Shown one piece after another: positions 1 to 64,000 of a stretch of DNA of 64,000 nt. The position numbers were made by a program, and so were the translations under genes. The number at the start of each line of letters is the position of its first letter. The first letter of the stretch is position 1. The stretch covers positions 18,007-82,006 of the forward strand of contig JBATTW010000385.1 of the NCBI GenBank assembly GCA_049670805.1, given 5' to 3'. Below the pieces are notes generated by a model. That model worked only from the letters and a program-made list of their open reading frames with translations. It was not told where the DNA came from and searched no databases. The DNA is from Bacteroidota bacterium. GTDB taxonomy: Bacteria > Bacteroidota > Ignavibacteria > UBA10030 > UBA6906.

Positions 1-55
1 CCGTTGAGAAGAGCTTCACCGCACGGAGGTCACCCAGAAGCTCTGCCAGGTGCAT
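1..55 (-). CDS. murE: UDP-N-acetylmuramoyl-tripeptide ligase MurE, N-terminal fragment only (gene runs off window start)
   Basis: Minus-strand reading from 55 gives ATG then MHLAELLGDLRAVKLFST. The ATG overlaps the ftsI TGA stop (TGATG). Position right after ftsI matches dcw-cluster order. Only 18 codons are visible. Confidence 0.35.
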   Translation of the reverse strand, partial: MHLAELLGDLRAVKLFST

Positions 56-2226
56 CACATCCGTACCAGCGAGAGGTTCTTTGGTTCGCACCGAACGACT
101 ATCCGTGTCCCCGATGCTACCTCCCGACCCGGCGACGGGCTTTGCGACACAACGACACCCGATCCCTTGACGCTTACATCCAGCCGGCAGACGGCAAGAC
201 TGTTGATCGCCCGACGCAGGGGTAGACCGCGCACATCCGGAATGATGGTGAACCCAGGACGCGACCGCGAATCATTCTCCTCGGTCTGGAGCCGCACATC
301 CGCACCCCTCTCCTGGACTGTCCCGGGGGCGGGATCCTGATCCCGCACCATCGAACCCTCTCCCTGGACTTCTACATCAAAGCCCTGAGAGGTCAGCAGT
401 TCTCGTGCGACATCTGTCTTCAGGCTCATTACATCCGGCACAGCGTGTCCTTTCCCGGTCTCTCCTGATGGATACCGGGCAAACCGCTGAGACATGGTAT
501 AAACTGTCCGAGCAATTTCTTTGAATATTGGAGCGCTGGCTGATCCACCGGTGTACGCTCCCGCGCGGGGTTTGTCGAGCATCACCAGACAAACAACCTT
601 CGGATCCTCCGCGGGAAAGAAGCCAACGAACGATGCTGTGTAGCTTCCACGCTCATACTTCCCGGAGACAAACTTCCTCGCAGTACCTGTCTTCCCTGCA
701 ACTCGAAGACCCTGGACTCTCGCAGATTTCCCGGTGCCTTGCTCAACAACGCCTTCCAGAAAACCGGTGAGCGTGTGCGCTGTCTCTGCTGATACGACCT
801 TCCGAATCTTCTGGGGGTGAACCTCGAAAATAACTTCGCCGCTCTGGTCAATGACCCGTTTGACAACAAACGGCCTCATCAATACACCGCCGTTTGCCAC
901 CGCGGCGTAGGCAGCCGCTATTTGAAGCGGTGTTACCCCCACTTCATAACCATACGCCATGCTGTTCAATGTTGTCCCCGACCATTCTGTCGGCTTCTTC
1001 AATTGGCCACCAACCTCACCGGGGAGCTCGATCCCCGTTTCGGAGCCGAACCCGAAGTTCCGAGCCATCGTGTACAGCCTCTCCGCACCCACCCGATCTG
1101 AAATCTTTGCCATCACGATGTTGCTCGAGAGTTCGATTGCCTCCCGGAACGAAATCATCCCGTAGGGGTGGATATCGTTTATCGTTCGCGGCTTCTCCCG
1201 GGGTAGACGGATAACGTACTCTCCCTGCTCTCCAGAGAACTTCTGCTCCGGTTTCACCAGCCCGTGTTCCAGAGCGGCCGCCGCCGTGACAAGTTTGAAG
1301 ACCGAGCCGGGTTCGAACATATCGGTTATGACCCTGTTCTTCGAGGGCTCGCCGAGGCTCCTCGACACCAGCGCGGGGTTTAGCGAAGGGAAGTTTGCCA
1401 GCGCGAGTACTTCCCCGGTCACGGGGTCCATCATAATGGCAAGACCTCTCTCCGCTTTTGTCCGCTCGACCCCTCTTTCAAGTTCCTCCTCGACAATGGA
1501 CTGGTACCCGATATCAATCGTCAAAACGACATCGTCCCCATCCGTGGGCTCCGTTCGCGGATAGTCCACCGAGGGCAGCCGCCGGCCTCGCACGTCCCGC
1601 TGCATGATGACGTGTCCATCCCTCCCCTTGAGGCGGTCATTTAGGAAAAGTTCTATTCCATCAAGGCCGTTGTTGTCAACGTCGGTGAATCCGATAATCT
1701 GACTCCCCAGCTGACCATAGTGGTAGAGGCGCTTTGGTTCCGTCATCTCAATGATACCTGCGAGCGACGACGCCTTAATGCGTTTGGAGTCCTCCGGGTG
1801 TACCCGTCGCTCAAGCCAGACAAACCGTCGGTCGGTCCCCGTGAGACGAGAGAGATACCACGACGATGCTTTGTTGAAGACAAACGCAAACCGACGCGCA
1901 ACATCCCCGGCGGCGGGTCCCACGTTTTTCGGGTCCGCACCGTACGACACCAACAACGTGTTGGAAACGAGGAGTTTGGTAGACCGATCATATATCTTAC
2001 CCCGCACAGCCGGGAGTACAACCACCGCCTCATGCTGACGGCGGGCAATCTCCTGATACCTGGACGCATCAACAACCTGAATTTGAACGAGCCGGGCAAC
2101 AACCCCGAGAAAAAAAAGAAGGAACAGCACTTTCACCACACCAGCCCGGCGCAAGAAGAGCCTGCGCCGCATCGCCGGCCCATTCTTCTTATTTCCCGCA
2201 CGGGGCTTTCTGTTTTCCTGTGTCAC
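55..2226 (-). CDS. ftsI: Peptidoglycan D,D-transpeptidase FtsI (class B PBP) with two C-terminal PASTA domains
   Basis: 723-aa ORF with N-terminal TM anchor, PBP dimerisation and transpeptidase regions, and two tandem ~65-aa PASTA-like repeats at the C-terminus. Lies between ftsL and murE. Confidence 0.9.
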   Translation of the reverse strand: MTQENRKPRAGNKKNGPAMRRRLFLRRAGVVKVLFLLFFLGVVARLVQIQVVDASRYQEIARRQHEAVVVLPAVRGKIYDRSTKLLVSNTLLVSYGADPKNVGPAAGDVARRFAFVFNKASSWYLSRLTGTDRRFVWLERRVHPEDSKRIKASSLAGIIEMTEPKRLYHYGQLGSQIIGFTDVDNNGLDGIELFLNDRLKGRDGHVIMQRDVRGRRLPSVDYPRTEPTDGDDVVLTIDIGYQSIVEEELERGVERTKAERGLAIMMDPVTGEVLALANFPSLNPALVSRSLGEPSKNRVITDMFEPGSVFKLVTAAAALEHGLVKPEQKFSGEQGEYVIRLPREKPRTINDIHPYGMISFREAIELSSNIVMAKISDRVGAERLYTMARNFGFGSETGIELPGEVGGQLKKPTEWSGTTLNSMAYGYEVGVTPLQIAAAYAAVANGGVLMRPFVVKRVIDQSGEVIFEVHPQKIRKVVSAETAHTLTGFLEGVVEQGTGKSARVQGLRVAGKTGTARKFVSGKYERGSYTASFVGFFPAEDPKVVCLVMLDKPRAGAYTGGSASAPIFKEIARTVYTMSQRFARYPSGETGKGHAVPDVMSLKTDVARELLTSQGFDVEVQGEGSMVRDQDPAPGTVQERGADVRLQTEENDSRSRPGFTIIPDVRGLPLRRAINSLAVCRLDVSVKGSGVVVSQSPSPGREVASGTRIVVRCEPKNLSLVRM

Positions 2227-2675
2227 TGTTGTTTCCGTCTGTTGCGAAGATCTTTCGCGAGTTCATGGTCAATACGAAAATACGTCGCCGGTTCTGCGGG
2301 GTGCTGCAGCTGCAGCTCCTTGGCGGCAAATGCACTGATGCGACCGCGGGATGATTTCTTGCTCACTTCAGCGCGCAACACACCGTTTGCATGGGTCAGC
2401 GAGTCATGCCGCACTTCCAACCGGTTGATATCATACGCCAGCCGGTTCACCACGATGATGTTGTTGACGTAGTACACAATGGCAACACCGGCAATAACAA
2501 GAGCGAGCAGGAGACTAAACGTAGACTTTCGTCTTCCGGTGACCTTTTTGTTCGCGCGGGGAAGAAACCCGCCGGTGGCAATGCGTGGGTCACCGCCGTA
2601 CACATACCGGTGTTCCCGGTATGGCTGACGATTCGGTCTGGTCAGCGTTTCCTGGTTCGGCTGTACATCCATCAA
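2223..2675 (-). CDS. ftsL: Cell division protein FtsL
   Basis: 150-aa single-TM coiled-coil protein between rsmH and ftsI. ATGA overlaps with both neighbours. Confidence 0.7.
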   Translation of the reverse strand: MMDVQPNQETLTRPNRQPYREHRYVYGGDPRIATGGFLPRANKKVTGRRKSTFSLLLALVIAGVAIVYYVNNIIVVNRLAYDINRLEVRHDSLTHANGVLRAEVSKKSSRGRISAFAAKELQLQHPAEPATYFRIDHELAKDLRNRRKQQ

Positions 2676-3628
2676 TAGTGGTCCCCGGGTACCCGAAGAC
2701 GTGTAGCTACCCGCATCTTGGCGCTACGCGCCCGTGGATTGCTCCGTATTTCCTCAGCGTCGGGAATGACGGGTTTCCGATGCAGAATCTGCAACGCGGG
2801 CAGCCGCTCCTCATCAGGCACATATACGTGAGGAGAGCGAACAACCCTTGCGGACTCCCTCTTCAAAAAGTTCTTGACTATCCTGTCCTCAAGCGAGTGG
2901 TAGGCAATGACAACCAGCCGCCCCCCGGGTTCGAGCTTTGCCATCGAGTCGAGGAGAACTCTAGAAAGGTTGGCAAGTTCCGCGTTCACCTCTATCCGCA
3001 GCGCCTGAAAGACGCGCGCCAAGGACTTTGTCAAAAACCGCCCACCGACAACTGAGGAAACCGCAGTACACAGCTCTCTACTCGTCAAGAGAGGTCTGCG
3101 CGCGATAATAGCCTTTGTAATCTTCCGGGAGTACCTCTCCTCACCGTACTCACGGATGATCCGCTCGAGAGCATCCTCCGCATATGCATTCACTACATCC
3201 CGGGCCGTCAGGTCTTGCCTGCGATCAAACCGCATGTCCAGCTGGCCGTCCGCCTGGAAGCTGAATCCTTTCTCAGGTCTGTCGATCTGGAACGATGACA
3301 CACCGAGATCGAGCAGTATGCCGCTGACAGCACCGATCCCACGTCCATCAAGCTCTGCGGCCAGGCAACTGGCGTTCGCGTGTACGAAGGAGACAGCCCC
3401 GCCGTATTCTCTCAGACGCTTACGTGCATGATCGATTGCGTCGTCATCCGCATCAAAACATATCAATCGACCCCGTGGAACCAACCGCCTGCAGATTGCC
3501 TCGGCGTGACCACCGCCGCCGACGGTTCCATCCACATAGATCCCGCCGAGATCGGTTAGCAGATAGTCTACCGTCTTTTCGCAGAGAACCGGTTCATGAA
3601 AAGACACAGCTCTCACTCTACAGGACAA
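2672..3628 (-). CDS. rsmH: 16S rRNA (cytosine1402-N4)-methyltransferase RsmH (MraW)
   Basis: 318 aa with SAM-binding GGGGH motif and the typical RsmH N-terminus (HEPVL). Sits in the dcw cluster after mraZ. Confidence 0.9.
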   Translation of the reverse strand: MSCRVRAVSFHEPVLCEKTVDYLLTDLGGIYVDGTVGGGGHAEAICRRLVPRGRLICFDADDDAIDHARKRLREYGGAVSFVHANASCLAAELDGRGIGAVSGILLDLGVSSFQIDRPEKGFSFQADGQLDMRFDRRQDLTARDVVNAYAEDALERIIREYGEERYSRKITKAIIARRPLLTSRELCTAVSSVVGGRFLTKSLARVFQALRIEVNAELANLSRVLLDSMAKLEPGGRLVVIAYHSLEDRIVKNFLKRESARVVRSPHVYVPDEERLPALQILHRKPVIPDAEEIRSNPRARSAKMRVATRLRVPGDHY

Positions 3629-3655
3629 TGACTGTGCACAGTGTGAACCACGAAG

Positions 3656-4099
3656 CTACTTTTGCAGAACTGTCTGTGCAACGTTTTCGTAGCTTTCAGA
3701 CTGCGACTTCTGGTACTCACGATAGACTGACGGATTCCATACCTCGATCCGCTCGAGGACCCCGAGGATCAGCACCTCGTTCTCGATTCCGGCAAATTGG
3801 AGAAGCTCTTTCGGTATGGTAATGCGGGACTGGCCGTCGAGCTGACACTCTGTGGCCCGCTCAAGCAGGGTGCGCATAAAGAATCTGTGTTTCGGATTGG
3901 TAGTGCTGAGCTCACGGATGGATTGCTCGAGTGTATTCCACTCGTCCAGAGGATAGACAAACAAGCACTGCTCGTAGCCTCTTGTGACAACAAACGTATC
4001 CTTTGCATCCAGCGAGACGTAGCGTCGCAGTCTGGCCGGTATGTTGATTCGACCCTTGTTGTCAACAGAGTATTCGTATGAACCCTTGAAGGAGGACAT
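3656..4099 (-). CDS. mraZ: Transcriptional regulator MraZ
   Basis: 147 aa with duplicated MraZ/UPF0040 halves and N-terminal MSSFKGSYEYSVDNKGRINIPARLR. First gene of the dcw cluster. Confidence 0.9.
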   Translation of the reverse strand: MSSFKGSYEYSVDNKGRINIPARLRRYVSLDAKDTFVVTRGYEQCLFVYPLDEWNTLEQSIRELSTTNPKHRFFMRTLLERATECQLDGQSRITIPKELLQFAGIENEVLILGVLERIEVWNPSVYREYQKSQSESYENVAQTVLQK

Positions 4100-4122
4100 A
4101 TCGGCCTATACGAGCAAATTTC

Positions 4123-4150
4123 TACCCACCAGGTACCCACTTTTACCCAC
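4123..4150 (-). promoter_or_regulatory. Putative MraZ operator: three direct GTGGGTA repeats (TACCCAC on plus) with 10-11 bp spacing, about 24 bp upstream of the mraZ start
   Basis: Plus strand reads tcTACCCACcaggTACCCACttttTACCCAC. MraZ proteins are known to bind direct GTGGG-type repeats at helical periodicity in their own promoter. Confidence 0.55.
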
Positions 4151-4161
4151 TGCGTGAAGTT

Positions 4162-4189
4162 AAGATACGGAATTGGGCTTGAATGTCAA
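4162..4189 (-). promoter_or_regulatory. Candidate sigma70-type promoter for the dcw cluster (TTGACA-16-TATCTT on minus strand), just upstream of the MraZ repeats
   Basis: Reverse complement of 4184-4189 is TTGACA and of 4162-4167 is TATCTT, with a 16-nt spacer. Confidence 0.25.
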
Positions 4190-4258
4190 GTGACACAGGC
4201 GAAAAATAGTCAAAATGAGGGGATTTGGGTTGGGGGGAGATTACAAACCGGGTTGGAC

Positions 4259-7200
4259 TTACCCACCGGCGAGACTGTCAAGCAGTTGGAGAACCTCGAT
4301 GGTCGGGTTCGGTGAGTCTGTGGAGATGGCCCGGGTCACTGTGAGCCGGAGAGACTCACCGTCCTTCTGCAGGCGAGCACCCTGTGCCTTGAGCCCTGGA
4401 ATGGCAGACATGATCTGCTGAAAGCTCTCACCGTCATAGAAATTGGAATCTCCCTCCGGCGGGAATTCCAGCTCCACAGCATTTTCGGCGATGCGCACCT
4501 TCGAGAAGCCGATCCTTGCCGCTTCGATTCTTACCGCAATAGCACCAAAGAGGTTCTCTGCCTCCGCGGGATGTTTTCCAAACCGATCTTTCATTTCTTC
4601 CACGACCTCCGCAAGCTGAACGGAACTCGTCAGGTCATACAGCCGCCGGTAGAGTGTGAGCCGTTCCTGGTCGTTCTCGACATACGATTCCGGAATGTAT
4701 GCATCACAGTCCACATCCACCACTGTCCCCTCGAGCCGTTGTGGACCCGGACGTTCACCACGGAACAGATCCTGAAACTCACCCTGCTTCACCTCCAGCA
4801 CCGCCTCTTCGAGGATCTTCGTGTACGTCTCGAAACCCATGCTCTCGATAAAGCCGCTCTGTTCGCTTCCCAGAAGGTTTCCAGCACCGCGAATTTCCAG
4901 ATCGCGCATGGCAAGATTGAATCCCGAGCCGAGCTCTGTGAATTCCTGCATTGCTCGCAATCGCTGCACTGTTGAATTCGGCATCATGGACACCGGCGGC
5001 GCGAGCAAATAGGCATAGGCCTGCACGTTCGATCTCCCAACCCTCCCACGCAGCTGATACAGTTCCGCCATGCCAAATCGGTCGGCTCTGTTTACGATAA
5101 TGGTATTCACGTTCGGGATATCCAGACCCGATTCAATGATCTTCGTCGCAACCAAAACATCGACCTTCCGTTCCAGAAACTCCACCATAACCTCTTCCAG
5201 GTCTCGCGCACTCATCTGCCCGTGTGCGTACTGGATTCGCACACCTGGAAGGAGGTCCTGTACCCGCTCCGTTATTTCCTCGATGTTCCGTACACGATCG
5301 TGGACAAAATAGACCTGGCCTCCACGGTCAACCTCCCTCACCACCGCCTCTCTAATGAGCTCGTCGTCCCAGCCCCTGATCTCCGTCACAATGGGAAGTC
5401 GATTTCTCGGCGGCGTCCCAATAATTGACAGGTCGCGCGCACCCATAAGGGAAAAATGAAGCGTCCGGGGTATAGGGGTCGCTGTCAGCGCCAGCGTGTC
5501 GACATCGGCCCGCAGCTGTCGTAGCTTCTCCTTCGCAGCAACCCCAAACCGGTGCTCCTCATCAACAATCAGAAGGCCAAGGTTCTTAAAAACCACGTCT
5601 CGTGAGAGGAGCCGATGCGTCCCGATCACAATATCCACCGATCCCGCCTTGAGGCCATCGAGAGTAGCTGCCTGTGCTTTTTTTGTTTTGAACCGGGACA
5701 ACACCTGAACGTTCACACCGTACCGCGAAATCCGGTCAACAAATGTCTTCTGGTGCTGCATCGCCAAGATTGTCGTTGGTACGAGCACGGCTGTTTGTTT
5801 TCCCCCGAGCACAGCCTTGAACGCCGCACGCACAGCCACCTCTGTCTTTCCAAACCCCACATCGCCGCAGATCAGTCTGTCCATGGGGAACGCTTCCTCC
5901 ATGTCTTGCTTGACCTCATGTGTGGCCTTTGCCTGGTCGAACGTGTCCTCGTACATGAAGGATGCCTCCAGCTCTCTCTGCCACAGCGCATCCCCGGGGA
6001 AAACGAAGCCGGGCGACTGCTTCCGTTTCGCGTAGAGCGCAATCAGTTCGCGAGCAATATCTTTGACGCGTTTTTTTGCTCGCGATCTCAGCCGGTTCCA
6101 GTCGGGACTACCCAGTCGCGACAATCTCGGGGTATGACCTTCTTTTGAGGAATATTTTTGCAGCCTGCTAATGTAGTTCAGATTGACATAGAGAGTGTCG
6201 TCTCCCTCGTATCGGACCGTTATTACTTCCTGCTCGACATTATTGACTTTGATCTTCTTCAGCCGCTCGAATCTCCCGATGCCGTACTCCTCGTGAACAA
6301 CGAAGTCACCCCTCCGAAGCTGATGAACATCCCGATCGGTGAAGCCTCTGAACGTCGGTCTTCTCCTCTTACCTCTCCGCTTCAACCGATTGAAGATCTG
6401 GTGTTCGGTGAAAAACGCCAGTCTTCCCTCCGGGATTACAAATCCTTCGTGCAATGTTTCACGGGAGAACTCTAGCCTTTCGAGGTCAACTGCATCATCG
6501 ATCAGCCGCGCGGACCCGGGCTCCATGGTCTCGCCTTCGATCGAGCTCAGCAGTTCCTTGAGCCTCTGCTGTTCCGAAGGGCTGTCACACGAGATAATCA
6601 CCGCATGTTGGTGCCGGAGTAGATCTGCAAGCGCTGCCCGGAGAAGCTTGACGCTGGCATTGAATGCCGGTTGAGGTGCGGAGCGGAAATCTACATCAAC
6701 CCGCGAGCTGCCACCGGTGGGTCGGAAGTGAACCTGTGGAAGCTCGTCAACCCGACGGGCGATCGCCTCACGCGAGATCGTGAGGGAATGTTCTTCTGTA
6801 TATGGATGTCCGGAGACCGTTTGAATTAGCTCCGGCTCCTCCAGAACGACGACTACGGTTCGCCCGGCGTAGTCAAAGAGGGTGGTCTGGCCCGACGATA
6901 GTGGTTCACCTGTTTCAGCATCCGGAAGGAGATCGGCTACAATGGTTGCAGCGGCAAGCTCCCGTATAGATCTCTGCGACAGCACATCGAATTCCCTGAT
7001 AGACTCCAGAAGATCACCAAAGAACTCGAGTCGTACCGGATTCTCACCCGCGAAAGGATATATATCGAGAATACCTCCGCGCTGCGCGTAGTCTCCGTAT
7101 TGTTCAACATAATCTTTCTTCTCAAAGCCCAGCGTCTCCAGCCTCGCGATCAGACGCGAGAAGGGTTCCTCACTCCCCTCCTCCACAGTGAAGAACCTTC

Positions 7201-7606
7201 CCGCAGCGGCAGCCGGAGGAGGTAGCGGAACAAGAAGGGCGCGGGGGTAGGTTACAATCACGGATGTCTGGTGAAGCAGCATTGAGCGGAGTGCCGCGGT
7301 GTCAGCGGTATCCCGCACATTGTCTCCGCCGCCACGCCGGTGGCCGGCGCCAAAGAACTGCACAGCGTCCTTCCCCAGGCACTGAGCACAGTCATCGCGC
7401 CAGCGTTCGGCAGTCTCCCTGTCGCGTGAGACGATAACGAATTGACGCTGGAGCCGCTCCTGGAGGCACGACAGCAGGACAGCAGACAGTGAACCGCTAA
7501 CACCGCCGAGGACGACAGAACTCCCTGCCGTCATTCTCTTTGCACGATCCAGCAGCTGGGTGAATGCTGGGAGCCCTGTTACCGCTTCCTTGAGATGTTC
7601 AATCAT
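4259..7606 (-). CDS. mfd: Transcription-repair coupling factor Mfd
   Basis: 1115 aa with UvrB-homology N-terminus, a CarD/TRCF domain, a superfamily-2 helicase core (GFGKTEVA Walker A, DEEH) and a TRCF C-terminus. Confidence 0.93.
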   Translation of the reverse strand: MIEHLKEAVTGLPAFTQLLDRAKRMTAGSSVVLGGVSGSLSAVLLSCLQERLQRQFVIVSRDRETAERWRDDCAQCLGKDAVQFFGAGHRRGGGDNVRDTADTAALRSMLLHQTSVIVTYPRALLVPLPPPAAAAGRFFTVEEGSEEPFSRLIARLETLGFEKKDYVEQYGDYAQRGGILDIYPFAGENPVRLEFFGDLLESIREFDVLSQRSIRELAAATIVADLLPDAETGEPLSSGQTTLFDYAGRTVVVVLEEPELIQTVSGHPYTEEHSLTISREAIARRVDELPQVHFRPTGGSSRVDVDFRSAPQPAFNASVKLLRAALADLLRHQHAVIISCDSPSEQQRLKELLSSIEGETMEPGSARLIDDAVDLERLEFSRETLHEGFVIPEGRLAFFTEHQIFNRLKRRGKRRRPTFRGFTDRDVHQLRRGDFVVHEEYGIGRFERLKKIKVNNVEQEVITVRYEGDDTLYVNLNYISRLQKYSSKEGHTPRLSRLGSPDWNRLRSRAKKRVKDIARELIALYAKRKQSPGFVFPGDALWQRELEASFMYEDTFDQAKATHEVKQDMEEAFPMDRLICGDVGFGKTEVAVRAAFKAVLGGKQTAVLVPTTILAMQHQKTFVDRISRYGVNVQVLSRFKTKKAQAATLDGLKAGSVDIVIGTHRLLSRDVVFKNLGLLIVDEEHRFGVAAKEKLRQLRADVDTLALTATPIPRTLHFSLMGARDLSIIGTPPRNRLPIVTEIRGWDDELIREAVVREVDRGGQVYFVHDRVRNIEEITERVQDLLPGVRIQYAHGQMSARDLEEVMVEFLERKVDVLVATKIIESGLDIPNVNTIIVNRADRFGMAELYQLRGRVGRSNVQAYAYLLAPPVSMMPNSTVQRLRAMQEFTELGSGFNLAMRDLEIRGAGNLLGSEQSGFIESMGFETYTKILEEAVLEVKQGEFQDLFRGERPGPQRLEGTVVDVDCDAYIPESYVENDQERLTLYRRLYDLTSSVQLAEVVEEMKDRFGKHPAEAENLFGAIAVRIEAARIGFSKVRIAENAVELEFPPEGDSNFYDGESFQQIMSAIPGLKAQGARLQKDGESLRLTVTRAISTDSPNPTIEVLQLLDSLAGG

Positions 7607-7701
7607 AGCAGAGATAGTTGACGCACAACGCCCCCCCCCACCCCGTGTAATCGTACCTGAACACGCGGGCCGGGGAGACCTCCTATTGGGGCCACCGACA
7701 G

Positions 7702-8622
7702 CTACGATCGCTTGCGTCCGGCCAGTCTGACAAACCCATCGGCCTCTTCGATGAGGCGCCGGGCTTCGCCGGCCGATACTCCAGCCTGGATCATCACGAG
7801 CGCCGTCTTTACATGCCCTTCGGCTCCCCGCAGATGCTCCTCCGCGGTCGTGTAATCCACACCCGTTGCTAACATGATTATCCTTTTTGCCCGCTCCACA
7901 AGCTTGTTGTTGGTGAGCTGGAGATCCACCATCATGTTCTCATATACCTTCCCCAGTCTGACCATGGCCGTTGTCGTAACCATGTTGAGCACCAGTTTTT
8001 GTGCTGTGCCCGATTTCATTCGGGTCGATCCCATAAGGACCTCCGGGCCAACCTCCGGACAGATGGCCACATCGACCGCCAGATCGAACTCCGATCGCGG
8101 ATTGGTTGTCACATAGATTGTCCGGGCACCCAGCTCACGCGCACGGGCCACCGCGGTAACCACATAGGGTGTTCTCCTGCTTGCCGCGATCCCGCACACC
8201 GTATCTCTTTCACACACCCCTTCTGCATCTACGTCTCTCCGGGCTTGGCTGATATCGTCCTCGGCACCTTCCTGTGAACGAAACATCGCTCTGTTACCCC
8301 CGGCTATCACCCCCCGAACAAGGTTTGCATCTGTTCCAAACGTCGGAGGACATTCCGACGCATCAACCACACCCAGTCTCCCGCTGGTTCCAGCACCAAA
8401 ATAGAGAAGACGTCCACCCCCTCGTAGAGAAGCAACAACCAGATCCACCGCTCTCTCTATATATGGTATCTCTCGCTCTACAGCGATTGGAACGAGCTTG
8501 TCCTGCGAATTGATGAGCCGAAGAATACCCCGGGTGGAGAGAAGATCCAGATCCATCGAGTCGGGGTTTCGTTGTTCTGTCAGCAGTCGGGAGAGAGCGT
8601 CAGAAAGAGATGCCTTGGACAT
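7702..8622 (-). CDS. murQ: N-acetylmuramic acid 6-phosphate etherase MurQ (SIS domain)
   Basis: 306-aa SIS-domain protein with the characteristic MurQ N-terminus (LxTEQRN.S..LD) and GAGTSGRLG motif. Confidence 0.85.
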   Translation of the reverse strand: MSKASLSDALSRLLTEQRNPDSMDLDLLSTRGILRLINSQDKLVPIAVEREIPYIERAVDLVVASLRGGGRLLYFGAGTSGRLGVVDASECPPTFGTDANLVRGVIAGGNRAMFRSQEGAEDDISQARRDVDAEGVCERDTVCGIAASRRTPYVVTAVARARELGARTIYVTTNPRSEFDLAVDVAICPEVGPEVLMGSTRMKSGTAQKLVLNMVTTTAMVRLGKVYENMMVDLQLTNNKLVERAKRIIMLATGVDYTTAEEHLRGAEGHVKTALVMIQAGVSAGEARRLIEEADGFVRLAGRKRS

Positions 8623-8769
8623 ATCGCAATAACGGAAGTGTGGAATGAATGAAATTGACTGGAAGAAGATACGAAGCGTTCAGGACATCAGCACGTCGTC
8701 CCCCGCGCGGGGAAGAAGATCCGCCTCAAGGTCAGCTTCGACCGATCTAAACGGCAACCCTGCAGCTTC

Positions 8770-9495
8770 TCACTCAAACCTGACAACGACCAGCTGTTTC
8801 TTTTCAAAACCGGGCGAGTGACCTCCCTCGATGACAAGAGGGAGAACGTCAATCGTCTCCCGGTGAAACTTTCTGGACGCATGTTCGATTTCATCCTCCA
8901 GATCTCCTCCCTTCCATGCCAGAAGACAGGGTGCATCCAACAGTCTCTTTGGCGCCCGGTCTCTCTGCTCTCCGTTCCTGGTTGGCTCTCCCTCCTGCCT
9001 GCGCAGGAACGGTCTGGACCAGCGAATGAGATCGACCAACGGGGCAACTCCACGTGCCAGTACCGCAGAGAACCGCGACGCGTATTCCCCCTTGGTCCCA
9101 ACGTCTTCAGCTCTGCCATTCAGCACTTGCACGTTCGGTAGCTCTAGCTCGGTACAGATTTCTGTCAGGGCTTTCGTCTTTTTCTGTATCGAATCCAGAA
9201 GCACAATGCTCAGGTCGGTCCGCAGGATGGCCAGGGGAATCCCGGGGAGTCCCCCGCCCGAACCGATATCCAGAATGGCCCAGCCGGAAGGTAGCCAAAC
9301 ATGGAACCAGGGTGCAAGAGAATGGAGGATGTGGCTGAACCAGATGTTCTCAACATCCCGCCGAGAGACAAGGTTGATTTTTGAGTTCCACGTGCTCAGC
9401 AGGTCAACATATTGACGAACCAGCTCGAATTGCCCGGCGTCAACCGGCAGACCGTTCTTCCGGCAGATCCTGAGAAACTCTTGAGGATGGTCCAC
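8770..9495 (-). CDS. rsmG: 16S rRNA (guanine527-N7)-methyltransferase RsmG (GidB)
   Basis: 241 aa with SAM motif DIGSGGGLPG, located downstream of mnmG. Confidence 0.88.
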   Translation of the reverse strand: MDHPQEFLRICRKNGLPVDAGQFELVRQYVDLLSTWNSKINLVSRRDVENIWFSHILHSLAPWFHVWLPSGWAILDIGSGGGLPGIPLAILRTDLSIVLLDSIQKKTKALTEICTELELPNVQVLNGRAEDVGTKGEYASRFSAVLARGVAPLVDLIRWSRPFLRRQEGEPTRNGEQRDRAPKRLLDAPCLLAWKGGDLEDEIEHASRKFHRETIDVLPLVIEGGHSPGFEKKQLVVVRFE

Positions 9496-9520
9496 TGGTC
9501 CTCCTGTTTCACGTGAAACA

Positions 9521-11398
9521 TCAGCGCAGGAGATTAATCATCAAAACGGAGACATCGGAAACCGTTATCCCGCTGATACGCGACGCCTGCCCGATAGACC
9601 TTGGTCGAACCCTCTCCAACTTCTCCCTTCCCTCGTTGCTGATGGAGTTAAGAGAAGAAAAGTCAAAGTCGAGGGGAATTCGTATGTTTTCGTTCTTCTC
9701 AAACTGCCGAACCTGTATCTCCTGTCGTTTCAAGTATCCTTCATACTTTACCTCGATATTCACACGCTCGCTGGCCACGAGATCGTCCCGGAGCGTTATC
9801 AGACGCTTATCATGCTGCGCAGAGGGAAGGTCACAGATGTCATTTATATCAACTTCGGGCCGCTTCAGAAACTGGTAGAGCGATTCACTCTCCCGGATGG
9901 GACTTTCCCCCTTTTCTTCCATCAATTTCCTCACTTCCAAAGGTGAAACACGGTTTTCCCTGAGGAACGCTTTTGCATCATCAATGCGCCGCTCCTTTTG
10001 CTGGAGCCGCGCCAGAACTGAATCCGGTACCAGCCCTTTATCGTGGCCCAACCTCATGAGTCGCGAGTCTGCATTGTCTTGCCGTAGTTTCAGCCTGTAC
10101 TCGGCCCGGGAGGTAAATATCCTGTATGGCTCCTCCGTACTCTTGTTTATTAGGTCATCAATCATAACACCAATGTACGCGTCGCTCCGCCGTAATACGA
10201 ACGGATCACCCCCTCTCACCCTTATGGCGGCATTGATGCCGGCAATCAGGCCCTGTCCCGCCGCCTCCTCGTATCCGCTTGTGCCGTTGATCTGACCGGC
10301 GAAAAAGAGTCCCCTTATCCGCTTCGTCTCCAGCGTGTGCTCCAGCTGGTGGGGGGGGAAAAAATCGTACTCCACCGCATACCCGGGCCTGAGCATTTCT
10401 GCCCGCTCCAGGCCGGGTATGGTGGCAATGGCTCTACGTTGCACGTCTTCGGGCAGACTTGTGGAAAAACCGTTCACGTAGAGAATCTCGGATGCATACC
10501 CCTCTGGCTCCAAGAAGATCTGATGCCTCTCGCGCTCTGCAAACCTGTTGATCTTGTCCTCTATTGATGGACAGTATCTGGGACCTACACCTTTGATCCG
10601 ACCCAGGAACAGCGGCGACCTATCAAAGCCGCTCCTCAGGATCCTGTGTGTCTCAGCTGTTGTATGTGTCAGATACATGGGAATCTGACGATTCAGAATG
10701 CGTTGACTCTGATAGGAAAACGGGCGGGCGGGTTCATCCGGCAACTGTTCTTCCGTCAGGCTGAAATCAACTGAGGCAATCCGCAGCCTGGGCGGCGTAC
10801 CTGTTTTCAGCCTTCCGGTGGCAAAACCGAGCTGAGCAAACCGTTCCGTCAGCCCCGACGACGCCGGCTCCCCGTATCTGCCACCCACCAAGACCAGTTC
10901 CCCCGTGTGCATGACCGCATTCAGGAACGTCCCACCGCATAGAACCAAGCACTTGCACCCGATCCTCTCTCCACCCGTTGTCATGATCCCTGCGACCGAC
11001 CCATTCTCAACAATGATATCGCTCAGGCTTTCCTGGATGATGGTTAGGTTTTCTTGGGTCTTAACTCTTCGCTTCGCTTCTCTACTGTACCACTCCCTAT
11101 CACTCTGACACCGGGGCGACCAGACGGCCGGCCCCTTCGATCTGTTCAGCAATCTGAAGTGGATACCTGTTGAATCGGCCAGCTTCCCCATTTCACCCCC
11201 CAGTGCGTCTATCTCCCTCACCAGATGCCCCTTGGCTGTCCCACCAATAGCAGGATTGCAGGACATGCGACCGATTGCCTCAATATCCATGGTAATGAGG
11301 CCAGTCGCACACCCCATCCTCGCCCCAGCTAGAGACGCCTCGATGCCGGCGTGTCCACCACCCACAACAAGGATATCAAATCGTTGCTTTTCTCTCAC
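9521..11398 (-). CDS. mnmG: tRNA uridine-5-carboxymethylaminomethyl modification enzyme MnmG (GidA)
   Basis: 625 aa with FAD-binding N-terminus ([16 protein letters not shown]), in the mnmE-mnmG-rsmG syntenic block. Confidence 0.93.
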
Positions 11399-11427
11399 AT
11401 CCAGAATGTTTCACGTGAAACATTTTC

Positions 11428-12831
11428 CTATTTGCCAATGCAAAACCTGCCGAAAATGCTGTTCAAGATCTCCTCGTTGGTTACCTCACCGGTGATCTCT
11501 GAGAGCACCTCAATAGCCTCTCTGACATCAAAAGCGACGAATTCATTGGTTGCCCCAGCATTCACGGAATTCATTGCTGTCTCCAGACTACTCCTGGACC
11601 TATCGATAGCATCCTTGTGCCGCCGGTTTGTAAGGTAGAACCCTCCCTCTCCCGCATCCGGGCTTCCCACAAGCAGCAATACCAGTGCTTCTTTCATCCG
11701 CTCAACCCCTTCACCCGTTTTTGCTGAAATCCATACTTCCAGGCCCACGTTCTCTCCTATCCTGAACTGTCGGGGGCCCCTCGCTTTCCCAGGGAGCAAA
11801 TCAATCTTGTTGTGCGCTACAAGACAAACTTGCCCCTTTCTCAACTTGCCTACCTGGGCCAGCACATCCTCCCTCTCCTCCCCTGCGGTTGCGTCAGCTA
11901 CAACAATGAGAAGATGACTCCTCTTCACCACAGTCCGACTCCTCTCGACCCCCTCTGCTTCGACAACATCTTCGGACTTGCTCAGCCCTGCCGTGTCTGT
12001 CAAGCGAAAGAGGATTCCTGACAGAGTTATGCTCTCCTCAAGAGAATCGCGCGTCGTGCCGGGAATAGGGGTAACAATTGCTCTGTCAGACTTGAGAAGC
12101 AGATTGAAAAGGCTTGATTTGCCAACATTGGGTTTTCCCACAATTGCGGCCGGGACCCCTTCCCGGAAATGTCTCCCAACATCAAAAGAGCCTGCCATTT
12201 CCGACAATAATCGGATTACGCGAACCACCTCTTCTTTGATCCGCTCCCGGCTGATTACCTCGATCCCCTCTTCAGCGAAGTCAAGGTCAATTTCCAGCAG
12301 AGAACAGAGGTCGAGCAACGATGAACGCATCCTCTTCACGTGGGCCGCCAACCTCCCATCCAGCTGCTCGATGGAGGAGAGATGTGCTCTCCGGCTGCGT
12401 GCAGCAATGAGGTCAGCAACAGCCTCTGCCTGCGAGAGGTCAATTTTTCCGTTCAAAAATGCTCTTTTCGTGAATTCGCCCGGTTCTGCTTGGCGCGCGC
12501 CCGATTCCAGGAGGAGCTCAAGTACCTTGTGTGTGACCAGAATTCCCCCATGACAGGAAAACTCCACTGAATCTTCACCTGTGTAGGAACGAGGTGAGCG
12601 GAAAACAGTTGCAACAGCCTCATCCATGTGAGCGCCCCCGGCGTCGCAAATCCAGCCATGTTGTGCAGTGTATCCTTCGGTCTCGCAGAGGGGAGTGCCT
12701 CCAGTGAACACCCTGTCGGCAATCTGAAGAGCGGCGGGACCGCTGATGCGAACAACCGAGAGGGCTCCCTCTCCTATCGGCGTCGCAATTGCGGCAATCG
12801 TGTCCTCGCGGTGAAGCTCCATGGGGAACAC
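11428..12831 (-). CDS. mnmE: tRNA modification GTPase MnmE (TrmE)
   Basis: 467 aa with TrmE N-terminal domain, G-domain (GKPNVGKSSL), and a C-terminal C(I)GK motif. Confidence 0.92.
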   Translation of the reverse strand: MFPMELHREDTIAAIATPIGEGALSVVRISGPAALQIADRVFTGGTPLCETEGYTAQHGWICDAGGAHMDEAVATVFRSPRSYTGEDSVEFSCHGGILVTHKVLELLLESGARQAEPGEFTKRAFLNGKIDLSQAEAVADLIAARSRRAHLSSIEQLDGRLAAHVKRMRSSLLDLCSLLEIDLDFAEEGIEVISRERIKEEVVRVIRLLSEMAGSFDVGRHFREGVPAAIVGKPNVGKSSLFNLLLKSDRAIVTPIPGTTRDSLEESITLSGILFRLTDTAGLSKSEDVVEAEGVERSRTVVKRSHLLIVVADATAGEEREDVLAQVGKLRKGQVCLVAHNKIDLLPGKARGPRQFRIGENVGLEVWISAKTGEGVERMKEALVLLLVGSPDAGEGGFYLTNRRHKDAIDRSRSSLETAMNSVNAGATNEFVAFDVREAIEVLSEITGEVTNEEILNSIFGRFCIGK

Positions 12832-12883
12832 AAGTTACACATTTCCGCTCGGAGTATCAACGAAGGCCACCTACAACATGGAC

Positions 12884-12912
12884 AAAAAAAAGGCCCGCCG
12901 GTCTGGCGGGCC
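12884..12912 (-). terminator. Intrinsic terminator downstream of yidC
   Basis: Minus-strand RNA reads GGCCCGCC-AGAC-CGGCGGGCC followed by eight U (plus strand shows the A8 run at 12884-12891). Located 25 bp after the yidC stop. Confidence 0.7.
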
Positions 12913-12936
12913 TTTGTCCCTCTACTGGAATTGTCT

Positions 12937-14742
12937 CTATCGAATCTTCGGGAGGTCTTTTGTAATCTTTCCCATAAACCCACCGCTCTTTTTCTTCCGA
13001 TCGACTTTCCGCAGCGGCTCATCTCCGTGACTCTTTTTCAGCCACATCTGCTGCACGATAGAGAGCAGGTTGAAGACGAAGTAGTAGAGATTAAGCCCGG
13101 ATGGAAGGCTATTGAATATCAGTGTCAGCATGATCGGCATAAGCCACACCATTGCTTTCTGTCGCGGATCTGTAACGGTCATCTTCTGTTGGACAAACAT
13201 CGTCGCCCCCATTGCCAGAGCGACGCCGCTTATCTCGGATATCCCGACAACAGGGATTTCAAAGGGAAGGGTAAAAACTACGTCCGGCACCGAGAGATCA
13301 TCAATCCACAACGCAAAGCTCGCCTGGCGCAGCTCTATGGAAGACCGGAGAACGGACCAGAGAGCAAAGAGGATGGGCATCTGCAATAACAGAGGTAAAC
13401 AGCCGGCGGCTGGATTGACCCCGTACTCCTTGTAGAGATTCATGATCTGCTGATTCATCTTCTCCGGGTTGTCTTTCTGCTTCTCCCGGATCTCGGCCAT
13501 CATTGGCTGAAGCGCTTGCATTCGACGCATGGACTTCATGCTGGTCTTGCTCAGCGGATGAAGAACTATCTTGATAATGAACGAAAAGACGATGATTACC
13601 ACCCCGTAATTCGGTATCAGCATCTTCAAGAACGAGAAGAGCGGAATCATGACGTATTCCGCAATCGGCCTGATGACCCAGGCTGCCCCCAGATTCATCA
13701 TCTCCTCAAGCCCCTTTTCGTAGGACTTCACAATGTCATAATCGAGGGGGCCCAGATAGACGGTTATGCCGGCTGATTCCCGACCCACCCCCTTGAACGG
13801 CATTTTCAAGGCAAGCAGGTAGCCCTCTTTTACACCCTTATTCGGAAGTTGTGTCCGGGCCCCTTCAACATACGCTCCCTGGGGTAGGCCGTCCCGGCCC
13901 AGAAGCGCAACCGTAAAATACTTGTTCCGCGTTGCCACCCATGCTGTCGATCCTGTGATGTCTCGACTTTCGACCTCCCCGATGCTCGACGCGTCAACCT
14001 CGGTAATCTCTCCTCCCGAGTATGCATATCCCATAGCGTAGTTGGATTCATCGACGCTGTTTCGTTCCGCATAGCGCACACCATGTTCCCAGACCACCTG
14101 AAACTCATAGTTGGTGATGACGTCGCCCAAGTTGACGAACTCCCAGTCGACATCAAAGGAGTAGCTCCCATTTGTAAACGTCATCCTCTTGATCAACCGC
14201 CTTCTCTCGTCAATCCGCAGCTCTAGCTCAACGATCAATTGGTCATCACCCCACAACTCGCGCCTCTCCCAGGGTGCAAATGCACCCTCGAAATAGAGTT
14301 CTCGCGTGTTGACCAGCTTCCCGTCGCTGGAGGTGAACAGCAGGCTGAGCTCGCCTCCGCTATCATACTCGATCAGCTGTACCGGGTACTTGTCCCAGGT
14401 CTTGAAATTCTCAAGCTCCCATTTTCTCAGAAGACCACCCCTCGTCGTGATCTCGGCAGTATACAGATCCGTCTTCACAACGAGAACTTTCTCCGCTCCG
14501 CTCTGCAGGTGCGTGAAAAAACGGCCAAGCGAGTCGGGTTGACTCGCCGCCGGAAGTGCAGATACGATCGGCTCCCTCTCAACTTCTGCCCTTTCAGCCG
14601 TGTCACTTGCCCGTCTGTCAGATTGCTCCAGTGTGTCTGCGCCGGCAGTCTGTTTTTCCTCCGGCGGCGGCGCCTGAACCCACATCCAGACGATCAGCAC
14701 CAGGCCGATGAGTATGAAACCAAATGTTGTTTGCTTATCCAT
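12937..14742 (-). CDS. yidC: Membrane protein insertase YidC (long periplasmic domain form)
   Basis: 601 aa with N-terminal TM, a large periplasmic domain and a C-terminal 5-TM 60-kDa-IMP core. Follows yidD. Confidence 0.9.
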   Translation of the reverse strand: MDKQTTFGFILIGLVLIVWMWVQAPPPEEKQTAGADTLEQSDRRASDTAERAEVEREPIVSALPAASQPDSLGRFFTHLQSGAEKVLVVKTDLYTAEITTRGGLLRKWELENFKTWDKYPVQLIEYDSGGELSLLFTSSDGKLVNTRELYFEGAFAPWERRELWGDDQLIVELELRIDERRRLIKRMTFTNGSYSFDVDWEFVNLGDVITNYEFQVVWEHGVRYAERNSVDESNYAMGYAYSGGEITEVDASSIGEVESRDITGSTAWVATRNKYFTVALLGRDGLPQGAYVEGARTQLPNKGVKEGYLLALKMPFKGVGRESAGITVYLGPLDYDIVKSYEKGLEEMMNLGAAWVIRPIAEYVMIPLFSFLKMLIPNYGVVIIVFSFIIKIVLHPLSKTSMKSMRRMQALQPMMAEIREKQKDNPEKMNQQIMNLYKEYGVNPAAGCLPLLLQMPILFALWSVLRSSIELRQASFALWIDDLSVPDVVFTLPFEIPVVGISEISGVALAMGATMFVQQKMTVTDPRQKAMVWLMPIMLTLIFNSLPSGLNLYYFVFNLLSIVQQMWLKKSHGDEPLRKVDRKKKSGGFMGKITKDLPKIR

Positions 14743-14770
14743 CTTTCTACGCTCTTTTCATGTTGGGGTC

Positions 14771-14980
14771 TCACGCAGGATCGTAGCCGCCCGGATGGAA
14801 CGGGTGGCACCGGCCCACCCGCCTAGCAGCGCGCCACATTCCCTTCCACGGCCCATACTTTCTAACGGCATCGACAGCGTATGTCGAACAACTGGGATAG
14901 AATCTGCAGGTGTTTGGAGGGAAGATAGGAGATACGAGAATCTGATACGCCCGCAGGAAAACCAGAACAACCGATTTCAT
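14771..14980 (-). CDS. yidD: Membrane protein insertion efficiency factor YidD
   Basis: 69 aa with conserved CRF.PSCS.Y motif, between rnpA and yidC. Confidence 0.85.
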   Translation of the reverse strand: MKSVVLVFLRAYQILVSPIFPPNTCRFYPSCSTYAVDAVRKYGPWKGMWRAARRVGRCHPFHPGGYDPA

Positions 14981-14990
14981 GATGTGCCTA

Positions 14991-15359
14991 TTACAGCTTT
15001 CGTGAAACGGCCAGGCAGACCTCCGCTATATCGGTACGCACCGGACCTAGCCCGAGCCGTCGTACATCCACCGTGGTAGCCGGTCTGAATATAAAAAGGA
15101 GGGAAGCAGATAGCTCCGACCGCTGCAGTCTGTCGGCGAGAATCCCCTGCTCCCACATAAAGGCCTCCCGCATTAACCTCTTCACCCGATTCCGCTGTAC
15201 GGCATTCAGTTTCCTTCGCGGAACCACGAAGCCGGCCCGCACACGGGAGCCGGACTCAACAAGAGCGTAACACCTCACCAACCGTCCGTCAAAACGGCGC
15301 CCCCCTCGGAACACCTTCTCGAAAGCCGTCCGGCCTCGGAGTGTCTGCTCTCTCTTCAA
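14991..15359 (-). CDS. rnpA: Ribonuclease P protein component RnpA
   Basis: 122-aa basic protein with the RNR motif region, immediately after rpmH. Confidence 0.85.
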   Translation of the reverse strand: MKREQTLRGRTAFEKVFRGGRRFDGRLVRCYALVESGSRVRAGFVVPRRKLNAVQRNRVKRLMREAFMWEQGILADRLQRSELSASLLFIFRPATTVDVRRLGLGPVRTDIAEVCLAVSRKL

Positions 15360-15506
15360 CTACCGTTCATCACTTACGCTGAGTTTATGGCGTCCCCTTG
15401 CCCGTCTCCGTGCAAGGACCCTTCGGCCACTCTTTGTTGACATCCGTTCCCGGAAGCCGTGTGTGTTTTTCCTCTTCCGCTTGTGGGGCTGGTATGTTCG
15501 CTTCAT
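15360..15506 (-). CDS. rpmH: 50S ribosomal protein L34
   Basis: Internal start of track ORF 15360..15650 gives [48 protein letters not shown] (48 aa), the canonical L34 sequence. ATG is at 15506. Confidence 0.9.
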
Positions 15507-15883
15507 TGACCCGGGCCTCCTCTCGATACATTTTGCCCTGCCCCGAAAGACCGCGAAAAAAAGAGGGTTGCCCCATCGGGGACAATCCTCGGCGTATGCG
15601 ATCCTCAGGTAGGAGGGCGAACAAAAATCTACAAAAAATGCGCCACACATTCAACTCCGGGTTAAGAATCCGGCGCTACTTTCTGCTTGCGCGGGCCCCC
15701 GCCAGGTGTTATACTTCAGCTACCGCAGAAAGCCAAATGTGGTGTTGATAACATGTGAAGAGGTGTCTTCTTCTCGAACGATCTCTTGTTGGAAGGTACT
15801 TCCCAGGCTTGGCGCTTCTGTTGACAACTGCCTCCGAAGACATCAACTTCTTCTGAATCAAGCAGTTATGGCGACCAACATCT

Positions 15884-15977
15884 TGTGGATAACTGTTGAT
15901 CATGCTGACAGCGGTTTTGCTGATATTCATCGCCATGTGCATATCCTCGTGAATAACCCACTTTCGGGTGTTGATAA
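15884..15977. promoter_or_regulatory. Upstream DnaA-box cluster in the rpmH-dnaA intergenic region (dnaA promoter / left half of bipartite oriC)
   Basis: Perfect TGTGGATAA (rc TTATCCACA) at about 15884-15892, TGTTGATAA (one mismatch) at about 15969-15977, and weaker CGTGAATAA at about 15948-15956. Confidence 0.6.
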
Positions 15978-16000
15978 CTCCCGTATTGGTTGATATAACT

Positions 16001-17473
16001 ATGGATACACCCCTTCACTCAACACAAGAGCAGACCGAAACACAGGAAGCTGGGGATGCCTGGGCTGCGTCCCTGGAACTGATCCGCGAACGTGTCAATA
16101 CCCAAAGCTTCAAAACGTGGTTTGAGCCTATCGTGCCGCTCCACCTCCGAGGCGGAACTCTGACCGTCCAGGTACCAAGTCAGTTCTTCTACGACTGGCT
16201 CGAGGAGCATTACTACAATATCATTACCTCTACGATCAACAAGGTCCTCGGTAATGATGCGAAACTCGAGTACTCTCTCCGCAAAGAGGAGCCGGCCGTT
16301 GATCTGGAATACCACGTGTCTCAACCTGCACCGGTCAGGCGGGACCAGCCGTACTACTCGCCCCACCTGAATTCCATCAGCATCCCAACGCGCACCGCAC
16401 AGCCGTCTCGGAGACGCGATATTTATACGAGCGCCTTCCAGAGCTACCTCAACCCCCGGTACACGTTTGACACCTTTATCAAGGGAGATAGCAATCAACT
16501 CGCAAGAGCCGCTGCATCGGCGGTTGCCAACAACCCGGGAGGGACCTCCTTCAACCCGCTGGTAATCTACGGCGGCACCGGTCTGGGAAAAACTCATCTT
16601 ATTCAGGCCATCGGAAATTCGGCTCTGGCGCACAGGAAGGCTCAGCGGGTAATGTACGTCTCCAGCGAGAAGTTCACGGTCGAGTTCGTAGATGCCATCC
16701 AGAGCGACCGCATATCCGACTTTTCGAACTTCTACCGAAGCATGGACATTCTCATTGTGGATGATATCCAGTTCTTTTCCGGAAAGGAGAAGACGCAGGA
16801 CAACTTCTTCCATACCTTCAACGAGCTACATCAAATCGGAAAACAAATCGTGTTATCGTCCGATAGACCCCCAAAGGAGCTCAAGGGTCTCGACGATCGC
16901 CTCCTCTCCAGATTCCAGTGGGGTTTGACTGCAGATATTCAGCTCCCCGACCTGGAGACCCGCATCGCCATTCTGAAGGCAAAGAGTGAAGCAGACGGAA
17001 TCGATCTTCCACAGGACGTTATTGAGTGTATTGCGGCCAATGTGACATCCAATGTTCGGGAGCTCGAGGGATGCCTTATCGGTCTTCTGGCAAAAGCGTC
17101 GCTCGAGGGTCGGGACATTTCCGTTGATCTGGCGCGCGAGGTTCTGAAAGTCGTTGTGGGTGATGTACGTTCCCCACTTACCATAGAGACCATCCAGCAG
17201 ACGGTATGCGAGTATTTCAACCTCCCCGAGGACCTGATCCGGGCAAAAACAAGGAAGCAGGAAGTCGTAAACGCCCGCCAGATCGCCATGTATCTTGCCA
17301 AAGAACTCACCAATTGTTCGCTAAAAACCATTGGCCTCCATTTTGGCGGGAGGGATCATAGCACGGTCATCCATGCATATCAGTCGGTTGAAGATCAGAT
17401 GCGTCTTGACTCTAAGTTCCAGGGTAACGTCCAGCAGATTCAACGAAGACTGCAGATGCTGAGTCACGTTTAG
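16001..17473 (+). CDS. dnaA: Chromosomal replication initiator protein DnaA
   Basis: AAA+ Walker A GGTGLGKTHL, conserved N-terminus (SFKTWFEPI), C-terminal DnaA-box binding domain. ATG at 16001 preferred over the track's GTG at 15968. Confidence 0.93.
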   Translation: MDTPLHSTQEQTETQEAGDAWAASLELIRERVNTQSFKTWFEPIVPLHLRGGTLTVQVPSQFFYDWLEEHYYNIITSTINKVLGNDAKLEYSLRKEEPAVDLEYHVSQPAPVRRDQPYYSPHLNSISIPTRTAQPSRRRDIYTSAFQSYLNPRYTFDTFIKGDSNQLARAAASAVANNPGGTSFNPLVIYGGTGLGKTHLIQAIGNSALAHRKAQRVMYVSSEKFTVEFVDAIQSDRISDFSNFYRSMDILIVDDIQFFSGKEKTQDNFFHTFNELHQIGKQIVLSSDRPPKELKGLDDRLLSRFQWGLTADIQLPDLETRIAILKAKSEADGIDLPQDVIECIAANVTSNVRELEGCLIGLLAKASLEGRDISVDLAREVLKVVVGDVRSPLTIETIQQTVCEYFNLPEDLIRAKTRKQEVVNARQIAMYLAKELTNCSLKTIGLHFGGRDHSTVIHAYQSVEDQMRLDSKFQGNVQQIQRRLQMLSHV

Positions 17474-17984
17474 CACTTCAGCAATACAATCTTTGTTCCA
17501 CAACCTTTCAACTCTCCCAGCAGTTCTACCACTACGTAGTGTCCCGATATTCCGCTGCTTCGCGCGTATGCATTCCTGTGTACTATTCTCTGTTGCACAC
17601 TAGCTTCTGATACATTGTGGAAAGGAGTGGGGAAAGTCTGTGAGTTCATGTTACCTGCCTGTGAATAGAGTCCCTCTTGCAGGGTTCCCCATGAATGGTT
17701 GCTGGAGTGTGTGGGCAGTTCATGCAGTTATCCACCCGGTTCACCCTGAGAAATTATGTAATACAAATACTACCCACTATTAGCCACTCAATAACTTAGC
17801 AACAAGATCTACCCGTTATCCACAATTCCACACTATTATTACTAATCTCTTTACTACATAAGAGAACTTATTGTATTAATAGCAGCCCCACGCTCGGTGG
17901 ATTATTTCACAAAAATTTGGTAAATTAGTAAGGTTTTGAAGCTCTTTCTGAAACGCTGCAGCCATCTCACTAGAGGAGATAGCC
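17474..17984. other. oriC core between dnaA and dnaN: DnaA boxes plus an AT-rich DNA unwinding element
   Basis: TTATCCACC at about 17728-17736, perfect TTATCCACA at about 17816-17824, GGTGGATTA at about 17896-17904, and several 2-mismatch boxes at 17500-17640. A markedly AT-rich stretch at about 17750-17880 sits in an otherwise ~60% GC genome. No credible ORF. Confidence 0.7.
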
Positions 17985-19100
17985 ATGAAATTTGCCGCCG
18001 GTAGCACCGATCTCCAGCGTACACTAAGTAAACTCAGCGGGGTGCTTCCCTCTAGGTCGACAATGCCAATCCTCGAGAATATCCTCTTTGATCTTACCGG
18101 CAACAACCTCACAATGACTGCCACGGATCTTTCTCTCACGCTTACGGTTGGAATGGAGGTTCAGGGGATAGAGGACGGAAAAGTAGCAGTTCCTGCAAAA
18201 AGACTCGTGGATACCATACGTTCGCTTCCGGACATAAATGCAACCTTTTCCGTTGATTCCGGCGCTGACAGGGTGATGATCAGTACTTCCAACGGCGAAT
18301 ATACGCTCGTTGGAGAAAGTGCGAAGGATTATCCCCAGGTTCCTCCGTTTCAGGCGGCTGGGTCATTGGAGTTTGAGACGGACGTACTGAGAGGTATAAT
18401 ATACCGAACGGTCTTTGCTGTGAGTAGCGATGAACTACGTCCCGCAATGATGGGAGTACTCTTCCAGTCTTATGAGGGAGCACTACGAGTTGTTTCCACG
18501 GACGGCCACCGGTTGGTACGGCTGGTATACCAAGGTGTGGATCTTACCGCGCTGAAGAAAGACATCATCATCCCAGCAAAGGCCCTTTCGGTTCTTGCGC
18601 GCTCCACCGATGGGAGGAAGATAGACTGTAGTTTTAGCACCACTCATGCTCGCTTTGAATTCGAGAACTCTGTTCTTGTGACGCGCTTGATCGATGAAAC
18701 CTACCCAAATTACGAGAGCGTGATTCCCGCCGAAAACGACAAGACGCTTCGGATAGATCGAGAACAACTTATTGGAGCTATTCGACGCGTCGCTCTTTAC
18801 GCAAGTGCTGCCACACACCAGGTTAGGCTGACTGTCAGTCCGGCCTCTCTCGTTATTACGGCACAAGATGTTGACTTTGGCGGAGAGGCAAAAGAGAATG
18901 TGTCCTGTGAATACTCGGCAGAGGAAATGGACATCGGGTTCAATTCGGTCTACCTGACGGACATCCTTTCACACCTCGAGGGCAGCGAAGTTCAGATCAA
19001 GTTCAGCTCACCGACGCGGGCTGCAATCGTTGCACCGGTGGAAGGTGCCGGCGAAGAAGATGTTCTGATGCTTGTTATGCCTGTGCGGCTAAATACGTGA
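17985..19100 (+). CDS. dnaN: DNA polymerase III beta sliding clamp DnaN
   Basis: 371 aa with three-domain clamp and MKF...LQRTLS N-terminus. A strong SD (AGGAGA) precedes the ATG. Confidence 0.92.
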   Translation: MKFAAGSTDLQRTLSKLSGVLPSRSTMPILENILFDLTGNNLTMTATDLSLTLTVGMEVQGIEDGKVAVPAKRLVDTIRSLPDINATFSVDSGADRVMISTSNGEYTLVGESAKDYPQVPPFQAAGSLEFETDVLRGIIYRTVFAVSSDELRPAMMGVLFQSYEGALRVVSTDGHRLVRLVYQGVDLTALKKDIIIPAKALSVLARSTDGRKIDCSFSTTHARFEFENSVLVTRLIDETYPNYESVIPAENDKTLRIDREQLIGAIRRVALYASAATHQVRLTVSPASLVITAQDVDFGGEAKENVSCEYSAEEMDIGFNSVYLTDILSHLEGSEVQIKFSSPTRAAIVAPVEGAGEEDVLMLVMPVRLNT

Positions 19101-19178
19101 GCGATGCCGAGCATGCCGTAGTGCAGAAAGCCTCGTCCGTGGCGGGGCTACTGTATTCTAGTGGAGTAATACTGACCG

Positions 19179-20301
19179 ATGGTAGTCACGGAGCTGAGAC
19201 TGAAAAACTTTCGGAACCACGTTATGACACGGCTGGAATTCGGTGAAGGTGTCAACGCGCTGGTTGGGGGTAACGGTCAGGGCAAGACAAACGTTCTGGA
19301 AGCGTTATCGTATCTTAGTTTGACGAAGAGCTTCTTTGCCGCAAACGATGCGACCGTTATACAGATCGGGAAAGAATCCTTTGAAGTTGATGGAACCATA
19401 CAGGACACGACGGGCTCCAATCATGAGGTTATGGTGAGCTACTCACGGACGAGCCGTGAGAAGGTCGTACGGGTTGACCGGAGCAAACCAGAGACGCTTG
19501 CATCGGTTGTGGGAAAGTTTCCCGTTGTTATTCTGTCGCCGGATCATGGCTCTATTTCTGCGGGAGGACCGTCGGAACGCAGAAAGTTCATGGACATTCT
19601 GCTTTCTCAGACGAGCCGATCGTACCTGGAAGATCTGCTGGAGTACCGGAGGGCGCTGCGGCAGAAGAACCGACTTCTCATGCGGGCAAAGATGGAAGGC
19701 GTCCGTCCAGGCGCGTCGCTCGAACCGTGGAGTATCAGTCTGGCAAGGCACGGAGGGAGGATCATGCGGCGCAGGCGGGATTTTGCGAAGGAATTTCAGC
19801 CGTTTGTGAGGCGTGCATATACCGCACTTGCTGAAGAGAAAGAACAACCGGAAGTGACGTATGTACCGACGGTGGCTGTTTCTCCAGACGCGCCATCGGG
19901 CGAAATTGAGAGGGTCCTGGCACAGCGTATGGAGGCGTCCCGTAGGGAGGAGGAACGGCGGGGATTGAGTCTGACAGGACCTCACCGGGATGAGTTGAAA
20001 TTGTGTATTGACAGCAGGAGGGTGCAAGAGTATGCATCGCAGGGGCAACACAAGACGCTTCTGGTTGCTCTCAAGGTTGCAGAATTCTGGTTTATGAAGG
20101 AGCGGATTACAGAAACACCGGCACTTCTGCTTGATGACGTCTTTGGCGAGCTGGATCCACAGCGTTCACGTAGAATGCTCAGCCTCGTGCCGGAAATGGG
20201 GCAGACTGTTGTGACGACGACCGACGAACGATTCTTCGAAAATGCGGTGCAGTGGAACGGTCGGAACAAGAGATACTTTGTGGAAAAGGGAGTCTGTCGC
20301 A

Positions 20302-20309
<8 letters not shown>
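19179..20309 (+). CDS. recF: DNA replication and repair protein RecF
   Basis: 376 aa with Walker A GGNGQGKTN and SMC-like signature, downstream of dnaN. Confidence 0.9.
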
Positions 20310-22675
<2,366 letters not shown>

Positions 22676-22701
22676 ATTTTTTTCGCAGTGACAGGAAGAA
22701 C

Positions 22702-25392
22702 ATGGCGAGCATAAACGAGAAGATCGTTCCGGTAGACATCGAAGACGAAATGCGAGGATCGTACATCGATTACTCGATGTCGGTCATTGTGGCACGGGCC
22801 CTCCCCGATGTCCGTGATGGGCTGAAGCCCGTACATCGACGTGTGCTCTACGGCATGCAGGGGCTCGGGCTTGCTGCCGGCCGGGCGTACAAGAAATCGG
22901 CACGCATTGTAGGCGAGGTACTCGGCAAGTATCATCCGCACGGAGATACGGCCGTGTACGATACGATGGTGCGTATGGCGCAGGATTTTTCGATGCGCTA
23001 TCCGCTGGTGGATGGTCAGGGGAATTTCGGGTCTGTGGACGGTGATTCTCCCGCGGCCATGCGGTACACAGAGGCTCGACTTTCCCGGCTCGCTGAAGAG
23101 ATGTTGAGGGATCTGCAGAAAGGCACCGTGGATTTTACGCCGAATTTCGATGAGACGCTTGCAGAGCCCTCGGTTCTTCCGGCCCTGGTCCCCAACCTGC
23201 TGGTCAATGGCGCAAGCGGGATCGCGGTGGGGATGGCGACGAACATTCCACCCCACAATCTCACCGAAGTGATCGACGGGTGTGTCGCGTTTATCAAGAA
23301 TCCGGAGATCACCACCGAAAAGTTGATGAAGCATGTTACCGCACCTGATTTCCCCACGGGGGGAATCATTTACGGGTACGAAGGCGTTCGGGAGGCCTAC
23401 AAGACAGGGCGGGGCCGTGTTGTGGTACGCGCGCGGGCGACTATCGAGACCGGAAAGAATGATCGACAGCGCATCATCATTTCGGAAATCCCGTACCAGG
23501 TCAACAAAGCAAACCTGATTGAGAAGATTGCAGACCTCGTCAACGACAAGAAACTGGAAGACATTTCCGACATACGTGATGAATCTGACCGCGACGGTCT
23601 CAGGGCGGTCATCGAGCTGAAACGAGACGCGAACGCCAGCGTCGTGCTGAACAATCTCTACAAACACACCCAGATGCAGGTAACATTCGGTGTGAACATG
23701 CTTGCCCTCGTGGACGGGCGTCCGAAGGTGCTTACCCTGAAGGAAATGACTCAGCGCTTTGTAGAGCATCGGAACGAAGTGGTCGTTCGGCGTTCCAGAT
23801 ACGAGCTGGAAGAAGCGGAGAAACGAGCGCATATCCTCGAGGGATACATCATCGCACTCGATAATATTGATGCGATTGTCAGGCTCATCAAGAAATCGAG
23901 GGACGTTGAGACCGCAAAAATCGGTCTCATGAAGAGGTTCAAACTGTCGGAGATCCAGGCGAAGGCTATTCTTGATATGCGGCTTCAGAGGCTGACCGGC
24001 TTGGAGCGCAAGAAGATCGAACACGAATACCGTGAAACGATAAAGCTCATAGAACGGCTAAAAGCGATTTTGAAGAGCAAGCAACTCCAGATGGAGATCA
24101 TAAAGGAGGAGTTGCTCGACATCAAAACGAAATACGGGGACGACCGCCGGACGGAGATCGTGTACAAAGCGGAGGAGTTCAGTATCGAGGACATGATCGC
24201 CGAAGAGCAGGTGGTTGTGACCATAAGCCATAACGGGTTCATCAAACGGTTCCCCGTGAGTGGGTACAGACGTCAGTCGCGTGGTGGACGGGGTAGCACG
24301 GGGGCAGCGACGCGGTCGGATGATTTCATCGAGCATGTGTTCGTGGCAAGTTCACATGACTACCTTCTGCTCTTTGCCAACAAAGGACGATGTTACTGGC
24401 TCAAGGTTTTTGAGATTCCGGAGGCAGGGAGAACGTCCCGAGGGAAGTCGATCGCGCATCTGATTGCGAAGCGCCCCGACGAGCTTCTTGCGTCTTTTGT
24501 ACCAGTGAAGAATTTCGAGGATCCCCTCTTTATCCTGATGATGACAGAGAGGGGTATTATCAAGAAGACATCGCTGGGAGAGTTCAGCAACCCCAGAAAA
24601 GCAGGGATCACGGCAATCGGGCTGGGGACGCACGACCGCCTCATTGACGTGCGGGTCACGGACGGCAGTCAGGATGTGGTCTTAGGAACCCGCGAAGGCC
24701 TGGCCGTCCGGTTCGATGAGAGCGAGGTTCGATCGATGGGTCGGACGGCAGCCGGCGTGCGCGCGATGAAGCTCGGTCGATCCGACAAGGTAGTTGGGGC
24801 CGTCGCACTCCGTCGCAGCGGAACAAGTATCCTCGTGGTGACAGAGAGGGGTTTTGGGAAGAGGAGTGAGACCGACGAGTACAGAGTCAGCCACAGGGGT
24901 GGAAAGGGGATTATCACCGTCCGTACGACCGACAAGACCGGGAAGATGGTCGCCATCAAAGAAGTTGTGGATGGTGACGACGTTGTCATTGTGACCAGCG
25001 GGGGGAAGGCCATCCGGCACCATGTGTCGGAAATCAGAGTTGCCGGGAGGAACACGCAAGGCGTCCACCTGATCAGACTGAGTGGCGATGATTTGGTGGC
25101 GGATGTGGCAGCCGTAGTGTCAGAGGAACGGGAAGTACCCGCCGTCAAAGCGGACGAGGGGGAAGGAGAAGGTCTGGACAGCCGGCCAGCAGCTGCGACG
25201 GATGAGATCGGGAAACAGAAAACGGTGCATTGGCCTGCAGATCAGAAGGCAACCCGGGGAGAGCAAAAGTCTTCCAGAGAAACAGGCCGAAAAGACCTGG
25301 TTGCCGTGAAGAAGCGGCGTGGCCGTACTCAGCAGACCCGGCGCTCCAGGACAGCCCGTCCTCCGGCAAAGAAGCGAGGTAGAAGGAAGTGA
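22702..25392 (+). CDS. gyrA: DNA gyrase subunit A with a ~90-aa disordered C-terminal tail that is acidic then strongly basic
   Basis: 896 aa with catalytic Tyr region ([10 protein letters not shown]), GyrA-box beta-pinwheel CTD, then a tail ending [27 protein letters not shown]. Confidence 0.95.
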
Positions 25393-25410
25393 GAGTAACG
25401 GGGGGAGAGC

Positions 25411-27579
25411 TTACAGCATCCCGCTTCTCTTTCTGAGGAACCATTCGAGGGAGAGAAATACGAGGAGCAGGGCAAGCGTGTAGTGCCAGTTCCACAGCGC
25501 CAGCGATCGAACGCTCGTCTCTTTCCGCGGTGTGAACGCAGGCAACTCCAGCAGGGCAGGAGCCAGGCTGTCGATTTCGGCCGGGGCGATGTAACCGCCC
25601 CCGGTGACATGTGCAAGCTCCCTCAGGAGCTGCCTGTTCGCAGGTGTTTCCAGAAATTCTAGGTTCGTTTCTCCCACAGTGAATCTACCAGAATCCTCTC
25701 CCACCACAATCCCGTCGACCTCTGCCGAAGCGTTGTAGGAGTAGTCCCCCTGGGCGAGGCTTCTGAGCTCACCATCATACCTGCCGTTTCCCATCGGTTT
25801 GAGATCCGCTTCTCGAACGTCATCCTCACGTTCAACCGCCACGGTGATGTGCGCTCGATCTACCGGGTGTGACGTGGCGTCGTACACCTGTGCGAAAAAA
25901 GCAACCGATTCTCCTTCGTGAAAGAACGGCTTGGCGGGCTTAACTCTTACCTGTCGGCTCTCTTCACGGGATGAAAGCCACTGAATGGAGGAGGTGAGGA
26001 AGCGAGAGAGAAACGGGACAGTTTGTGGATTTCCCTGTCCCATTAATCTCCAGCGCCAGATTCCGTGGCCAAGAATGGCAAGCGACTTTTGCCCACCGAC
26101 GGCGCGGACGAGCAGAAAGGGACCGATGCCGCCCGAACTTGTGCGGCTGTGTCCGAGGACAACGGTTCCCGATTTTGTCCGGTATGTCGTCACTGTGGCA
26201 AAGAGCGGTGGGAGCTTCCCCCAGGTACCGAAACCATCGGGGGAGCCGAAAGAGAGAAGATAGTGTGATCGGTGTGCATCGGCAGGTTGGAAGTACACAA
26301 GCCGTTCTACCGAGGAGGAGACCTCAACTGTGAAAGGGATGGAGCTCGAAATCGATGCAAGTCGGCCGTAGTCAATGTGGGGGCTGCCAACGAAGAGGAT
26401 GGGTGAAGAATTCCGTTGCAGCGCTTTGTTGAGTCTATCCACGGTGGCATGTGGTGTTGATGGGGTGGGGAACCCCACAAAGACGTAGCAGTCTGCCGAG
26501 TCGATAAGCGATAACCCCAGCGCGCCTTCGTACCACCCCGACGGTTGTCGTTGGGTGAAAGAACGGACGCTGAGGTTCTGATCTTCTGTGAGGGTTTGCC
26601 GGATCGCGGAAAGATCCGGTGAGGGCATACCGGCGATAACCAGAACCCGAACTTTGGTTCGCAGGACCTTTGTGTAAAAGTCTTGCGCATTATTCTTCCC
26701 CGTCAACTCGCCCCGTAGGCGGGAAACGGAGACACGGTACTTCTGGGTCCCTTCGCTCTCTGGGGTGTAAGAAAGACGCACGTCGTAGTTGCGCGTTCCC
26801 TCACCGAAAGTAACGAGCTTGCGATCTAAGAGCTTGCCGTCCTTCTGGAGCGATACCTCAACACGGTGGTTGAGAAATCCCGAGCTTCGGAGGGTGACAT
26901 CAACAGGTGTCGGTTTTCCCGCGTATACCAGCTCGTTTGCCGCTACCCTGGAGACGAGGATATCACGTTGTTCAACGGTGTCTCCGATTCCAACGGCGAA
27001 TATCGGGAGGGCAAGGCGCTCCGCGGCGTGAACGGGATTTTTGCCTACCGTGAAGATACCGTCAGTCAGCAGGAGGGCAGCCTGCAGCTTATCACGGTCT
27101 TTCCTGAGCATGTTCAGTGCAAGCGCGATGTCCGTTCCCTTCTCGTCGAGTGCGAGAGTATCGTTTCCTGTCGGCCCATTCGGGAGGAGGGTCGTACCAA
27201 AAGTGTAGTAACGAAGTTCGACATCGTCGGTGAGACGCTCCAACGCATCCGACTGAAGCACCCCCCGCAGGATATCGGCGCGGGGTTGACCCGGATCATC
27301 GATCTGCATGCTTTCGCTGTTGTCAATCAGGACGGCGAGCGCAGGGGGATTTGTGGTGGACGAGATGATCCTCAGGAGCGGCTCGAACAGGAGGAGGGCC
27401 ATCAGGCAAAGGGACCCCGCACGAAGCAGAGAGAGGACGATGCGCTTTCTGCGCGTCACCGGAGGTACAGTATATCGGTAGAAGAGGATGGCCAGGAGAC
27501 ACCCGATGAGCACCAGCAGGATCAGAATCAGCGCAGGGCCGCCAAATATGATTTCGAAGTGGGGCATGGGCTCAATCAC
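25411..27579 (-). CDS. Membrane-anchored von Willebrand factor A domain protein (BatA-N-like two-TM N-terminus, MIDAS DNSES), MoxR-associated
   Basis: 722 aa with N-terminal two TM helices flanking RRKR, vWA with DxSxS (VLIDNSESM), and a long C-terminal region. Directly downstream of the MoxR ATPase. Confidence 0.6.
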   Translation of the reverse strand: MIEPMPHFEIIFGGPALILILLVLIGCLLAILFYRYTVPPVTRRKRIVLSLLRAGSLCLMALLLFEPLLRIISSTTNPPALAVLIDNSESMQIDDPGQPRADILRGVLQSDALERLTDDVELRYYTFGTTLLPNGPTGNDTLALDEKGTDIALALNMLRKDRDKLQAALLLTDGIFTVGKNPVHAAERLALPIFAVGIGDTVEQRDILVSRVAANELVYAGKPTPVDVTLRSSGFLNHRVEVSLQKDGKLLDRKLVTFGEGTRNYDVRLSYTPESEGTQKYRVSVSRLRGELTGKNNAQDFYTKVLRTKVRVLVIAGMPSPDLSAIRQTLTEDQNLSVRSFTQRQPSGWYEGALGLSLIDSADCYVFVGFPTPSTPHATVDRLNKALQRNSSPILFVGSPHIDYGRLASISSSIPFTVEVSSSVERLVYFQPADAHRSHYLLSFGSPDGFGTWGKLPPLFATVTTYRTKSGTVVLGHSRTSSGGIGPFLLVRAVGGQKSLAILGHGIWRWRLMGQGNPQTVPFLSRFLTSSIQWLSSREESRQVRVKPAKPFFHEGESVAFFAQVYDATSHPVDRAHITVAVEREDDVREADLKPMGNGRYDGELRSLAQGDYSYNASAEVDGIVVGEDSGRFTVGETNLEFLETPANRQLLRELAHVTGGGYIAPAEIDSLAPALLELPAFTPRKETSVRSLALWNWHYTLALLLVFLSLEWFLRKRSGML

Positions 27580-27612
27580 CGGGGAGAAAGGTGTACGGTA
27601 GACGTGCCGGGA

Positions 27613-28635
27613 TCAGGCAGAAGAGGAGGAGGGTTGGTGCGTGTCCTGCACCAGCCGCTGTATGATCTCAATGCTACTTATCCCGTCCGCTTCCGCATTG
27701 AAATTCGGCACAATTCTATGGCGGAGAACCGGACCGGCCATTTCGCGAACATCATCGATGTCAGGCGTATGTCTTCCCGTCAGCAGCGCCCTTGTCTTTG
27801 CGCCCAGAATCATGTACTGGGATGCCCTGGGGCCTGCACCCCAGCTCAGCCATTCCTTGATGAACTCGGGAGCGTGATCCGTCTTTGGACGGGTCTGACG
27901 TGCAAGGGTCACCGCGTACTCGATAACGTTGTCCGCGACGGGAACACGCCGGACAAGGTTCTGAAACAAACTAATTTGCTCCCCGCTCAGAATATGACGG
28001 ATGTCCGGCGAAAAAAGGCTGGTTGTCGATTTGACAATCTGTACCTCCTCAGCCGGCGAGGGATAGTCAAGCCACAGGTTGAACATGAAGCGGTCCAACT
28101 GAGCTTCAGGCAGAGGATAGGTTCCCTCCTGTTCGATGGGGTTCTGTGTTGCGAGGACAAAAAAGGGCTCCTGGAGTGTGTACGTCTGACCCGCAGCGGT
28201 GACTCTGTGTTCCTGCATGGCCTCCAGAAGCGCAGCCTGTGTCTTTGGAGGTGTTCGGTTGATCTCATCGGCGAGCACGATGTTGGCAAATACCGGCCCA
28301 TGAATGAACTTGAACACCTTCGCCCCCGTCGACGGCTTTTCTTCGATGATTTCTGTTCCGGTTATGTCGCTTGGCATCAGATCGGGTGTGAACTGGATCC
28401 TGCTGAATTTCAGGTCGAGGACCTGCGCAAGGGTGCGGATGAGGAGCGTCTTGGCGAGTCCAGGTACACCGATCAGGAGGCAATGACCCCGCGCGAGAAG
28501 AGCTATGAGCAATTGCTCGACAACAGTCTCCTGTCCCACGATGATCTTGGCGATTTCCCCACGCAGGGCGGCATATGCGTCCCGGAGCGCGCTGGCTGAC
28601 TCGGTATCACTTCTGGCGTTTTGTGTCTTTCCCAC
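27613..28635 (-). CDS. MoxR-family AAA+ ATPase
   Basis: 340 aa with Walker A GVPGLAKT, the MoxR-type N-terminus (ALR...I.KII.GQE) and Walker B DEINR. Confidence 0.88.
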   Translation of the reverse strand: MGKTQNARSDTESASALRDAYAALRGEIAKIIVGQETVVEQLLIALLARGHCLLIGVPGLAKTLLIRTLAQVLDLKFSRIQFTPDLMPSDITGTEIIEEKPSTGAKVFKFIHGPVFANIVLADEINRTPPKTQAALLEAMQEHRVTAAGQTYTLQEPFFVLATQNPIEQEGTYPLPEAQLDRFMFNLWLDYPSPAEEVQIVKSTTSLFSPDIRHILSGEQISLFQNLVRRVPVADNVIEYAVTLARQTRPKTDHAPEFIKEWLSWGAGPRASQYMILGAKTRALLTGRHTPDIDDVREMAGPVLRHRIVPNFNAEADGISSIEIIQRLVQDTHQPSSSSA

Positions 28636-28663
28636 GCGTACGCCCCCTACCCCCTTTCCTTGG

Positions 28664-29983
28664 TCACAGATACACCTTCCAGTAAATGTCCTGTTTCAAC
28701 TCGTCAATCCACTCCTCGTAGTCACGTACTTTCTTGTAGTTGAGGGCCAGTGCTTCCAGCTTGCGATAGTCCTGCTCGAGTGTCATGTCGTGTGCGGGAA
28801 TCCGTTCTCTTACAGAGACGATGTGATAGCCGTAGGAAGTTCCAGCCGTCAGTTTCGTTACCGGACTGATCTCTCCCGCCTTCAAAGGCGAAACGGTGTC
28901 GAGGATATTCTTGTCCAGGTTTTCGAGCTCGAACGTTCCGAGCTGTCCACCGACGAGGTTTGTCTCGGTATCCTCGGAGTATTTGCGGGCGAGCTCTGCG
29001 AAATTTTCTCCGGCCAGAGCGCGTTCGCGGAGGCGCCCCAGAAGTGCCATGGTGGAATCGTCGTCCGCCTGCGTACGTTCCATTCGGAGGAGAATATGTC
29101 TGGCGCGGACGGCGTCACCACGGCGTTCGAGGAGCTGAACGACATGGAGTCCAAACTGTGTCTCGACGATGTTGGACATCTCCCCTTCCGTAAGGGAAAA
29201 AACCGCGCTTTCGAATTCTTTGACAAACAGTCCTCGCCGAACAAGCCCCAGATCTCCGCCCTCGGCAGCGGAGCCCGGGTCTTCAGAATTTCTGCGAGCG
29301 ATGTCTGCGAAATCGGCTCCGGCTTTGATGCTGTCCAGCAACAGTTCCATTCTGGCGCGTGTGGCGGATCGGGCATCCTCACTGACCTGCGGACGCATGA
29401 AGATGTGTGCAAGCTCGACCTCCTCCGATACGCGCGGGAGGCTGTCTTTGTAGACCTGGTAGAACTGTTCAACTTCATGACGACCTACGCTCGCTTGACC
29501 AAACCGCTCCTGTTGCAGGCGCTGTGCAAGGAGGTTCTTTCGCATCTCCTCCCGGAACTCCCTACGGATACGTGAAAGCGACATGCCGTAAAGTTCCTCG
29601 AGTCGGGCTTCTGAGCCGACCTGCTGGATGCGTTGCTGGAGAACCGCGTCCAGCTGGTGCTGGACTTCTTCGTCTGAGACCGTAATACTGTCCTCGATTG
29701 CCTTGGCAATGAGGAGCTTCTCGCTGACCATGGATTCCAGCACCCGCTCCTGGAGGCCGGGCGTGTTGGGATCGACACGGTTGTTGAGAGCAAAGAAGTC
29801 GAGTTGCGCATTTAACTCCGACTGCAGGATGATTTCATCATCAACAACCGCAACGACTCTGTCAAGAGTTTGTGATGATGCCGTCCCTACAAGGACCAGG
29901 GCGACTGCTCCAATTGTGCTGAGTCTGGCGATCACCGGTAAAAGCACCTCAATTCGTTCCTTCTGTTCCCATGTCCGCGTCAA
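28664..29983 (-). CDS. surA: Periplasmic chaperone / peptidyl-prolyl isomerase SurA (two parvulin domains)
   Basis: 439 aa with signal peptide, SurA N-domain, and two PpiC-type domains (GGDLG..., FGYH/FGLH motifs). Confidence 0.8.
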   Translation of the reverse strand: MTRTWEQKERIEVLLPVIARLSTIGAVALVLVGTASSQTLDRVVAVVDDEIILQSELNAQLDFFALNNRVDPNTPGLQERVLESMVSEKLLIAKAIEDSITVSDEEVQHQLDAVLQQRIQQVGSEARLEELYGMSLSRIRREFREEMRKNLLAQRLQQERFGQASVGRHEVEQFYQVYKDSLPRVSEEVELAHIFMRPQVSEDARSATRARMELLLDSIKAGADFADIARRNSEDPGSAAEGGDLGLVRRGLFVKEFESAVFSLTEGEMSNIVETQFGLHVVQLLERRGDAVRARHILLRMERTQADDDSTMALLGRLRERALAGENFAELARKYSEDTETNLVGGQLGTFELENLDKNILDTVSPLKAGEISPVTKLTAGTSYGYHIVSVRERIPAHDMTLEQDYRKLEALALNYKKVRDYEEWIDELKQDIYWKVYL

Positions 29984-30821
29984 GGGGAGTCATCCTGATG
30001 TCGATGCGCTGGCGTGAGCGGAGGGCGGCAACAAGTTCTTCATATTTGATACGGCGACGTTCAATGAGGATGCGATCACGTATTTCCTCACGAACATAAT
30101 CCAGCTCGGGGACCTCTCCGCTTCGTTTCGTACCGTGATGTTTGATGACATAGTACCTCTGCTGACGTCGCAGGACGAACGATATCTCTTCCTCTCCCAG
30201 AGATCGGGCGAGTCTCCAGAGTTCTTCCGGATAGAGCGCGCCCCGGGTGAAGTAAAGCCGATCAACGAGCTGCAGGATATGGGGTGCCAGGTTTGTATCG
30301 GACCGCGCCTGGGTGACAGCTTCAGGCCATGGTGTTCCATTGAGCACCGTGGAGCGGAATGTGCGCGTGGCGTCGCGTGTGTCAAAACAGACGTAACTCA
30401 CACGCACAACATCGTCGGGCAACGCAAACTCGCTTGCAGCTGAGTCAAGATACGCCCTCAGGACATCCTCGGTGATGGCAAGCGTGTCGAGTTCTGAGTA
30501 CAGTTCCCTTTCGAGCAACGCGGCAATGACGAGTCTCTTTTTGGTTGACTTGAGCTGTCGCTGGACCTCTTCTGATTCGGAGAGGTCTCGCCGCAGCGCC
30601 TCCTGGTACAGCAGCTCGGTGATGATCCAGTCGTTGACATATGTTTGCGCTTGCTGGTGCCATTCGCCGGCGGTATCAACAGCAGCTTTGATGTCAGCTT
30701 CGGTGAGCTCTGACCTTCCCACGCGGGCCACATACGGGCTCTTCTGCGCATCGCGGGCACAGGAAACGAGCACAAGAAGAAGTGGCAGAAACACTAGCAA
30801 GGACGCCAGCCAACGGACCAT
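29949..30821 (-). CDS. SurA-N-domain-like periplasmic chaperone lipoprotein (no parvulin domain)
   Basis: Internal ATG at 30821 gives MVRWLASLLVFLPLLLVLVSC (lipobox), 1 nt after the upstream gene's TAG. The track's 350-aa N-extension lacks a signal and overlaps the upstream gene by 179 bp. Similar to SurA/PpiD N-terminal chaperone domains. Confidence 0.5.
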   Translation of the reverse strand: MVRWLASLLVFLPLLLVLVSCARDAQKSPYVARVGRSELTEADIKAAVDTAGEWHQQAQTYVNDWIITELLYQEALRRDLSESEEVQRQLKSTKKRLVIAALLERELYSELDTLAITEDVLRAYLDSAASEFALPDDVVRVSYVCFDTRDATRTFRSTVLNGTPWPEAVTQARSDTNLAPHILQLVDRLYFTRGALYPEELWRLARSLGEEEISFVLRRQQRYYVIKHHGTKRSGEVPELDYVREEIRDRILIERRRIKYEELVAALRSRQRIDIRMTPLDADMGTEGTN

Positions 30822-30822
30822 T

Positions 30823-33171
30823 CTACCGGACTTCCGCAAAGGCAATGTTGAGCACCTCGTTGTGTCGGACGACAGGGTACTTTTTGCGCAGCTTCTCCAA
30901 CCAGAGGGCTTCGATGCGCTTGGATTCATAGTCCTGAAACGCAGTCGAGACCTCGGGGCCTGCCTCTTCAAACGTCTTGAGGCGGGCGGGGGTACGTCCA
31001 TCCAGTCGTACGATGACGTAGTTTCCCTTCAGGTGAAACGGCTCACCAAACTCTCCTGTCGCAAGCGAGTCGGCTCGGTGTGCGCGCTCATCCGCCTCCG
31101 GTGCGAGTGTCGCGGATGTAACGGCACCGATAACGAGCGGTCTGCGGCCCGTCAGACCAAGCGAGATCGTGTGTTGATTGTTGGCTGCAGGTGAGCCCTG
31201 TGGCTTCGAGAGGGTATCGATCCGCGATGGGTCGATACCGAGTGCCTTGACCAGCTGGGAATGCAGAGAGACCAGACGGCGTGAGGCCATCCGCAAGGTC
31301 TGAGACTTGCGCTGTGTTGTGTCCGGCTGCGCCAATATCCGCACTCTGAGTGTGCTGTCTTTCCTCAGGTCGGCTGCAACGGATGATAGCAGCGTGATCG
31401 TTGTCCGGTTGAGGCGCGACGAGCGGCGGGCGAAAGAAGCCTCGAACTTTGTCAGGGCGGCCATCCGGACGGAGTCCTGCTCTGCGACATCTGCAGGAGA
31501 TAGACCGGATACCAGCTTTGTGTGGATCGCACGACCACCCGCTTCGCTGGAGGACCGAATCTCGGTGAATATCACCCTCTCTGGATAACGAAACTTCTCA
31601 CGGTTTGCCACAAAGTAGTCGTGCAGGAGGGAATCGGTGGCCTGAACTTTTTCCCATACATTCTCCTGTTCGGCCTGATAGAGGAGCACTCCCTCCGTGT
31701 ACTCGTGGACAATTGAGGCAAACTCCGGATCCGTCTTTTTGAGCCGTTCGGCCTTTGCTGCGAAAAGGAGCTGTTCAGCTATCTTGTCCAGAACCGTAAA
31801 GAGGTTGCTCGCCGTTAGGCGGACGGTTCCGAGATCGCGTCTGCCTTCGATAAGGGCTACAACAGTGTCAACAGGAAATCGCTCTCCGGCGAGAGAGAGG
31901 ATGGTTGACGCTCCGAGTGACGGAGAAATCATTGAAGCCCAGGCACTGTCTCGCGTTGTTTTCGATGAATCGAGCGACACGAAGAATTGAGCAACAACAG
32001 TGTCATTTCGACTGTACTGCAGCTCTTGCTTGAGACCCTCGAGGTACTCCCGATAGTCATCCTGAAACCGAAGGCGTCTGTAGAGGGTCTTTATTTCCTC
32101 TTGAGATTCTTCGAACGATTTCCACGGACGTCGTTCATAGCATTTGATGATATGATATCCAAACGGCGTGCGCACGATTCCGGAGAGCTCTCCCGGCTGC
32201 AACGACAGGGCAACTTCATCGAAGGGTTGTATCCAGCGTCTCCGGGCGAACCAGCCGAGATCACCGCCCTTGGATGCGCTGCCGTGGTCGTCAGAGTTCC
32301 GTCTTGCGAGCCCCGCAAAATCCTCACCGTTCGCTATGCTGTCGCGGATGGCGCTGATGCGTGTATGGGCGGAACCGGTGTCATCGGGCGTGGGTGCCGG
32401 ACGGGCAAAGCGCTTCATGATGTGGCCGCAGTGGACTTCACCGGAGGCCGGTCGTCGGTCTGTGATGCGTATTACGTGAAGACCGTACTGGGTCCGGACA
32501 GGCGTCTGGGAGAGATCACCTTTTTGCATGGCATAGGCGGCATCTTCGAAGGGGCGAACCATTTGTCCCGCGGTAAAGTAGTACAGGTCACCCTTGTTCT
32601 CCTTGGCGGTGGGGTCGGTTGAGAACTGCTCGGCGAGCAGGCCGAAATCGGTACCGGCCTGTGCCTGGGTAATGATCTCATAGATCTTGGTATACGCTTC
32701 CGTCGATTCAACAGCGGTAGGGTTAGGCTTGAGACCGATGAGAATATGGCTTGCACGAATCTCCTCGGATTTGCGGTCATAGAGTTCCCGCACACCCGGA
32801 GAGACGATCTCCCGCCCGGTGATAAATGATTGGGCGAGGCTGCCCTCGTATTGCGCGATTTCCTCCTGAACGTCTCGGCGCAGATGCATTCCCCGGTCAT
32901 GGGCCTCTGCGAGTTTGAGGCGATAGTTGATCATCAGGTCCAGAAAGTGTTCACGGTCCTCGAGGCCAGCCTTTTCGCCGTGTTCCCGGCTGCCGTTGCT
33001 TTTGATATAAAGCGCTTCGTATTCGCCGAGCGTAATGTCTTCGTTGCCCACGCTGGCGACAACCGTATCGTGTGCCTTTGGCGAACAACCCTGCAAAACG
33101 AGCAGCAACCCCAGCAAGAGTACGGGTGGCGCAACAAGGCCCCGAAAGCATGAAGCTCCGGACTGCATCAC
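30823..33171 (-). CDS. PpiC-type peptidyl-prolyl cis-trans isomerase (PpiD/SurA-like) with two parvulin domains, a lipobox signal and a ~330-aa C-terminal extension of unknown function
   Basis: 782 aa with LVLQGCS lipobox and two parvulin domains (ASHILI...GDLYYF...YGLHVI; GHIM...GGDLGWF...FGYHII). The C-terminal third has no recognisable motif. Confidence 0.75.
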   Translation of the reverse strand: MMQSGASCFRGLVAPPVLLLGLLLVLQGCSPKAHDTVVASVGNEDITLGEYEALYIKSNGSREHGEKAGLEDREHFLDLMINYRLKLAEAHDRGMHLRRDVQEEIAQYEGSLAQSFITGREIVSPGVRELYDRKSEEIRASHILIGLKPNPTAVESTEAYTKIYEIITQAQAGTDFGLLAEQFSTDPTAKENKGDLYYFTAGQMVRPFEDAAYAMQKGDLSQTPVRTQYGLHVIRITDRRPASGEVHCGHIMKRFARPAPTPDDTGSAHTRISAIRDSIANGEDFAGLARRNSDDHGSASKGGDLGWFARRRWIQPFDEVALSLQPGELSGIVRTPFGYHIIKCYERRPWKSFEESQEEIKTLYRRLRFQDDYREYLEGLKQELQYSRNDTVVAQFFVSLDSSKTTRDSAWASMISPSLGASTILSLAGERFPVDTVVALIEGRRDLGTVRLTASNLFTVLDKIAEQLLFAAKAERLKKTDPEFASIVHEYTEGVLLYQAEQENVWEKVQATDSLLHDYFVANREKFRYPERVIFTEIRSSSEAGGRAIHTKLVSGLSPADVAEQDSVRMAALTKFEASFARRSSRLNRTTITLLSSVAADLRKDSTLRVRILAQPDTTQRKSQTLRMASRRLVSLHSQLVKALGIDPSRIDTLSKPQGSPAANNQHTISLGLTGRRPLVIGAVTSATLAPEADERAHRADSLATGEFGEPFHLKGNYVIVRLDGRTPARLKTFEEAGPEVSTAFQDYESKRIEALWLEKLRKKYPVVRHNEVLNIAFAEVR

Positions 33172-33278
33172 GATGTTTCTCCATCGAACTGTTCTACATA
33201 AAGAACCTGCAAGTTGATAGTCTACCGAAAAACAGGTTGAAAATCAAGATTTTGAGCGGTTCAAGAGCCCTCGTATGC

Positions 33279-34541
33279 TCACAATCGGGAAATGGCCTGG
33301 TTGAAGTCGTGCTTCAGGTCTGCAATGTCTTCCACGCCGACCGAAATACGAACCATCCCCGGCGTCACACCATGTTGTGCAAGTTCCTCTCGGCTCATAT
33401 GCACGTGCGAGGAGTAGACGGGTATGCTTACGAGAGTCTCCGCGCCGCCGAGCGACATTGCGTTGACCGCAACACAGAGGGAATTGCAGAGCTTTGCCGC
33501 AGCCCGGGCTCCGCCTCGAACTTCGATGGTCAGCATTCCCCCAAAACCATTTCCGCCCGCTCCGACCATCTGCTTCGCCGCAATTGCGTGGTGTGGATGA
33601 GAGGGGAGACCCGGGTAGAGAACTCGCTTGACCCGGGGCAACGACTCGAGATATCGTGCAAGAGTAAACGCATTGGAGTTTTGTTTCTCTACCCGGAGCG
33701 TAAAGGTCTTGAGGCTCCGCAAAAGGAGAAACGCGGCAAACGGATCAGCACATCCTCCGTAGTATTTCAGCTGAGTATGAACGTCCCGAATAAACCGATC
33801 TGTACCGGCAACAATGCCGGCAACAAGATCTGAGTGACCTCCGAGGTACTTTGTACAGCTTTCTAAGAGAACATCAACGCCGTACTGAAACGGGTTCTGG
33901 TTCAGAATGGTTGCGAATGTATTGTCAGCCATTATTACGATACGCTTCCCGATTCTGCGTTCTGCTGCCCGCGCGCGGGAAACAAGGTCTTCGATGTCAA
34001 CTATGTCAAGGACAGGATTTGTCGGGGTCTCAAAGTACACGATCCGTGTTTTCTTCGTGGTGAGACGGGGGAGGTCCCCGAGTCTGTCGGGGGCAACGTA
34101 GGATACGGTCACCCCGTGACGCGGAAGAATGTCGCGGAAGAACCTGTATGTACCACCATAGAGCGACGGTGTGCTGATGATATGGTCACCGGCCTTGACG
34201 ACAGAGAGAATCGCCGTTGTAACGGCTGCCATGCCGGAGGAGAAGAGCAATGACCGTTCCGATCCCATCATCAGTGAGAGCCGTTCCTGTACTTGCTCGA
34301 CGGTGGGATTGTGATAGCGGGTGTAGACGAAGACATCAGGATCGCCCTGTGCATACCGGATCGCATCCGATGAATCTGCGAAGCGGTATGTTGATGTCTG
34401 CACGATTGGTGGGGCGACCGGTCCCCGGAATGCGTACAATTCTTTGCCGTGTATCGCCTTTGTCGCAATGGCTACGTTCGCAGGGTTCACAGGGGAGCGT
34501 TTCCCAGGGTTCAGGCGTTTGGATCGTGATGCTCGGTTCAT
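33279..34541 (-). CDS. Cys/Met-metabolism PLP-dependent enzyme (cystathionine gamma-synthase / O-acetylhomoserine sulfhydrylase / methionine gamma-lyase family)
   Basis: PLP-lysine motif SCTKYLGGHSD and family N-terminal region (AIHG...QTSTY.F). The true start is probably downstream of the track start. Confidence 0.8.
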   Translation of the reverse strand: MNRASRSKRLNPGKRSPVNPANVAIATKAIHGKELYAFRGPVAPPIVQTSTYRFADSSDAIRYAQGDPDVFVYTRYHNPTVEQVQERLSLMMGSERSLLFSSGMAAVTTAILSVVKAGDHIISTPSLYGGTYRFFRDILPRHGVTVSYVAPDRLGDLPRLTTKKTRIVYFETPTNPVLDIVDIEDLVSRARAAERRIGKRIVIMADNTFATILNQNPFQYGVDVLLESCTKYLGGHSDLVAGIVAGTDRFIRDVHTQLKYYGGCADPFAAFLLLRSLKTFTLRVEKQNSNAFTLARYLESLPRVKRVLYPGLPSHPHHAIAAKQMVGAGGNGFGGMLTIEVRGGARAAAKLCNSLCVAVNAMSLGGAETLVSIPVYSSHVHMSREELAQHGVTPGMVRISVGVEDIADLKHDFNQAISRL

Positions 34542-34583
34542 GTTCGTGAGGACCTCGCTGGTGATTGGCTGGATGTCAGTGTG

Positions 34584-36260
34584 TCAACCCGGTTGCGTGT
34601 TGGGTAAGACAGGTGTGGCAAAGATGACCTTCTCTCTCTCGATGTGAACCGTACCGGGTGGAGCGCCTCTTGGTTTGCGCACGTACTTTCGATAGGTTAC
34701 GGAAACAGGAACATGCTTGGCTTTCCTCATTTTGCTGTAGTAGGCTGCAATACCGGCGGCCTGCTCCTTGGCCTTCTTACCGGGCTCACCCTTGGCCGAG
34801 GCAACACGGAGTACGACATGGGAGCCTCCCGAGCCCCGTGCATGAAACCAGAGGTCGTTCGGTCCGGCGTGCCGGAGCGTCAAGAGGTCATTGTTGGCGC
34901 TGCTCTTTCCGGCCCAAACTTCGAAACCCCCGTCGACAAGAAAGACACGAAAGGGGATCTCTTGATGCGCCTTGCTCTTCGATCTGATCCCCAACCGTCC
35001 AAGCTCTTCTCTGTGTTCGTCCATGGTTCTCCGGAGCTGTTCCCTGGTGAAGACCGTGCGGAGGAGGCGGAGCAGTTCTTCGCCGGTTCTGACCCGATAT
35101 TGCAGTTGCAGAAACCGTCGTGCCGATTCCTCTTCGGATCGTCGCGTTCGTTTTCCCTTTTCAAAGTAGCGCTGTGCCGATTTGCTGAGTGGAACCCGGG
35201 GGTCGAGTGGAATGCGGTACGAGCCGCTGTCATCATGCAATTCCACCTCCTCAGTTCCCGGGGGGATACTGTGGAGATGGGACAGAATCAACGTGCCATA
35301 GCGCTCATACTCTCTTGAGCGATGGTCTGCGGTCGGCTCAGGAGTCATAGCTGCAAGAGCCCGGTGAGCTCTCTCGACAGCCTGTCTGAGCTTTGCCATG
35401 ATCTCGCGCTTGTCGGCCTCGAGGGCAACCGAGGCGCGCTTGCGATAAACGAAGGCGCGCAATGCCTGATGGGCGTCAGAAAAGGGAATCTCGGTGAGGT
35501 TCTTCGCGTGGCGCAGAGCTATGATGGAGAAGAGAACCGGGACACCGCTCTCCGACTGGTACACCCGGGGTTGAGGGGACTCGATTTCGTGCAAGATCTC
35601 CGTGATGGAAGCACCCACGGCAGTAATCAGGGGATTCGTGATTTCGGTCGCGTGTGAGTCACCGGATGCCTCTGCACGGAAGAGAGCCTCGCTGATGAGA
35701 GTAGATCCAAGATGGGGAAAGCTCCTCCGAAGCACCTGTCGAAGCGTTCCGGTGTGCCGTCCGAGTGCTTCTGTGAGCAGCACAACCGGGTCGTCTGGAA
35801 GATCGCTTTTCCGGAAAACAAATCTCTGACCGCTCAGGGCTCGTGAATTGCGAAAGGAGTTTCTAATGTGGCAGCGATCGTCTACCAGCAGGACGTTGGA
35901 CGCGGAGCCAAACATCTGAATAAGCAAGCTCAGGTTCTGTTCAAACGACAGGGTGATGATCCTGTCGGAGGTGTGCATGGAGACAGCCAGGATTCGCAAA
36001 CCCCAGACCGACGGCATGATATCCGCCACATTTGTCTTTGCTCTTGTGTAGCCGGGGTGCAGGAAGAGGGTCTGTTCCCCTATCCTGCAGGAGACAACCA
36101 GCGCTTCATCCAGGCCCTCGGTCTCTACGACAAGCTCGTCCTTTTCCTGGGAGAACAATCTTTGCAGCCGCCTGCCGGACAGGCGAGGCACAAGGGACTC
36201 GGCCAGGAATCTGAATGTGTAGAAATTGCTGAGCATACCGTTATCAACAAATATACCCAA
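34584..36260 (-). CDS. rqcH: NFACT-family protein RqcH (Rqc2 homologue / fibronectin-binding protein A-like), ribosome quality control
   Basis: 558 aa with NFACT-N N-terminus, central coiled-coil, and C-terminal NFACT-R/DUF814 (LWFHARGSGGSHVVLR). Confidence 0.7.
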   Translation of the reverse strand: MGIFVDNGMLSNFYTFRFLAESLVPRLSGRRLQRLFSQEKDELVVETEGLDEALVVSCRIGEQTLFLHPGYTRAKTNVADIMPSVWGLRILAVSMHTSDRIITLSFEQNLSLLIQMFGSASNVLLVDDRCHIRNSFRNSRALSGQRFVFRKSDLPDDPVVLLTEALGRHTGTLRQVLRRSFPHLGSTLISEALFRAEASGDSHATEITNPLITAVGASITEILHEIESPQPRVYQSESGVPVLFSIIALRHAKNLTEIPFSDAHQALRAFVYRKRASVALEADKREIMAKLRQAVERAHRALAAMTPEPTADHRSREYERYGTLILSHLHSIPPGTEEVELHDDSGSYRIPLDPRVPLSKSAQRYFEKGKRTRRSEEESARRFLQLQYRVRTGEELLRLLRTVFTREQLRRTMDEHREELGRLGIRSKSKAHQEIPFRVFLVDGGFEVWAGKSSANNDLLTLRHAGPNDLWFHARGSGGSHVVLRVASAKGEPGKKAKEQAAGIAAYYSKMRKAKHVPVSVTYRKYVRKPRGAPPGTVHIEREKVIFATPVLPNTQPG

Positions 36261-36405
36261 AACCGCTCATCTTCCCAATGAAACAGCATTTTTCTGTGGA
36301 AAACCTGTGGAAAACTGCGTGCAGAGACTGTTCGAAACAAAGAATTGCAAATCCTGCCCGTTTTTCGTAAAATACCAAGCCTGGGATAGAATTGCTGAGG
36401 AGAGC

Positions 36406-37284
36406 ATGGTTACAAGCATGACGGGGTTTGGCAGAAGCGAGGCCAGCGAAGGCGGGATTACGGTTGCCGTGGAGCTGCGGAGCGTGAACAGCCGGTTTCT
36501 CGAGGTCTCGGCCAGGCTCCCCAGGTCCCTCTCATCCCGGGAAACCGAGATCAAGGAATTGGTTCGGAAGAGGGTTTCTCGAGGCAAGATTAACATGCTC
36601 GTAAATCTGGAAAGAGAAGGCAACGGGACAATTCCCCTCAAAGTCGATCCTCTTGCTGCGAAGGCCTACTACAAGCTTCTGAATGAACTCAGGAGGACGG
36701 TGCGGCTGAAGGAGTCCGTGAAGCTCATTCACCTGTTAGAGTTCTCTGATATTTTTGAAAGCCTTGACGACGAGAGCAGCGAGGAGAAGGAATGGGTTGT
36801 TGCCCGGAAGAGCATTCTTGCTGCACTCGAACAACTCAAGACGATGCGTATTCAGGAGGGTAGAGAGCTGGAGGAGGATTTCCGCCACCGAATTGGACTT
36901 CTCCAGGGACACGTTGATGCTGTCGATCGCCTTTCGCGGGAGCAGATACCGGTGGAACGGGAACGGTTGCGCGAGAGGATCAAGCAGCTCCTGGAGTCCG
37001 AGACGATTGACGAAGGCCGGCTGGAGATGGAAATTGCCGTCCTGGCCGACAAGCTTGATGTCACCGAGGAATGCGTGCGCTTTCGAAGCCATAACAAGTT
37101 CTTTCTCGAAGCGCTCGATACGCCGGAGCCTGTGGGGCGGAAGCTGAATTTCCTCCTGCAGGAGATGCACAGAGAGGCGAACACCCTTGGCTCAAAGTCG
37201 AGCTCAACCGAAATTGCGCATATTGTCATCCACGTGAAAGAAGAACTGGAGAGGATCCGCGAGCAGCTGCAAAACATCGAGTGA
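36406..37284 (+). CDS. yicC: YicC-family stress-induced protein (endoribonuclease YicC-like)
   Basis: Internal ATG at 36406 with GAGGAGAG SD gives MVTSMTGFGRSE..., the canonical YicC N-terminus, plus the YicC C-terminal domain. The track N-extension is unsupported. Confidence 0.8.
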   Translation: MVTSMTGFGRSEASEGGITVAVELRSVNSRFLEVSARLPRSLSSRETEIKELVRKRVSRGKINMLVNLEREGNGTIPLKVDPLAAKAYYKLLNELRRTVRLKESVKLIHLLEFSDIFESLDDESSEEKEWVVARKSILAALEQLKTMRIQEGRELEEDFRHRIGLLQGHVDAVDRLSREQIPVERERLRERIKQLLESETIDEGRLEMEIAVLADKLDVTEECVRFRSHNKFFLEALDTPEPVGRKLNFLLQEMHREANTLGSKSSSTEIAHIVIHVKEELERIREQLQNIE

Positions 37285-37287
37285 GAT

Positions 37288-37875
37288 ATGAAGGGGAAAC
37301 TCATAGTTGTCTCAGGGCCCAGCGGGTCGGGCAAGACAACCATTGCGCGGAGGATGATGGTCCAGTTCCCCTCTCTCGAGTTTTCCGTCTCGGCAACGAC
37401 CCGTCCGAAACGTCCCAGTGAGGTGGATGGGCGTGACTACTACTTTCTGACGAAAGCCGCATTTCGGCAGCGGGTCGAAAGCGGAGAATTTGTGGAGTGG
37501 GAAGAACTGTTCGGGAACTTCTACGGAACACTCCAGACGGAAATCGATAGGAAGTTGGAAGGGGGGAAACATCTTCTTTTTGATGTAGACGTCAAGGGGG
37601 CCCTCTCCATCAAACGACGTTATCCGGAATCGTTTCTGGTCTTTGTTCGACCGCCGAGCATAGAAGTTCTGCACCAGAGGCTTTGTGACCGACACACAGA
37701 AGATGAGGACGCGCTGAGACTCCGGTTTGACCGGGCTGCAATGGAGCTCGACATGAGGAACAGTTTTGATTGTCAGGTTCTGAACGAGAACCTCGAACAG
37801 GCTGTTGCCAGCGTGAGTGAATTTGTCAAGAACCATATCCATATATCAGGAGAGGAGTTGAATCCATGCCGCTGA
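37288..37875 (+). CDS. gmk: Guanylate kinase
   Basis: 195 aa with P-loop GPSGSGKTT and ATTRPKR motif, in the yicC-gmk-rpoZ synteny. Confidence 0.92.
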   Translation: MKGKLIVVSGPSGSGKTTIARRMMVQFPSLEFSVSATTRPKRPSEVDGRDYYFLTKAAFRQRVESGEFVEWEELFGNFYGTLQTEIDRKLEGGKHLLFDVDVKGALSIKRRYPESFLVFVRPPSIEVLHQRLCDRHTEDEDALRLRFDRAAMELDMRNSFDCQVLNENLEQAVASVSEFVKNHIHISGEELNPCR

Positions 37876-38198
37876 AACCGATCGATCTGGAGCTGTTCCA
37901 TCGGGAGGGGATGAATCTTCATGAATCCGTCGTCATTGCATCGAAACGCGCTCGCCAGGTCAACGAAGAAATAAAGATAGAATTCAACCAGCGCGTTGAG
38001 ATGATCACCACGAAGACGGAGACGGAGATGGAGGAGAACGACATCAATCCCGATCAGCTGAGGATCAGCATTGAGTTCGAGAAACTGCCCAAGCCCACCG
38101 ATACCGCGCTGAAAGAGCTGATGAGCAATGAACTAGAGTGGCGGTACAAGGAAAAAGAGGAGATCGGGCCGCAGATCGAAGAGGACGAAGAAGAGTAA
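37866..38198 (+). CDS. rpoZ: DNA-directed RNA polymerase subunit omega
   Basis: 110 aa with SVVIASKRARQV omega core and an acidic tail. Overlaps the gmk end by 10 nt, as is typical. Confidence 0.75.
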   Translation: MPLKPIDLELFHREGMNLHESVVIASKRARQVNEEIKIEFNQRVEMITTKTETEMEENDINPDQLRISIEFEKLPKPTDTALKELMSNELEWRYKEKEEIGPQIEEDEEE

Positions 38199-38224
38199 CT
38201 TCCAGCAGTACTGCACCAATCAGA

Positions 38225-39457
38225 ATGTCGACCCCCATGCTCAGCGGGAAACATATCATTCTTGGCGTGACGGGGGGGATTGCGGCGTACAAGAGCGCCC
38301 TCCTGGTTCGGGACATCGTCAGGGCCGGTGCGGATGTCCAGGTGGTGATGACAAAGGCCGCCACGCACTTCATCACGCCGCTGACACTTTCGACACTCTC
38401 GAGGCGGGAAGTTGTCCTGGAGATGTTTCCGGTTGCGCCCGAAGAACCCACCACGCAGTGGACGACACACATTGACCTCGGGGTGTGGGCTGATCTGATG
38501 CTGATTGCTCCCGCGTCCGCCAACACCATTGCCAAGATTGCTCACGGTTTCTCGGATAACTTCCTGACAACACTTGTTCTGGCACTCCGTGGTCCGCTGG
38601 TCCTCTCTCCCTCGATGGATGTGGACATGTGGCAGAACGAGACAACACAGAAGAATATTGACAGGCTCCGACAGTCGGGCTGTCACATCATCCCGCCGGA
38701 AGCGGGGGAACTCGCGAGTGGTCTGAACGGGCCGGGTCGCCTCCCGGATACGGAAAGCATCGTGCGGTTTGTTGATGGGGTGCTCGAGCGGGTGCATCAA
38801 GACCTTCGCGGAAAGAGGGTTCTGGTGACCGCCGGACCCACGCAGGAGCCGATTGATCCCGTTCGGTACGTGGGGAACAGGTCGTCGGGCAAAATGGGTT
38901 TTGCACTTGCAGGTGCAGCTGCGCAGCGGGGAGCCGAGGTAACGCTGGTCAGCGGGCCGGTGTCGCTCCATACCCCTCGCAATACGCGCAGAATTGATGT
39001 AACCACCACAGAAGAGATGTCCGAGGCGGTGCAGAGGGAGTTTTCATCGGTTGATCTGGTTCTGATGGCGGCAGCAGTGGCGGACTTCACACCCGTGAAG
39101 CCCTTCGCCTCAAAGGTCAAACGTGAAGCACTGGAGGGCGATGTCCTTACGCTCCAGCTCCGGAAGAACCCGGACATTCTCAAAGGTGTCGCGGAGAGGA
39201 AGACAAACCAGATTCTTGTCGGCTTCGCGCTCGAAACGGAGAACGAAGTTGATAACGCTCGAAGAAAGCTAAAAGAAAAAAAACTCGACATGGTGGCTCT
39301 AAACAATCCCCATGAGGCAGGAGCGGGGTTTGGATCCGACACCAACGTGGTGACGATCCTCTCTGCCAATGGCGATGTCGAAAAGCTTTCCCGCATGGCG
39401 AAGTTTGACGTTGCCAACGAGATCCTGAATCGCGTTGCGCTCCTTCTCAGCTCGTAA
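38225..39457 (+). CDS. coaBC: Bifunctional phosphopantothenoylcysteine decarboxylase / phosphopantothenate-cysteine ligase CoaBC
   Basis: Internal ATG after the rpoZ stop. Flavoprotein N-domain (ILGVTGGIAAYK) and CoaB ligase C-domain. Confidence 0.9.
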   Translation: MSTPMLSGKHIILGVTGGIAAYKSALLVRDIVRAGADVQVVMTKAATHFITPLTLSTLSRREVVLEMFPVAPEEPTTQWTTHIDLGVWADLMLIAPASANTIAKIAHGFSDNFLTTLVLALRGPLVLSPSMDVDMWQNETTQKNIDRLRQSGCHIIPPEAGELASGLNGPGRLPDTESIVRFVDGVLERVHQDLRGKRVLVTAGPTQEPIDPVRYVGNRSSGKMGFALAGAAAQRGAEVTLVSGPVSLHTPRNTRRIDVTTTEEMSEAVQREFSSVDLVLMAAAVADFTPVKPFASKVKREALEGDVLTLQLRKNPDILKGVAERKTNQILVGFALETENEVDNARRKLKEKKLDMVALNNPHEAGAGFGSDTNVVTILSANGDVEKLSRMAKFDVANEILNRVALLLSS

Positions 39458-39493
39458 GGCCGAATCGGTTACCGTCATTTCGGGAGAGCCACC

Positions 39494-40261
39494 GTGAATG
39501 TTATTGCCGAAATTGAGGAGCTGATCCGTCTGGAACGTACGCTGTTTGGCGATACACTTCTTGTGGAGGCAGCATCCTCAAAGGAGGATGACGTGACACG
39601 GCGTCCCAAGCCGGCAGGTGCAGATGATCCTTCCCTGTTTGATGTTTCACAGTCAGGGAAACCGGCAATAACCACTGAACCATGGGGAACAACCGAGACC
39701 CTTGAGGAACTGAATGCTCAGATTTGCAGCTGCCTCAAGTGCCCTCTCGGAGAGACGAGAACAAATTTCGTTTTTGGCGTCGGCAATCCGCACGCGACAC
39801 TTCTAATCGTTGGCGAAGCACCTGGAGTGGATGAAGATGCGCAGGGCGAACCGTTTGTGGGGAGGGCGGGCCAGCTGCTGAACAAGATCCTTGCGGCGAT
39901 AGGTTTTCGACGTGAAGATGTTTACATCTGCAACATACTCAAGTGCCGCCCACCCGGAAACAGAAAGCCCGCTGAGGACGAGGTGAGCCACTGTATCCCC
40001 TACTTGAAAAAGCAGATTGATATCATAAAGCCAAAACTCATTCTGTGTCTCGGGCTGACGGCGGCGGAGAATCTTCTCAAGATGAGCGAAAGTCTTACGA
40101 AACTGCGAGGTCGGCTGTTGGAGTACGAAGGCACACCTCTTATGGTAACGTACCACCCTGCGGCGCTCTTGAGGAACCCGAACTGGAAACGACCGGCCTG
40201 GGAAGACGTTCAGGCTGCGAGGAAACTCCATGATGAGCTTGTTGCGAAGGAAGTGAGGTGA
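39494..40261 (+). CDS. Uracil-DNA glycosylase, family 4
   Basis: GTG start with GGGAGAG SD. 4Fe-4S Cys motifs (CSCLKCPL), GEAPG motif, and HPAALLRNP near the C-terminus. Confidence 0.85.
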
Positions 40262-40268
40262 GGGACTG

Positions 40269-41705
40269 ATGGCAGAGACATCTGCGCGGCGGGATCTTGA
40301 TGTCATCCTCGACAACAGACCGGTGGAAGGACGGCTTCCCCCGCATGCCGTGGAGATCGAGGAGCAGATTCTCGGGGCAATGCTGCTGGAGAAAGAGGCG
40401 ATTTCGAGAGTACTCGAAGTTCTCGATCCCGATGTCTTCTACTCGGAGCGGAGTAGAAAGGTGTTTCAGGCGATAGTTGCTCTTTTCGAGCGGAGCGAAC
40501 CCGCAGACGTAATCACCGTAGCAGAAGAGCTGCGTCGACGAGGGCATTTGGACGCGGCGGGTGGGGAAAGTGCGCTCATGGAACTGACGCTGAAAGTGAC
40601 CTCCGGGGCACACGTCGAGTACCACGCCCGTATCGTGCTGGAGAAGGCGCTCATGCGGAGGTTGATCTCCGAGAGTAACGCGATAGCAGCGCGAGCATTT
40701 ACCCAGACGGAAGACGCGTTCGACCTGCTGGATATGGCCGAACAGGCTATCTTCAAGATATCCGAGTCGAGGTTGAAGAGGAGCTTTATCTCCATGGACA
40801 AGGCGGTCCATGATACGCTCGAAATGCTGGAGGGAATACACGGAAAACACGAAGGTGTGACGGGCGTGCCGACCGGCTTTCGCGATCTCGACACGCTCAC
40901 CGGGGGCTGGCAGAAGGCCGACCTCATCATTGTTGCAGGGAGACCGAGTTCGGGGAAGACAGCGCTCGCACTCTCGCTGGTATCCAATGCAACGCTTCAC
41001 CGGAGCAAGCCCACCACGGCAGGGATCTTTTCTCTGGAGATGTCTACCCAGCAACTTATCATGCGTTTGCTCTGCGCGGAGGCCCGGGTTGACGCCCACG
41101 CGGTTCGTACCGGGCGGCTGCCCGAGGATGATTGGAAACGGTTAAGCATTGCCGCTGGCAGACTTGCGAAGGCGAACATCTTTGTGGATGATTCGGCAAG
41201 CCTCGGTATCCTCGAGTTGCGGGCGAAATCGCGCCGCCTGAAGGCGGAGCACAACGCCGGTTTGATCATTGTTGACTACCTCCAGCTCATGCAGGGTCCG
41301 CGCAAGGCCGAAAACCGTGAAAAAGAGATCTCCGCAATTTCACGATCACTCAAGGCACTCGCGAAAGAGCTGGATATTCCGGTCATCGCACTTTCCCAGT
41401 TGAGCCGGGCGGTGGAGGGGCGCACCGACAAACGTCCCATCCTCTCCGATCTGCGTGAATCCGGCGCAATTGAACAGGATGCTGATGTCGTGATGTTTGT
41501 TCATCGGCCGGAGATGTATGTGGACCCGAAATCGGAGAGGGCACCGGAGGTACAGGGAAGAGCGGAGATCATCGTTGGCAAGCAGCGTAACGGGCCGATT
41601 GACGACGTGACGCTTGCTTTTGTGCATCGATACGCTCGCTTCGAGAATCTTGCTCCTCCCAGCCTCGAAACGATACCCGCAGGTCCGGAAGAGCCACCCT
41701 TTTAA
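40269..41705 (+). CDS. dnaB: Replicative DNA helicase DnaB
   Basis: 478 aa with DnaB N-domain, Walker A GRPSSGKTA and RecA-like fold. Not intein-containing. Confidence 0.93.
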   Translation: MAETSARRDLDVILDNRPVEGRLPPHAVEIEEQILGAMLLEKEAISRVLEVLDPDVFYSERSRKVFQAIVALFERSEPADVITVAEELRRRGHLDAAGGESALMELTLKVTSGAHVEYHARIVLEKALMRRLISESNAIAARAFTQTEDAFDLLDMAEQAIFKISESRLKRSFISMDKAVHDTLEMLEGIHGKHEGVTGVPTGFRDLDTLTGGWQKADLIIVAGRPSSGKTALALSLVSNATLHRSKPTTAGIFSLEMSTQQLIMRLLCAEARVDAHAVRTGRLPEDDWKRLSIAAGRLAKANIFVDDSASLGILELRAKSRRLKAEHNAGLIIVDYLQLMQGPRKAENREKEISAISRSLKALAKELDIPVIALSQLSRAVEGRTDKRPILSDLRESGAIEQDADVVMFVHRPEMYVDPKSERAPEVQGRAEIIVGKQRNGPIDDVTLAFVHRYARFENLAPPSLETIPAGPEEPPF

Positions 41706-42617
41706 ATGAAAAGGTCTACCGGTATGATGTTCTCTCGCACACGTCGTGAAGCACTCGGCCGGCTGTTCTGGCTCGGTGGATCCTCCCTCTTTTTTTCGTG
41801 GCAGGTGGCCAGCTGTCGGTCTGCCACGGAAATGGATGAAGACGATGAGCAGATCTTCCGGCGGAAGTTCTCGGAGGCCGCAGCCCTTCCGCTTGGCGGG
41901 AAGCCGTTTGGCGACCTTATTGCGGCTGTTGCCCTCTCGTTCAAGGGATCACCGTATGTGGCCCATTCTCTCGAAGTCTCGGGTCCGGAACGGCTGGTAG
42001 TCAATCTGCGCGCGTTCGACTGCCTGACGTTCGTGGAAAGCTCGCTTTCGATAGCCCGGTGCGTCAGACTCAAGAAGAGCTCGTTCGGTGACTACGGGGA
42101 GCAACTCCAACAGATACGGTACCGGTCTGGAATAATCGATACATACCCGAGCAGACTGCACTACTTTACCGACTGGGTCGCGGACAACCAGCGAAAGGGT
42201 ATCGTGAGGGACATGACAGCCACACTCGGGGGTGTGGTGAGGGCGGGCAAAATAGACTTCATGTCAAAGCACCGCGGATCCTACCGCCAGCTGGAGAATG
42301 ACGAGTACTTTGCCGAAATCAGCGGGATGGAGGAGCGACTCTGGAGCGCCACGTGGTACTATATTTCCCAGGATCAAGCCGAAACTGCGCTTGATAAGGT
42401 TCGGACCGGCGATATTGTCGGGATGACCTCAACTGTCAAGGGACTTGATATTGCACACACCGGGCTTGCCTATCGTTCTGGAGGCACTGTGAAGCTGCTT
42501 CATGCATCATCCTCTGGTAGAGCTGTTGAAGTGACGGAGGGTTCGCTTGCAGACTACCTCGGAGCCCAGAGGAAGCAGGACGGTCTCATCGTGGTCCGGG
42601 CTATGGACCCCGCCTGA
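41706..42617 (+). CDS. Hypothetical exported protein, DUF1460-like (amidase-like fold?), Tat-like RR motif plus possible lipobox (VASC)
   Basis: 303 aa. The ATG directly abuts the dnaB TAA. N-terminal SRTRREALGRLFWLGGSSLFFSWQVASC. Family assignment is from memory of the YFTDW-containing DUF1460 motif and is tentative. Confidence 0.4.
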   Translation: MKRSTGMMFSRTRREALGRLFWLGGSSLFFSWQVASCRSATEMDEDDEQIFRRKFSEAAALPLGGKPFGDLIAAVALSFKGSPYVAHSLEVSGPERLVVNLRAFDCLTFVESSLSIARCVRLKKSSFGDYGEQLQQIRYRSGIIDTYPSRLHYFTDWVADNQRKGIVRDMTATLGGVVRAGKIDFMSKHRGSYRQLENDEYFAEISGMEERLWSATWYYISQDQAETALDKVRTGDIVGMTSTVKGLDIAHTGLAYRSGGTVKLLHASSSGRAVEVTEGSLADYLGAQRKQDGLIVVRAMDPA

Positions 42618-42674
42618 TCTGGAATCTGCTTACCAAATACCAATAACTCACACTATTCTGGAGAGGACGTATTA

Positions 42675-43448
42675 ATGAGAACACGCTTGACGCGGCGGTG
42701 GCTGGGCATTGGTGTTGCTGCCCTCATTGCGGCGGTGGCATATGGCCAGGGTATCTACTGGGAGAGCATGAGCTCGAGTGGTGGGGAGACTCCGCAGAAG
42801 TCATTTGCCATACCCAAGATGTTCAAACATGTCGACGACAATGAGGACCATGTCATGATAGTTCGACTGGACAGGGAGATGATGTATGCCGTCGATATGC
42901 AGAAGAAGACATACTGGCAGATGACCTTTGCTGAAATGGAAGCAATGATGAGGGAGGCCAGCGCAAAGATGGATGCCGCGATGGCTGAGATGCAAGAGTC
43001 GTTGAAGAACATGCCGCCCGAGCAGCGCAAAGCGGTGGAACAGATGATGGGGAAGCAGATGATGGGTCTGGCAAATGGAGGAAAGGTTGACGTCACAGCT
43101 ACCGGTGAGATGAAAGCTGTCGTGGGCTACGCGTGCAGAAAGTATGTGGCAACACGTGATGGGGAGGAACTGGTGACTGTGTGGGCGACAAAGGATCTGA
43201 AGTCGTTCCAGAATCTGCAAAAAGATTGGAAGGCGTTCAACAAGCGGCTCCTTTCCATGAACATGTCGGTTGGAAAACCACTCATGGAAGCATTTCAGAG
43301 ATTTGATGGTTTTCCGATGGAAACCACGATTGCAGGGGTCAATACTGTGGTGACCAAGGTGCAGGAACGATCCATCCCAGAGGCCGAATTCGAGGTCCCA
43401 GCGGGTTTCAAGAAGGAAGACCCACCCAGGATGGACGGGGAGAGGTAG
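42675..43448 (+). CDS. Secreted hypothetical protein with a methionine-rich central segment (possibly DUF4412-like)
   Basis: 257 aa with signal peptide (AALIAAVAYGQ). Residues ~85-130 are extremely Met-rich (MTFAEMEAMMREASAKMDAAMAEMQESLKNMPPEQRKAVEQMMGKQMMG). Confidence 0.5.
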   Translation: MRTRLTRRWLGIGVAALIAAVAYGQGIYWESMSSSGGETPQKSFAIPKMFKHVDDNEDHVMIVRLDREMMYAVDMQKKTYWQMTFAEMEAMMREASAKMDAAMAEMQESLKNMPPEQRKAVEQMMGKQMMGLANGGKVDVTATGEMKAVVGYACRKYVATRDGEELVTVWATKDLKSFQNLQKDWKAFNKRLLSMNMSVGKPLMEAFQRFDGFPMETTIAGVNTVVTKVQERSIPEAEFEVPAGFKKEDPPRMDGER

Positions 43449-43478
43449 CGAATCCTTCTGAGGGAGATGAAAATCGAG

Positions 43479-43522
43479 AGAGGCAGTTCGGATTTCGAGC
43501 TGCCTCTTTATCTTTATTTTCT
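43479..43522 (+). terminator. Intrinsic terminator after the Met-rich protein gene
   Basis: AGAGGCAGTTCG-GATTT-CGAGCTGCCTCT gives a 12-bp stem with one G-U, followed by TTATCTTTATTTTCTC. Confidence 0.6.
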
Positions 43523-43532
43523 CCCGTTTACG

Positions 43533-44378
43533 CTAGGCGAGTCTTTCGAGTCCACAAGAACAACGCGGTTCCCGGCTCTCTTGGACGTCTTCAAACCGCT
43601 TACGGCAGGCCTGGGACACGCTGGTCGCAGGGTGATGGAGATGGTAGAGGATTGCCAGGTTGCGCATTGACTTACCGGTAACGCCGATGAGTGACAGCCG
43701 GTACTGGATATCAGAATCCTCCCCACAGCCGGGGCCGTGATACAGCTCGTCGAATCCATTTACCGCGACCAGATCCTTCTTGAAGACGGAAAAGTTGCTT
43801 CCCAGCATACCCCGCACATTTCGCATCAGGAGATTTCTCACGAGTCGGCTCCTGATCCGGACACTGTCCTCCAGCCTGAGAGCGTCACCCCTCAGGCCGT
43901 CCATGAGTCCGCGCCACCCCAGGTTCTCAAAACCACCGTTCTGAACTTCTTGCAGTGTTAGTTTCTCGGACCACCGCTTGCTTGTCTCGACACGCCGGCC
44001 GAGAAGAACCCTGCCCAGCTCTCGCTGGCTCCAATGGTCTTCGAGGAAATACCTGGATGGTAGACAGTCTCCGTCGATGAAGACCATGTACTCACTCCGG
44101 GCAGCGCGAATAGCATTGTTGAGCATAATGTTCTTCCGCCACCCTCTGTCTTCATGCCATAGATGGAGTATCGGGTAGGGATACCGGTTCTCACCTTCCC
44201 GAACGACGTTTGCGACGGCCGGGCCGGACCCGTCATCGGTAACGATCACCTCGAAGTCTGTAAGCGATTGACGTGCGCATGCGGCAAGCAGAAAACTCAG
44301 CACGTCGGGTTTGTTGTAGACCGCCACAACGAGCGAGACACCGGGAGAGGTCAGCCCGGGGAGAGGTTTTAGTGCCAT
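43533..44378 (-). CDS. Family 2 glycosyltransferase
   Basis: Internal ATG at 44378 sits 6 nt after the upstream gene's stop. VSLVVAVYN N-terminus, DDGS and DGD motifs. Confidence 0.75.
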   Translation of the reverse strand: MALKPLPGLTSPGVSLVVAVYNKPDVLSFLLAACARQSLTDFEVIVTDDGSGPAVANVVREGENRYPYPILHLWHEDRGWRKNIMLNNAIRAARSEYMVFIDGDCLPSRYFLEDHWSQRELGRVLLGRRVETSKRWSEKLTLQEVQNGGFENLGWRGLMDGLRGDALRLEDSVRIRSRLVRNLLMRNVRGMLGSNFSVFKKDLVAVNGFDELYHGPGCGEDSDIQYRLSLIGVTGKSMRNLAILYHLHHPATSVSQACRKRFEDVQESREPRCSCGLERLA

Positions 44379-45424
44379 ACGCCTGGGATGGGGGTGGCAC
44401 ATGCCGGGCACGCGCCGTTCGTCAGCTTGTTGTCCAGTACCCGGAACCCGACCCGCTCAACGACCACTTCACCACACGACGGGCACGCGGTGCTCTCCAA
44501 CCCCTTGGTCATGCCGGGAAGATTCCCCGCATAGACAAATCGCAGCCCTGCCTCCTTCCCGATTTCTGCGGCGCGGACCAGCGTGTGCGCGGGTGTTGGA
44601 GCAGGTTCTGTCATCCTGTAGTCCTGGTGGAAGGCGGTTACGTGCCACGGTATGTCAGGTGATACGGAGACGAGGAACGAAGCAATTTCCCTCAGTTCTT
44701 CATCGCTGTCGTTGAAGGTTGGTATGAGCAGGGTGACGACCTCCACCCAGACCCCCATCGTGTGGAGCGTCCGGATGGTGTCGAGGACGTTTTGGAGTTT
44801 GCCACCGAGCTGCTGATAATTCTTCTGGCGGAAACTCTTTAGGTCGATTTTGAAAAAGTCGATGTATGGTTGAAGAAACTCCAGCACCTCCGGAGTACCG
44901 TTGCCGTTGGAGACGTACGAGCATTTGAGGTGGTATCTCTTTGCCAGCTTGAACACCTCCACGGCCCACTCGGTGGTGATGAGAGGCTCATTGTACGTGC
45001 TGGTGATTACGGGTGCGGAATGCTCCAGGGCGAGGCCGACCAGTTTCTCAGCAGCGACGACTTCCGGCGTTGTTCCGGCAACGGGATCACGAAGGGCTTG
45101 AGAGGTCAACCAGTTCTGGCAATAGGCACAGTGGTAATCGCAACCAAGCATTCCGAAGCTGAGAGCTTTGCTTCCCGGCATTGCGTGGAAAAACGGCTTC
45201 TTCTCGATCGGGTCAACCGCAACACCCGCGACATAGCCCGACGGCACATACAGGGTCCCGTTTCTGTTGGTTCGCACCTTGCAGATCCCATCCCGGCCCG
45301 GCGGGATCTTACACCGGTGTCCACAGGCATAGCAGAGGACCCAGCTGTCCTCCTTTTTCTCGTACAGCTCGCCCTCTTTGGTATGCCGGGCAATTACGTC
45401 ACGCAATGTAGAGGTCTCTGGCAT
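44369..45424 (-). CDS. Radical SAM enzyme, PFL-activase-like; best fit AmmeMemoRadiSam-system radical SAM protein (AmrS)
   Basis: 351 aa with CDYHCAYCQNW (CxxxCxxC) about 95 aa in, an additional N-terminal Cys cluster (CYACGHRC...C), and a C-terminal CPSC...CPAC zinc ribbon. Length and architecture match TIGR04337-type proteins. Confidence 0.6.
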   Translation of the reverse strand: MPETSTLRDVIARHTKEGELYEKKEDSWVLCYACGHRCKIPPGRDGICKVRTNRNGTLYVPSGYVAGVAVDPIEKKPFFHAMPGSKALSFGMLGCDYHCAYCQNWLTSQALRDPVAGTTPEVVAAEKLVGLALEHSAPVITSTYNEPLITTEWAVEVFKLAKRYHLKCSYVSNGNGTPEVLEFLQPYIDFFKIDLKSFRQKNYQQLGGKLQNVLDTIRTLHTMGVWVEVVTLLIPTFNDSDEELREIASFLVSVSPDIPWHVTAFHQDYRMTEPAPTPAHTLVRAAEIGKEAGLRFVYAGNLPGMTKGLESTACPSCGEVVVERVGFRVLDNKLTNGACPACATPIPGVWH

Positions 45425-45544
45425 AGATCACACAGTGTGGAGATAGGTTCAGGTCTATTGTACACTGAATTCGGTCTGATGTCAAGAAGCGGCAACGCGT
45501 TTCACACCGGGTGAGAACACTGATGTGCCACACGGTTGCCGGAC

Positions 45545-46372
45545 CTATCTGTCGCGTATGAGGTGAATCAGCCATGCACCCATCAGAACGACTGAAGCGA
45601 CCGCGATGCTTGCGGGGGACGATGGAAGGTCAAGGAGAAACGCAAGGAAGAGCCCGACAGCTGGCGCAGCCACACCAATGAGCAGGGCGACAAGGAAGAT
45701 CCGCCACACTCGCCGTGTGAGCAAGATCGCGGCGAAGCCGGGAACAACAAGGAAACCGAAGACAAAGATATCGCCAACCATATGTGTGGCCAGCGCAATG
45801 ACCGCTCCCGTAGTTCCGTAGAAGAGCATCTCCCAGAAGCCGGCCTGGAAACCCTGCGTGCGGGCAGTCTCCGCATCAAAAGAGATGTATTGAAACTCCT
45901 TGAAAAACACGAGGTGTAGCCCCATCACCAGCAGAAATACTACCAGCATCGGAAAGAATAACTCTGGTGTAACAAACAAGATGTCGCCACGAAGCAGATG
46001 TTCGATTTCGGCAACTTCCACTGTCGGAGTAACCTGGAGGACAAGGATTCGCAGCGCAATCGCCGCGACAAACACGATTCCGAGCACAGCATCTTTTGGA
46101 AACTTCTTACCGGTGAGCATACGGGAAACGCCGAGCGCAAACGCCAGCGTCAGCAAGAGGGAGGTAACAGTATGCGACATGGCGACAAAAGGGAGAAACG
46201 ATATTGCCAGTCCGAGGACGGATATCTGTGTCAGGACGGCGCCGAAAAACACAATTCGCTTTGCCACAACATACACGCCCAGAAAGGCGCACAGGGCTCC
46301 GACAATCATGCTCCCGAAGAGTGCGAGGGGAAAATCTTCGAGAATAGTGATCAGGACTTCATGTGATGCCAT
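45545..46372 (-). CDS. Metal (Zn/Mn) ABC transporter permease, ABC-3 family (ZnuB/MntB-like)
   Basis: 275 aa with 8-9 TM helices, downstream of the ATPase with a 14-nt overlap. Confidence 0.8.
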   Translation of the reverse strand: MASHEVLITILEDFPLALFGSMIVGALCAFLGVYVVAKRIVFFGAVLTQISVLGLAISFLPFVAMSHTVTSLLLTLAFALGVSRMLTGKKFPKDAVLGIVFVAAIALRILVLQVTPTVEVAEIEHLLRGDILFVTPELFFPMLVVFLLVMGLHLVFFKEFQYISFDAETARTQGFQAGFWEMLFYGTTGAVIALATHMVGDIFVFGFLVVPGFAAILLTRRVWRIFLVALLIGVAAPAVGLFLAFLLDLPSSPASIAVASVVLMGAWLIHLIRDR

Positions 46373-47129
46373 GTCTCGTTCCAGCCAGAATGATCGTCTT
46401 GCCGTGGATACGTTCCACGGAGACAGGTCGTTGATAGAGCGTGGAGAGGTTCTCCCCGGTCAGGACGTTGTCGACGGTGTCGACCTGGAAGAGGTCCCGC
46501 TCAACAAGCGCAAGTCTCTGAACGTGATCCGCGACATCGTCCAGAAGGTGACTTACCATTATAACTGTAAGTTTGTCATCATGATGAAGCGTATCGATCA
46601 GCGAGAGGATTGCAGCACGTGACGAGAGGTCCATCCCGTTGGTGGGTTCATCGAGGATGAGAACGTCCGGCTGCATCGCCAGGGCACGGGCGATCAGAAC
46701 ACGCTGTTTTTGTCCACCCGAAAGATCACTGAAACAGCTGCTCCGCAGGTCCTCGATTTCGGTATGGGCCAAGCTCTCCTGCGCGATCTGTCTGTCGTTT
46801 GTGCCTGGCCTGCGGAGAAAACCGATGCGACGGTAACGACCCATCATGACAACCTCCTCCACAGTATAGGGGAGGATATCAACGATGGTATCGCGCTGCG
46901 GCACATATCCGAAACAGACGGGCTGCTGATGTAAACTCTGAGTTGTCACTTGTCCTGCAAGTGGCTTCAAGGCGCCCAGGATTGCACGCAAGATAGTTGT
47001 CTTGCCTGCACCGTTTGGTCCGACCAATCCGAAGAACTCACCAGGATAGATGTCGAAGGAGACCTCACTGATGACGACAGTCCGGCCGTACCCCAGCGTG
47101 ACATTTCGGAACCGTACGATCGGTTTCAT
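46359..47129 (-). CDS. Metal ABC transporter ATP-binding protein (ZnuC-like)
   Basis: 256 aa with Walker A GPNGAGKTT, LSGGQKQR signature and Walker B ILDEP. Confidence 0.88.
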   Translation of the reverse strand: MKPIVRFRNVTLGYGRTVVISEVSFDIYPGEFFGLVGPNGAGKTTILRAILGALKPLAGQVTTQSLHQQPVCFGYVPQRDTIVDILPYTVEEVVMMGRYRRIGFLRRPGTNDRQIAQESLAHTEIEDLRSSCFSDLSGGQKQRVLIARALAMQPDVLILDEPTNGMDLSSRAAILSLIDTLHHDDKLTVIMVSHLLDDVADHVQRLALVERDLFQVDTVDNVLTGENLSTLYQRPVSVERIHGKTIILAGTRHGIT

Positions 47130-48028
47130 CGCTGGATTGCCTCGTAAAGAGCTCTTACGTTGTAGTCCATCATCGACATATAGTTATCGGTCCCATCGAC
47201 ACCCCCAACCGACGTTGACAATATGACCACTCGAGCTGTTGTTTCTTGGGCGATTTTTGCCGGCGCGCTGAGATCGTAGAATGGCGCGACCACGATTGCC
47301 CTGATCTCACCCTCGTTGACGAGATCAATCAATTCTGCGGTATGGCTGGGGCTTGGAGGGATTCCGGGTTTGGGCTCTACCTGATCGGACACAGTAATGT
47401 TGAGCCAGCGAGCGAAATACGACCAGCTACTGTGAAACGTGATGATTTTTGCGCCCGCCAGCGGCGCTATGAGCTCTTCCCATTGAGCGATCTTCGTCTC
47501 AAGGGTTGCCAGGTATGCCGCCATGTTTTCTCGGAAGTAGGGTTCATCGTCGGGTGCAGCCTTTACCAGAGCGTGAAGAATAGCCTCGGCAATGAGAGGA
47601 ATATTCCGTGGATCCAGCCAGTAGTGCGGGTTTCCAAAACGGTGGACGTCGCCCTGGCTCCGGTCGACTCTCGTGGGAACCTCCAGTTTCTCGATATCGG
47701 TCGTGGAGAGATCCACAATGTCCAGTCGGTCGTTCCGGGAACCATCGATGATCTGAAGTGCCCAGAGCTCGAGTTCCATCCCCACCATGATGAAGATGTC
47801 CGCGCGCCTTACTTTCATCATATAGCTGGGTTTCACCTCTATGAAGTGGGGGTTCTGATTACCCCGAACGATGTTGTCGACGTTGACGCGCTCACCGCCA
47901 ATCGCGTTTGTAATGTCAGCCAGGTCCGGCAGCGTTGTGACAACACGTACGGTTGCCTGGGACACGAACGGGAGCAAGATGACGATGAACAGTATGCTGA
48001 TGCGAAACATGGTGACGTCCCTTCTCAT
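47126..48028 (-). CDS. Metal ABC transporter substrate-binding protein (ZnuA/TroA-like)
   Basis: Internal start (M84 or M90 of the track ORF) gives MRRDVTMFRISILFIVILLPFVSQA signal peptide and a TroA-fold SBP. The track's 383-aa N-extension is Pro/Arg-rich junk. Confidence 0.8.
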   Translation of the reverse strand: MRRDVTMFRISILFIVILLPFVSQATVRVVTTLPDLADITNAIGGERVNVDNIVRGNQNPHFIEVKPSYMMKVRRADIFIMVGMELELWALQIIDGSRNDRLDIVDLSTTDIEKLEVPTRVDRSQGDVHRFGNPHYWLDPRNIPLIAEAILHALVKAAPDDEPYFRENMAAYLATLETKIAQWEELIAPLAGAKIITFHSSWSYFARWLNITVSDQVEPKPGIPPSPSHTAELIDLVNEGEIRAIVVAPFYDLSAPAKIAQETTARVVILSTSVGGVDGTDNYMSMMDYNVRALYEAIQR

Positions 48029-48036
48029 CGATGTCT

Positions 48037-49176
48037 CTAGAATGGATGAGCCTTGTGTGCGCCAAGCGAAAATAGTACCTGGAGGCCGATGAAGTTTACC
48101 GATCGGCTGTCGTCCTGCGTTTCCGCCCGCGAGTGCTGGTAGTGCAATCGTATGCCCAGCGTTTCTTCGACGGGGTAGTATCCGAGGAAGAGGGAGATGG
48201 CCTGAGCCTTGTCGTCTGTACTGTACGGCGTCTGGCTCCAATCGTAGCGGGCTCCGATGGCATAGATCCCCGACCATTGAAAATTGGCGAAGAGAAAGAG
48301 GCCGGATGATCTGATGGTTACTTCGACCGGGTTGTCGTCAGGGTCGAGAAAAGGCTCGAAATCCTGGTTCTGGTGGACCTTTCGTGTGTTGTACAGATAC
48401 TCTCCCTGGAGAGTCAGTGATGTATAGGCGCTGGGGCGGTATTTGTACTTGAAGTCAAGGTTCAGATAGAGGAAGTGGTCTTTGTAGTAGGGATCATGGA
48501 TGCCGGAGTACCCGCTGAGACCCAGCTCGAGGTCACTGTCGTCTCCGACCGGAAGGAAGCTCATTAGACGGGCGGTGGCGGAGTAGTAGGGAGCCCGGTC
48601 GGTAGTGTCCTCGATACCGGCCGCTTCCCCTACTGCCGCCCCGCTCAAGATGTCAGCAGTAAGTGCGGTGTAGAGATCACCGGTGGGGAGCAGGATGCTT
48701 ACAGAGATTCCAAGGGCGTTGAGTCCTTCCTCCCCGAGAAACGCGCGTTGAGATATTGGTTGGGTGGCGAAGGGCCATTGGTGGGGATGGAGACGGTTGA
48801 ATTTGCCGTATTCGACACGATACCTTCCAAGCCGGAGGTTGAGATCCAGGGGAAGACCCCGCAATATGCTTGCATACACCTCTTCGATTCCAACCCTGGC
48901 TTCCTCTACGTCGGGACCGGGTACTGTCAGAAATATGTCTGCCCTGGCATAGGGATTGAGATACCCCTGAAGCGCGATTTCCAGTTCCTGAAACGTGAAC
49001 TGGGGTCGGCTGAACTTGCGTTTCCCTTCGTCTAGCTTTTCACCGTCACTGGTTTCCAGAATGAACCGGGGAATAGCGCTGATGTCGGGATTGAGCGAAA
49101 GCTGGGCGAATCCGTGGAGCGGGAGGGTAATACAAGTCAGCCCGACCGCTAAGAAGAGTTTTGCTGGAGAATCCAT
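48037..49176 (-). CDS. Outer-membrane beta-barrel (porin-like) protein, first gene of the metal-uptake operon
   Basis: 379 aa with signal peptide (LPLHGFAQ), alternating amphipathic beta-strand pattern rich in Tyr/Gly, and a C-terminal Phe. 8 bp upstream of the SBP gene. Confidence 0.6.
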   Translation of the reverse strand: MDSPAKLFLAVGLTCITLPLHGFAQLSLNPDISAIPRFILETSDGEKLDEGKRKFSRPQFTFQELEIALQGYLNPYARADIFLTVPGPDVEEARVGIEEVYASILRGLPLDLNLRLGRYRVEYGKFNRLHPHQWPFATQPISQRAFLGEEGLNALGISVSILLPTGDLYTALTADILSGAAVGEAAGIEDTTDRAPYYSATARLMSFLPVGDDSDLELGLSGYSGIHDPYYKDHFLYLNLDFKYKYRPSAYTSLTLQGEYLYNTRKVHQNQDFEPFLDPDDNPVEVTIRSSGLFLFANFQWSGIYAIGARYDWSQTPYSTDDKAQAISLFLGYYPVEETLGIRLHYQHSRAETQDDSRSVNFIGLQVLFSLGAHKAHPF

Positions 49177-49232
49177 GAAGCCCTCTGACGAAATAAGAAC
49201 ATCGTGAATCGTCGGTTGAATGTGCAGAAAGA

Positions 49233-49577
49233 CTATGCGAACGGAGGGCTGCGTGAACTGGCGTATGTAATATCAGGAAAAGGGGGCAGCGCAGAATCCC
49301 GAGTTGGTATAGCGAAGCCATCGGGATCTGGGCGGGTTGGTGCGAAGATAGAAGTGACACTCGGTGTGTGTTGGACTGAATGCACACAGGCAGAGCAGAG
49401 GTGTGGATGTGCGGCAATCATGCGGAACGGACCCTCTTCGCACTCATGGGTAACAAGGAGGGGCGGATCGTCCAGGCTGATGGTGAATTCGTGCTTGTGA
49501 GAAAGCTCCAGGAAAAGTATGGTGAAGAGGTATGAAAAGAGGAGGAGAGAGTGGATTCGTCTGTCCTGTATCGGCAT
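49233..49577 (-). CDS. Speculative small His/Cys-rich protein upstream of the metal-uptake operon (may instead be untranslated leader)
   Basis: 114-aa ORF co-oriented with the operon. Hydrophobic N-terminus then HKHEF...THECEEGPFRMIAAHPHLCSACVHSVQH. No SD and AT-biased third positions argue against translation. Confidence 0.15.
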   Translation of the reverse strand: MPIQDRRIHSLLLFSYLFTILFLELSHKHEFTISLDDPPLLVTHECEEGPFRMIAAHPHLCSACVHSVQHTPSVTSIFAPTRPDPDGFAIPTRDSALPPFPDITYASSRSPPFA

Positions 49578-49654
49578 GTGTTCGTACCAGGTAATACAGG
49601 GGACAATATAGCTCCGGAGAGAGTGATGTGCAAGCCAGCGGAGCTGGAATGCTA

Positions 49655-49699
49655 TGCTCGAGACAAAAACGAAGAAGCCGAACGCCCAAACGTTCGGCT
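49655..49699 (-). terminator. Intrinsic terminator after the DUF4397 lipoprotein gene
   Basis: Minus-strand RNA reads GCCGAACG-UUUGGG-CGUUCGGC followed by UUCUUCGUUUUUGUCUC. Lies about 25 bp after the stop at 49723. Confidence 0.6.
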
Positions 49700-49722
49700 T
49701 CCTGGAGTGTATGAATCAGAAG

Positions 49723-50415
49723 CTAGTTGTTGAGAATGATTTGTGCCCCCAGCGCCTGGCTGCCCGCCCCGCCCACGAAACCCTTTGCAAAGACTGTATA
49801 GATCTTTCCAGCCTGAAGGGTGATGTTTGGAAGAGGCAGGACGACAGTGGGGCTATTCGCCAACCGGACCTCCAGGTTGTACGTTCCTGCATCAAGCGGT
49901 GTGAACGCAGTGGACTGCTTAAAGGCCTTGTTGCCGAAGACTACTGCGCCACCCTGCAATGCAACATCCACCGCCGGGGCGTCCGGGGAGAGATGAATAA
50001 AACGAACATGTGCCTTGCCGTCTGCCAGAGCCGCAAGGTTATCAACGAGAATAAGAGTATCGATTGCCGTAAGTGCGCCGACCGCAAAGATGGAGTAGTT
50101 TACATCAGCCGAAATCGGCAGAGTGAGGTCGAAAACGCTCATGCTTGTTGATGTCACATTTACCTTGACATTCCTGGTTCCGGCAGGTACAGCAAGATAC
50201 TGTGTGTTCGCCGGGAACATCAGATTTGTTCCTGCTACCGTGTTGTCAACCAGAAGGTCGACTCCCGGTGCGTCGGGTGAAGCATGAATCGCCATCACGT
50301 TCCCCGTTTGAGTTGAACTTTTGCCGACGGGAGTTGTGTCGTCATCGCTGCATCCGTAGAGGGTAGTAAGCCCCAGAGCTGCGGTGAGCATCGGAACAAA
50401 CAGAGCCTTCTTCAT
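49723..50415 (-). CDS. DUF4397-like lipoprotein (two SPDAP-containing repeats)
   Basis: Start at MKKALFVPMLTAALGLTTLYGCS (lipobox) with AAGGAGG SD. Two repeats carry HaSPDAPgVDl / HLSPDAPAVDV motifs. Confidence 0.55.
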   Translation of the reverse strand: MKKALFVPMLTAALGLTTLYGCSDDDTTPVGKSSTQTGNVMAIHASPDAPGVDLLVDNTVAGTNLMFPANTQYLAVPAGTRNVKVNVTSTSMSVFDLTLPISADVNYSIFAVGALTAIDTLILVDNLAALADGKAHVRFIHLSPDAPAVDVALQGGAVVFGNKAFKQSTAFTPLDAGTYNLEVRLANSPTVVLPLPNITLQAGKIYTVFAKGFVGGAGSQALGAQIILNN

Positions 50416-50674
50416 ATTGCCTCCTTGTTTGTATGGTGTTAGTTGCATCTCAGCTACGAATCAAGAACACCTCCGATACAGACGATAGTTCCGTTTTGTA
50501 CGATTATTCATTGCTTGTCTGTTTCCGCTTTTTTCGGGGGTTTTCGTGGTGAAACTTGTGCGTTTCTAAGTGAGGAGCCCGGGCGTCTGCCTGGAGATCA
50601 GAGGTTGTGGGCTGGAATCAGGTTCTGGTGGGTCAAGTGTGTGGGGTTCAGCCCGGTAAAGGTATACGGCCTGC

Positions 50675-51832
50675 CTAAGGATTGCAGACCTTGCCCAGCA
50701 CAACCCTCTTTCTGGCTCCGGTGACTGATGGAAGGTTTGCGGGTCGCCCCGCAACGGTTTCGTTTGCCAGAACGGCAAAACAGACCGCTTCCTTTGAATC
50801 TGCCGAAATCCCAAAGTCGCCAATATTGCATATCAGGGAATCGGAGAAGTATCTGCTGAGCTCGTCCAAGAAAAACCGATTCTTCGCACCTCCGCCGCTT
50901 ACGATGATTTCATCTACCGACATCTTCTTTGCGACAAAGCGTCTGTATGCATCATAGACAGCATATGCAGTGAATTGTGACGCGGTTGCCACGATATCCT
51001 CCTGATCATACCCTTTGCCGTGCCGCAGCAGTTGTCGGACAAACTCCTGGCCGAATTCTTCACGGCCTGTTGATTTCGGCGGACCTGTTTTGAGGTAGGG
51101 GTGACGGGCCATTCGGTCAAAGAGATCAAGTGAGACCGCCCCGCGTGCCGCGGTCTTGCCGGAATGGTCGTACGGTTTCCCGTAGAATTCATGCATAAGG
51201 GAATCCACGACCATGTTTCCGGGTCCCGTATCAAATGCAATGACTCTGGCGGCGGAACAGCTCTTTGGGATAGCCGTGATATTGGCGATGCCCCCTATAT
51301 TGAGAAGGAGCCGATTTGCCCGGCTGGACCTGAAGACCAGCCAATCGAAGTAGGGAACCAGCGGAGCTCCCTGGCCACCCACTGCCATGTCTGCGAGTCG
51401 AAAGTCACCAACGGTCATTATCCCGGTAATTGCTGCAAGGACCGAAGGATCGCCGATCTGGAGTGTTGCGCGAACGGTCTTGCCGTACATCCTGCGCGGC
51501 TTCGGGAGGTGATGGATTGTCTGACCGTGCGACCCGATCAGGTCAATGCGGCCCGGCTTCACATTCGCTTTTCGCGCTACGGCAGCTACGGCGTCGGCGT
51601 AGAGTTCGGCCAACAAAACGTTGAGTTGTGCTATCTCGTCCACCCTGCTTGTCTCCGGAACGGAATTCCGAAGGAGCTCTTTCCGTAATCCCGGCGGGAA
51701 TCGCTGCTCGAGAAACGCCAGTTGTTTGAAACGGGTGCCCGGGCCGCTTCCGCGGATTCTGAGAAGGACTGCGTCAATTCCATCCAGCGAGGTGCCGGAC
51801 ATCAGTCCCACCACGAGCTTTGTCTGTTTCAT
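50675..51832 (-). CDS. anmK: Anhydro-N-acetylmuramic acid kinase AnmK
   Basis: Internal ATG at 51832 with GGAGG SD gives MKQTKLVVGLMSGTSLDGIDAVL, the canonical AnmK N-terminus. Confidence 0.85.
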   Translation of the reverse strand: MKQTKLVVGLMSGTSLDGIDAVLLRIRGSGPGTRFKQLAFLEQRFPPGLRKELLRNSVPETSRVDEIAQLNVLLAELYADAVAAVARKANVKPGRIDLIGSHGQTIHHLPKPRRMYGKTVRATLQIGDPSVLAAITGIMTVGDFRLADMAVGGQGAPLVPYFDWLVFRSSRANRLLLNIGGIANITAIPKSCSAARVIAFDTGPGNMVVDSLMHEFYGKPYDHSGKTAARGAVSLDLFDRMARHPYLKTGPPKSTGREEFGQEFVRQLLRHGKGYDQEDIVATASQFTAYAVYDAYRRFVAKKMSVDEIIVSGGGAKNRFFLDELSRYFSDSLICNIGDFGISADSKEAVCFAVLANETVAGRPANLPSVTGARKRVVLGKVCNP

Positions 51833-51902
51833 CGAACCCTCCCCGGTACGGGATCTATCACAGTGAGTTGCCTGCTTCAGCACTCTTCCCTATCTTCGGT
51901 GT

Positions 51903-52769
51903 ATGAAAGGCGATCTTCTCCTCGGAGCTCACATGTCCGTGAGCGGCGGTCTACACAGAGCATTCGAACGAGGGACCAGCATTGGCTGTAGAACAATGCA
52001 GCTGTTCACAAAGAACAGCAATCAGTGGGAAGGCAAACCGCTGGAAGATGAGGATATTCAAAAATACAAAACAGCGGCAGCTAAATCAAGCATTGCGCCG
52101 GTTGTCGCCCACGCTGCGTATCTTATTAATCTTTGCGCGGTCACGCAGGTCCTACTTCTGAAATCTAGAAGAGCTCTGGAAAACGAGCTCCATCGCTCTG
52201 AGACGCTGGGACTCCTGGGTTTGATCCTTCACCCCGGTTCCCACAGGGGTGCCGGCGAGACAGCCGGGTTAGAGGGGATCGCGGCTTCCATCAATTCTGT
52301 GCACCAGCGGACCGCGGGATTTCGGACCTTGACGATTCTGGAGACGACCGCAGGGCAGGGGACAGCCCTGGGGTACAGGTTTGAACAGCTTCGCGACATC
52401 ATCGATCTAGTGGCGGACCAGAGCAGAATGGCTGTCTGCATCGACACGTGTCACCTCTTCGCGTCAGGCTATCCCGTTGATACAGAAGAGGGATGGGAAC
52501 AGACGATCCAGGATCTGGATGCCATTCTTGGTCTGGGGCGCGTTGTGGCGGTCCATGTGAACGATTCGAAACGGGAAAGAGGGAGCAGAGTTGACAGACA
52601 CGAGCAGATTGGTAAAGGCAAGATAGGAGAAACGGGGTTTCGGATGCTGATGAACGACCGGCGATTGGCGCACCTTCCGAAGATCCTCGAGACGGAGAAG
52701 AGTGAAGATATGCACGAAGATGTGGAGAATATGGCACGTCTCCGGTCGCTCCTCAGACGGAAGCCATAG
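51903..52769 (+). CDS. nfo: Endonuclease IV (deoxyribonuclease IV) Nfo
   Basis: 288-aa TIM-barrel AP endonuclease with the LLGAHMS...GG N-terminus typical of Nfo. Confidence 0.88.
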   Translation: MKGDLLLGAHMSVSGGLHRAFERGTSIGCRTMQLFTKNSNQWEGKPLEDEDIQKYKTAAAKSSIAPVVAHAAYLINLCAVTQVLLLKSRRALENELHRSETLGLLGLILHPGSHRGAGETAGLEGIAASINSVHQRTAGFRTLTILETTAGQGTALGYRFEQLRDIIDLVADQSRMAVCIDTCHLFASGYPVDTEEGWEQTIQDLDAILGLGRVVAVHVNDSKRERGSRVDRHEQIGKGKIGETGFRMLMNDRRLAHLPKILETEKSEDMHEDVENMARLRSLLRRKP

Positions 52770-52819
52770 GGCGATTCCTTCCCCGGGAGCAGGCCGGCGC
52801 CGCCCAAAAGCGGAACGTA

Positions 52820-52848
52820 TTGACATTCCGTTTCACCTGGCGTAATTT
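52820..52848 (+). promoter_or_regulatory. Candidate sigma70-type promoter TTGACA-17-TAATTT upstream of the terB-like gene
   Basis: Exact -35 hexamer, 17-nt spacer, 4/6 -10 match. About 35 nt upstream of the ATG, with a GGAGGAAC SD. Confidence 0.3.
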
Positions 52849-52883
52849 AGCTGGGCTTTTCCTTCCGGACCGATTGGAGGAAC

Positions 52884-53336
52884 ATGTTACAACGGGTTGT
52901 GGATTTTCTGAGGGCCGGTGCAGGGGAGCCTGCTGAGGCAGGCCGTCCCAATGATACGTATGACACTACGCTGGCTGTCTGCGCGCTCTTTATCGAGATG
53001 GCGGTTATCGACGGGGAATTCTCAGAGGAAGAACGTGCTCATATCATCTCGATCCTGGAGGATGAATACCAGCTCTCGGAAGATGATATTTCGCGTCTGC
53101 TGGAAGAGGCGAGTGCCGAGGTCCGATCCAGCACGGACTACTGGCAGTTCACCAACATGATCAATGAGAACTACACCCCCGAAGAAAAGGTCCGTATTAT
53201 CGAGCTGCTCTGGAAAATCATCTATGCGGACGGAACTGTCGAGAAGCACGAGGACTACCTCATCAGAAAACTTGCCAGGTTGCTTGGTGTCCCGCATGGG
53301 GAGCTCATTGCCACGAAACTCAGAATGCGACCATGA
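52884..53336 (+). CDS. TerB-family (tellurite-resistance TerB / DjlA-N-like) protein
   Basis: 150-aa all-helical acidic protein with the two D-G-x-x-x-x-E repeats (AVIDGEFSEEE; IIYADGTVEKHED) characteristic of the TerB fold. Confidence 0.6.
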   Translation: MLQRVVDFLRAGAGEPAEAGRPNDTYDTTLAVCALFIEMAVIDGEFSEEERAHIISILEDEYQLSEDDISRLLEEASAEVRSSTDYWQFTNMINENYTPEEKVRIIELLWKIIYADGTVEKHEDYLIRKLARLLGVPHGELIATKLRMRP

Positions 53337-53415
53337 TGCTTTGATTTCGCACCCGGTTGAGGGCGAACGACGCAGCGAGAATCTCTTGTTACATACGAAT
53401 CGGTGAAGGAGAGCA

Positions 53416-54402
53416 ATGAAGATTTCAAAAGGCCGTGCCGTAGTCTACTCGTTGCTTTTCTTTCTGGTCTTTCTGATGCCCCTTCAGGGGTGTACCCGGC
53501 AGAGTGGTCCCGAGAAGCTACAAATTGCCGGAATGGTGTTCCAGGAGGATCAGTTCTTCCGGTTGGTGATCTTCGGGATGCGGGATGCGGCAGAGAAGCG
53601 GGGAGTAGAGCTTTTGGAAGCGAACAGTGCAGGTAGACCGGACAAGGAGATCCAGCTCGTAAACACATACATTGCGCGAGGCGTGGACGCGATTGTGATT
53701 TCACCCATGAGCGCACGTGCATCCATCAGTGCGCTCCAGCGGGCCCACGACAGAGGTATAACCGTGGTCACTTACAACACCACGGTTGAGACCGATCTGC
53801 CCGTTTCGTATATCGAGAGCGACCAGTATGACCTTGGTGCTTCCACGGGTAAAGCTGCCCGGAGGTATATAGAGACCGCCCTGGGTGGTGAAGCCAACAT
53901 TGCGATTGCAGCCTTTCTCTCCCAGGCTCCCGAGCAGAGCATTCAGCGGACAAACGGCTTCAAGGACCAGGTGACCACACTGGAGGGTGTGAAGATCGTC
54001 GCCGAACAGGATGCATGGCTTGCGGCACAGGCCGTCAAGAAGATTGGTGATATCCTCACAGCGAACCCCGATCTGGATATTGTTTGGGCGGCAAACGAGG
54101 GAGGCACGGTTGGCGCAGTTATGGCGGTGAGGAACGCTGGCAAAGCGGGGAAGGTGGTTGTGTACGGGACCGACACCAGCGAACAGCTTGCCAGTTTTCT
54201 GCTCTCCGATGACGGGGTTCTTCAGGCGATCACAGGTCAGCAACCGTTTGAAATAGGGTCAATGGCGGTCGACGCCGCGGTTCGTGTTCTCCTGGGAGAA
54301 TCTGTGGAGAAAAGGGTCTCGCTACCGGGCGTTCTGCTCTCACGGGACCGGCCCGACGAAGTACAAGATTTCAAGCTGCGTCTTGCCGAATTGAGCAAAT
54401 AG
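53416..54402 (+). CDS. Sugar ABC transporter substrate-binding lipoprotein (type I PBP, RbsB-like)
   Basis: 328 aa with lipobox LQGCT and RbsB-like fold motifs (GVDAIVISP, VVTYNT). Confidence 0.8.
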   Translation: MKISKGRAVVYSLLFFLVFLMPLQGCTRQSGPEKLQIAGMVFQEDQFFRLVIFGMRDAAEKRGVELLEANSAGRPDKEIQLVNTYIARGVDAIVISPMSARASISALQRAHDRGITVVTYNTTVETDLPVSYIESDQYDLGASTGKAARRYIETALGGEANIAIAAFLSQAPEQSIQRTNGFKDQVTTLEGVKIVAEQDAWLAAQAVKKIGDILTANPDLDIVWAANEGGTVGAVMAVRNAGKAGKVVVYGTDTSEQLASFLLSDDGVLQAITGQQPFEIGSMAVDAAVRVLLGESVEKRVSLPGVLLSRDRPDEVQDFKLRLAELSK

Positions 54403-54404
54403 GT

Positions 54405-55898
54405 ATGCAACGTTCGAGCCTGGAAACCGTTTCTCTCTGCAAAGACTATCCTGGCACACGAGCCTTAGACGATGTTTCGATCCGGTTTGACGGTGGCCGG
54501 GTTCATGCCCTCGTAGGAAAGAACGGCGCGGGAAAAAGTACACTTGTAAAGATCTTTGCCGGGGCCATCCCACCCACATCCGGGAGCGTCGCGATCAATG
54601 GCGCTTCCGCGACCTTCTCTTCACCCCGAGATGCACTCCGCCAGGGTATCGTGGCGGTCTATCAGGAACTGAGCCTTGTTCCCGAACTCACCGTGGCTGA
54701 AAACATCCTGCTGGGCCGTATGCCGCATCGGTCCGGGCCGTGGAATTTTGCTATCGACCGGGAAGAGGCATACTCTGCGGCTCAGGCAGCTCTCTCTCGG
54801 CTGGGAGTGGACCTGGATGTGAAGAAGAAAGCCCGTACACTCGGACTCGCGCAGCAACAATTTGTGGAAATCGCCAAGGCGATGTCCTACAAACCGGCGG
54901 TGCTCATGCTGGATGAACCGACATCGGCTCTCTCGCACAAGGAAGCCGAGCACCTATTTGACATCATACGGACACTCGCATCCCAGGGCGTCGTGCTCCT
55001 CTACATTACACATAGACTTCAGGAGATCTACCGGATTGCTGACACGGTATCGGTGCTGCGGGACGGGAAGCTTGTGGGGAGCGTAAGCAAGGCGGATGTT
55101 ACGCCGGAGAATCTGGCCAAAATGATGTTTGGGGACGTAGTCAAAATCTCACGATCGGCAGAAGCACTCCCCGCCCTGGAGCCCCTGTTGAAAGTGGAAC
55201 ACCTCTCCCGGCATGCGGCGTTCAGGGATGTTAGCTTCACGTTGTACAAGGGTGAAGTGCTCGGGATCGCGGGCTTGCTCGGATCAGGCCGTACCGAACT
55301 GCTTCGATCCCTCTTTGGTGCCGACCCTCCTCAAAGGGGCCATCTGATGCTTGATGGTAAACGGATCCAGCCCGAAAACCCTGCAATGATGAAAAGCCTC
55401 GGGGTGGTCCTCACGCCGGAGAACCGAAAAGAGGAAGGTTTGATTCAGATCTTGAGTACCAGGGCAAACATCTGTTTGGCCAGCCTGCAACGCGTGGCAC
55501 GGGGAGGATTTACCACTCGAACACGAGAACGGGTTTGGGCAGGACCGCTGATGCAGACGGTCGGTCTTGTTGCTCGGGACATCGAGGCTCCTGTCTCCTC
55601 CCTGAGTGGGGGGAACCAGCAGAAGGTGGTGGTGGGTAAGTGGGTGGGTACAGAACCTCGTGTCATTCTGATGGACGAGCCGACCCGCGGGATCGATGTC
55701 CAGGCGAAGCGACAGATGTTCGAGATTATCTGGGCTTTGAGCAAGCGAGGAATTAGCTCTCTGGTTGTGTCCAGCGAGCTCGAAGAGCTGCTCGAGGTAT
55801 GTCATCGCATACTGATCATGAAGAAGGGACAAATTGCCTCGGACGTTCTTCCTTCAGAAACATCTCTGGAAAGACTCTTTAGCCTATGTCTCCAATGA
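54405..55898 (+). CDS. Sugar ABC transporter ATP-binding protein, CUT2 family (tandem ABC domains, RbsA-like)
   Basis: 497 aa with two Walker A sites (GKNGAGKST; second degenerate GLLGSGRTEL) and two LSGG signatures. Confidence 0.88.
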   Translation: MQRSSLETVSLCKDYPGTRALDDVSIRFDGGRVHALVGKNGAGKSTLVKIFAGAIPPTSGSVAINGASATFSSPRDALRQGIVAVYQELSLVPELTVAENILLGRMPHRSGPWNFAIDREEAYSAAQAALSRLGVDLDVKKKARTLGLAQQQFVEIAKAMSYKPAVLMLDEPTSALSHKEAEHLFDIIRTLASQGVVLLYITHRLQEIYRIADTVSVLRDGKLVGSVSKADVTPENLAKMMFGDVVKISRSAEALPALEPLLKVEHLSRHAAFRDVSFTLYKGEVLGIAGLLGSGRTELLRSLFGADPPQRGHLMLDGKRIQPENPAMMKSLGVVLTPENRKEEGLIQILSTRANICLASLQRVARGGFTTRTRERVWAGPLMQTVGLVARDIEAPVSSLSGGNQQKVVVGKWVGTEPRVILMDEPTRGIDVQAKRQMFEIIWALSKRGISSLVVSSELEELLEVCHRILIMKKGQIASDVLPSETSLERLFSLCLQ

Positions 55899-56857
55899 AG
55901 TTCTTGAGATCACATCTCGGATCTGTCGTCCTGGAAGCTGTTCTCCTCCTCATCTGTGTCATTCTGGCGATAAGCGCGCCCCGGTTTTTCACCACGGAGA
56001 ACCTCTTGAATGTTCTGCGCAATGTCTCGATGCAGGGACTCATTGCACTCGGGATGACCATGGTCATTATCTCCGGCGAGATTGATTTGAGCGTTGGCTC
56101 GGCCGTCGCGTTTGCCGGCTGCCTGACGGCCTTTTCCACCGGGTGGATGATGGGTCCCGCACTCGGTCTTCCGGCGGAGCTTGCGGTTCCTCTGGCGGTC
56201 ATGATTGCCCTTACGGCGGGTTTCCTCCTGGGCAGCTTCAGTGGGGTAATGCGAACGCGCTATCAGGTTCCGACATTCATTACGACGCTTGCGCTCATGA
56301 CCGGATTCTCCGGTGCCGCCGAGCTGATCACCGATGGATTTCCACTGACACCGTTCCCGGAGTGGTACAGCTTCATCGGCGGTGGATACCTCTTCGGAGT
56401 CCCTTTTCCCGCTCTCGTCTTCCTGGCCGCGTTCGGGATTTTCCAGGTGGTCATGAACCAGACCACGTTCGGGAGATCCGTCTACGCGATTGGCGGAAAT
56501 GCCGAAGCCGCCAGGCTGAGCGGAATAGAGGTCAAGAAGATAAAAACACTCGTTCTCGGCACCACGGGTGCGCTGGCGGCGTTGAGCGGTGTTATGGTCT
56601 CATCGGAAATCATGTCAGGAACCGCAACCACAGCCAAAGGATGGGAGTTGGATATTATTGCCGCGGTGATTATCGGTGGAACGAGTCTTATGGGAGGGGT
56701 TGGAAGGATCTGGGGGACGATGATCGGGGTGATCTTCCTTGGAGTCATCATCAACGGAATGACCCTTCTGAACATCAGCGAGTACTGGCAGCATGTCGTG
56801 CGCGGTGTGCTTATCCTGGCTGCTGTTTTGCTCAATCGGCTGCAAGAGAAGGTCTAG
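55886..56857 (+). CDS. Sugar ABC transporter permease (RbsC-like)
   Basis: 323 aa with 8-10 TM helices, overlapping the ATPase end by 13 nt. Confidence 0.85.
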   Translation: MSPMKFLRSHLGSVVLEAVLLLICVILAISAPRFFTTENLLNVLRNVSMQGLIALGMTMVIISGEIDLSVGSAVAFAGCLTAFSTGWMMGPALGLPAELAVPLAVMIALTAGFLLGSFSGVMRTRYQVPTFITTLALMTGFSGAAELITDGFPLTPFPEWYSFIGGGYLFGVPFPALVFLAAFGIFQVVMNQTTFGRSVYAIGGNAEAARLSGIEVKKIKTLVLGTTGALAALSGVMVSSEIMSGTATTAKGWELDIIAAVIIGGTSLMGGVGRIWGTMIGVIFLGVIINGMTLLNISEYWQHVVRGVLILAAVLLNRLQEKV

Positions 56858-56870
56858 AGGAGAGACGAAG

Positions 56871-57899
56871 GTGAACGGCTACGAACGCATCATGGCTGCA
56901 TTTGAGGGCGAACAACCTGACGCCGTTCCCGTGATGCTGCATAACTTCATGATGGCGGCCCGGGAGGCTGGGCTCACGATGGAGCAGTTCCGGAGCGACC
57001 CGAAAGAGCTGGCCCGCTCTTTCATCGAGGCCGTTGAGAAGTATGGCTACGATGGCGTTCTGGTTGACGTCGACACGGTGACACTGGCAGGTGCGGTGGG
57101 CGTCCCCATTGATCTTCCGGCTGACGCCCCCGCCCGTGTCAAGGGAAGCAGAATCCGGTCGCTTGCGGAAGTGCCAGACCTGGAGCCGGTGGATATCAGT
57201 TCATACCGCAGTGTTCAGGTGTGGCTCGAGGCGACCGTTCTGCTCAAGGAGCATTTCGGAGACGAGGTGTTGGTCCGCGGAAATTGCGACCAGTCTCCTT
57301 TCACACTTGCAGCTATGGTCCGGGGGATGAACGACTGGATGCTCGACCTGATGGATCCCGGCCTGGAGGAAGCCGCGCACCGACTCCTTGACTGGGCAAA
57401 GGAGGCGACTCTTCAGTTCATTTCGCTGATGGCTGAGACAGGTGCACATATGGTTTCCAATGGTGATAGTGGCGCGGGACCGGAGCTCGTCTCCCCCGCC
57501 GTGTATCGTGCGTATGCGCTCCCCTACGAAAGGAAGGCTGTGGAGCTGTCACATGCAGCGGGACTCCCGTACGTTCTCCACATCTGTGGAAAGACCGAGC
57601 CGATTCTGGACGCGATGATTACCACCGGCGCTGATGGGCTGGATCTTGATTACAAGACCGACCCGTCCGTGGCACGTCGGAAAATGAAGAATCGAACGGT
57701 GTACATCGGGAACATCGATCCAAGCGGCATTCTCGCGAGGGGAACGCCACAATTAGTGGAGCAGAAGACCAGAGAGCTGCTTACCGTTTTTGCCGACACG
57801 CCGAGATTTGTTCTCAATGCCGGCTGCGCGATCCCGCCCAGCACACCGCCTGAGAACCTGAAGGCAATGATCCGGGCCGCAAGGAGCTTCCGGGGATAA
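56871..57899 (+). CDS. Uroporphyrinogen-decarboxylase (URO-D) fold family protein (MtaA/CmuA-like methyltransferase superfamily), co-operonic with the sugar ABC transporter
   Basis: GTG at 56871 with AGGAGAGA SD, 13 nt after the permease stop. URO-D-like TIM barrel (N-terminal ERI.AAFEGE.PD.VPV, central HICG). Not an obvious HemE orthologue. Confidence 0.6.
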   Translation: MNGYERIMAAFEGEQPDAVPVMLHNFMMAAREAGLTMEQFRSDPKELARSFIEAVEKYGYDGVLVDVDTVTLAGAVGVPIDLPADAPARVKGSRIRSLAEVPDLEPVDISSYRSVQVWLEATVLLKEHFGDEVLVRGNCDQSPFTLAAMVRGMNDWMLDLMDPGLEEAAHRLLDWAKEATLQFISLMAETGAHMVSNGDSGAGPELVSPAVYRAYALPYERKAVELSHAAGLPYVLHICGKTEPILDAMITTGADGLDLDYKTDPSVARRKMKNRTVYIGNIDPSGILARGTPQLVEQKTRELLTVFADTPRFVLNAGCAIPPSTPPENLKAMIRAARSFRG

Positions 57900-57914
57900 G
57901 ATGAGGAACGAGGA

Positions 57915-58979
57915 ATGACACTCGATGCCCTGGGATGGAACCGGTTCTTTGCAGAAGCGTTTCAGCCGTTTGTCGGGGAAGGACATGAGCCCGCGCGTGT
58001 TGCTGTACCACGCAGAAAGCACTTCTTGCTTTACAGTGCAGGGGGTGAGGTCCGAGGCAAAATCACGGGCAGAATGCTCTACCAGGCTGCGGGGCCTGAG
58101 GATCTGCCTGCTGTCGGTGACTGGGTGGTAATCCAGAGATGGCCGGACAGAGAAGAGGTTTCTATCCTGGATCTGCTTCCGCGTAAGAGCGAGTTCGTGA
58201 GGAAGGTTGCAGGAAGAAGAACCGATCAGCAGGTGGTGGCGGCCAACTCGGATATCGTCTTCCTCGTAAGCGCTCTTGATCAGAGACTCACTCTGCGGGG
58301 ATTGGAACGGTATCTCGTTGTGGCTGCGGAGAGTGGAGCAACGCCCGTGGTTCTGTTGAACAAGGCAGATCTCTGTGACGAAGTCGAAGAGATACTCGAG
58401 GAGGTCCGGACGGCAACTCGTGATGTCCCTGTTCATGTTATTAGCGCCAAGCTCGGAGAGGGGATGGAAGCGATACGCTCCTACATGACCGAAGGCGTCA
58501 CCGGCACAATGCTTGGACCCTCCGGCGCAGGAAAGTCAACCATCATCAACACCCTTCTTGGGTCCGATTACCTTCGGACACGGGAAGTGCGTGACGTTGA
58601 TGACCGGGGTCGGCATGTGACGACACAACGCGAACTCGTTGTTCTCCCAGAGGGGGGGCTCCTGATAGACACCCCCGGGATGCGGGAACTCCAGTTGTTT
58701 GCGGGTCAGGAAGGGATAGCGGCAACCTTTGACGACGTTGAGGAGCTGGGGACCCGGTGTCAGTTCCGAGATTGTCAACATGAGGTGGAACCGGGTTGCG
58801 CGGTTCTGAGAGCGATTGCTGAGGGTGGGCTGGACGTGGGACGGTTTGAGAGCTACAAGAAACTGCTTCGTGAGGCGGCGCACCAGAAACGGAAAGTTAG
58901 CAACGTGGACGAGCGAAAGCACAAAGAACACTGGAAAAAGATCACTGCCAAGTACCGGAGAGAGAATCGACAACGGTAA
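57915..58979 (+). CDS. rsgA: Ribosome small-subunit-dependent GTPase A RsgA (EngC/YjeQ)
   Basis: 354 aa with OB-fold N-terminus, circularly permuted GTPase (LLNKADL, GPSGAGKST) and C-terminal zinc knuckle CQFRDCQHEVEPGC. Confidence 0.9.
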   Translation: MTLDALGWNRFFAEAFQPFVGEGHEPARVAVPRRKHFLLYSAGGEVRGKITGRMLYQAAGPEDLPAVGDWVVIQRWPDREEVSILDLLPRKSEFVRKVAGRRTDQQVVAANSDIVFLVSALDQRLTLRGLERYLVVAAESGATPVVLLNKADLCDEVEEILEEVRTATRDVPVHVISAKLGEGMEAIRSYMTEGVTGTMLGPSGAGKSTIINTLLGSDYLRTREVRDVDDRGRHVTTQRELVVLPEGGLLIDTPGMRELQLFAGQEGIAATFDDVEELGTRCQFRDCQHEVEPGCAVLRAIAEGGLDVGRFESYKKLLREAAHQKRKVSNVDERKHKEHWKKITAKYRRENRQR

Positions 58980-59004
58980 ACAAGGTCGTGGATTCGGTCG
59001 AGGC

Positions 59005-59208
59005 CTACATTCGAGCCGAAGTACCCTGAAGGAGACGTGATGGCAATACAATGAGTGCCCGCAGGAGGGCAAACGCCCCTTCCACGGCAATGCCGATCAG
59101 CCGGAACGGCAAGAGAAGCAGCCAGATAAGAGGGTAGAGAATGAGCGCCAGTATAGCCAGAGGCCAGCAGAGAATCAGGAGAATGAGCCAGAAAAAGAAT
59201 TTTGCCAT
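59005..59208 (-). CDS. Small hydrophobic membrane protein (2 TM), hypothetical
   Basis: Internal ATG at 59208 gives a 67-aa protein MAKFFFWLILLILCWPLAILALILYPLIWLLLLPF.... The longer track ORF N-terminus is non-hydrophobic. Confidence 0.35.
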   Translation of the reverse strand: MAKFFFWLILLILCWPLAILALILYPLIWLLLLPFRLIGIAVEGAFALLRALIVLPSRLLQGTSARM

Positions 59209-59318
59209 GAGATGAGCCTCAATTACTCGATTCGCGCAAGAGTTGTTTGTAGCGTGATTACAGTAATGTACGATAATTCTGTTGATTTGTTCTGATTTCC
59301 CAACCAACGGAGGATCTC

Positions 59319-59735
59319 ATGAATAAGAAACTCTGGCTCGGCTTTGTGGCAGTATACCTCGTTTTGGCAATCCTGGACTGGATCGTCAATACAATGCTTA
59401 TGGCGTCAGCGTACGCCAGCACCACGGAGCTCTGGAGGCCCGAAGGGGAGATCAAGATGTGGGTGATTTTTGTCTGCTATGCGTTCTTTGCCTTCTTCTT
59501 TACATTCATTTTCTCCAAGGGCTATGAGGGGAAAGGAATCTGGGAGGGAGTCAGGTTCGGGTTGTACGTCAGCGGAATGATGGCGATCCCGGCGGCATAC
59601 ATATCATACGCAACGATGCCCCTCCCCCATTCACTGGCATTTCAATGGTTCATCTACACATTGGTGGAGTACGTCGCTGCCGGAATCGTCCTGGCATTAA
59701 TTTTCGGAAAAAAGGAAGCGGCTGCCGCAGCGTAG
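59319..59735 (+). CDS. Hypothetical integral membrane protein (about 4 TM)
   Basis: 138 aa with four hydrophobic segments and a poly-Ala C-terminus. No recognisable family. Confidence 0.45.
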   Translation: MNKKLWLGFVAVYLVLAILDWIVNTMLMASAYASTTELWRPEGEIKMWVIFVCYAFFAFFFTFIFSKGYEGKGIWEGVRFGLYVSGMMAIPAAYISYATMPLPHSLAFQWFIYTLVEYVAAGIVLALIFGKKEAAAAA

Positions 59736-59788
59736 GAGAACCTGCCCGTTCGTCTCCGGGGTCCGAGCACGGCATTCGGTCAGAAGGA

Positions 59789-60709
59789 CTATGTGAAAGG
59801 GGTCCGGCCCGGGTCCGGTGGCTCGGGCCGAATCTCGTCCCCCTTCGCTGGTTGCAGAGCTTCAAACAGGGCGGACTCAGCGCCGAACGCGAAAACCCGA
59901 ACGGCAATGCGTACGAAAATGAAGAGTTGATGCAGCAAAAAGACAGCAATCAGGATAGGCGTGGAATCGCTTTGCTGCGACGTCCAGAACAGCGCGTGGA
60001 CAGTCGCGAGAAAAAATGTTATCAAGAGAAAAAGGGTCTGCAGGCCCAGGGTTGATCCCGGGTTCCTGAGAATGAAACGGAGACTCATTATGAGGGCTCC
60101 GGTGATCGCATGCGAGTTGCGGGAAACAATTCCGATTTTGGCGTAATCTGCAATCATCACGAGGAGGAGGATAGTACCGAGAATCACCGCTCCAACCGAC
60201 CCTGCCCCCAGAAAGAGTACCGTTTCTGACGTTGCCACACGGTACAGTGCTGACATGAGCAGTCCTCCAAGAGCGAGAAAGAGCGTGGCGAGAATCAGGG
60301 CAATTGATCCTGTCAGAAGAAAGAGCCGGAAGAATCGTTTGAAGAACCTGGTACATGAAACCAGAAACTCGCGCAACGATGGGCGCACGCTGGACCGGAG
60401 GGCGGAAATCACCCCCCCCGCGAGGAAGGTGTTGAGGAAAACGTAGAAGAGGGAGGCCACCCCGACGATCTGGAGAAAGCCGGGAAGCGCTGCAGGATGC
60501 ATTCGCCGCAGGTCGGTCACGACGGTAGAATCAAATCCGGCGAGGAGTGCAAGCGACGCCCGTGAGTCACCGAATGCGGAGGAGAGCGTATGGTGGAACG
60601 TCAGAGCAAGCGATACGGAGAGGGCGAGGTTACACAGGAGAAGCAGCGTCAGAATACTCCGGAACGAAACTGTTCTTCGAATCCCCTTGACGAGAGCCAG
60701 GATAATCAT
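59789..60709 (-). CDS. Hypothetical polytopic membrane protein downstream of the M1 peptidase
   Basis: ATG at 60709 gives MIILALVKG... with about 8 TM segments. Lies 22 bp after the M1 peptidase stop on the same strand. Confidence 0.5.
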   Translation of the reverse strand: MIILALVKGIRRTVSFRSILTLLLLCNLALSVSLALTFHHTLSSAFGDSRASLALLAGFDSTVVTDLRRMHPAALPGFLQIVGVASLFYVFLNTFLAGGVISALRSSVRPSLREFLVSCTRFFKRFFRLFLLTGSIALILATLFLALGGLLMSALYRVATSETVLFLGAGSVGAVILGTILLLVMIADYAKIGIVSRNSHAITGALIMSLRFILRNPGSTLGLQTLFLLITFFLATVHALFWTSQQSDSTPILIAVFLLHQLFIFVRIAVRVFAFGAESALFEALQPAKGDEIRPEPPDPGRTPFT

Positions 60710-60731
60710 GAGTTTTTTTCTCCTCGCCCCG

Positions 60732-62726
60732 TTACCCTGCAAACGCGAGAGACTGCAGCAGGTTTTGTATCAAAAAGAGCATCCAGGTTGTATACTTCCA
60801 GAGCGGCCACGACGGTGGAGATAGGGTCTTGCTGTTGTTGATAAAGTTCATGTCCAGAAGGATCTTCCGGTCGGGGTCGATTTCTGCCCACACAGCACGG
60901 TCCGGCCGCCAATATGTGTAGCTCGTAGTAGCCGACTGACCGTCCCACAGCTCTACCAACTCTTCCCCGTTTTCAAAACCGACGTGCACTTTGACAGGTA
61001 TCCGTGCGTCTCGCAGCTGTCGAACGGCGACGGTGGATTCAAAGCGTTTTGTCTCTCCTTCACCGATGGGCGTGCTTGACAGGGAGCTCAGTTCAAAGTC
61101 GCACGTTTCGGTACCGTACAGGAATTGATCAAAATACCAGTCGAGGTCTACCTTGAAGCGGTTTCCGTGGATGGCGGGGACCACCTCGTTGAAGACGGCG
61201 ACGAAGTCGGACGTGCGGGGATGGCGAAACTTCCATCGCTGGAAATAGACAAAGAGTGCCGAGTCCATCGCTTCCCGCCCGATCATCCGCTCCAGCGTGG
61301 CAAGCACGGTAGTGGCCTTGCTGTATGTAAGACGGTGGATGCCTCGCTCCTGTATCTGCCAGGTGGGAGTGACGATCGGGGCGAACGAGGGGTCTCGCAA
61401 GCCTGTGTAACTCAAACGGGACCCCTCCAGGGTTCCGCTTCGCACGCCCAGGATTTCGTGGGAGGAGCTCTTTTCACCGTAGACGTCGTCCATAATGCGG
61501 CATTCGTAGTATTCAGTCAGGCCTTCGTCCAGCCATTCCTCTTCGAACTCATTGTTTGCGACCATCCCGTACCAGTACTGGTGCGCGAATTCATGGACTG
61601 TTACCTGCTCAGGCCACCGTACGGTTGTTCCGATTCCCCTGACCATGCCAGTTGTGATGAGGGTTGGGTATTCCATGCCTCCAGCGCCGCCGCCCCCGAA
61701 GGGGGGATCAACGATGGTGAGCTGCGGGTAGGGGTAGGGCTCGAGATGGCTGGCGAAGTACTCCAGTGCGTGTCGGACAGGAACGAGATAACGGTCGGCG
61801 AGATGAGCCCGCTGTGGTTGCATGAGCAACCGGATGTTCACGTGACGCCAAATGTCCGTCACTTCCACGAAGCGGGGAGACGCGGTCCAGGCGAAATCGT
61901 GCACATCCTCGGCATGGTAGAAAATAGTCTTTGTTCCGTCACCATTATACCGTTCAGATCCACTTGTGCCGGTGGCCCCCACCGTGTAACGGTCGGGGAC
62001 GGTTATCTCCACATCATAGACCCCGAAGTCAGCATAGAATTCTGTGTTCGCATGAAACTGATGGCAATTCCAGCTGCCCGAGGATTGGTCCCTCCCCGGA
62101 GCGGGTTCGTAGACGCCGATCTTTGGAAACCATTGGCCCACCATGAAAAAGTCTTCGTGATATCCCGTGCGGGCGCTGACCGAGGGGAGCTGTGCCGTGA
62201 AGGCAATGAACAGTCTGATGGAGTGTCCTGGAAGCAAGGGGCGGTGAAGCCGCACCTGGATGACAGTGCTGTCGTGTTTGTTGTTGTCATCCGGACGGAT
62301 GAATTCCATTCCCGCCGCGATGCTGAAACGATCACCGGTCTCTATCGAATCAATTCTGATCCACCCCGGGGTCTCTGCGCGGTGTGTGAACCCACGGTGT
62401 CTTCCGCCTGATTCCTGCATGAACGTGGAGCGGGCACTTTTGAACGCATTGAGGTAGAGGTGAAACCGCAATTCCCGAATCGTGTCGGGAGAAGAGTTTT
62501 GCCATCTGAGCGTCTGCCGGCCGGAGAGAATCTTGCTCTCCGGGTCAAGGGTGACAGAAATCTCATAATTTGCCACTCTCGGAATCAGCGGTGGAGAAAG
62601 GATCCCCGTGCCCGCATGTGCGGATGAAGGGCTCAATACAGCCAAAAAAAGGGCCGCATGGAGAAGAAATGAAGAGCTTCCAGCGATGGAGGAATCGGAA
62701 TGCAAAAGGAGGTCTCGCCTTTCCAA
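60732..62726 (-). CDS. M1-family zinc metallopeptidase (aminopeptidase N-like), secreted
   Basis: 664 aa with HEFAHQYWYG...EEEWLDEG (HExxH-x18-E), a GGMEY exopeptidase-like motif and signal peptide. TTG start per track. Confidence 0.85.
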   Translation of the reverse strand: MERRDLLLHSDSSIAGSSSFLLHAALFLAVLSPSSAHAGTGILSPPLIPRVANYEISVTLDPESKILSGRQTLRWQNSSPDTIRELRFHLYLNAFKSARSTFMQESGGRHRGFTHRAETPGWIRIDSIETGDRFSIAAGMEFIRPDDNNKHDSTVIQVRLHRPLLPGHSIRLFIAFTAQLPSVSARTGYHEDFFMVGQWFPKIGVYEPAPGRDQSSGSWNCHQFHANTEFYADFGVYDVEITVPDRYTVGATGTSGSERYNGDGTKTIFYHAEDVHDFAWTASPRFVEVTDIWRHVNIRLLMQPQRAHLADRYLVPVRHALEYFASHLEPYPYPQLTIVDPPFGGGGAGGMEYPTLITTGMVRGIGTTVRWPEQVTVHEFAHQYWYGMVANNEFEEEWLDEGLTEYYECRIMDDVYGEKSSSHEILGVRSGTLEGSRLSYTGLRDPSFAPIVTPTWQIQERGIHRLTYSKATTVLATLERMIGREAMDSALFVYFQRWKFRHPRTSDFVAVFNEVVPAIHGNRFKVDLDWYFDQFLYGTETCDFELSSLSSTPIGEGETKRFESTVAVRQLRDARIPVKVHVGFENGEELVELWDGQSATTSYTYWRPDRAVWAEIDPDRKILLDMNFINNSKTLSPPSWPLWKYTTWMLFLIQNLLQSLAFAG

Positions 62727-62835
62727 AGAGTGGAAATTTGTGAAAAAATAGAAGATTTTGGGGAAAAGTCAAAGGCAGAGGGATGGGAGTGAATATATCC
62801 CGGTTTTGGGTGTATTGCAGGTGGACAGACTCTTG

Positions 62836-63363
62836 ATGGATACACGGGAACGAAGTACAGAGAGGGAATGGATATGCCGGAGTCAGCGTGGAGACAAGGA
62901 AGCATTTGGTCTCGTTGTGAAGAAGTACATGCGACAGGCATACTATGCCGCACTGGGGATTCTGGGATCACATGACGATGCGCTGGATGCGTCGCAGGAG
63001 GCATTCGTCAGAGCATTCCTCTCCATCGAGCGTTTTGACGCAAACAAGCAGTTCTACACCTGGTATTACCGGATACTCCGCAACCATTGTCTGAACGTCG
63101 TGAGAAACAAGCGCATTCGAGCAGTCTCCTTCTCTCAAATTTTTGACAAGAGCTTTGAAGCGGTTTCCAGCGATCCCTCATCTGAGGAGGTCATCCAGCG
63201 GAGGGAGCTGAAGAGAGCGGTGTGGGAAGGTCTCTGGAAACTCAAAGTCGATGATCGGGAGATCCTGGTCGCGAGGGATATTCTGGGGACACCGTATGCG
63301 ACACTGGCAGAGTTGTTAGAATGTCCCGTAGGTACAGTGATGTCGCGGTTGTATCTTGCGTGA
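62836..63363 (+). CDS. ECF-type RNA polymerase sigma-70 factor, apparently ending at an in-frame TGA 12 codons before the frame's natural stop
   Basis: Region 2 (AYYAALGILGSHDDALDASQEAFVRAF) and region 4 (TLAELLECPVGTVMSRLYLA) are present. The TGA at 63361 aligns with the conserved Arg of the region-4.2 terminus. Reading on gives RRLRAELEGVV then a TGA that overlaps the anti-sigma ATG (ATGA). Confidence 0.75.
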   Translation: MDTRERSTEREWICRSQRGDKEAFGLVVKKYMRQAYYAALGILGSHDDALDASQEAFVRAFLSIERFDANKQFYTWYYRILRNHCLNVVRNKRIRAVSFSQIFDKSFEAVSSDPSSEEVIQRRELKRAVWEGLWKLKVDDREILVARDILGTPYATLAELLECPVGTVMSRLYLA

Positions 63364-63395
63364 CGGCGGCTCCGGGCGGAGCTCGAGGGGGTAGT

Positions 63396-63851
63396 ATGAG
63401 TGTGAATCTGTCCGAGCGCGAACTGGTCCTGGTGAATAAGGCAATCGACGAGATGTTGTCGCGAGAGGAAGCAGCGGAGCTCCAGCAGTTCTTTGCAATG
63501 CGACCGGAAGTACGGCTCGAGTACGAGTCCATGAAATCTGTGAAGGAGGCGACAATGGAACTGAAATTCAGACAACCACCCGAGGAGACATGGGACCGCT
63601 ACTGGGCCGGGGTATACTCCCGGCTCGAACGAGGTCTTGCGTGGCTCCTGATCAGCATCGGCGCCGCCGTGGTGCTGGCGATAGCCGGGTACGGTGCCGT
63701 GATGAAGCTACTGGAGGACACCTCGACACCGCTTGCGGTGAAGCTGGGCGTGGGGGCCCTTCTGCTGGGCGGTGCGGTTCTGCTCGTGTCCGTTAGGCGT
63801 GAAAAGTTAGTCATGAGAAGGACAGACAAATACAAAGAGGTTATCCGATGA
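63396..63851 (+). CDS. Putative anti-sigma factor (cytoplasmic N-domain plus TM segments)
   Basis: 151 aa from the ATG at 63396. N-terminal helical domain MSVNLSERELVLVNKAIDEML, then two hydrophobic TM stretches. Positioned immediately 3' of the ECF sigma gene. Confidence 0.55.
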   Translation: MSVNLSERELVLVNKAIDEMLSREEAAELQQFFAMRPEVRLEYESMKSVKEATMELKFRQPPEETWDRYWAGVYSRLERGLAWLLISIGAAVVLAIAGYGAVMKLLEDTSTPLAVKLGVGALLLGGAVLLVSVRREKLVMRRTDKYKEVIR

Positions 63852-64000
63852 TTCTCTCAACGACACAGGCGGTTGCCGGAAAGACTGTTGTGCGAACCAT
63901 CGGTGTGGTCAAGGGTAATACCATTAGGGCCCGTCACATCGGGAAAGACATCACTGCTCTTTTGAAAAACGTCTTTGGCGGTGAGATCGAAGAGTACACG
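63848..64000 (+). CDS. YbjQ/UPF0145-family (heavy-metal-binding-like) protein, N-terminal part (runs off window end)
   Basis: ATG at 63848 overlaps the anti-sigma TGA (ATGA). MILSTTQAVAGKTVVRTIGVVKGNTIRARHIGKDITALLKNVFGGEIEEY matches the UPF0145 N-terminus. Not in the ORF track because no stop lies within the window. Confidence 0.6.
   Translation, partial: MILSTTQAVAGKTVVRTIGVVKGNTIRARHIGKDITALLKNVFGGEIEEYT

Follow-up and report, generated by a model that had tools for sequence, protein, structure and literature searches.

What is the function of the short sequence that occurs three times in succession directly upstream of mraZ in the 64,000-nt stretch of DNA analysed here (the window)? On the plus strand, TACCCAC is found at 4123-4129, 4134-4140 and 4144-4150. 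On the minus strand, which encodes mraZ, the same bases read GTGGGTA-AAA-GTGGGTA-CCTG-GTGGGTA and thus form direct repeats (4150-4144, 4140-4134 and 4129-4123). An initial reading made from the letters of the window (the sequence-only reading) had described a triple GTGGGTA upstream of mraZ and had proposed it as a candidate MraZ operator, and the sequence readout indeed returned three exact copies. Its repeat spacings of 11 and 10 bp, counted start to start, were right; however, the two spacers, both given as N4, are in fact 4 nt (cagg) and 3 nt (ttt) long. In the direction of mraZ transcription the period is 10 bp and then 11 bp, amounting to 21 bp over two turns. The array begins 11 nt past the -10 element of a predicted promoter and ends 23 nt short of the mraZ ATG (4099), this last gap (4100-4122) having previously been put at 24 bp.

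The frequency of GTGGGTA in the window is unremarkable when taken alone (8 copies versus 3.9 expected), and three of these eight copies fall within 28 bp on one strand. Neither strand of the 64 kb holds another triple of GTGGG, or even of GTGG, with periods of 9-12 bp. In simulated windows (first-order Markov), any GTGGG triple arose in just 3 of 400 cases, and by analytic calculation approximately 1.4e-8 GTGGGTA triples with periods of 10-11 bp are expected per window. That the array arose by chance, or by a recent local duplication, and has no function is a general possibility. The array is too short for Tandem Repeats Finder, which did not report it. With roughly 1e-8 heptamer triples expected per window, and with boxes that are kept across 133 related loci while the spacers between them diverge, we consider the probability of such an origin to be negligible. 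A scan for tRNA genes gave no match, and Rfam gave none in the region at E<=1 and none across the whole window at the gathering threshold. Two further repeat pairs were noted elsewhere in the window. The GTGGGTA pair at 55632 and 55644 on the plus strand (55632-55650), whose copies are 12 bp apart, was dismissed as a coding coincidence, as it lies inside a 497-aa ORF (54405-55898) in a stretch coding for VVGKWVG. The only other GTGGG pair with an 11-bp period, GTGGGCTGGACGTGGG at 58825-58840 on the plus strand, is located within the span of an ORF on the same strand (57915-58979).

The gene that follows the repeats (3656-4099, minus strand) encodes a protein with a Pfam MraZ domain (PF02381, E=1.4e-36), matches MraZ entries of the PDB at 3e-19 and is 100% identical to an NCBI protein named MraZ from a 'Bacteroidota bacterium' MAG. 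It is followed on the same strand by rsmH (2672-3628; Pfam Methyltransf_5, 7e-96), by ftsL (2223-2675), assigned from a Pfam FtsL match (E=4e-4) that, at 20.7 bits, stays under the gathering cut-off of 22.9 bits, and by a gene for an ftsI-type PBP (55-2226; Pfam Transpeptidase, PBP_dimer and PASTA). The reading frames of rsmH, ftsL and ftsI abut or overlap, and mraZ is the first gene of this dcw cluster, in agreement with the earlier call of both the gene and the cluster. It would therefore be predicted regulator and first regulated gene at once. Upstream of mraZ lies mfd (4259-7606, minus strand), with its stop codon TAA at 4261-4259. The window MraZ could be aligned with the chains of the Mycoplasma genitalium cryo-EM structure (E=3e-19), which puts K15, R17 and R92 at the positions of K13, R15 and R86. 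These three residues, together with both DxxxR motifs (D13-R17 and D88-R92), are invariant in an alignment of MraZ proteins of the clade (alignment A1).

A promoter scan of the region upstream of mraZ revealed a -35 hexamer TTGACA (4184-4189, minus strand) and, after a 16-nt spacer, a -10 hexamer TATCTT (4162-4167, minus strand). This site (4189-4162) had already been put forward as the promoter candidate. It agrees with the consensus at 10 of 12 positions and is the sole such site between 3900 and 4500, where 0.3 would be expected from shuffled sequence, the assignment being a consensus match only. Taking the usual distance from -10 to +1, transcription would start near A4155, 7 nt past the -10 hexamer on the minus strand, and the mraZ ATG would then be at +57. 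On this numbering, box 1 (4144-4150), the promoter-proximal GTGGGTA, is predicted to cover +6 to +12; box 2 (4134-4140), 10 bp further on, +16 to +22; and box 3 (4123-4129), another 11 bp on, +27 to +33, all three on the minus strand. The remainder of the short 5' leader, from box 3 to the ATG (4100-4122, minus strand), reads GAAATTTGCTCGTATAGGCCGAT, and its length varies widely among relatives. The array thus starts 11 nt past a conserved sigma-70-type -10 and would cover the predicted start region and the early leader, as the sequence-only reading had it.

That reading had also proposed to check whether the repeats are conserved upstream of mraZ in relatives. For this purpose we compared 80 genome loci (MraZ 56-86% identical to that of the window) and 56 metagenome loci (61-99%), of which 53 included the mraZ start. 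Together with the window, the resulting 133 relatives make up 134 sequences (MraZ 56-99% identical); nearly all of those drawn from the species-level genome collection are MAGs that carry the label Ignavibacteria, Ignavibacteriota or Bacteroidota. An exact 15-nt GTGGG-N5-GTGGG, with a period from box 1 to box 2 of exactly 10 bp, was found no more than 210 nt upstream of mraZ and on its strand in 132 of the 134 sequences. The two exceptions are L079, in which the end of the contig cuts box 1, and L078 (Candidatus Chrysopegis kryptomonas, Kryptonia), which carries GTGGT three times. In 473 kb of related genome loci the GTGGG-N5-GTGGG pair occurs 81 times on both strands together, and 80 of these 81 pairs stand on the mraZ strand no more than 200 nt ahead of the gene, against a chance expectation of 0.56 pairs.

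In an unanchored MAFFT alignment of the window and 11 close relatives (alignment A2), invariant columns occurred only in CTTGAC, TATCTT, GTGGGTAAAAGTGGG and GTGGGTAGAA, with the GTGGG core of box 1 among them, whereas the -35/-10 spacer, the stretch separating the -10 from box 1 and the spacer between boxes 2 and 3 were all variable. In L081, whose MraZ is 99% identical, the spacer between boxes 2 and 3 differs at 3 of 4 positions (CCTG versus ATAG) and all boxes are intact. The spacer past the core of box 1 reads (T/G)AAAA, with 96-100% A at four positions; hence box 2 is preceded by a conserved A-tract and reads AAAAGTGGG. An exact core of box 3, GTGGG placed 11 bp past box 2, was present in 60 of 118 non-redundant sequences. 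In the more distant relatives it is reduced to G-rich remnants or absent, and approximately half of them keep just two boxes, so that three boxes do not appear to be universally required in the lineage. Among the close relatives of alignment A2, the bases past the core of box 3 (4113-4122, minus strand) are conserved as well, with GTGGGTAGAA invariant and followed by (A/T)T(T/C)(T/G)GC, and the functional third site may therefore exceed the heptamer. L078 presents a natural variant of the core: its three GTGGT boxes, AGTGGTAAATTGTGGTGAATTGTGGTAGAA, lie some 30-60 nt upstream of mraZ and keep an exact 10-bp period.

The G-rich character of the repeats suggests a different role, in which they would act as a G-quadruplex, in the non-template DNA or in the RNA of the 5' leader, and not as a protein site. 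There is a precedent in Staphylococcus aureus, where a G4-forming motif has been reported downstream of PmraZ and its conservation in other bacteria has been claimed, and the leader of the window contains the G-tracts GGG, GGG, GG and GGG. However, a stable intramolecular G-quadruplex takes four or more G-tracts; three GGG runs and one GG would give at best a weak two-tetrad structure. Nor would a quadruplex need the invariant GT, the A-tract spacer or the strict 10-bp register, and the reduction to two boxes in about half of the relatives, as well as the missing Rfam match, likewise argue against it. We therefore regard this role as very unlikely.

A set of 79 sequences anchored on the promoter (the window and 78 genome loci) was used to describe the register of the boxes. 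The -35 is TTGAC[T/A] in 76 of the 79, the spacer between -35 and -10 measures 16 nt in 76, and the -10 is TATCTT or TAAATT in 72. Between the -10 and box 1 lie 10-12 nt in 69 of the 79 sequences, whereas box 1 and the ATG are separated by anything from 38 to 123 nt among relatives. The repeats thus behave as a DNA element at the level of the promoter, locked to the promoter and not to the gene. This register bears directly on whether the repeats might work in the mRNA leader, as the target of an RNA-binding regulator or as a processing or stability element that controls translation or decay of mraZ. With a start near 4155, as we infer, the repeats would be transcribed, and a hairpin with a T-run past the repeats in part of the relatives points to control at the level of the leader in part of the clade. 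Yet it is the distance to the -10 that is held and not the one to the start codon, no Rfam family matches, and experiments in other phyla have defined the same motif as a DNA operator. A role in the leader is hence extremely improbable.

The hairpins themselves were detected, followed by a T-run, directly past the repeats in 17 of 118 relatives, in longer leaders, against 1.7 expected from shuffles (among the loci are L012-L015, L019, L022, L026, L031, L035, L036, L100 and L117). The stems differ by locus, for example ATGCCCT/AGGGCAT, GCCC/GGGC or AAGGGG/CCCCTT, and could serve as attenuators or stabilisers. The 23-nt leader of the window contains no terminator-like hairpin with a T-run.

Reportedly, a MraZ operator in the Escherichia coli promoter Pmra (mraZ1p) was described by Eraso and co-workers in 2014. 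Direct inspection of this promoter in strain MG1655 (NC_000913.3) gave TTGACA-18-TAAACT-7-GTGGGaaattGTGGGgcaaaGTGGG, followed downstream by the ATG. As in the window, where the -10 is a predicted one, three direct GTGGG repeats with a period of about 10 bp are located on the mraZ strand, downstream of the -10, ahead of a mraZ that leads the dcw cluster. In E. coli, both periods are 10 bp and box 1 begins 7 nt past the -10, compared with 10 and 11 bp and a gap of 11 nt in the window, where the repeat unit moreover extends to GTGGGTA. The core and the spacing equal those of E. coli Pmra; they also fit the published MraZ box consensus of GTG(G/T) with 6-nt spacers, three boxes being present in most bacteria (PMC12957436). 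The sequence-only reading had likewise described MraZ as recognising GTGGG-like repeats in its promoter.

More distant systems resemble the window in the same way. In M. genitalium the start site lies inside box 1, binding is cooperative, K13, R15 and R86 contact bases, and consecutive subunits of the opened MraZ ring occupy consecutive boxes in the cryo-EM structure (PMC12957436). GTG(G/T) boxes with 6-nt spacers are shared with the window. Between the two MraZ proteins the relationship is only distant (E=3e-19). In M. genitalium there are four boxes in a contiguous series and a start mapped inside box 1, whereas the window has three and a start predicted approximately 5 nt upstream of box 1. 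The site of Mollicutes MraZ has been described as AAAGTG[T/G] repeats (Fisunov et al. 2016), a unit that box 2 of the window, with AAAA before it, matches. Pmra of Bacillus subtilis contains GTGG[A/T]G three times with a 10-bp period, a triple found nowhere else in that genome, and repression by MraZ needs both the repeats and the two DxxxR motifs (bioRxiv 10.1101/2022.02.09.479790). Both arrays consist of three direct repeats containing GTGG with a 10-bp period; the B. subtilis unit GTGG[A/T]G is separated by 4-nt spacers, the GTGGGTA of the window by spacers of 3-4 nt. In Burkholderia cenocepacia, MraZ shifted a promoter-proximal fragment of PmraBc, in which sequence inspection then revealed repeats of 7 nt spaced by 3 nt; they lie downstream of the -10 and overlap the start site, 'as in E. 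coli' (PMC7761207). The window has likewise 7-nt repeats downstream of the predicted -10 and near the predicted start site, but three instead of four, and a predicted leader of approximately 56 nt instead of 100 nt.

Conservation alone does not name the binder, and the array could in principle be the operator of some DNA-binding protein that is not MraZ. Nevertheless, motif, period, position and linked gene all match MraZ systems that were defined by EMSA, cryo-EM and reporter assays. Furthermore, the site adjoins mraZ (80 of the 81 pairs in the 473 kb), and the MraZ encoded there keeps the contact residues. A different binder is hence highly unlikely. We conclude that the three GTGGGTA repeats are very likely the canonical autoregulatory MraZ operator of the mra (dcw) promoter. 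The candidate operator put forward by the sequence-only reading is thus supported by the linked mraZ, by direct repeats at about one helical turn, by the conserved promoter register and by conservation in relatives, all of it evidence at the sequence level. The arrangement is the one known from E. coli, Bacillus and mycoplasmas. A literature search for MraZ combined with Ignavibacteria, Bacteroidota or Chlorobi returned nothing relevant, and judging from the literature searched the operator is new in this uncultured lineage of Ignavibacteria type.

By analogy with these systems, MraZ made from the adjoining gene would bind the array as an oligomer, each subunit placing its 'cradle' motif of the SpoVT/AbrB type (K15, R17 and R92) into the major groove at one GTGGG box. 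Spacings of 10 and 11 bp bring all three boxes to the same side of the helix over two turns, and consecutive subunits could occupy consecutive boxes. Since the boxes start 11 nt past the -10, bound MraZ would cover approximately +6 to +33, where it could occlude RNA polymerase or block open-complex formation or promoter escape. The outcome would be negative autoregulation of mraZ, rsmH, ftsL and ftsI and of the part of the cluster beyond the edge of the window. MraZ probably acts as a repressor here, a sign suggested by the position of the boxes and by E. coli, B. subtilis and M. genitalium. In Mycoplasma gallisepticum, higher FtsZ levels accompanied MraZ overexpression (Fisunov et al. 2016); repression is therefore not guaranteed for every MraZ, and activation is a possibility.

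The analysis extends the MraZ box code, which places GTGGG downstream of the -10 in a 10-bp register, to an uncultured lineage of Ignavibacteria/Bacteroidota. The same core pentamer in E. coli and in a distant phylum supports an ancient and mechanistically uniform autoregulation of the dcw cluster by MraZ. In practical terms, promoter and operator can now be annotated with confidence in these MAGs, and the 133 natural operator variants, which have two or three boxes and differing spacers, could guide binding studies.

Besides the array, a candidate distal MraZ-like box, GTGGGTAA, was found at 4259-4266 on the minus strand, 116 bp upstream of box 1, where it overlaps the mfd stop (GGT GGG TAA). 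A GTGGG on the same strand occurs at -140 to -110 from box 1 in 27 of 118 non-redundant sequences, compared with 2.3 expected from the background at -400 to -141. The positions peak at -127 and -117, with GTGGG[T/G]AA as the consensus of the longer site. The enrichment is specific to GTGGG when compared with permutations of the pentamer, and the base composition of the region is unbiased. The flanks of the distal box cannot be aligned between loci; it stands before, on or after the mfd stop depending on the locus and occurs also where mfd is not the neighbour. Its position thus tracks the promoter and not the Mfd reading frame. Offsets of roughly 117 or 127 bp correspond to 11 or 12 helical turns. 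A Rayleigh analysis of the phasing gave R of approximately 0.48 near 10.25-10.5 bp, a value reached by 0.5% of uniform nulls; given the breadth of the peak and the phylogenetic relatedness of the loci, this phasing is only suggestive. The distal box is seen in further loci as well, for example L081, L015, L020, L024, L070, L091 and L106.

The distal box may, speculatively and judging from its sequence and placement, be an auxiliary MraZ site. Tentatively, the operator of the clade could then be bipartite, with three boxes at +6 to +33 and a single distal GTGGG[T/G]AA approximately 117 or 127 bp upstream, although we consider this rather doubtful. In such an arrangement, free subunits of the same MraZ ring might capture the distal box and close a repression loop around the promoter. 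Alternatively, the distal box might act as a roadblock that insulates Pmra from read-through out of mfd. A distal box at approximately 117-127 bp upstream, present in part of the clade, has no counterpart in the E. coli region inspected, and the MraZ literature examined makes no mention of distal auxiliary boxes. Of the elements described here, this candidate alone might bring anything new to the MraZ model.

The region between the distal box and the promoter contains a C-rich, G-poor tract, CTCCCCCCAACCCAAATCCCCTC (4217-4239, minus strand), located about 30-50 nt upstream of the -35. The matching zone in relatives (-100 to -70 from box 1) holds CCCAC in 39 of 118 non-redundant sequences, mostly as CCCCACC and clustered at about -97, -86 and -76. 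An interpretation of these CCCAC as inverted MraZ boxes was not supported, since the zone is 37% C and every permutation of the pentamer shows a similar enrichment. Rejected as a general explanation was the idea that the distal GTGGG and an upstream CCCAC form the arms of an mfd terminator hairpin: the two co-occur in 4 loci compared with 8.9 expected, and the folds are inconsistent between loci. In the window, a weak terminator-like hairpin can be drawn at the end of mfd (4249-4265, minus strand), TGGGT-AAGTCCA-ACCCG followed by GTTTGTAATC, of which the distal GTGGG box provides the 5' arm. L081 can pair the arm of its distal box with a different 3' arm, but without a T-run. Among the 80 related genome loci (L001-L080), mfd is located directly upstream of mraZ and on the same strand in 43, and among them the final residues of Mfd are hypervariable, both in sequence and in length.

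Follow-up and report, generated by a model that had tools for sequence, protein, structure and literature searches.

The window analysed here, a 64-kb stretch of DNA from an uncultured, Ignavibacteria-like member of the Bacteroidota, carries the initiator gene dnaA between two long spacers that are closed off by rpmH on one side and dnaN on the other.

15360-15506, minus strand: rpmH (ribosomal protein L34; TIGR01030, 77 bits), with its ATG at 15504-15506; gene bounding the origin region on the left
16001-17473, plus strand: dnaA (initiator; TIGR00362, 544 bits), the spacer gene separating two subregions
17985-19100, plus strand: dnaN (TIGR00663, 273 bits), right boundary gene

The identities of rpmH, rnpA, yidC and mnmE on the minus strand and of dnaA, dnaN, recF, gyrB and gyrA on the plus strand were confirmed. 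yidD likewise lies on the minus strand and is followed leftward by minus-strand genes for mnmG, rsmG, mfd, rsmH and an FtsI-type PBP. Gene strand bias had been said to flip exactly at this locus, and genes do lie on the minus strand to the left, through ftsI, and on the plus strand to the right, through gyrA. Two separate flips have to be distinguished, however: gene strand switches between rpmH and dnaA (15.5-16.0 kb) and GC skew at ~18.1 kb.

The dnaA-dnaN spacer (17474-17984) is 511 bp long, exactly the length first given for it. The rpmH-dnaA spacer, put at about 460 bp, measures 461 bp to an in-frame GTG at 15968 but 494 bp to the ATG at 16001. The two spacers were compared with those of 80 related loci of 7.4 kb, taken from metagenome-assembled genomes (MAGs) of uncultured Ignavibacteria/Bacteroidota, among which 77 upstream (rpmH-dnaA) and 72 downstream (dnaA-dnaN) spacers were searched. 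rpmH is kept in these loci, and the divergent rpmH, dnaA, dnaN, recF order and both long spacers are kept across all 80. Five open reading frames internal to the spacers were considered as hidden genes and rejected.

15709-15942, minus strand: rejected reading frame
15706-15993, plus strand: rejected reading frame
15866-16018, minus strand: rejected reading frame
17470-17649, minus strand: rejected reading frame
17640-17783, plus strand: rejected reading frame

Translated comparison with the 80 relatives gave no match for any of the five, in agreement with the view that the dnaA-dnaN spacer holds no credible gene, and those spacer reading frames that do have matches are opposite-strand mirrors of rpmH, dnaA or dnaN coding sequence. 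An Rfam scan of the window gave zero matches at the gathering score and a search of the window for tRNA and tmRNA genes found none. In a permissive scan, AsdA ('antisense RNA of dnaA mRNA') matched the minus strand at 16568-16645 with 31.7 bits, where the gathering score is 52; the position coincides with the segment of dnaA encoding the Walker A motif, and the match is therefore treated as conserved coding sequence rather than as an RNA.

[quoted passage not shown]

15556-15590, minus strand: hairpin (15563-15590) followed by a run of seven T (15556-15562), a terminator-like match in the presumed rpmH leader
15626-15654, minus strand: putative rpmH promoter, -35 TTGAAT at 15649-15654, 17-nt spacer, -10 TAGATT at 15626-15631, proposed from conservation
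15743-15996, minus strand: upstream DnaA-box cluster (oriC subregion 1), every box on the minus strand
15743-15751, minus strand: box 1, TTATCAACA
15819-15827, minus strand: box 2, TTGTCAACA
15884-15892, minus strand: box 3, TTATCCACA
15894-15902, minus strand: box 4, TGATCAACA
15936-15944, minus strand: box 5, ATATGCACA
15948-15956, minus strand: box 6, TTATTCACG
15969-15977, minus strand: box 7, TTATCAACA
15988-15996, minus strand: box 8, ATATCAACC

Two of these boxes had been recognised in the original prediction, and both are as described: the perfect reverse box at 15884-15892 reads TGTGGATAA on the plus strand, which is TTATCCACA on the minus strand, and the box at 15969-15977 carries a single mismatch. 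Those starting at 15743, 15819, 15894, 15936, 15948 and 15988 had been missed. The cluster has the highest box score among the 500-bp windows and bins of the whole window, with seven matrix hits where ~0.6 are expected. Orientation and spacing are strongly constrained in the relatives, whose upstream boxes lie on the minus strand in 345 cases against 36 and whose spacings peak at 11-12 and 21-22 bp, as in helical phasing.

When the upstream spacers are aligned, the promoter proposed for rpmH coincides with a conserved block, TTGtat-N17-TAgaTT. It was not called by a generic sigma-70 scan; promoter and terminator counts in that scan were no better than in shuffled sequence, and the promoter proposals made here are drawn from conservation. 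The hairpin element ends 49 nt before the rpmH ATG. It conforms to the pattern GAGGATTGyC...GrCAACCCTC-T(5-9), which occurs in 18 further related loci (77 spacers searched), and consensus folding of 16 copies gives 10 pairs, three of them with compensatory changes. The element bounds the origin on the left and lies outside the origin proper; the conserved hairpin and T-run may possibly constitute an undescribed rpmH-rnpA attenuator at the origin edge.

The dnaA-dnaN spacer is organised differently, with boxes leading up to a repeat and an AT-rich element in front of dnaN.

17616-17668, minus strand: distal array of weak, TGTG-headed, box-like repeats ~11 bp apart, a conserved alignment block; members TGTGGAAAG (17616), GTGGGGAA (17627), TGTGAGTTC (17639) and TGTGAATAG (17660)
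17728-17736, plus strand: DnaA-box TTATCCACC, its position conserved across the aligned downstream spacers, reading TTATnCACA
17796-17804, plus strand: second forward box, TTAGCAACA
17816-17832, plus strand: proximal tandem pair, perfect TTATCCACA (17816-17824) abutted by degenerate AATTCCACA (17824-17832)
17833-17847, minus strand: five DnaA-trios, CTA TTA TTA CTA ATC on the plus strand, 3'-GAT AAT AAT GAT TAG-5' on the minus strand
[quoted passage not shown]
17898-17926, plus strand: putative dnaN promoter, -35 TGGATT at 17898-17903, 17-nt spacer, -10 TAAATT at 17921-17926
17973-17978, plus strand: dnaN SD sequence AGGAGA

The forward boxes at 17728-17736 and 17816-17824 are present as originally reported, and the latter is one of only two perfect TTATCCACA boxes in the 64 kb, the other being the reverse box on the far side of dnaA. 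In the relatives, downstream boxes favour the plus strand (126 against 52). The distal array is weak in the window, where just two repeats reach two mismatches or fewer, but among the relatives 22 of the 25 spacings between reverse-oriented matches are multiples of 11 bp. The second proximal box is likewise weak in this genome, having three mismatches and sharing one base with the first, while related loci carry TTATCAACA-TATCCACA pairs whose starts are 8-9 bp apart (42 cases).

The trio repeat at 17833-17847 had been overlooked. Four of its five trios are 3'-[G/A]AT-5', and a run of at least three [C/T]TA trios after a plus-strand box is found in 24 of the 72 dnaA-dnaN spacers of relatives, compared with 0/72 on the minus strand, 0.5/72 in shuffles and 0/77 in upstream spacers. 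Within the lineage, box and trios come together as a module on the plus strand of the dnaA-dnaN spacer only. The idea of another such module on the upstream side of dnaA was rejected: no trios follow the leftmost box at 15743, and a box with at least three trios occurs in none of the 77 upstream spacers of relatives on either strand.

Published search rules for the basal unwinding system (BUS; PMC8287927), which is known from B. subtilis and C. difficile, describe what is seen next to dnaN. The perfect box at 17816-17824 faces the trios, where up to two mismatches are allowed; AATTCCACA, although weak here, is a second co-oriented box within the limit of four mismatches; the spacer between perfect box and trios is 8 bp, in a permitted range of 0-16 bp; and five consecutive central-A trinucleotides follow, where at least three (consensus 3'-GAT-5') are called for.

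Immediately beyond lies the least stable duplex of the window. In a nearest-neighbour free-energy profile, computed in silico in place of a SIDD profile, no other 30-, 50-, 100- or 150-bp window in the 64 kb is as unstable as the DUE (z = 4.3 to 5.3), and 17832-17881 is the 50-mer of lowest stability (z = 5.3). The AT-rich stretch proposed near dnaN is real, GC falling to 0.33-0.39 in 100-bp windows over 17750-17999, but the background against which it stands is about 0.55 GC and not the ~60% that had been assumed. In relatives the GC minimum is always within the dnaA-dnaN spacer, 135-365 bp before dnaN.

The putative dnaN promoter is suggested by conserved columns in the downstream-spacer alignment (T..G..T.T, GTAAATTT and AGGAGA). 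A mirrored minus-strand module to the right of the DUE was also entertained, consisting of TAATCCACC at 17896-17904, a 10-nt spacer and CTG CTA TTA ATA. It is present as sequence in the window and absent from relatives (0/72 on the minus strand), and it is disfavoured because the conserved columns there better fit the -35 element of the dnaN promoter.

Boxes with no more than one mismatch number 20 in the window against 8.4 +/- 3.0 in shuffles, none of which reached 20. Matrix-scored boxes number seven in the upstream and three in the downstream spacer, with two across the remaining 15 gaps between genes (3,040 bp). In the relatives, perfect boxes occur at 1.81 per kb upstream of dnaA, 0.17 per kb downstream and 0.022 per kb elsewhere, an enrichment of ~80-fold and 8-fold, respectively, while one-mismatch boxes are enriched 18-fold across the 80 loci. 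With no prior motif imposed, the commonest 9-mers shared by the upstream spacers are TTATCAACA and TTATCCACA, each enriched more than 120-fold. The enrichment over background that marks an oriC is found both in the window and in its relatives, and the original expectation of a box excess over random intergenic regions holds against shuffles, other gaps and the flanking coding DNA of the 80 relatives. A third, small box cluster lies at 36241-36314.

The DnaA protein encoded between the clusters is full length, closely resembles that of B. subtilis (8BTG, E = 2e-124) and has the domain IV motif GGRDHSTVIHA. Among the residues that contact trios in B. subtilis, E183, I193, K222 and E223 are kept and I190 is conservatively replaced by V; N187V, N196D, R202S and E228N are changes. 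No trio-contact residue of DnaA is universally conserved (PMC10721633).

Cumulative G-C skew has its minimum at 18145, inside dnaN, a local minimum since the window covers 64 kb; the minimum had been expected at ~17.6 kb and adjoins the predicted unwinding element. The skew turns there from -0.12 to +0.14, a sign change of origin polarity. It is also positive over a block of minus-strand genes at 25.4-36.3 kb, which argues for a replication signal and not one of transcription alone.

Taken as sequence, the region is very probably the chromosomal oriC of an uncultured, Ignavibacteria-like bacterium in the Bacteroidota/Chlorobi group, with the split architecture of B. subtilis and C. difficile, and the call of an origin with predicted unwinding beside dnaN is well supported. 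The Bacillus-type, two-part reading first offered is supported by box clusters flanking dnaA and a predicted DUE on the dnaN side only. Structurally, the layout is that of a bipartite origin as defined in the literature (PMC4285127, PMC7561715), in that two clusters, at 15743-15996 and 17616-17832, are separated by dnaA (PMC4285127), and DUE and trios are found in one subregion alone, the dnaA-dnaN spacer. To call an origin 'bipartite' is also to say that initiation requires the upstream cluster. Strong conservation throughout the lineage, co-orientation and helical phasing of its boxes speak indirectly for such a role, but the same boxes could act solely as an operator of the dnaA and rpmH promoters.

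It is common for DnaA to regulate its own gene through boxes lying upstream of it. It is quite conceivable, if on the improbable side, that the origin is continuous and lies in the dnaA-dnaN spacer alone, the upstream cluster being a pure operator for dnaA autoregulation and for rpmH that is dispensable for initiation. Boxes, trios and DUE are all inside that spacer, the upstream spacer has no trio module or strong AT-rich minimum, and its leftmost boxes adjoin conserved promoter-like blocks pointing towards rpmH; moreover, the origin of Melioribacter roseus has been assigned to the dnaA-dnaN spacer only (PMC3534657). The upstream array is nevertheless the densest and best conserved of the locus, with 1.81 perfect boxes per kb against 0.17 downstream, and its strict co-orientation and its 11-12 and 21-22 bp phasing are more typical of regions of DnaA oligomerisation than of a plain operator. 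The corresponding cluster is required in vivo or for melting in vitro in B. subtilis, H. pylori and C. difficile (PMC6669920, PMC7561715), and roles as operator and in initiation can coexist.

It is very unlikely that no origin is present and that the locus is simply a DnaA-regulated dnaA-dnaN operon with the true oriC elsewhere, as in E. coli. A deeper skew minimum could lie beyond the 64-kb window, and oriC has moved away from dnaA in some bacteria (PMC4285127). Against this, the sign change of the skew has origin polarity whichever strand the genes lie on, a perfect box and trios directly precede the window's least stable duplex, the position and strand of this module are conserved across the lineage, and the other box cluster, at 36241-36314, lacks both trios and an AT-rich element of comparable kind. 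Chance co-occurrence of boxes and an AT-rich stretch in ordinary long intergenic regions is already refuted and can be given practically no weight, for although one-mismatch 9-base motifs arise randomly at ~8 per 64 kb, the count observed was reached by no shuffle, other intergenic gaps are nearly box-free, and the 80 loci combine the 80-fold perfect and 18-fold one-mismatch enrichment with conserved orientation and spacing.

On the preferred reading of a two-part oriC, motifs alone are seen, and every step of the following mechanism is one that we infer from them and from the model systems cited. DnaA would fill the strong boxes (consensus TTATC[C/A]ACA), and in the dnaA-dnaN spacer the forward pair at 17816-17832 would anchor an oligomer of ATP-DnaA. 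This oligomer would extend rightward onto the trios at 17833-17847 (3'-GAT/AAT-5' on the minus strand), stretching and opening the adjoining AT-rich element at 17832-17881, where the helicase would be loaded and from which forks would depart bidirectionally. The distal weak boxes, with their ~11-bp phasing, and the upstream cluster at 15743-15996 probably concentrate DnaA at the unwinding module, dnaA being looped out when the upstream cluster feeds DnaA to it. The upstream cluster may concurrently give DnaA control over the divergent dnaA and rpmH promoters.

The B. subtilis oriC, with incA/B upstream of dnaA and incC between dnaA and dnaN, has the same frame of divergent rpmH and dnaA followed by dnaN. 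As in the arrangement predicted here, each spacer has its box cluster, unwinding takes place in the dnaA-dnaN spacer alone, and the order runs from distal boxes to a co-oriented pair headed by a consensus box, trios, an AT-rich element and dnaN (PMC6669920). The differences are that B. subtilis is a Firmicute whereas the host here is Bacteroidota/Ignavibacteria-like; that the favoured box here is TTATCAACA alongside TTATCCACA; that the starts of the lineage's proximal pair are 8-9 bp apart, so that the second box begins right after the first or shares one base with it; that the trios here are mostly 3'-AAT-5' and not 3'-GAT-5'; and that DnaA here is without N187, R202 and E228. It is a speculative and rather unlikely proposition that these features amount to an Ignavibacteria-like variant of the BUS, combining an abutting box pair, A-rich trios with a divergent DnaA, and arrays facing away from dnaA; in such a variant, 3'-AAT-5' trios would be read by a DnaA without N187, R202 and E228.

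C. difficile has the same two-spacer layout, with oriC1 between rpmH and dnaA and oriC2 between dnaA and dnaN. Its top-strand trio run, 5'-...CTACTACTATTACTACTA..., lies directly upstream of the oriC2 DUE as it does here, and the published trio 5'-CACCTACTACTATTACTACTATGA-3' upstream of that DUE matches the window in form, strand and orientation (PMC7561715). In oriC1, boxes are more numerous and trios are lacking (PMC7561715), which holds for the upstream cluster here as well. The unwinding of the C. difficile origin is supported by P1-nuclease evidence in an AT-rich genome, whereas the present one is known from sequence in a genome of 55% GC, so that its DUE stands out more. In H. pylori, DnaA binding at oriC2 is topology-sensitive. 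That origin is also bipartite, with two clusters split by dnaA, a DUE downstream and a BUS, as in the window (PMC8287927, PMC4285127), but it has other flanking genes. The closest published lineage is that of Melioribacter roseus, whose origin was placed in the dnaA-dnaN spacer by GC skew and putative DnaA-boxes (PMC3534657); a 303-bp dnaA-dnaN spacer alone is named there, whereas here both spacers carry clusters and a trio module is added.

The E. coli oriC is continuous, a single locus between gidA and mioC, away from dnaA and under GATC/SeqA control. The earlier contrast with such a single-locus proteobacterial origin is upheld, as no E. coli-type layout was found in the window beside mnmG (gidA; 9521-11398), which lies 4.5 kb to the left with tiny flanking gaps, no origin-like neighbouring gap and no box cluster. 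The orientation logic linking R1, the box nearest the DUE, to that element is the same, and phased low-affinity boxes support DnaA oligomers in E. coli (PMC10325909).

The locus is a clean but ordinary instance of a known two-part type of origin. It places the origin, and a likely point of unwinding at about 17.83-17.88 kb, for an uncultured lineage, and may be used in replichore assignment, in the circularisation and orientation of MAGs, in peak-to-trough estimates of growth rate and in annotation. With it, the known range of the split origin that carries a box-plus-trio module would come to include the Ignavibacteria-like branch of the Bacteroidota/Chlorobi group, which fits, and leaves unchanged, the view of this arrangement as ancient and widespread.

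The locus around dnaA is best read as the chromosomal oriC, split in the manner of B. subtilis and C. difficile, with an unwinding module in the spacer between dnaA and dnaN (the downstream spacer) and a second, denser cluster of co-oriented, phased DnaA boxes in the spacer between rpmH and dnaA (the upstream spacer). The surrounding genes, mapped by reading the sequence over 15300-18300 together with ORF tables and NCBIfam and Pfam scans, form the classical ancestral origin neighbourhood (PMC4285127).

Genes around dnaA (window coordinates)
55-2226, minus, FtsI-type PBP
2672-3628, minus, rsmH
4259-7606, minus, mfd
7702-8622, minus, SIS-domain protein
8770-9495, minus, rsmG
9521-11398, minus, mnmG
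11428-12831, minus, mnmE
12937-14742, minus, yidC
14771-14980, minus, yidD (kept in 75 relatives)
14991-15359, minus, rnpA
15360-15506, minus, rpmH
16001-17473, plus, dnaA
17985-19100, plus, dnaN
19179-20309, plus, recF
20636-22675, plus, gyrB
22702-25392, plus, gyrA

The flip in gene orientation described in the original prediction holds as far as gyrA, but beyond it the genes at 25411-36260 are back on the minus strand. This 11-kb block on the rightward replichore, whose genes would be head-on with replication, begins directly after gyrA with a 722-aa ORF (25411-27579, minus strand) for which Pfam gives no match at E<=0.001. Within the window the cumulative G-C curve bottoms out at 18145, at the proposed origin and not elsewhere; skew averages -0.119 to the left of rpmH and +0.139 across dnaN-gyrA. 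Skew is still positive (+0.046) across the minus-strand block (25393-36260) and is thus more than a transcription-strand effect. Its polarity, with G exceeding C on the plus strand in the rightward direction, fits an origin, not a terminus.

The downstream spacer has the predicted length of 511 bp, while the figure of about 460 bp for the upstream spacer applies to an in-frame GTG at 15968 (461 bp) but not to the ATG at 16001 (494 bp). The AT-rich stretch described near dnaN is real (GC 0.33-0.39), although the background in the window averages about 0.55 and not 0.60. By nearest-neighbour duplex free energy, 17832-17881 is the lowest-stability 50-mer in the entire window (z = 5.3), and the same locus is the least stable at window sizes of 30, 100 and 150 bp; it forms the core of the putative DNA unwinding element (DUE).

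A DnaA protein scan, taking one genome per species, yielded 80 related loci, all from uncultured MAGs labelled Ignavibacteria, Ignavibacteriota, Bacteroidota or ‘Chlorobi’. Their DnaA proteins are 60-79% identical to that of the window, whose own species is therefore absent from the representatives. The order rpmH <-> dnaA - dnaN - recF is kept in nearly all loci, as are the two long spacers, the upstream one of about 400-650 bp and the downstream one of about 350-650 bp. At every locus the GC minimum falls between dnaA and dnaN, 135-365 bp 5' of dnaN. The first ~125 bp past the dnaA stop in the window (17474-17600) are without counterpart in most aligned relatives, those lacking it having dnaA-dnaN spacers of 350-400 bp; among 11 aligned relatives, locus L007 alone has extra sequence at this position. 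The segment contains no box with <=1 mismatch and no conserved ORF.

Unsupervised 9-mer counting in the related loci gave TTATC[C/A]ACA as the lineage box. Of 76 upstream spacers, 53 contain TTATCAACA and 43 contain TTATCCACA; both 9-mers are enriched >120-fold over flanking coding DNA. Perfect boxes number 1.81 per kb in the relatives' upstream spacers, 0.17 downstream and 0.022 elsewhere; for one-mismatch boxes the densities are 5.3, 2.7 and 0.29. Orientation is also conserved (345 minus and 36 plus upstream; 126 plus and 52 minus downstream). Adjacent co-oriented upstream boxes are most often spaced by 11-12 bp (109 cases) or 21-22 bp (52 cases) and downstream forward pairs by 8-9 bp (42 cases), while 22 of 25 spacings between downstream reverse-oriented matches fall at multiples of 11 bp.

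In the window, all four boxes of the original prediction were recovered at their predicted positions. Perfect TTATCCACA occurs at two sites, 15884-15892 (minus strand) and 17816-17824 (plus strand), with no others in 64 kb, and 20 sites have <=1 mismatch to it, against 8.4 +/- 3.0 in dinucleotide shuffles, none of which reached 20. The following boxes were scored with the TTATC[C/A]ACA consensus or with a weight matrix derived from relatives alone.

DnaA boxes in the two spacers (start positions)
15743, 15819, 15884, 15894, 15936, 15948, 15969, 15988, minus, upstream spacer
17728, 17796, 17816, forward, downstream spacer

All 10 upstream sites with <=2 mismatches lie on the minus strand. Across the 17 intergenic gaps of >=80 bp in the window, the rpmH-dnaA spacer holds seven matrix matches (summed score 94) and the dnaA-dnaN spacer three (summed score 37), compared with two, both at threshold, in the remaining 15 gaps (3,040 bp); the predicted enrichment of boxes over other intergenic DNA is thus borne out. 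A third small cluster lies 18.5 kb from the origin at 36241-36314, in the gap from which an NFACT/RqcH-like gene (minus) and a yicC-like gene (plus) diverge. It comprises TTATCAACA at 36241 and, on the minus strand, a tandem pair of TTTTCCACA boxes at 36295-36303 and 36306-36314, offset by 11 bp. Its 500-bp box score ties for second place in the window, and it may serve as a promoter under DnaA control or as a site of DnaA titration.

Directly 3' of the perfect box at 17816-17824 is ATTCCACA, which with the preceding A makes a second box with three mismatches; its counterpart in relatives is TATCCACA or TATGCACA. Between this box and the least stable duplex, the plus strand at 17833-17847 reads CTA TTA TTA CTA ATC (3'-GAT AAT AAT GAT TAG-5' on the minus strand). 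DnaA-trios have the consensus 3'-GAT-5' with a central A (PMC8287927, PMC10721633), and by its sequence the repeat is such an array. Published searches for the basal unwinding system (BUS; a box with DnaA-trios) call for a box with <=2 mismatches, an optional second with <=4, a spacer of 0-16 bp and >=3 NAN trios (PMC8287927), all of which are present at 17816-17847. The module matches in strand and order both B. subtilis incC, between dnaA and dnaN (PMC6669920), and C. difficile oriC2, where 5'-CACCTACTACTATTACTACTATGA-3' on the top strand lies just 5' of the experimentally melted DUE (PMC7561715).

Among relatives, 24 of 72 dnaA-dnaN spacers have a box with three or more [C/T]TA trios after it on the plus strand, and none of the 72 has one on the minus strand; shuffled spacers give 0.5 of 72, and none of 77 upstream spacers carries such a module on either strand. 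With at least two trios the dnaA-dnaN counts are 39 plus and three minus, against 5.3 in shuffles. The lineage module consensus is TTATCAACA-TATCCACA-N3-4-TTA TTA CTA CTC TTA. The DUE is bordered on its right by TAATCCACC (17896-17904, minus strand), a box with two mismatches that faces in the reverse direction. CTG CTA TTA ATA comes after it on that strand, so that in the window genome motifs resembling a box plus trios face inward from both sides of the DUE. A mirrored module there was rejected, as it is not conserved in relatives and overlaps the putative dnaN -35.

The window DnaA matches TIGR00362 over its full length and the B. subtilis DnaA of the unwinding-system cryo-EM complex (8BTG) with E = 2e-124. 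It carries the Walker A motif, equivalents of K222/E223 and the domain IV motif GGRDHSTVIHA, as expected of a protein that recognises canonical boxes. Among the residues that contact trio bases (B. subtilis numbering), E183 and I193 are unchanged and V replaces I190, as in E. coli (V211). N187, N196, R202 and E228 are replaced by V, D, S and N, changes that need not count against a trio mechanism since none of the residues concerned is universally conserved (PMC10721633). Speculatively, the residue changes may be tied to the lineage's preference for 3'-AAT-5' trios.

Alignment of the spacers revealed further conserved blocks.

Other features of the spacers
15556-15590, minus, hairpin and T-run, 49 nt before the rpmH start
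15649-15654 and 15626-15631, putative rpmH promoter TTGAAT-N17-TAGATT
15686-15690, minus, invariant GCAAG
15707-15715, minus, GTATAACAC (ATTATAACAC in relatives)
17616-17668, distal array of weak reversed TGTG-headed boxes ~11 bp apart
17898-903 and 17921-26, putative dnaN promoter, TGGATT, 17 nt, TAAATT

The downstream spacer runs from the distal array through box 17728, the proximal pair, trios, DUE and dnaN promoter-like block to the SD AGGAGA; the upstream spacer runs towards rpmH from the boxes through GTATAACAC, GCAAG and a promoter-like block to the hairpin and T-run. Both promoters are suggested by conservation; a generic promoter scan called neither. GTATAACAC and GCAAG separate the putative rpmH promoter from the leftmost DnaA boxes and may represent another promoter or a site for a regulator. 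The hairpin (GAGGATTGyC-loop-GrCAACCCTC, with a conserved A.C mismatch, then T5-T9) is shared by the window and 18 related loci, including L001, L005, L008, L027, L046 and L076. It lies 30-70 nt 5' of the rpmH start, with a conserved promoter-like block, TTGtat-N17-TAgaTT, upstream of it. The hairpin matches no Rfam family and resembles an intrinsic terminator or an attenuator within the leader of rpmH-rnpA. An Rfam match to AsdA (‘antisense RNA of dnaA mRNA’) at 16568-16645, minus strand, is below threshold (31.7 bits against a gathering score of 52, E = 6e-4). Since it lies opposite the stretch of dnaA that encodes Walker A, the match is most likely due to coding conservation and not to an RNA gene.

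Beyond what is observed directly (the motifs with their statistics and conservation, the local skew switch and the stability minimum), analogy with model systems suggests that a DnaA oligomer would grow from the box pair onto the trios and the duplex would open at 17832-17881, with the distal and upstream boxes helping by concentrating DnaA locally or by looping (PMC6669920). The upstream cluster may belong to the replicator or may serve solely as an operator of the divergent promoters of dnaA and rpmH. In B. subtilis, replicator and operator roles coexist.

Bipartite origins and the unwinding system are already well described (PMC4285127, PMC6669920, PMC8287927, PMC7561715). The one origin statement found in the literature for the Ignavibacteria group concerns Melioribacter roseus, whose origin was assigned in silico to its 303-bp dnaA-dnaN spacer (PMC3534657). 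As a split oriC, the window origin belongs to an already known type and would not surprise a specialist; its lineage-specific details are that TTATCAACA is preferred, that the paired boxes abut, that the trios are rich in A and that the boxes are oriented strictly divergently.

Follow-up and report, generated by a model that had tools for sequence, protein, structure and literature searches.

The five genes at positions 25411 to 33171 of the 64-kb window (the whole stretch of DNA analyzed here) are all present on the minus strand where a sequence-only reading had placed them, and code, in order of transcription, for a 782-aa SurA-like lipoprotein (PPI782), a 290-aa lipoprotein (P290), SurA, a MoxR ATPase, and a 722-aa inner-membrane protein with a vWA domain (Table 1). 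They are the last five genes of a run of seven in the same direction, which starts at 36260 and whose first two genes code for an NFACT/RqcH-like protein and a Cys/Met-metabolism PLP enzyme; these two may share a transcript with the block, are unrelated to it in function, and are conserved at this place in the window's own subclade alone (19 loci). The block is oriented head-on to replication beside the origin, as had been read, with the gene order yidC (minus strand) followed by dnaA, dnaN, recF, gyrB, and gyrA (plus strand), and with a turn in GC skew at ∼17 to 18 kb of the window. No Rfam RNA families were found in the window.

Table 1. Genes of the block and its upstream flank (window coordinates), with protein features (residue numbers) below the gene that encodes them
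Feature	Position	Strand	Description
NFACT/RqcH-like protein	34584-36260	-	Pfam
Cys/Met-metabolism PLP enzyme	33279-34541	-	Pfam
Intergenic gap upstream of PPI782 gene	33172-33278	-	107 bp; only sizeable spacer of the run
PPI782	30823-33171	-	782 aa; 781 aa from ATG 33168
PPI782 SurA-N-like helices	residues 37-134		
PPI782 parvulin 1	residues 136-241		H142, H232
PPI782 parvulin 2	residues 245-348		H250, H340
PPI782 second helical chaperone module	residues 390-530		
PPI782 third parvulin-like domain	residues 532-570 and 685-737		His-less
PPI782 OmpA-like insert	residues ∼575-674		within third parvulin-like domain; D617, R632 invariant
PPI782 C-terminal helix	residues 738-764		
P290	29949-30821	-	290 aa; lipobox LVSC, Cys21 invariant
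SurA (SurA439)	28664-29983	-	SurA_N and two Rotamase domains (Pfam); likely start GTG 29947, 427 aa
MoxR	27613-28635	-	AAA_3 and AAA_lid_2 (Pfam)
vWA protein	25411-27579	-	722 aa; NCBI start ATG 27567, 718 aa
vWA protein TM1	residues 16-33		followed by basic cytoplasmic loop
vWA protein TM2	residues 43-64		
vWA protein vWA domain	residues 68-198		complete MIDAS; predicted periplasmic
vWA protein CARDB-like domain	residues 206-306		
vWA protein GATase1-like domain	residues 310-536		
vWA protein MG/Ig-like domain	residues 544-636		
vWA protein small alpha/beta domain	residues 649-694		
vWA protein TM3	residues 699-718		followed by conserved basic tail RKRSGML

The genes of the block are closely packed, with P290 starting 1 nt past the TAG of the gene upstream and gaps of 28 and 33 bp flanking moxR, in agreement with the earlier description. 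The overlap of 35 nt between P290 and SurA is an ORF-calling artefact if SurA starts at GTG 29947, which is probably its true start, as this codon sits 1 nt past the P290 TGA and an orthologue is called at 429 aa. The gap upstream of the PPI782 gene contains, by eye, a weak sigma-70-like site that falls below the scan threshold (TTGATT at 33247 to 33242, 17 nt, and TAGACT at 33224 to 33219) and may serve as a promoter; visual inspection of the same gap gave no motif of the Bacteroidetes type (TAnnTTTG). A strong sigma-70-like match returned by the scan within the 5' coding region of surA (29865 to 29837) could be an internal promoter, which would count against co-transcription of the five genes. 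No terminator-like sites were found by scanning the two moxR gaps, and the scans are otherwise neutral on internal signals because their counts lie near shuffled expectation (7 sigma-70 matches versus 3.4 ± 2.4 and 14 terminator matches versus 9.6 ± 3.6).

PPI782 has SurA as its best match both by sequence and by fold, and its N-terminal half matches Escherichia coli SurA at 7e-38. Its reading as a lipoprotein with two parvulin domains holds, with the lipobox Cys29 invariant among 42 homologues and two Rotamase matches in Pfam. The 330-aa C-terminal extension, previously classed as unknown, can now be accounted for: an AF2 model (pLDDT 89.6; structure prediction had been suggested for this protein) and profile comparisons resolve it into a second chaperone module and a parvulin-like domain that carries an OmpA-like insert. 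The profile of the insert matches the peptidoglycan-binding domains of YiaD, OmpA, Omp38, OprF, and Pal (8e-10 to 1e-5), and the conserved Asp and Arg with which OmpA_C-type domains bind the peptide stem are present 15 residues apart (D617 and R632); the Pfam OmpA score for the window protein is 21.9 bits, below the threshold of 27.2, and PF00691 is recorded for most of the homologues. PPI782 differs from the SurA, PrsA, and PEB4 chaperones in that this SurA-like lipoprotein contains a second chaperone module and an OmpA-like domain of its own, for which peptidoglycan binding is probable from its residues and profile matches. When the P290 family was compared by hhalign with the C-terminal half of PPI782, the probability was 3%, which is not significant, and PPI782 is therefore not claimed to be a fusion of SurA with P290.

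P290 had been described as containing only a SurA N-terminal domain, but it is instead PrsA/PEB4-like with a degenerate parvulin domain; its profile matches PEB4 (3rfw) at 1.2e-7 and PrsA at 8e-5 over nearly the full length, and Rotamase_2 is below threshold in the window protein, with PF13145 present in most homologues. Unlike SurA, PrsA, and PEB4, it lacks the catalytic histidines: 33 homologues have no invariant histidine in common, Ser and Tyr occupy the catalytic positions, and P290 is probably not an active isomerase. The third gene codes for a classical SurA, as had been stated (SurA_N at 3e-13, two Rotamase domains in Pfam, and NCBIfam SurA at 4e-37). Its product is soluble and periplasmic and has the full architecture of known SurA proteins, from the signal peptide and SurA_N through two parvulins, in each of which both catalytic histidines are present, to a C-terminal helix; it shares 29% identity with the N-terminal half of PPI782 (E 3e-32).

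MoxR, which NCBI labels 'MoxR family ATPase', is a cytoplasmic MRP-type AAA+ ATPase that matches the full PF07726 (AAA_3) model at 2e-64 and PF17863 (AAA_lid_2) at 2e-14, contains the Walker A motif GVPGLAKT and the Walker B motif VLADE, and is 58% identical to the MoxR of a related locus, L083, in which the gene adjoins DUF58 and BatA. The next gene, 33 to 45 bp downstream of moxR, encodes a vWA domain whose MIDAS is complete. In Pfam, MoxR also matches bpMoxR as a secondary hit (3e-11), which would fit a MoxR-vWA conflict or anti-phage system like the described MoxR-vWA-beta-propeller ternary systems (PMC7159879), but the AAA_3 match is far better, PADLOC models match none of the five proteins, and there are no effector, beta-propeller, or variable domains in the cluster or as neighbors; the cluster is also chromosomal, origin-proximal, and vertically conserved, so that this reading is extremely improbable and effectively refuted.

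The absence of DUF58 from the block extends to the 64-kb window, in which it was sought by phmmer with two DUF58 references and by Pfam on the twenty remaining ORFs of 240 to 480 aa, and to ±10 kb of 80 related loci, and is shown for these regions only. Of the Bat gene set (moxR, DUF58, batA and batB for two TM-vWA proteins, batC/batE for TPR proteins, and batD), the block contains moxR and one TM-vWA gene; genes for TPR proteins, DUF58, or another vWA protein are absent both from it and from its flanks. The membrane anchoring of the vWA partner, which the sequence-only reading took to be unusual, is in fact normal for MRP-type MoxR proteins, and distant homologues of the 722-aa protein are found in MoxR-DUF58-BatA-vWA/GATase1-like operons.

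The 722-aa protein is annotated by NCBI only as 'hypothetical' and the window's protein has no Pfam or NCBIfam match, but domains can now be assigned to it. Its family profile matches solved vWA domains, including those of BatB and an aerotolerance-related membrane protein (7e-11 to 1e-6), and also matches CARDB, GATase1-like, and A2M; PF00092 is found in 30 of the 68 family members, and the AF2 model (pLDDT 88.6) has a beta-alpha-beta fold at residues 68 to 197. The MIDAS that had been recognized is well conserved in the 68 homologues, with D86, S90, and D173 invariant and S88 and T149 nearly so (at least 90%). The description of the N-terminus as BatA-N-like stands in part: the protein has two TM helices joined by a basic loop, and hhalign of the family with a PF07584-bearing BatA/VWA protein of L083 gives 98.8% (E 1e-16), aligned from TM2 on, but PF07584 itself is found in none of the 68 members. 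The protein also shares 28% identity with the vWA/GATase1_like protein of locus L088, and its most conserved segment is the cytoplasmic tail, which has an invariant EW..R..G. An apparent MoxR-vWA fusion protein (P0043) is an artefact of a 1-nt indel in moxR of locus L033, a nanopore MAG that retains the true stop and the ATG that follows it.

The loop and tail of the 722-aa protein are K/R-rich and the N-terminus is not, a positive-inside pattern from which the vWA ectodomain is predicted to be periplasmic and so to share its compartment with the three chaperones. This placement is supported by the domain types of the ectodomain, which are typical of extracytoplasmic proteins, and it fits BB0173, a BatA-like protein of Borrelia whose vWA domain is periplasmic by experiment (PMC5700661). 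It also makes coupling of MoxR to the vWA protein harder, since the usual MIDAS-AAA contact is impossible between an ATPase in the cytoplasm and a vWA domain in the periplasm; the absence from the cluster of DUF58, which is normally the partner on the cytoplasmic side, similarly counts against this coupling.

Conservation of the gene order, which had been set as a check on the block, is clear. There are 80 related loci, 61 of which have enough flank to be informative, and the cluster is complete in 45 of these, in at least three different flank contexts. The PPI782-P290 junction is 100 bp or less in all 46 loci and the P290-SurA junction in all 45; no terminator was found in the 28-bp gap between surA and moxR, and the equivalent junction is 100 bp or less in 45 of 48 loci. 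Neither a lack of synteny nor a start or terminator that separates the PPIase genes from moxR, the two observations named beforehand as refuting the block, emerged from the analysis. The gene order and its tiny junctions are thus conserved across an Ignavibacteria/Kapabacteria-like clade. The envelope maturation module that the sequence-only reading proposed gains from this order, from the small junctions, and from the shared predicted compartment, but was overstated, as a membrane-anchored vWA partner is normal, the absence of DUF58 is shown for limited regions, the link is broken in seven loci, and the synteny is partly inherited; functional coupling of the chaperones to MoxR-vWA is a plausible hypothesis. 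Ignavibacterium is among the genomes that carry the cluster (L075).

The same comparisons bear on a simpler explanation, that this is an operon of convenience in which general OMP chaperones adjoin an independent MoxR-vWA module through inherited order and shared housekeeping expression. Seven loci have MoxR-(S8)-vWA intact but no SurA directly upstream of MoxR (L006, L007, L011, L015, L042, L055, and L070), with ABC-transporter genes upstream in L011, and the window's subclade is collinear over ∼22 kb that includes NFACT, the Cys/Met PLP enzyme, gyrA/B, and dnaB. Because unrelated genes are included, much of the synteny in the subclade reflects inheritance, and it is weak evidence for coupling. 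Distant homologues of the vWA protein, among the matches listed (the closest 120 in the protein searches), occur with MoxR-DUF58-BatA or alone and never beside PPIases, and seven of the distant homologues have no adjacent MoxR. Elsewhere, surA is found in functionally mixed operons such as lptD-surA-pdxA of E. coli, which also counts against coupling, and no published link of MoxR to SurA or parvulin clusters was found in the literature searched. However, the five- or six-gene order holds in at least three unrelated flank contexts, the junctions are uniformly tiny, and all of the products except MoxR are in, or face, the periplasm, and we regard convenience as a tentative explanation, credible but falling short of even odds.

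In ∼30 of the 80 loci, the gene that directly precedes the vWA gene codes for an S8 protease with a Por_Secre_tail (T9SS); this is the sixth gene of the cluster in many relatives, where it follows moxR and overlaps the moxR stop. The 45 complete clusters comprise 15 with the S8 gene and 30 without it, and the S8-vWA adjacency is kept without a neighboring MoxR in L065, L072, and L073. The ancestral six-gene unit might have served to fold, hold, or activate a T9SS-bound S8 protease, with the gene subsequently lost or moved in the window's lineage; translational coupling of the S8 gene to moxR, a pairing with vWA that outlasts the loss of MoxR adjacency, and the PrsA/PEB4-like nature of P290 would all fit, and secreted Bacillus subtilisin provides an analogy in that it needs PrsA. 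Such a subtilase maturation system is nonetheless unlikely, as there is no S8 homologue in the 64-kb window, the 30 clusters without S8 keep all five of the other genes, and the protease may be a passenger gene rather than a client.

Compared with known systems, the cluster is a trimmed and relocated version of the widespread MoxR-DUF58-BatA envelope module and not a new kind of system. It shares with the classical MRP operon (MoxR-DUF58-BatA [TIGR02226]-vWA/GATase1-like, as in Rhizobium leguminosarum RL3499-RL3502 and in L083 and L088) the same AAA_3-type MoxR, and both membrane partners of that operon are homologues of the 722-aa protein. However, it has no DUF58 and no separate BatA, leaving one membrane partner, and its MoxR-vWA pair is appended to three SurA-type genes and flanks the S8 gene in relatives. 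The Bat operon and Borrelia BB0170-BB0176 similarly have moxR ahead of membrane vWA genes with N-terminal TM helices, but the cluster lacks DUF58, the BatC/BatE TPR proteins, and BatD, its unit begins with genes other than moxR, and its vWA protein has double the length, with added CARDB, GATase1-like, and MG-like domains. A third comparison is with RavA-ViaA, NorQ-NorD, CbbQ-CbbO, and CoxD-CoxE, in which an AAA+ MoxR protein works with one vWA/MIDAS partner and no DUF58. These DUF58-free pairs (drawn also from PMC3893208) are likewise two-component, but their vWA proteins are soluble and cytoplasmic and their MoxR proteins belong to other subfamilies, whereas here an MRP-type MoxR is paired with a vWA domain of predicted periplasmic location. 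At the level of structure, the best PDB match by Foldseek of the C-terminal ∼400 residues of the vWA protein is OST48/Wbp1 (TM-score 0.46 [target], E 1e-9), which shares a GATase1-like/GIFT-type alpha/beta domain, a beta-sandwich, a C-terminal TM helix, and a non-cytoplasmic location; identity is only 11%, OST48/Wbp1 has neither a vWA domain nor the N-terminal TM pair, and the resemblance is one of fold and topology with no implied common function.

The reading that we prefer, to which we assign a probability of roughly 50%, is that the cluster is a lineage-specific, reduced MRP-type MoxR/BatA envelope module joined to a SurA-type chaperone operon and acting in envelope-protein maturation or homeostasis. 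The five genes would be co-transcribed, with the envelope chaperones and the MoxR-vWA pair made together, and the vWA ectodomain would be a platform in the periplasm on which envelope proteins dock in a metal-dependent manner; in many relatives, a candidate client would be the S8 subtilase that is secreted by the T9SS and whose gene separates moxR from the vWA gene. MoxR would act on this platform from the cytoplasm, either by way of the basic loop and the C-terminal tail, both of them conserved, or with the help of a DUF58 adaptor whose gene lies elsewhere. A role in envelope homeostasis is suggested by the reported phenotype of the Rhizobium RL3499 MoxR, which is important for membrane integrity and morphology (PMC3893208).

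A more elaborate arrangement is a trans-envelope machine without DUF58, in which ATP hydrolysis by MoxR would be transmitted through the three-TM vWA protein, by way of its basic loop and EW..R..G tail, to the periplasmic platform and to peptidoglycan-tethered and soluble SurA-type chaperones. We consider this quite improbable; if true, the periplasm, which has no ATP, would have a folding or quality-control device driven by ATP. Under the preferred reading of a reduced envelope module, the clade offers a stripped-down form, with one ATPase and one membrane partner, of the very widespread MRP-type MoxR/BatA modules, and this sharpens the question of how a cytoplasmic AAA+ ATPase communicates with a periplasm-facing vWA protein; the fixed association with chaperones, and with a T9SS protease in relatives, does the same for whether the clients are envelope or secreted proteins. 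The architecture of the 722-aa protein is itself common, with more than 11,000 50%-identity cluster representatives at an E value of 1e-30 or below.

The ORF listing agrees with the sequence-only reading that five co-oriented minus-strand genes lie together, coding in order for PPI782 (a 782-aa SurA-like lipoprotein), P290 (a 290-aa lipoprotein), a 439-aa SurA, a MoxR ATPase, and a 722-aa vWA membrane protein. The block follows directly on an origin-proximal plus-strand run within a canonical origin region (yidC on the minus strand, then dnaA, dnaN, recF, gyrB, and gyrA on the plus strand), and the GC skew changes sign, at its minimum, at ~17 to 18 kb of the window; the block is thus head-on to replication, as had been proposed. 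The ~500-bp noncoding dnaA-dnaN interval is a candidate oriC. GyrA has a long, very basic, Lys/Arg-rich C-terminal tail (residues ~830 to 896), and the stop codons of gyrA and the convergent vWA gene are only 18 bp apart.

The PPI782 and P290 genes are joined by TAG-a-ATG, and the P290-surA junction is probably TGA-g-GTG, if SurA starts at the GTG at 29947 and not at the TTG of the longest ORF (29983); in a closed genome the SurA orthologue is annotated with a length of 429 aa. Spacings of 28 bp and 33 to 45 bp precede moxR and the vWA gene, respectively. A terminator between the PPIase genes and moxR had been named as evidence against a single unit, and a terminator scan saw no terminator-like sites in the intergenic gaps of the block. 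A strong sigma-70-like match (TTGACA, 17 nt, GATGAT) within the surA 5' coding region could be an internal promoter, such matches overall being no more numerous than shuffled expectation. The co-directional run opens with two genes that lie upstream of the chaperone-MoxR block and are possibly co-transcribed with it, an NFACT/RqcH-like (ribosome quality control) gene and a Cys/Met-metabolism PLP enzyme gene; the only sizeable gap in the run is the 107 bp before the first PPIase gene, and a YicC-like endoribonuclease gene is divergent from the run. NCBI annotation of a "Bacteroidota bacterium" MAG has the same five genes consecutively, the last as "hypothetical protein."

Coordinates of features in the window and, where a locus is named, in related loci
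Feature	Position	Strand
Peptidoglycan-recycling/turnover genes	7702-8622, 41706-42617, 50675-51883	
Origin region	12937-25392	
dnaA	15968-17473	plus
Candidate oriC	17474-17984	
dnaN	17985-19100	plus
recF	19179-20309	plus
GyrA C-terminal tail	25180-25392	plus
vWA gene	25411-27579	minus
moxR	27613-28635	minus
surA	28664-29983	minus
Sigma-70-like match	29837-29865	minus
P290 gene	29949-30821	minus
PPI782 gene	30823-33171	minus
OmpA-like insert of PPI782 (equivalent)	31100-31480	minus
NFACT/RqcH-like and PLP enzyme genes	33279-36260	minus
YicC-like gene	~36400	plus
317-aa ORF	59789-60742	minus
S8 gene examples	L020:5420-7513; L032:7777-9993	
Distant vWA homologue	L081:8498-12763	
P0043 indel (contig CAWKHH010000001.1)	L033:9900-10010	

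Pfam and NCBIfam confirm the 439-aa protein as a classical SurA, but the first view of the other two chaperones needs revision. PPI782 is a lipoprotein, with its Cys29 unchanged across 42 homologues, and its N-terminal half matches Escherichia coli SurA (E = 7e-38) and is 29% identical to the neighbouring SurA. Its C-terminal 330+ residues, earlier called unknown, are modelled by AF2 (pLDDT 89.6) as a further helical chaperone module plus a histidine-less parvulin-like domain, the third in the protein, which is split by an inserted domain. The profile of this insert (residues ~566 to 692) matches OmpA-like peptidoglycan-binding domains (YiaD, 8e-10; Acinetobacter baumannii Omp38, 5e-9; OprF; Pal), and its invariant D617 and R632 are 15 residues apart, the same spacing as in the OmpA motif. 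P290, also a lipoprotein (Cys21 is invariant among homologues), is not a SurA-N-only protein as first described: Rotamase_2 is present in most homologues, and the P290 profile matches PEB4 and PrsA nearly end to end. The catalytic histidines are lost in P290.

MoxR (AAA_3 at 2e-64 plus an AAA lid in Pfam) is by sequence an orthodox MRP-type ATPase, 58% identical to a MoxR adjoining DUF58 and BatA in another organism. The vWA protein has no match in Pfam or NCBIfam; the predicted MIDAS motif is complete in an alignment of 68 family members, and the family profile matches solved vWA domains (BatB and an "aerotolerance-related membrane protein" among them), as well as CARDB domains, a GATase1-like protein, and macroglobulin MG domains. 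With a pLDDT of 88.6, AF2 suggests two N-terminal TM helices, vWA, beta-sandwich, GATase1-like alpha/beta, beta-sandwich, and small alpha/beta domains, and a C-terminal TM helix; OST48/Wbp1 is the top PDB fold match of the C-terminal part. Charge counts predict a cytoplasmic loop and tail and a periplasmic body of ~620 residues, a topology established by experiment for the BatA-like BB0173 (PMC5700661). No segment of the protein is more conserved than its eight-residue tail. This is a large family: clustering at 50% identity gives 11,254 representatives at E ≤ 1e-30. In hhalign the family matches a BatA/VWA protein at 98.8% (E = 1e-16). Distant homologues (~25 to 28% identity) occur in classical operons, such as those at related loci L088 (FHA-MoxR, DUF58, BatA/VWA_2, then vWA/GATase1_like) and L083 (DUF4159, MoxR, DUF58, BatA/VWA), and others stand alone.

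With one genome per GTDB species, 344 loci encode relatives, and the best 80, all from MAGs labelled Ignavibacteria, Ignavibacteriota, Bacteroidota, or "Chlorobi," were examined. The gene order, whose lack of conservation would have counted against the module, recurs in full in 30 of these, and 15 more have it with the gene of an S8 subtilase (~700 aa) placed in the moxR-vWA interval. Seven keep MoxR-(S8)-vWA with SurA not directly upstream (one, L011, has MacAB-like ABC genes ahead of moxR), seven more distant relatives have a vWA homologue and no adjacent MoxR, and the other 21 either are too short for a verdict or give only part of the information. In 45 of 48 loci, surA and moxR are ≤100 bp apart, and with at least three unrelated sets of flanking genes, the cluster persists through rearrangements; its anatomy is clean and its clade-wide conservation real. 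The main rival, that nothing beyond a shared operon links the chaperone genes to the MoxR-vWA pair, is a tentative but credible account, favoured by the seven loci with a broken PPIase-MoxR link and by collinearity over ~22 kb, unrelated genes included, in the window's own subclade.

The S8 gene is directly upstream of the vWA gene in ~30 of the best 80 loci, mostly in the moxR-vWA interval, where its start overlaps the moxR stop. Its product bears a T9SS C-terminal sorting domain (Por_Secre_tail), and the ancestral unit may have served this T9SS subtilase, which we consider unlikely; the gene is absent from the window's subclade. S8 and the OmpA-like insert of the long PPIase are almost mutually exclusive: S8 is absent wherever the insert is present, and 16 of the 18 loci that lack the insert have S8. 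This probably reflects a clade split, and could be compensatory.

By sequence comparison the cluster belongs with MoxR (MRP) and BatA-like vWA systems. Since DUF58, a second membrane partner, and TPR genes are absent, it has the composition neither of the Bat (Bacteroides aerotolerance) operon nor of the four-gene MoxR-DUF58-BatA-vWA operon; unlike both, it is fixedly attached to SurA-type chaperones. A literature search found no description of a MoxR-vWA pair joined to SurA-type chaperone genes. The absence of a DUF58 partner holds for the 64-kb window and the best 80 related loci, both also without DUF4159. The DUF58 that is missing may simply have its gene at another site. A DUF58-independent trans-envelope device, ATP-driven from the cytoplasm and acting with the periplasmic chaperones, is highly improbable; if correct, it would be of great interest.

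Product domains, the homology of MoxR-vWA to MRP/BatA modules, and a conserved order with operon-like spacing are established, and compartments are assigned for all five products (the vWA body periplasmic by prediction). We propose, with a probability of about 0.5 and a functional claim based on synteny alone, that the five genes are co-transcribed, that the vWA ectodomain would have a periplasmic, MIDAS-dependent docking role, that MoxR would couple through the conserved cytoplasmic loop and tail of the vWA protein or through an unlinked DUF58, and that the overall role would be envelope-protein maturation or homeostasis. This role fits that reported for the MRP-type MoxR RL3499 in membrane integrity and cell morphology (PMC3893208). 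A defence system has no support, and PADLOC gives no match to the block's proteins.

P0043, a 1,061-aa database protein and apparent MoxR-vWA fusion, was rejected as a frameshift artefact, the MAG that encodes it being assembled from nanopore data and having a 1-nt indel; two other genes at its locus also give split matches, which urges caution on fusion-based inference from such assemblies. In a Bacteroidales MAG (L081), a distant vWA homologue (25% identity) directly follows dnaA and precedes a DUF4159 gene, origin-proximal like the window's vWA gene, with a DUF58 gene 3 kb off on the opposite strand and no MoxR within 10 kb. The 317-aa ORF of the window matches no Pfam family at E ≤ 0.001. 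Several genes of peptidoglycan recycling/turnover occur at separate places along the window; their products are a MurQ-like SIS protein, an AmiA-like amidase, and the anhydro-MurNAc kinase AnmK.

Follow-up and report, generated by a model that had tools for sequence, protein, structure and literature searches.

A lineage-specific premature TGA codon in an ECF sigma factor gene of an uncultured Bacteroidota bacterium

Introduction

The closest described counterparts of the locus are the rpoE–rseA and sigW–rsiW operons (ECF group IV), whose two-domain sigma factor architecture, sigma-2 plus sigma-4, is likewise found here. As in these operons, a gene for a membrane protein lies downstream of the sigma factor gene, here with a 4-base overlap onto the ancestral sigma stop at every orthologous locus, and a conserved block upstream of the sigma gene resembles an ECF promoter. 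Unlike its counterparts, the putative anti-sigma factor is without a Pfam family and would be almost without an extracytoplasmic part, and the sigma gene of the lineage studied is shortened by a nonsense codon. Where sigma-E carries the base-contacting residue R176, moreover, the family considered here has His or Tyr. Binding to the -35 element is needed by ECF sigma factors.

Alternative sigma factors are known to carry nonsense or other loss-of-function alleles in nature, examples being the rpoS amber allele of E. coli K-12 and algU/mucA mutations in Pseudomonas aeruginosa isolates. Like these, the allele described here is a one-base lesion in a stress sigma regulator that is not essential, and it has become fixed in a clonal lineage whose close relatives have the gene intact; its stop, however, is placed just 12 codons before the end, within the recognition helix.

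Programmed recoding of UGA, as in bacterial selenocysteine and read-through systems, is a further point of comparison, in that an in-frame UGA is followed here by an open homologous frame and stands in a UGA-C context, which is regarded as leaky. In contrast to programmed recoding, the UGA is unconserved in other lineages and accompanied by neither a SECIS-like nor another detectable RNA element, and in contrast to selenocysteine systems the homologous residue is Arg, not Cys.

Sigma factor gene and family assignment

In the 64,000-nucleotide stretch of DNA that was analyzed (the window), an ATG at 62836 opens an ECF sigma factor ORF of 175 amino acids (62836..63363, plus strand), which ends ...GTVMSRLYLA-TGA with the stop at 63361–63363. 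Beyond this TGA, the same frame contains 11 sense codons (RRLRAELEGVV) and then a second TGA at 63397–63399, which overlaps the downstream ATG (63396–63398) in an ATGA junction. The initial annotation, made from the letters of the window, had described both the stop at 63361 and the coupling of the later one to the anti-sigma start, and its description agrees base for base with sequence and translation. An open stretch of 11 codons is not in itself improbable by chance; it is recognized as the orphaned C-terminus of the sigma gene because of homology, the last 11 codons and the ancestral TGA stop (63364..63399, plus strand) being identical in 36/36 nt to the nearest full-length orthologue (L081). 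Termination at 63397–63399 would give a tail of 12 residues, the length most often seen in the family (62 of 119 homologues). Among all single-base changes in the inferred ancestral ORF, 4.6% create a stop.

The domain content was assessed with Pfam and NCBIfam profiles. Sigma70_r2 (PF04542) was matched at E = 3.9e-15 with 55.8 bits against a cutoff of 24, so that sigma-2 (regions 2.1–2.4) is present, and Sigma70_r4_2 (PF08281) was covered by the encoded ORF at positions 9–50 of 54 and by the read-through form at positions 9–54. The encoded product, ending after residue 175, therefore has an incomplete sigma-4 (region 4.2 helix-turn-helix). These two are the only Pfam domains in the 187 amino acids of the read-through form, regions 1.1 and 3 being absent. 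The read-through form scored 91.8 bits against a cutoff of 42.9 for TIGR02937 (sigma70-ECF) and stayed below all NCBIfam equivalog cutoffs, including those of RpoE and SigW, and is therefore orthologous to neither. Among proteins of solved structure, AlgU/sigma-H, E. coli sigma-E and B. subtilis SigW come closest. By descent, the gene belongs to the ECF sigma factors and has a putative membrane anti-sigma partner; it is related but not orthologous to RpoE, AlgU and SigW, and its product is incomplete.

Ancestral state of codon 176

Relatives of the sigma factor were collected by a search of approximately 5.8 billion protein clusters, which returned 1062 sequences; the 119 homologues counted here and elsewhere are those with the GTVxSRL motif among the best 120 of these. 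The closest relatives (96, 92, 84% protein identity, and so on) are 187 amino acids long, exactly the read-through length. Arg, which the initial annotation had named as the residue normally found where the TGA falls, occupies the TGA column in 27/27 aligned relatives and the TGA codon in 119/119 motif-bearing homologues. From the Arg equivalent to R176 to the C-terminus, the tail comprises at least 10 residues in every one of the 119 (mode 12). Orthologues ending at the same position, which would mark the short form as ancestral, were likewise sought as the initial annotation had advised; none does so, the shortest tail being 10 residues, and the short form is not ancestral.

At the DNA level, codon 176 is CGA in L081 (97.0% identity over 4165 bp), L172 (97.1%) and L082 (88%) and CGG in L083 (80%), in agreement with the earlier proposal that the stop is one transition away from CGA. 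Other, more distant orthologues have CGG, CGC, AGG or CGA, one lineage has GGG (Gly), and a stop was found at codon 176 in none. A metagenome scan guided by the protein contributed few further close orthologues, and none with a stop. The best genome-contig match to the locus was a 64%-identical Ignavibacteriales MAG. Syntenic loci consist of an M1 peptidase gene, the gene for a 187-aa sigma factor, a gene for a 151-aa protein overlapping it by 4 bases, and a YbjQ gene.

As a separate observation, the Gly codon at the R176-equivalent position belongs to the lineage of the Ignavibacteria MAG M_DeepCast_400m_m2_062 (L003, 3001–3546; L094, 1501–2046), in which this residue is tolerated; L095, near-identical to that lineage, has CGG at the position.

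When L082 and L083 serve as outgroups, R176* falls as a derived change on the branch of the window, where the premature TGA (63361..63363, plus strand) goes back to CGA (Arg176; CGA or CGG in relatives) by a C-to-T transition at 63361. The same branch has acquired S8T, E105K, H174L and three or four synonymous changes in the sigma gene. The Leu174 codon (CTT, 63355..63357, plus strand) is derived from CAT (His), and relatives have CAT or CAC. A single event or relaxed constraint behind H174L and R176*, which are 5 nt apart, was considered and rejected, as the proximity is not significant (8 substitutions in 564 nt, P = 0.40). Position 174 varies within the family (Y/H/N/S/T, and L in one of 119), so that little weight attaches to H174L.

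Only two alleles are present in the 90%-identity cluster, Leu174/TGA and His174/CGA, the latter from a strain about 3% diverged, and intermediates are absent. A degenerate pattern covering the four Leu/His and TGA/CGA combinations had no match in JGI metagenome contigs; this look-up is uninformative, as the L081-type allele was missed too and its sample is therefore absent from that collection.

Occurrence of the TGA allele in separate assemblies

By exact-sequence look-up, the 175-aa product was found to be called on at least 10 contigs, and a 176-aa version of the TGA allele with a TTG start on 3 further contigs. Nine contigs with the TGA allele were compared as DNA, originating from seven SRA runs (SRR28062311, 319, 438, 506, 697, 730 and 874) and two NCBI MAG assemblies (GCA_049672025.1 and GCA_049644725.1). 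All nine carry the TGA together with CTT two codons upstream, and all are 100.000% identical to the window across the full overlap, which extends up to 4165 bp. A window-like haplotype with CGA was not found among approximately 15 billion proteins. At the level of assembled contigs, the base is reproducible in independent data. The look-up of an exact product in independent assemblies can in this way separate an in-frame stop from an assembly error without recourse to reads.

The accessions of the seven runs are near-consecutive, so that they represent independent libraries, not necessarily independent populations, and may derive from one study or site; taken with the zero diversity of the contigs, they point to one clonal lineage and probably one study. 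A literature search by SRR and GCA accessions returned no paper. In NCBI, four accessions exist for the 175-aa protein, which is entered as a sigma-70 family factor from 'Bacteroidota bacterium', the name also given to the MAGs; the nearest named relatives are Ignavibacteriales.

The mutation is real, derived and confined to one lineage. With an in-frame stop where homologues have a sense codon, homology continuing beyond it, Arg in 119/119 homologues, CGA in the closest relatives and orthologues of 187 amino acids, the locus very probably represents a genuine, recent, lineage-specific nonsense mutation from CGA to TGA in an ECF sigma factor gene, the reading to which the initial annotation had given the lead.

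Consequences for region 4.2 and for the fate of the allele

The truncation was placed on solved structures by alignment. The TGA codon aligns to R178 of E. coli sigma-E, and Leu174 aligns to its base-contacting R176. Contacts of sigma-E4 and of sigma-W4 with -35 DNA involve T169, R171, S172, R173, F175 and R176 (PMC1540707; PMC6713349), and R178 is not mentioned in the sigma-E/-35 paper of Lane & Darst (PMC1540707). The positions equivalent to all these contacts lie upstream of the stop and are kept in the 175-aa form, for which reason residual DNA binding is possible. A literature search for an rpoE R178 allele with partial loss of function found none, and this was not used as evidence.

In the structure that AlphaFold predicts for the full-length orthologue P0001 (96% identical), the last helix runs continuously from residue 165 to 183 at pLDDT above 90. 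Of its 19 residues, the truncated form keeps 11 and loses 8, among them the invariant R176 and the near-invariant L179, together with the 4-residue tail. A break of the helix at 175–177, seen when the window's sequence was modeled with X at residue 176, was discarded as an effect of the X, since it is absent from the model of P0001. On the basis of the model, the recognition helix would be destabilized and -35 binding lost or strongly reduced. We consider it probable, from sequence and model together, that the 175-aa sigma factor is non-functional or strongly hypomorphic at -35-dependent promoters.

The most durable alternative is that the truncated sigma factor still works, or that its attenuation or loss was selected, the allele being neutral or adaptive. 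In its favor, every known base-contact equivalent is retained, and the TGA allele is the only one recovered for the strain across the seven runs and is evidently not strongly deleterious in that habitat. No nonsynonymous excess is seen in the operon either: measured against L081, the sigma gene has a dN/dS of 0.30, the anti-sigma gene one of 0.28 and the M1 peptidase gene one of 0.36, and the downstream anti-sigma gene has 2 nonsynonymous and 4 synonymous changes on the window's branch. These values, however, equally suit a recent lesion, since the sigma gene matches its neighbors and has no detectable decay, and zero diversity among the TGA contigs means that selection has had no time to leave a signature either way. 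The same data are thus compatible with a recent event and cannot show that the allele is maintained by selection. Set against a working product are the invariance of R176, the tail of at least 10 residues in all 119 homologues, the near-invariance of L179 and the loss of 8/19 recognition-helix residues, so that we regard this alternative as unlikely.

A further reading, in which the allele is kept as a hypomorph, appears very unlikely. Leakage at UGA-C, probably with insertion of Trp, would here supply a little full-length sigma factor, while the 175-aa bulk, unable to bind the -35 element, would titrate anti-sigma factor or core RNA polymerase; ATGA coupling would be restored only on read-through ribosomes. 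If this were true, a single point mutation would have retuned the set-point of an ECF switch.

Genetic code and recoding of the UGA

That UGA is recoded by a program, whether through selenocysteine, a suppressor tRNA, A-to-I editing to UGG or stimulated read-through, so as to yield full-length sigma factor, had been ranked last by the initial annotation, and it gains no support here. Its starting point is the base at +4 of the premature TGA, which is C. Poole et al. (1995) reportedly found UGA-C to be the weakest of the E. coli termination signals. In a eukaryotic reporter system, UGA_C was a weaker terminator than UGA_U (PMC9841425). Some spontaneous read-through is on this account likely, and with it the full length and the ATGA coupling would both be regained; low-level read-through of the premature UGA is possible. 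Yet TGA-C is also used at 4/21 genuine TGA-terminated ORFs in the window and is therefore not avoided there.

For a programmed signal, the stop and its extension should be conserved across lineages, whereas the stop was found in one clonal lineage only, with a sense codon in every other orthologue; a stop so restricted at a codon that is otherwise Arg marks a lesion rather than a programmed signal. Between 62600 and 64000 neither an Rfam match at E ≤ 10 nor a SECIS element was obtained, and the RNA fold between the stop and the next start is no better than that of shuffled sequence (z = +0.9). L081, which carries CGA, shares the downstream sequence, and no stimulatory element has therefore evolved together with the stop. 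The homologous residue is Arg and never Cys or Sec, which speaks against a selenoprotein, and no tRNA was found in the window. A-to-I editing of UGA to UGG was rejected on its motif: the TadA editing motif is UACG, while the local sequence is GACG within a stem of only 3 bp. Taken together, programmed recoding is highly improbable.

A change of the genetic code as a whole had already been discounted in the initial annotation, and the window bears this out. TGA is the commonest stop of its long ORFs (27 of 57, with 20 TAG and 10 TAA) and terminates RsmH, whose Pfam coverage reaches from 3 to 308 of 309; the family-typical C-terminus of the sigma factor itself is also set by TGA, and translation tables 4 and 25 do not apply. 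Part of the argument first given for this needs correction. The TGA of rsmH does overlap the ftsL start, and that of ftsL the PBP start, so that TGA acts as a stop at both junctions as claimed, but on the minus strand these read TTGATG (2670–2675) and GTGA (2223–2226), not ATGA.

An assembly or sequencing error with C as the true base at 63361, which the initial annotation had offered as its second reading and for which only the general prior of single-base errors in metagenome assemblies speaks, is effectively excluded, since the same TGA, with its CTT, recurs on nine contigs assembled separately (seven SRA runs and two MAG assemblies) with no further difference from the window in up to 4.2 kb and no CGA-bearing counterpart.

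Under the preferred reading, a nonsense mutation, a C-to-T transition turned Arg176 (CGA) into TGA in one clonal lineage of an uncultured bacterium. Translation now ends 12 codons early, sparing sigma-2 and most of sigma-4, while the -35 recognition helix is deprived of the final 8 of its 19 residues, R176 and L179 among them, and the 4-residue tail is gone as well. This is an ordinary recent nonsense allele of a kind commonly seen in non-essential regulators, and its significance beyond annotation is small. NCBI annotates the product as an ordinary 175-aa sigma factor; a more accurate entry would describe an ECF sigma factor of 187 aa in an allele with a truncated C-terminus. Should the strain be cultured, it would offer a natural mutant for study of the ECF regulon beside a 97%-identical wild-type relative.

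Operon and genomic neighborhood

Upstream of the sigma gene, a TGAATA-N16-GTAT block (62790..62815, plus strand) ends 20 nt before the start codon. Its conservation extends to L081, L082 and L083 and, for the greater part of the block, to the 64%-identical L001, and it occurs once in the window against 0.09 expected occurrences. From its conservation and rarity, the block is a putative ECF-type autoregulated promoter of the operon. As it resembles ECF promoters, the operon may be autoregulated, a dead sigma factor then leaving basal expression; if the block is the sigma factor's own promoter, the operon would lose positive autoregulation.

The downstream gene (63396..63851, plus strand) is intact and encodes a putative membrane anti-sigma factor of 151 amino acids. 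At all orthologous loci the gene has this length and overlaps the sigma stop by 4 bases. Its sole family match is a weak one, 26 bits where the cutoff is 225, to NF010501 'putative anti-sigmaE protein'. In the translation, which belongs to no Pfam family, two hydrophobic segments with a loop of about 8 residues between them were seen by eye; given so short a loop, the protein would be almost without an extracytoplasmic sensing domain. A Shine–Dalgarno-like run, GAGGGGG (63385..63391, plus strand), lies 5–11 nt before the anti-sigma ATG and would make independent initiation possible. Between the premature stop and this ATG there are now 32 nt, where ribosomes formerly terminated on the ATG itself. 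It is plausible that the premature stop uncouples anti-sigma translation: termination–reinitiation coupling would be weakened, and initiation would come to depend on the gene's own GAGGGGG.

Gene calls differ at this point. On some truncated-sigma contigs (window 63321–63851, plus strand; L087; L089), the downstream gene is called from an ATG at 63321 with 176 amino acids, while in full-length relatives it is called from the ATGA-coupled start with 151. The extension from 63321, which overlaps the 3' end of the sigma gene, looks like a gene-caller artifact provoked by the premature stop.

The anti-sigma stop in turn overlaps, as ATGA, the start of a YbjQ_1-family gene (63848..64000, plus strand; PF01906, E = 6.6e-14), which runs off the window and encodes 107–108 amino acids in orthologous loci. 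About 2.5 kb past the end of the window, on the opposite strand, a second ECF sigma factor of 182 amino acids is encoded (L086, 5881–6429, minus strand); the lineage with the TGA has this gene intact, and it is also conserved in L083 and L084. Elsewhere in the window, positions 55–4099 (minus strand) hold the start of a dcw cluster with mraZ, rsmH, an ftsL-like gene and a PBP gene with PASTA domains, and at 52884–56857 (plus strand) a 150-aa ORF is followed by what appears by eye from the translations to be a sugar ABC transporter, made up of a periplasmic binding protein, a double ATPase and a permease.
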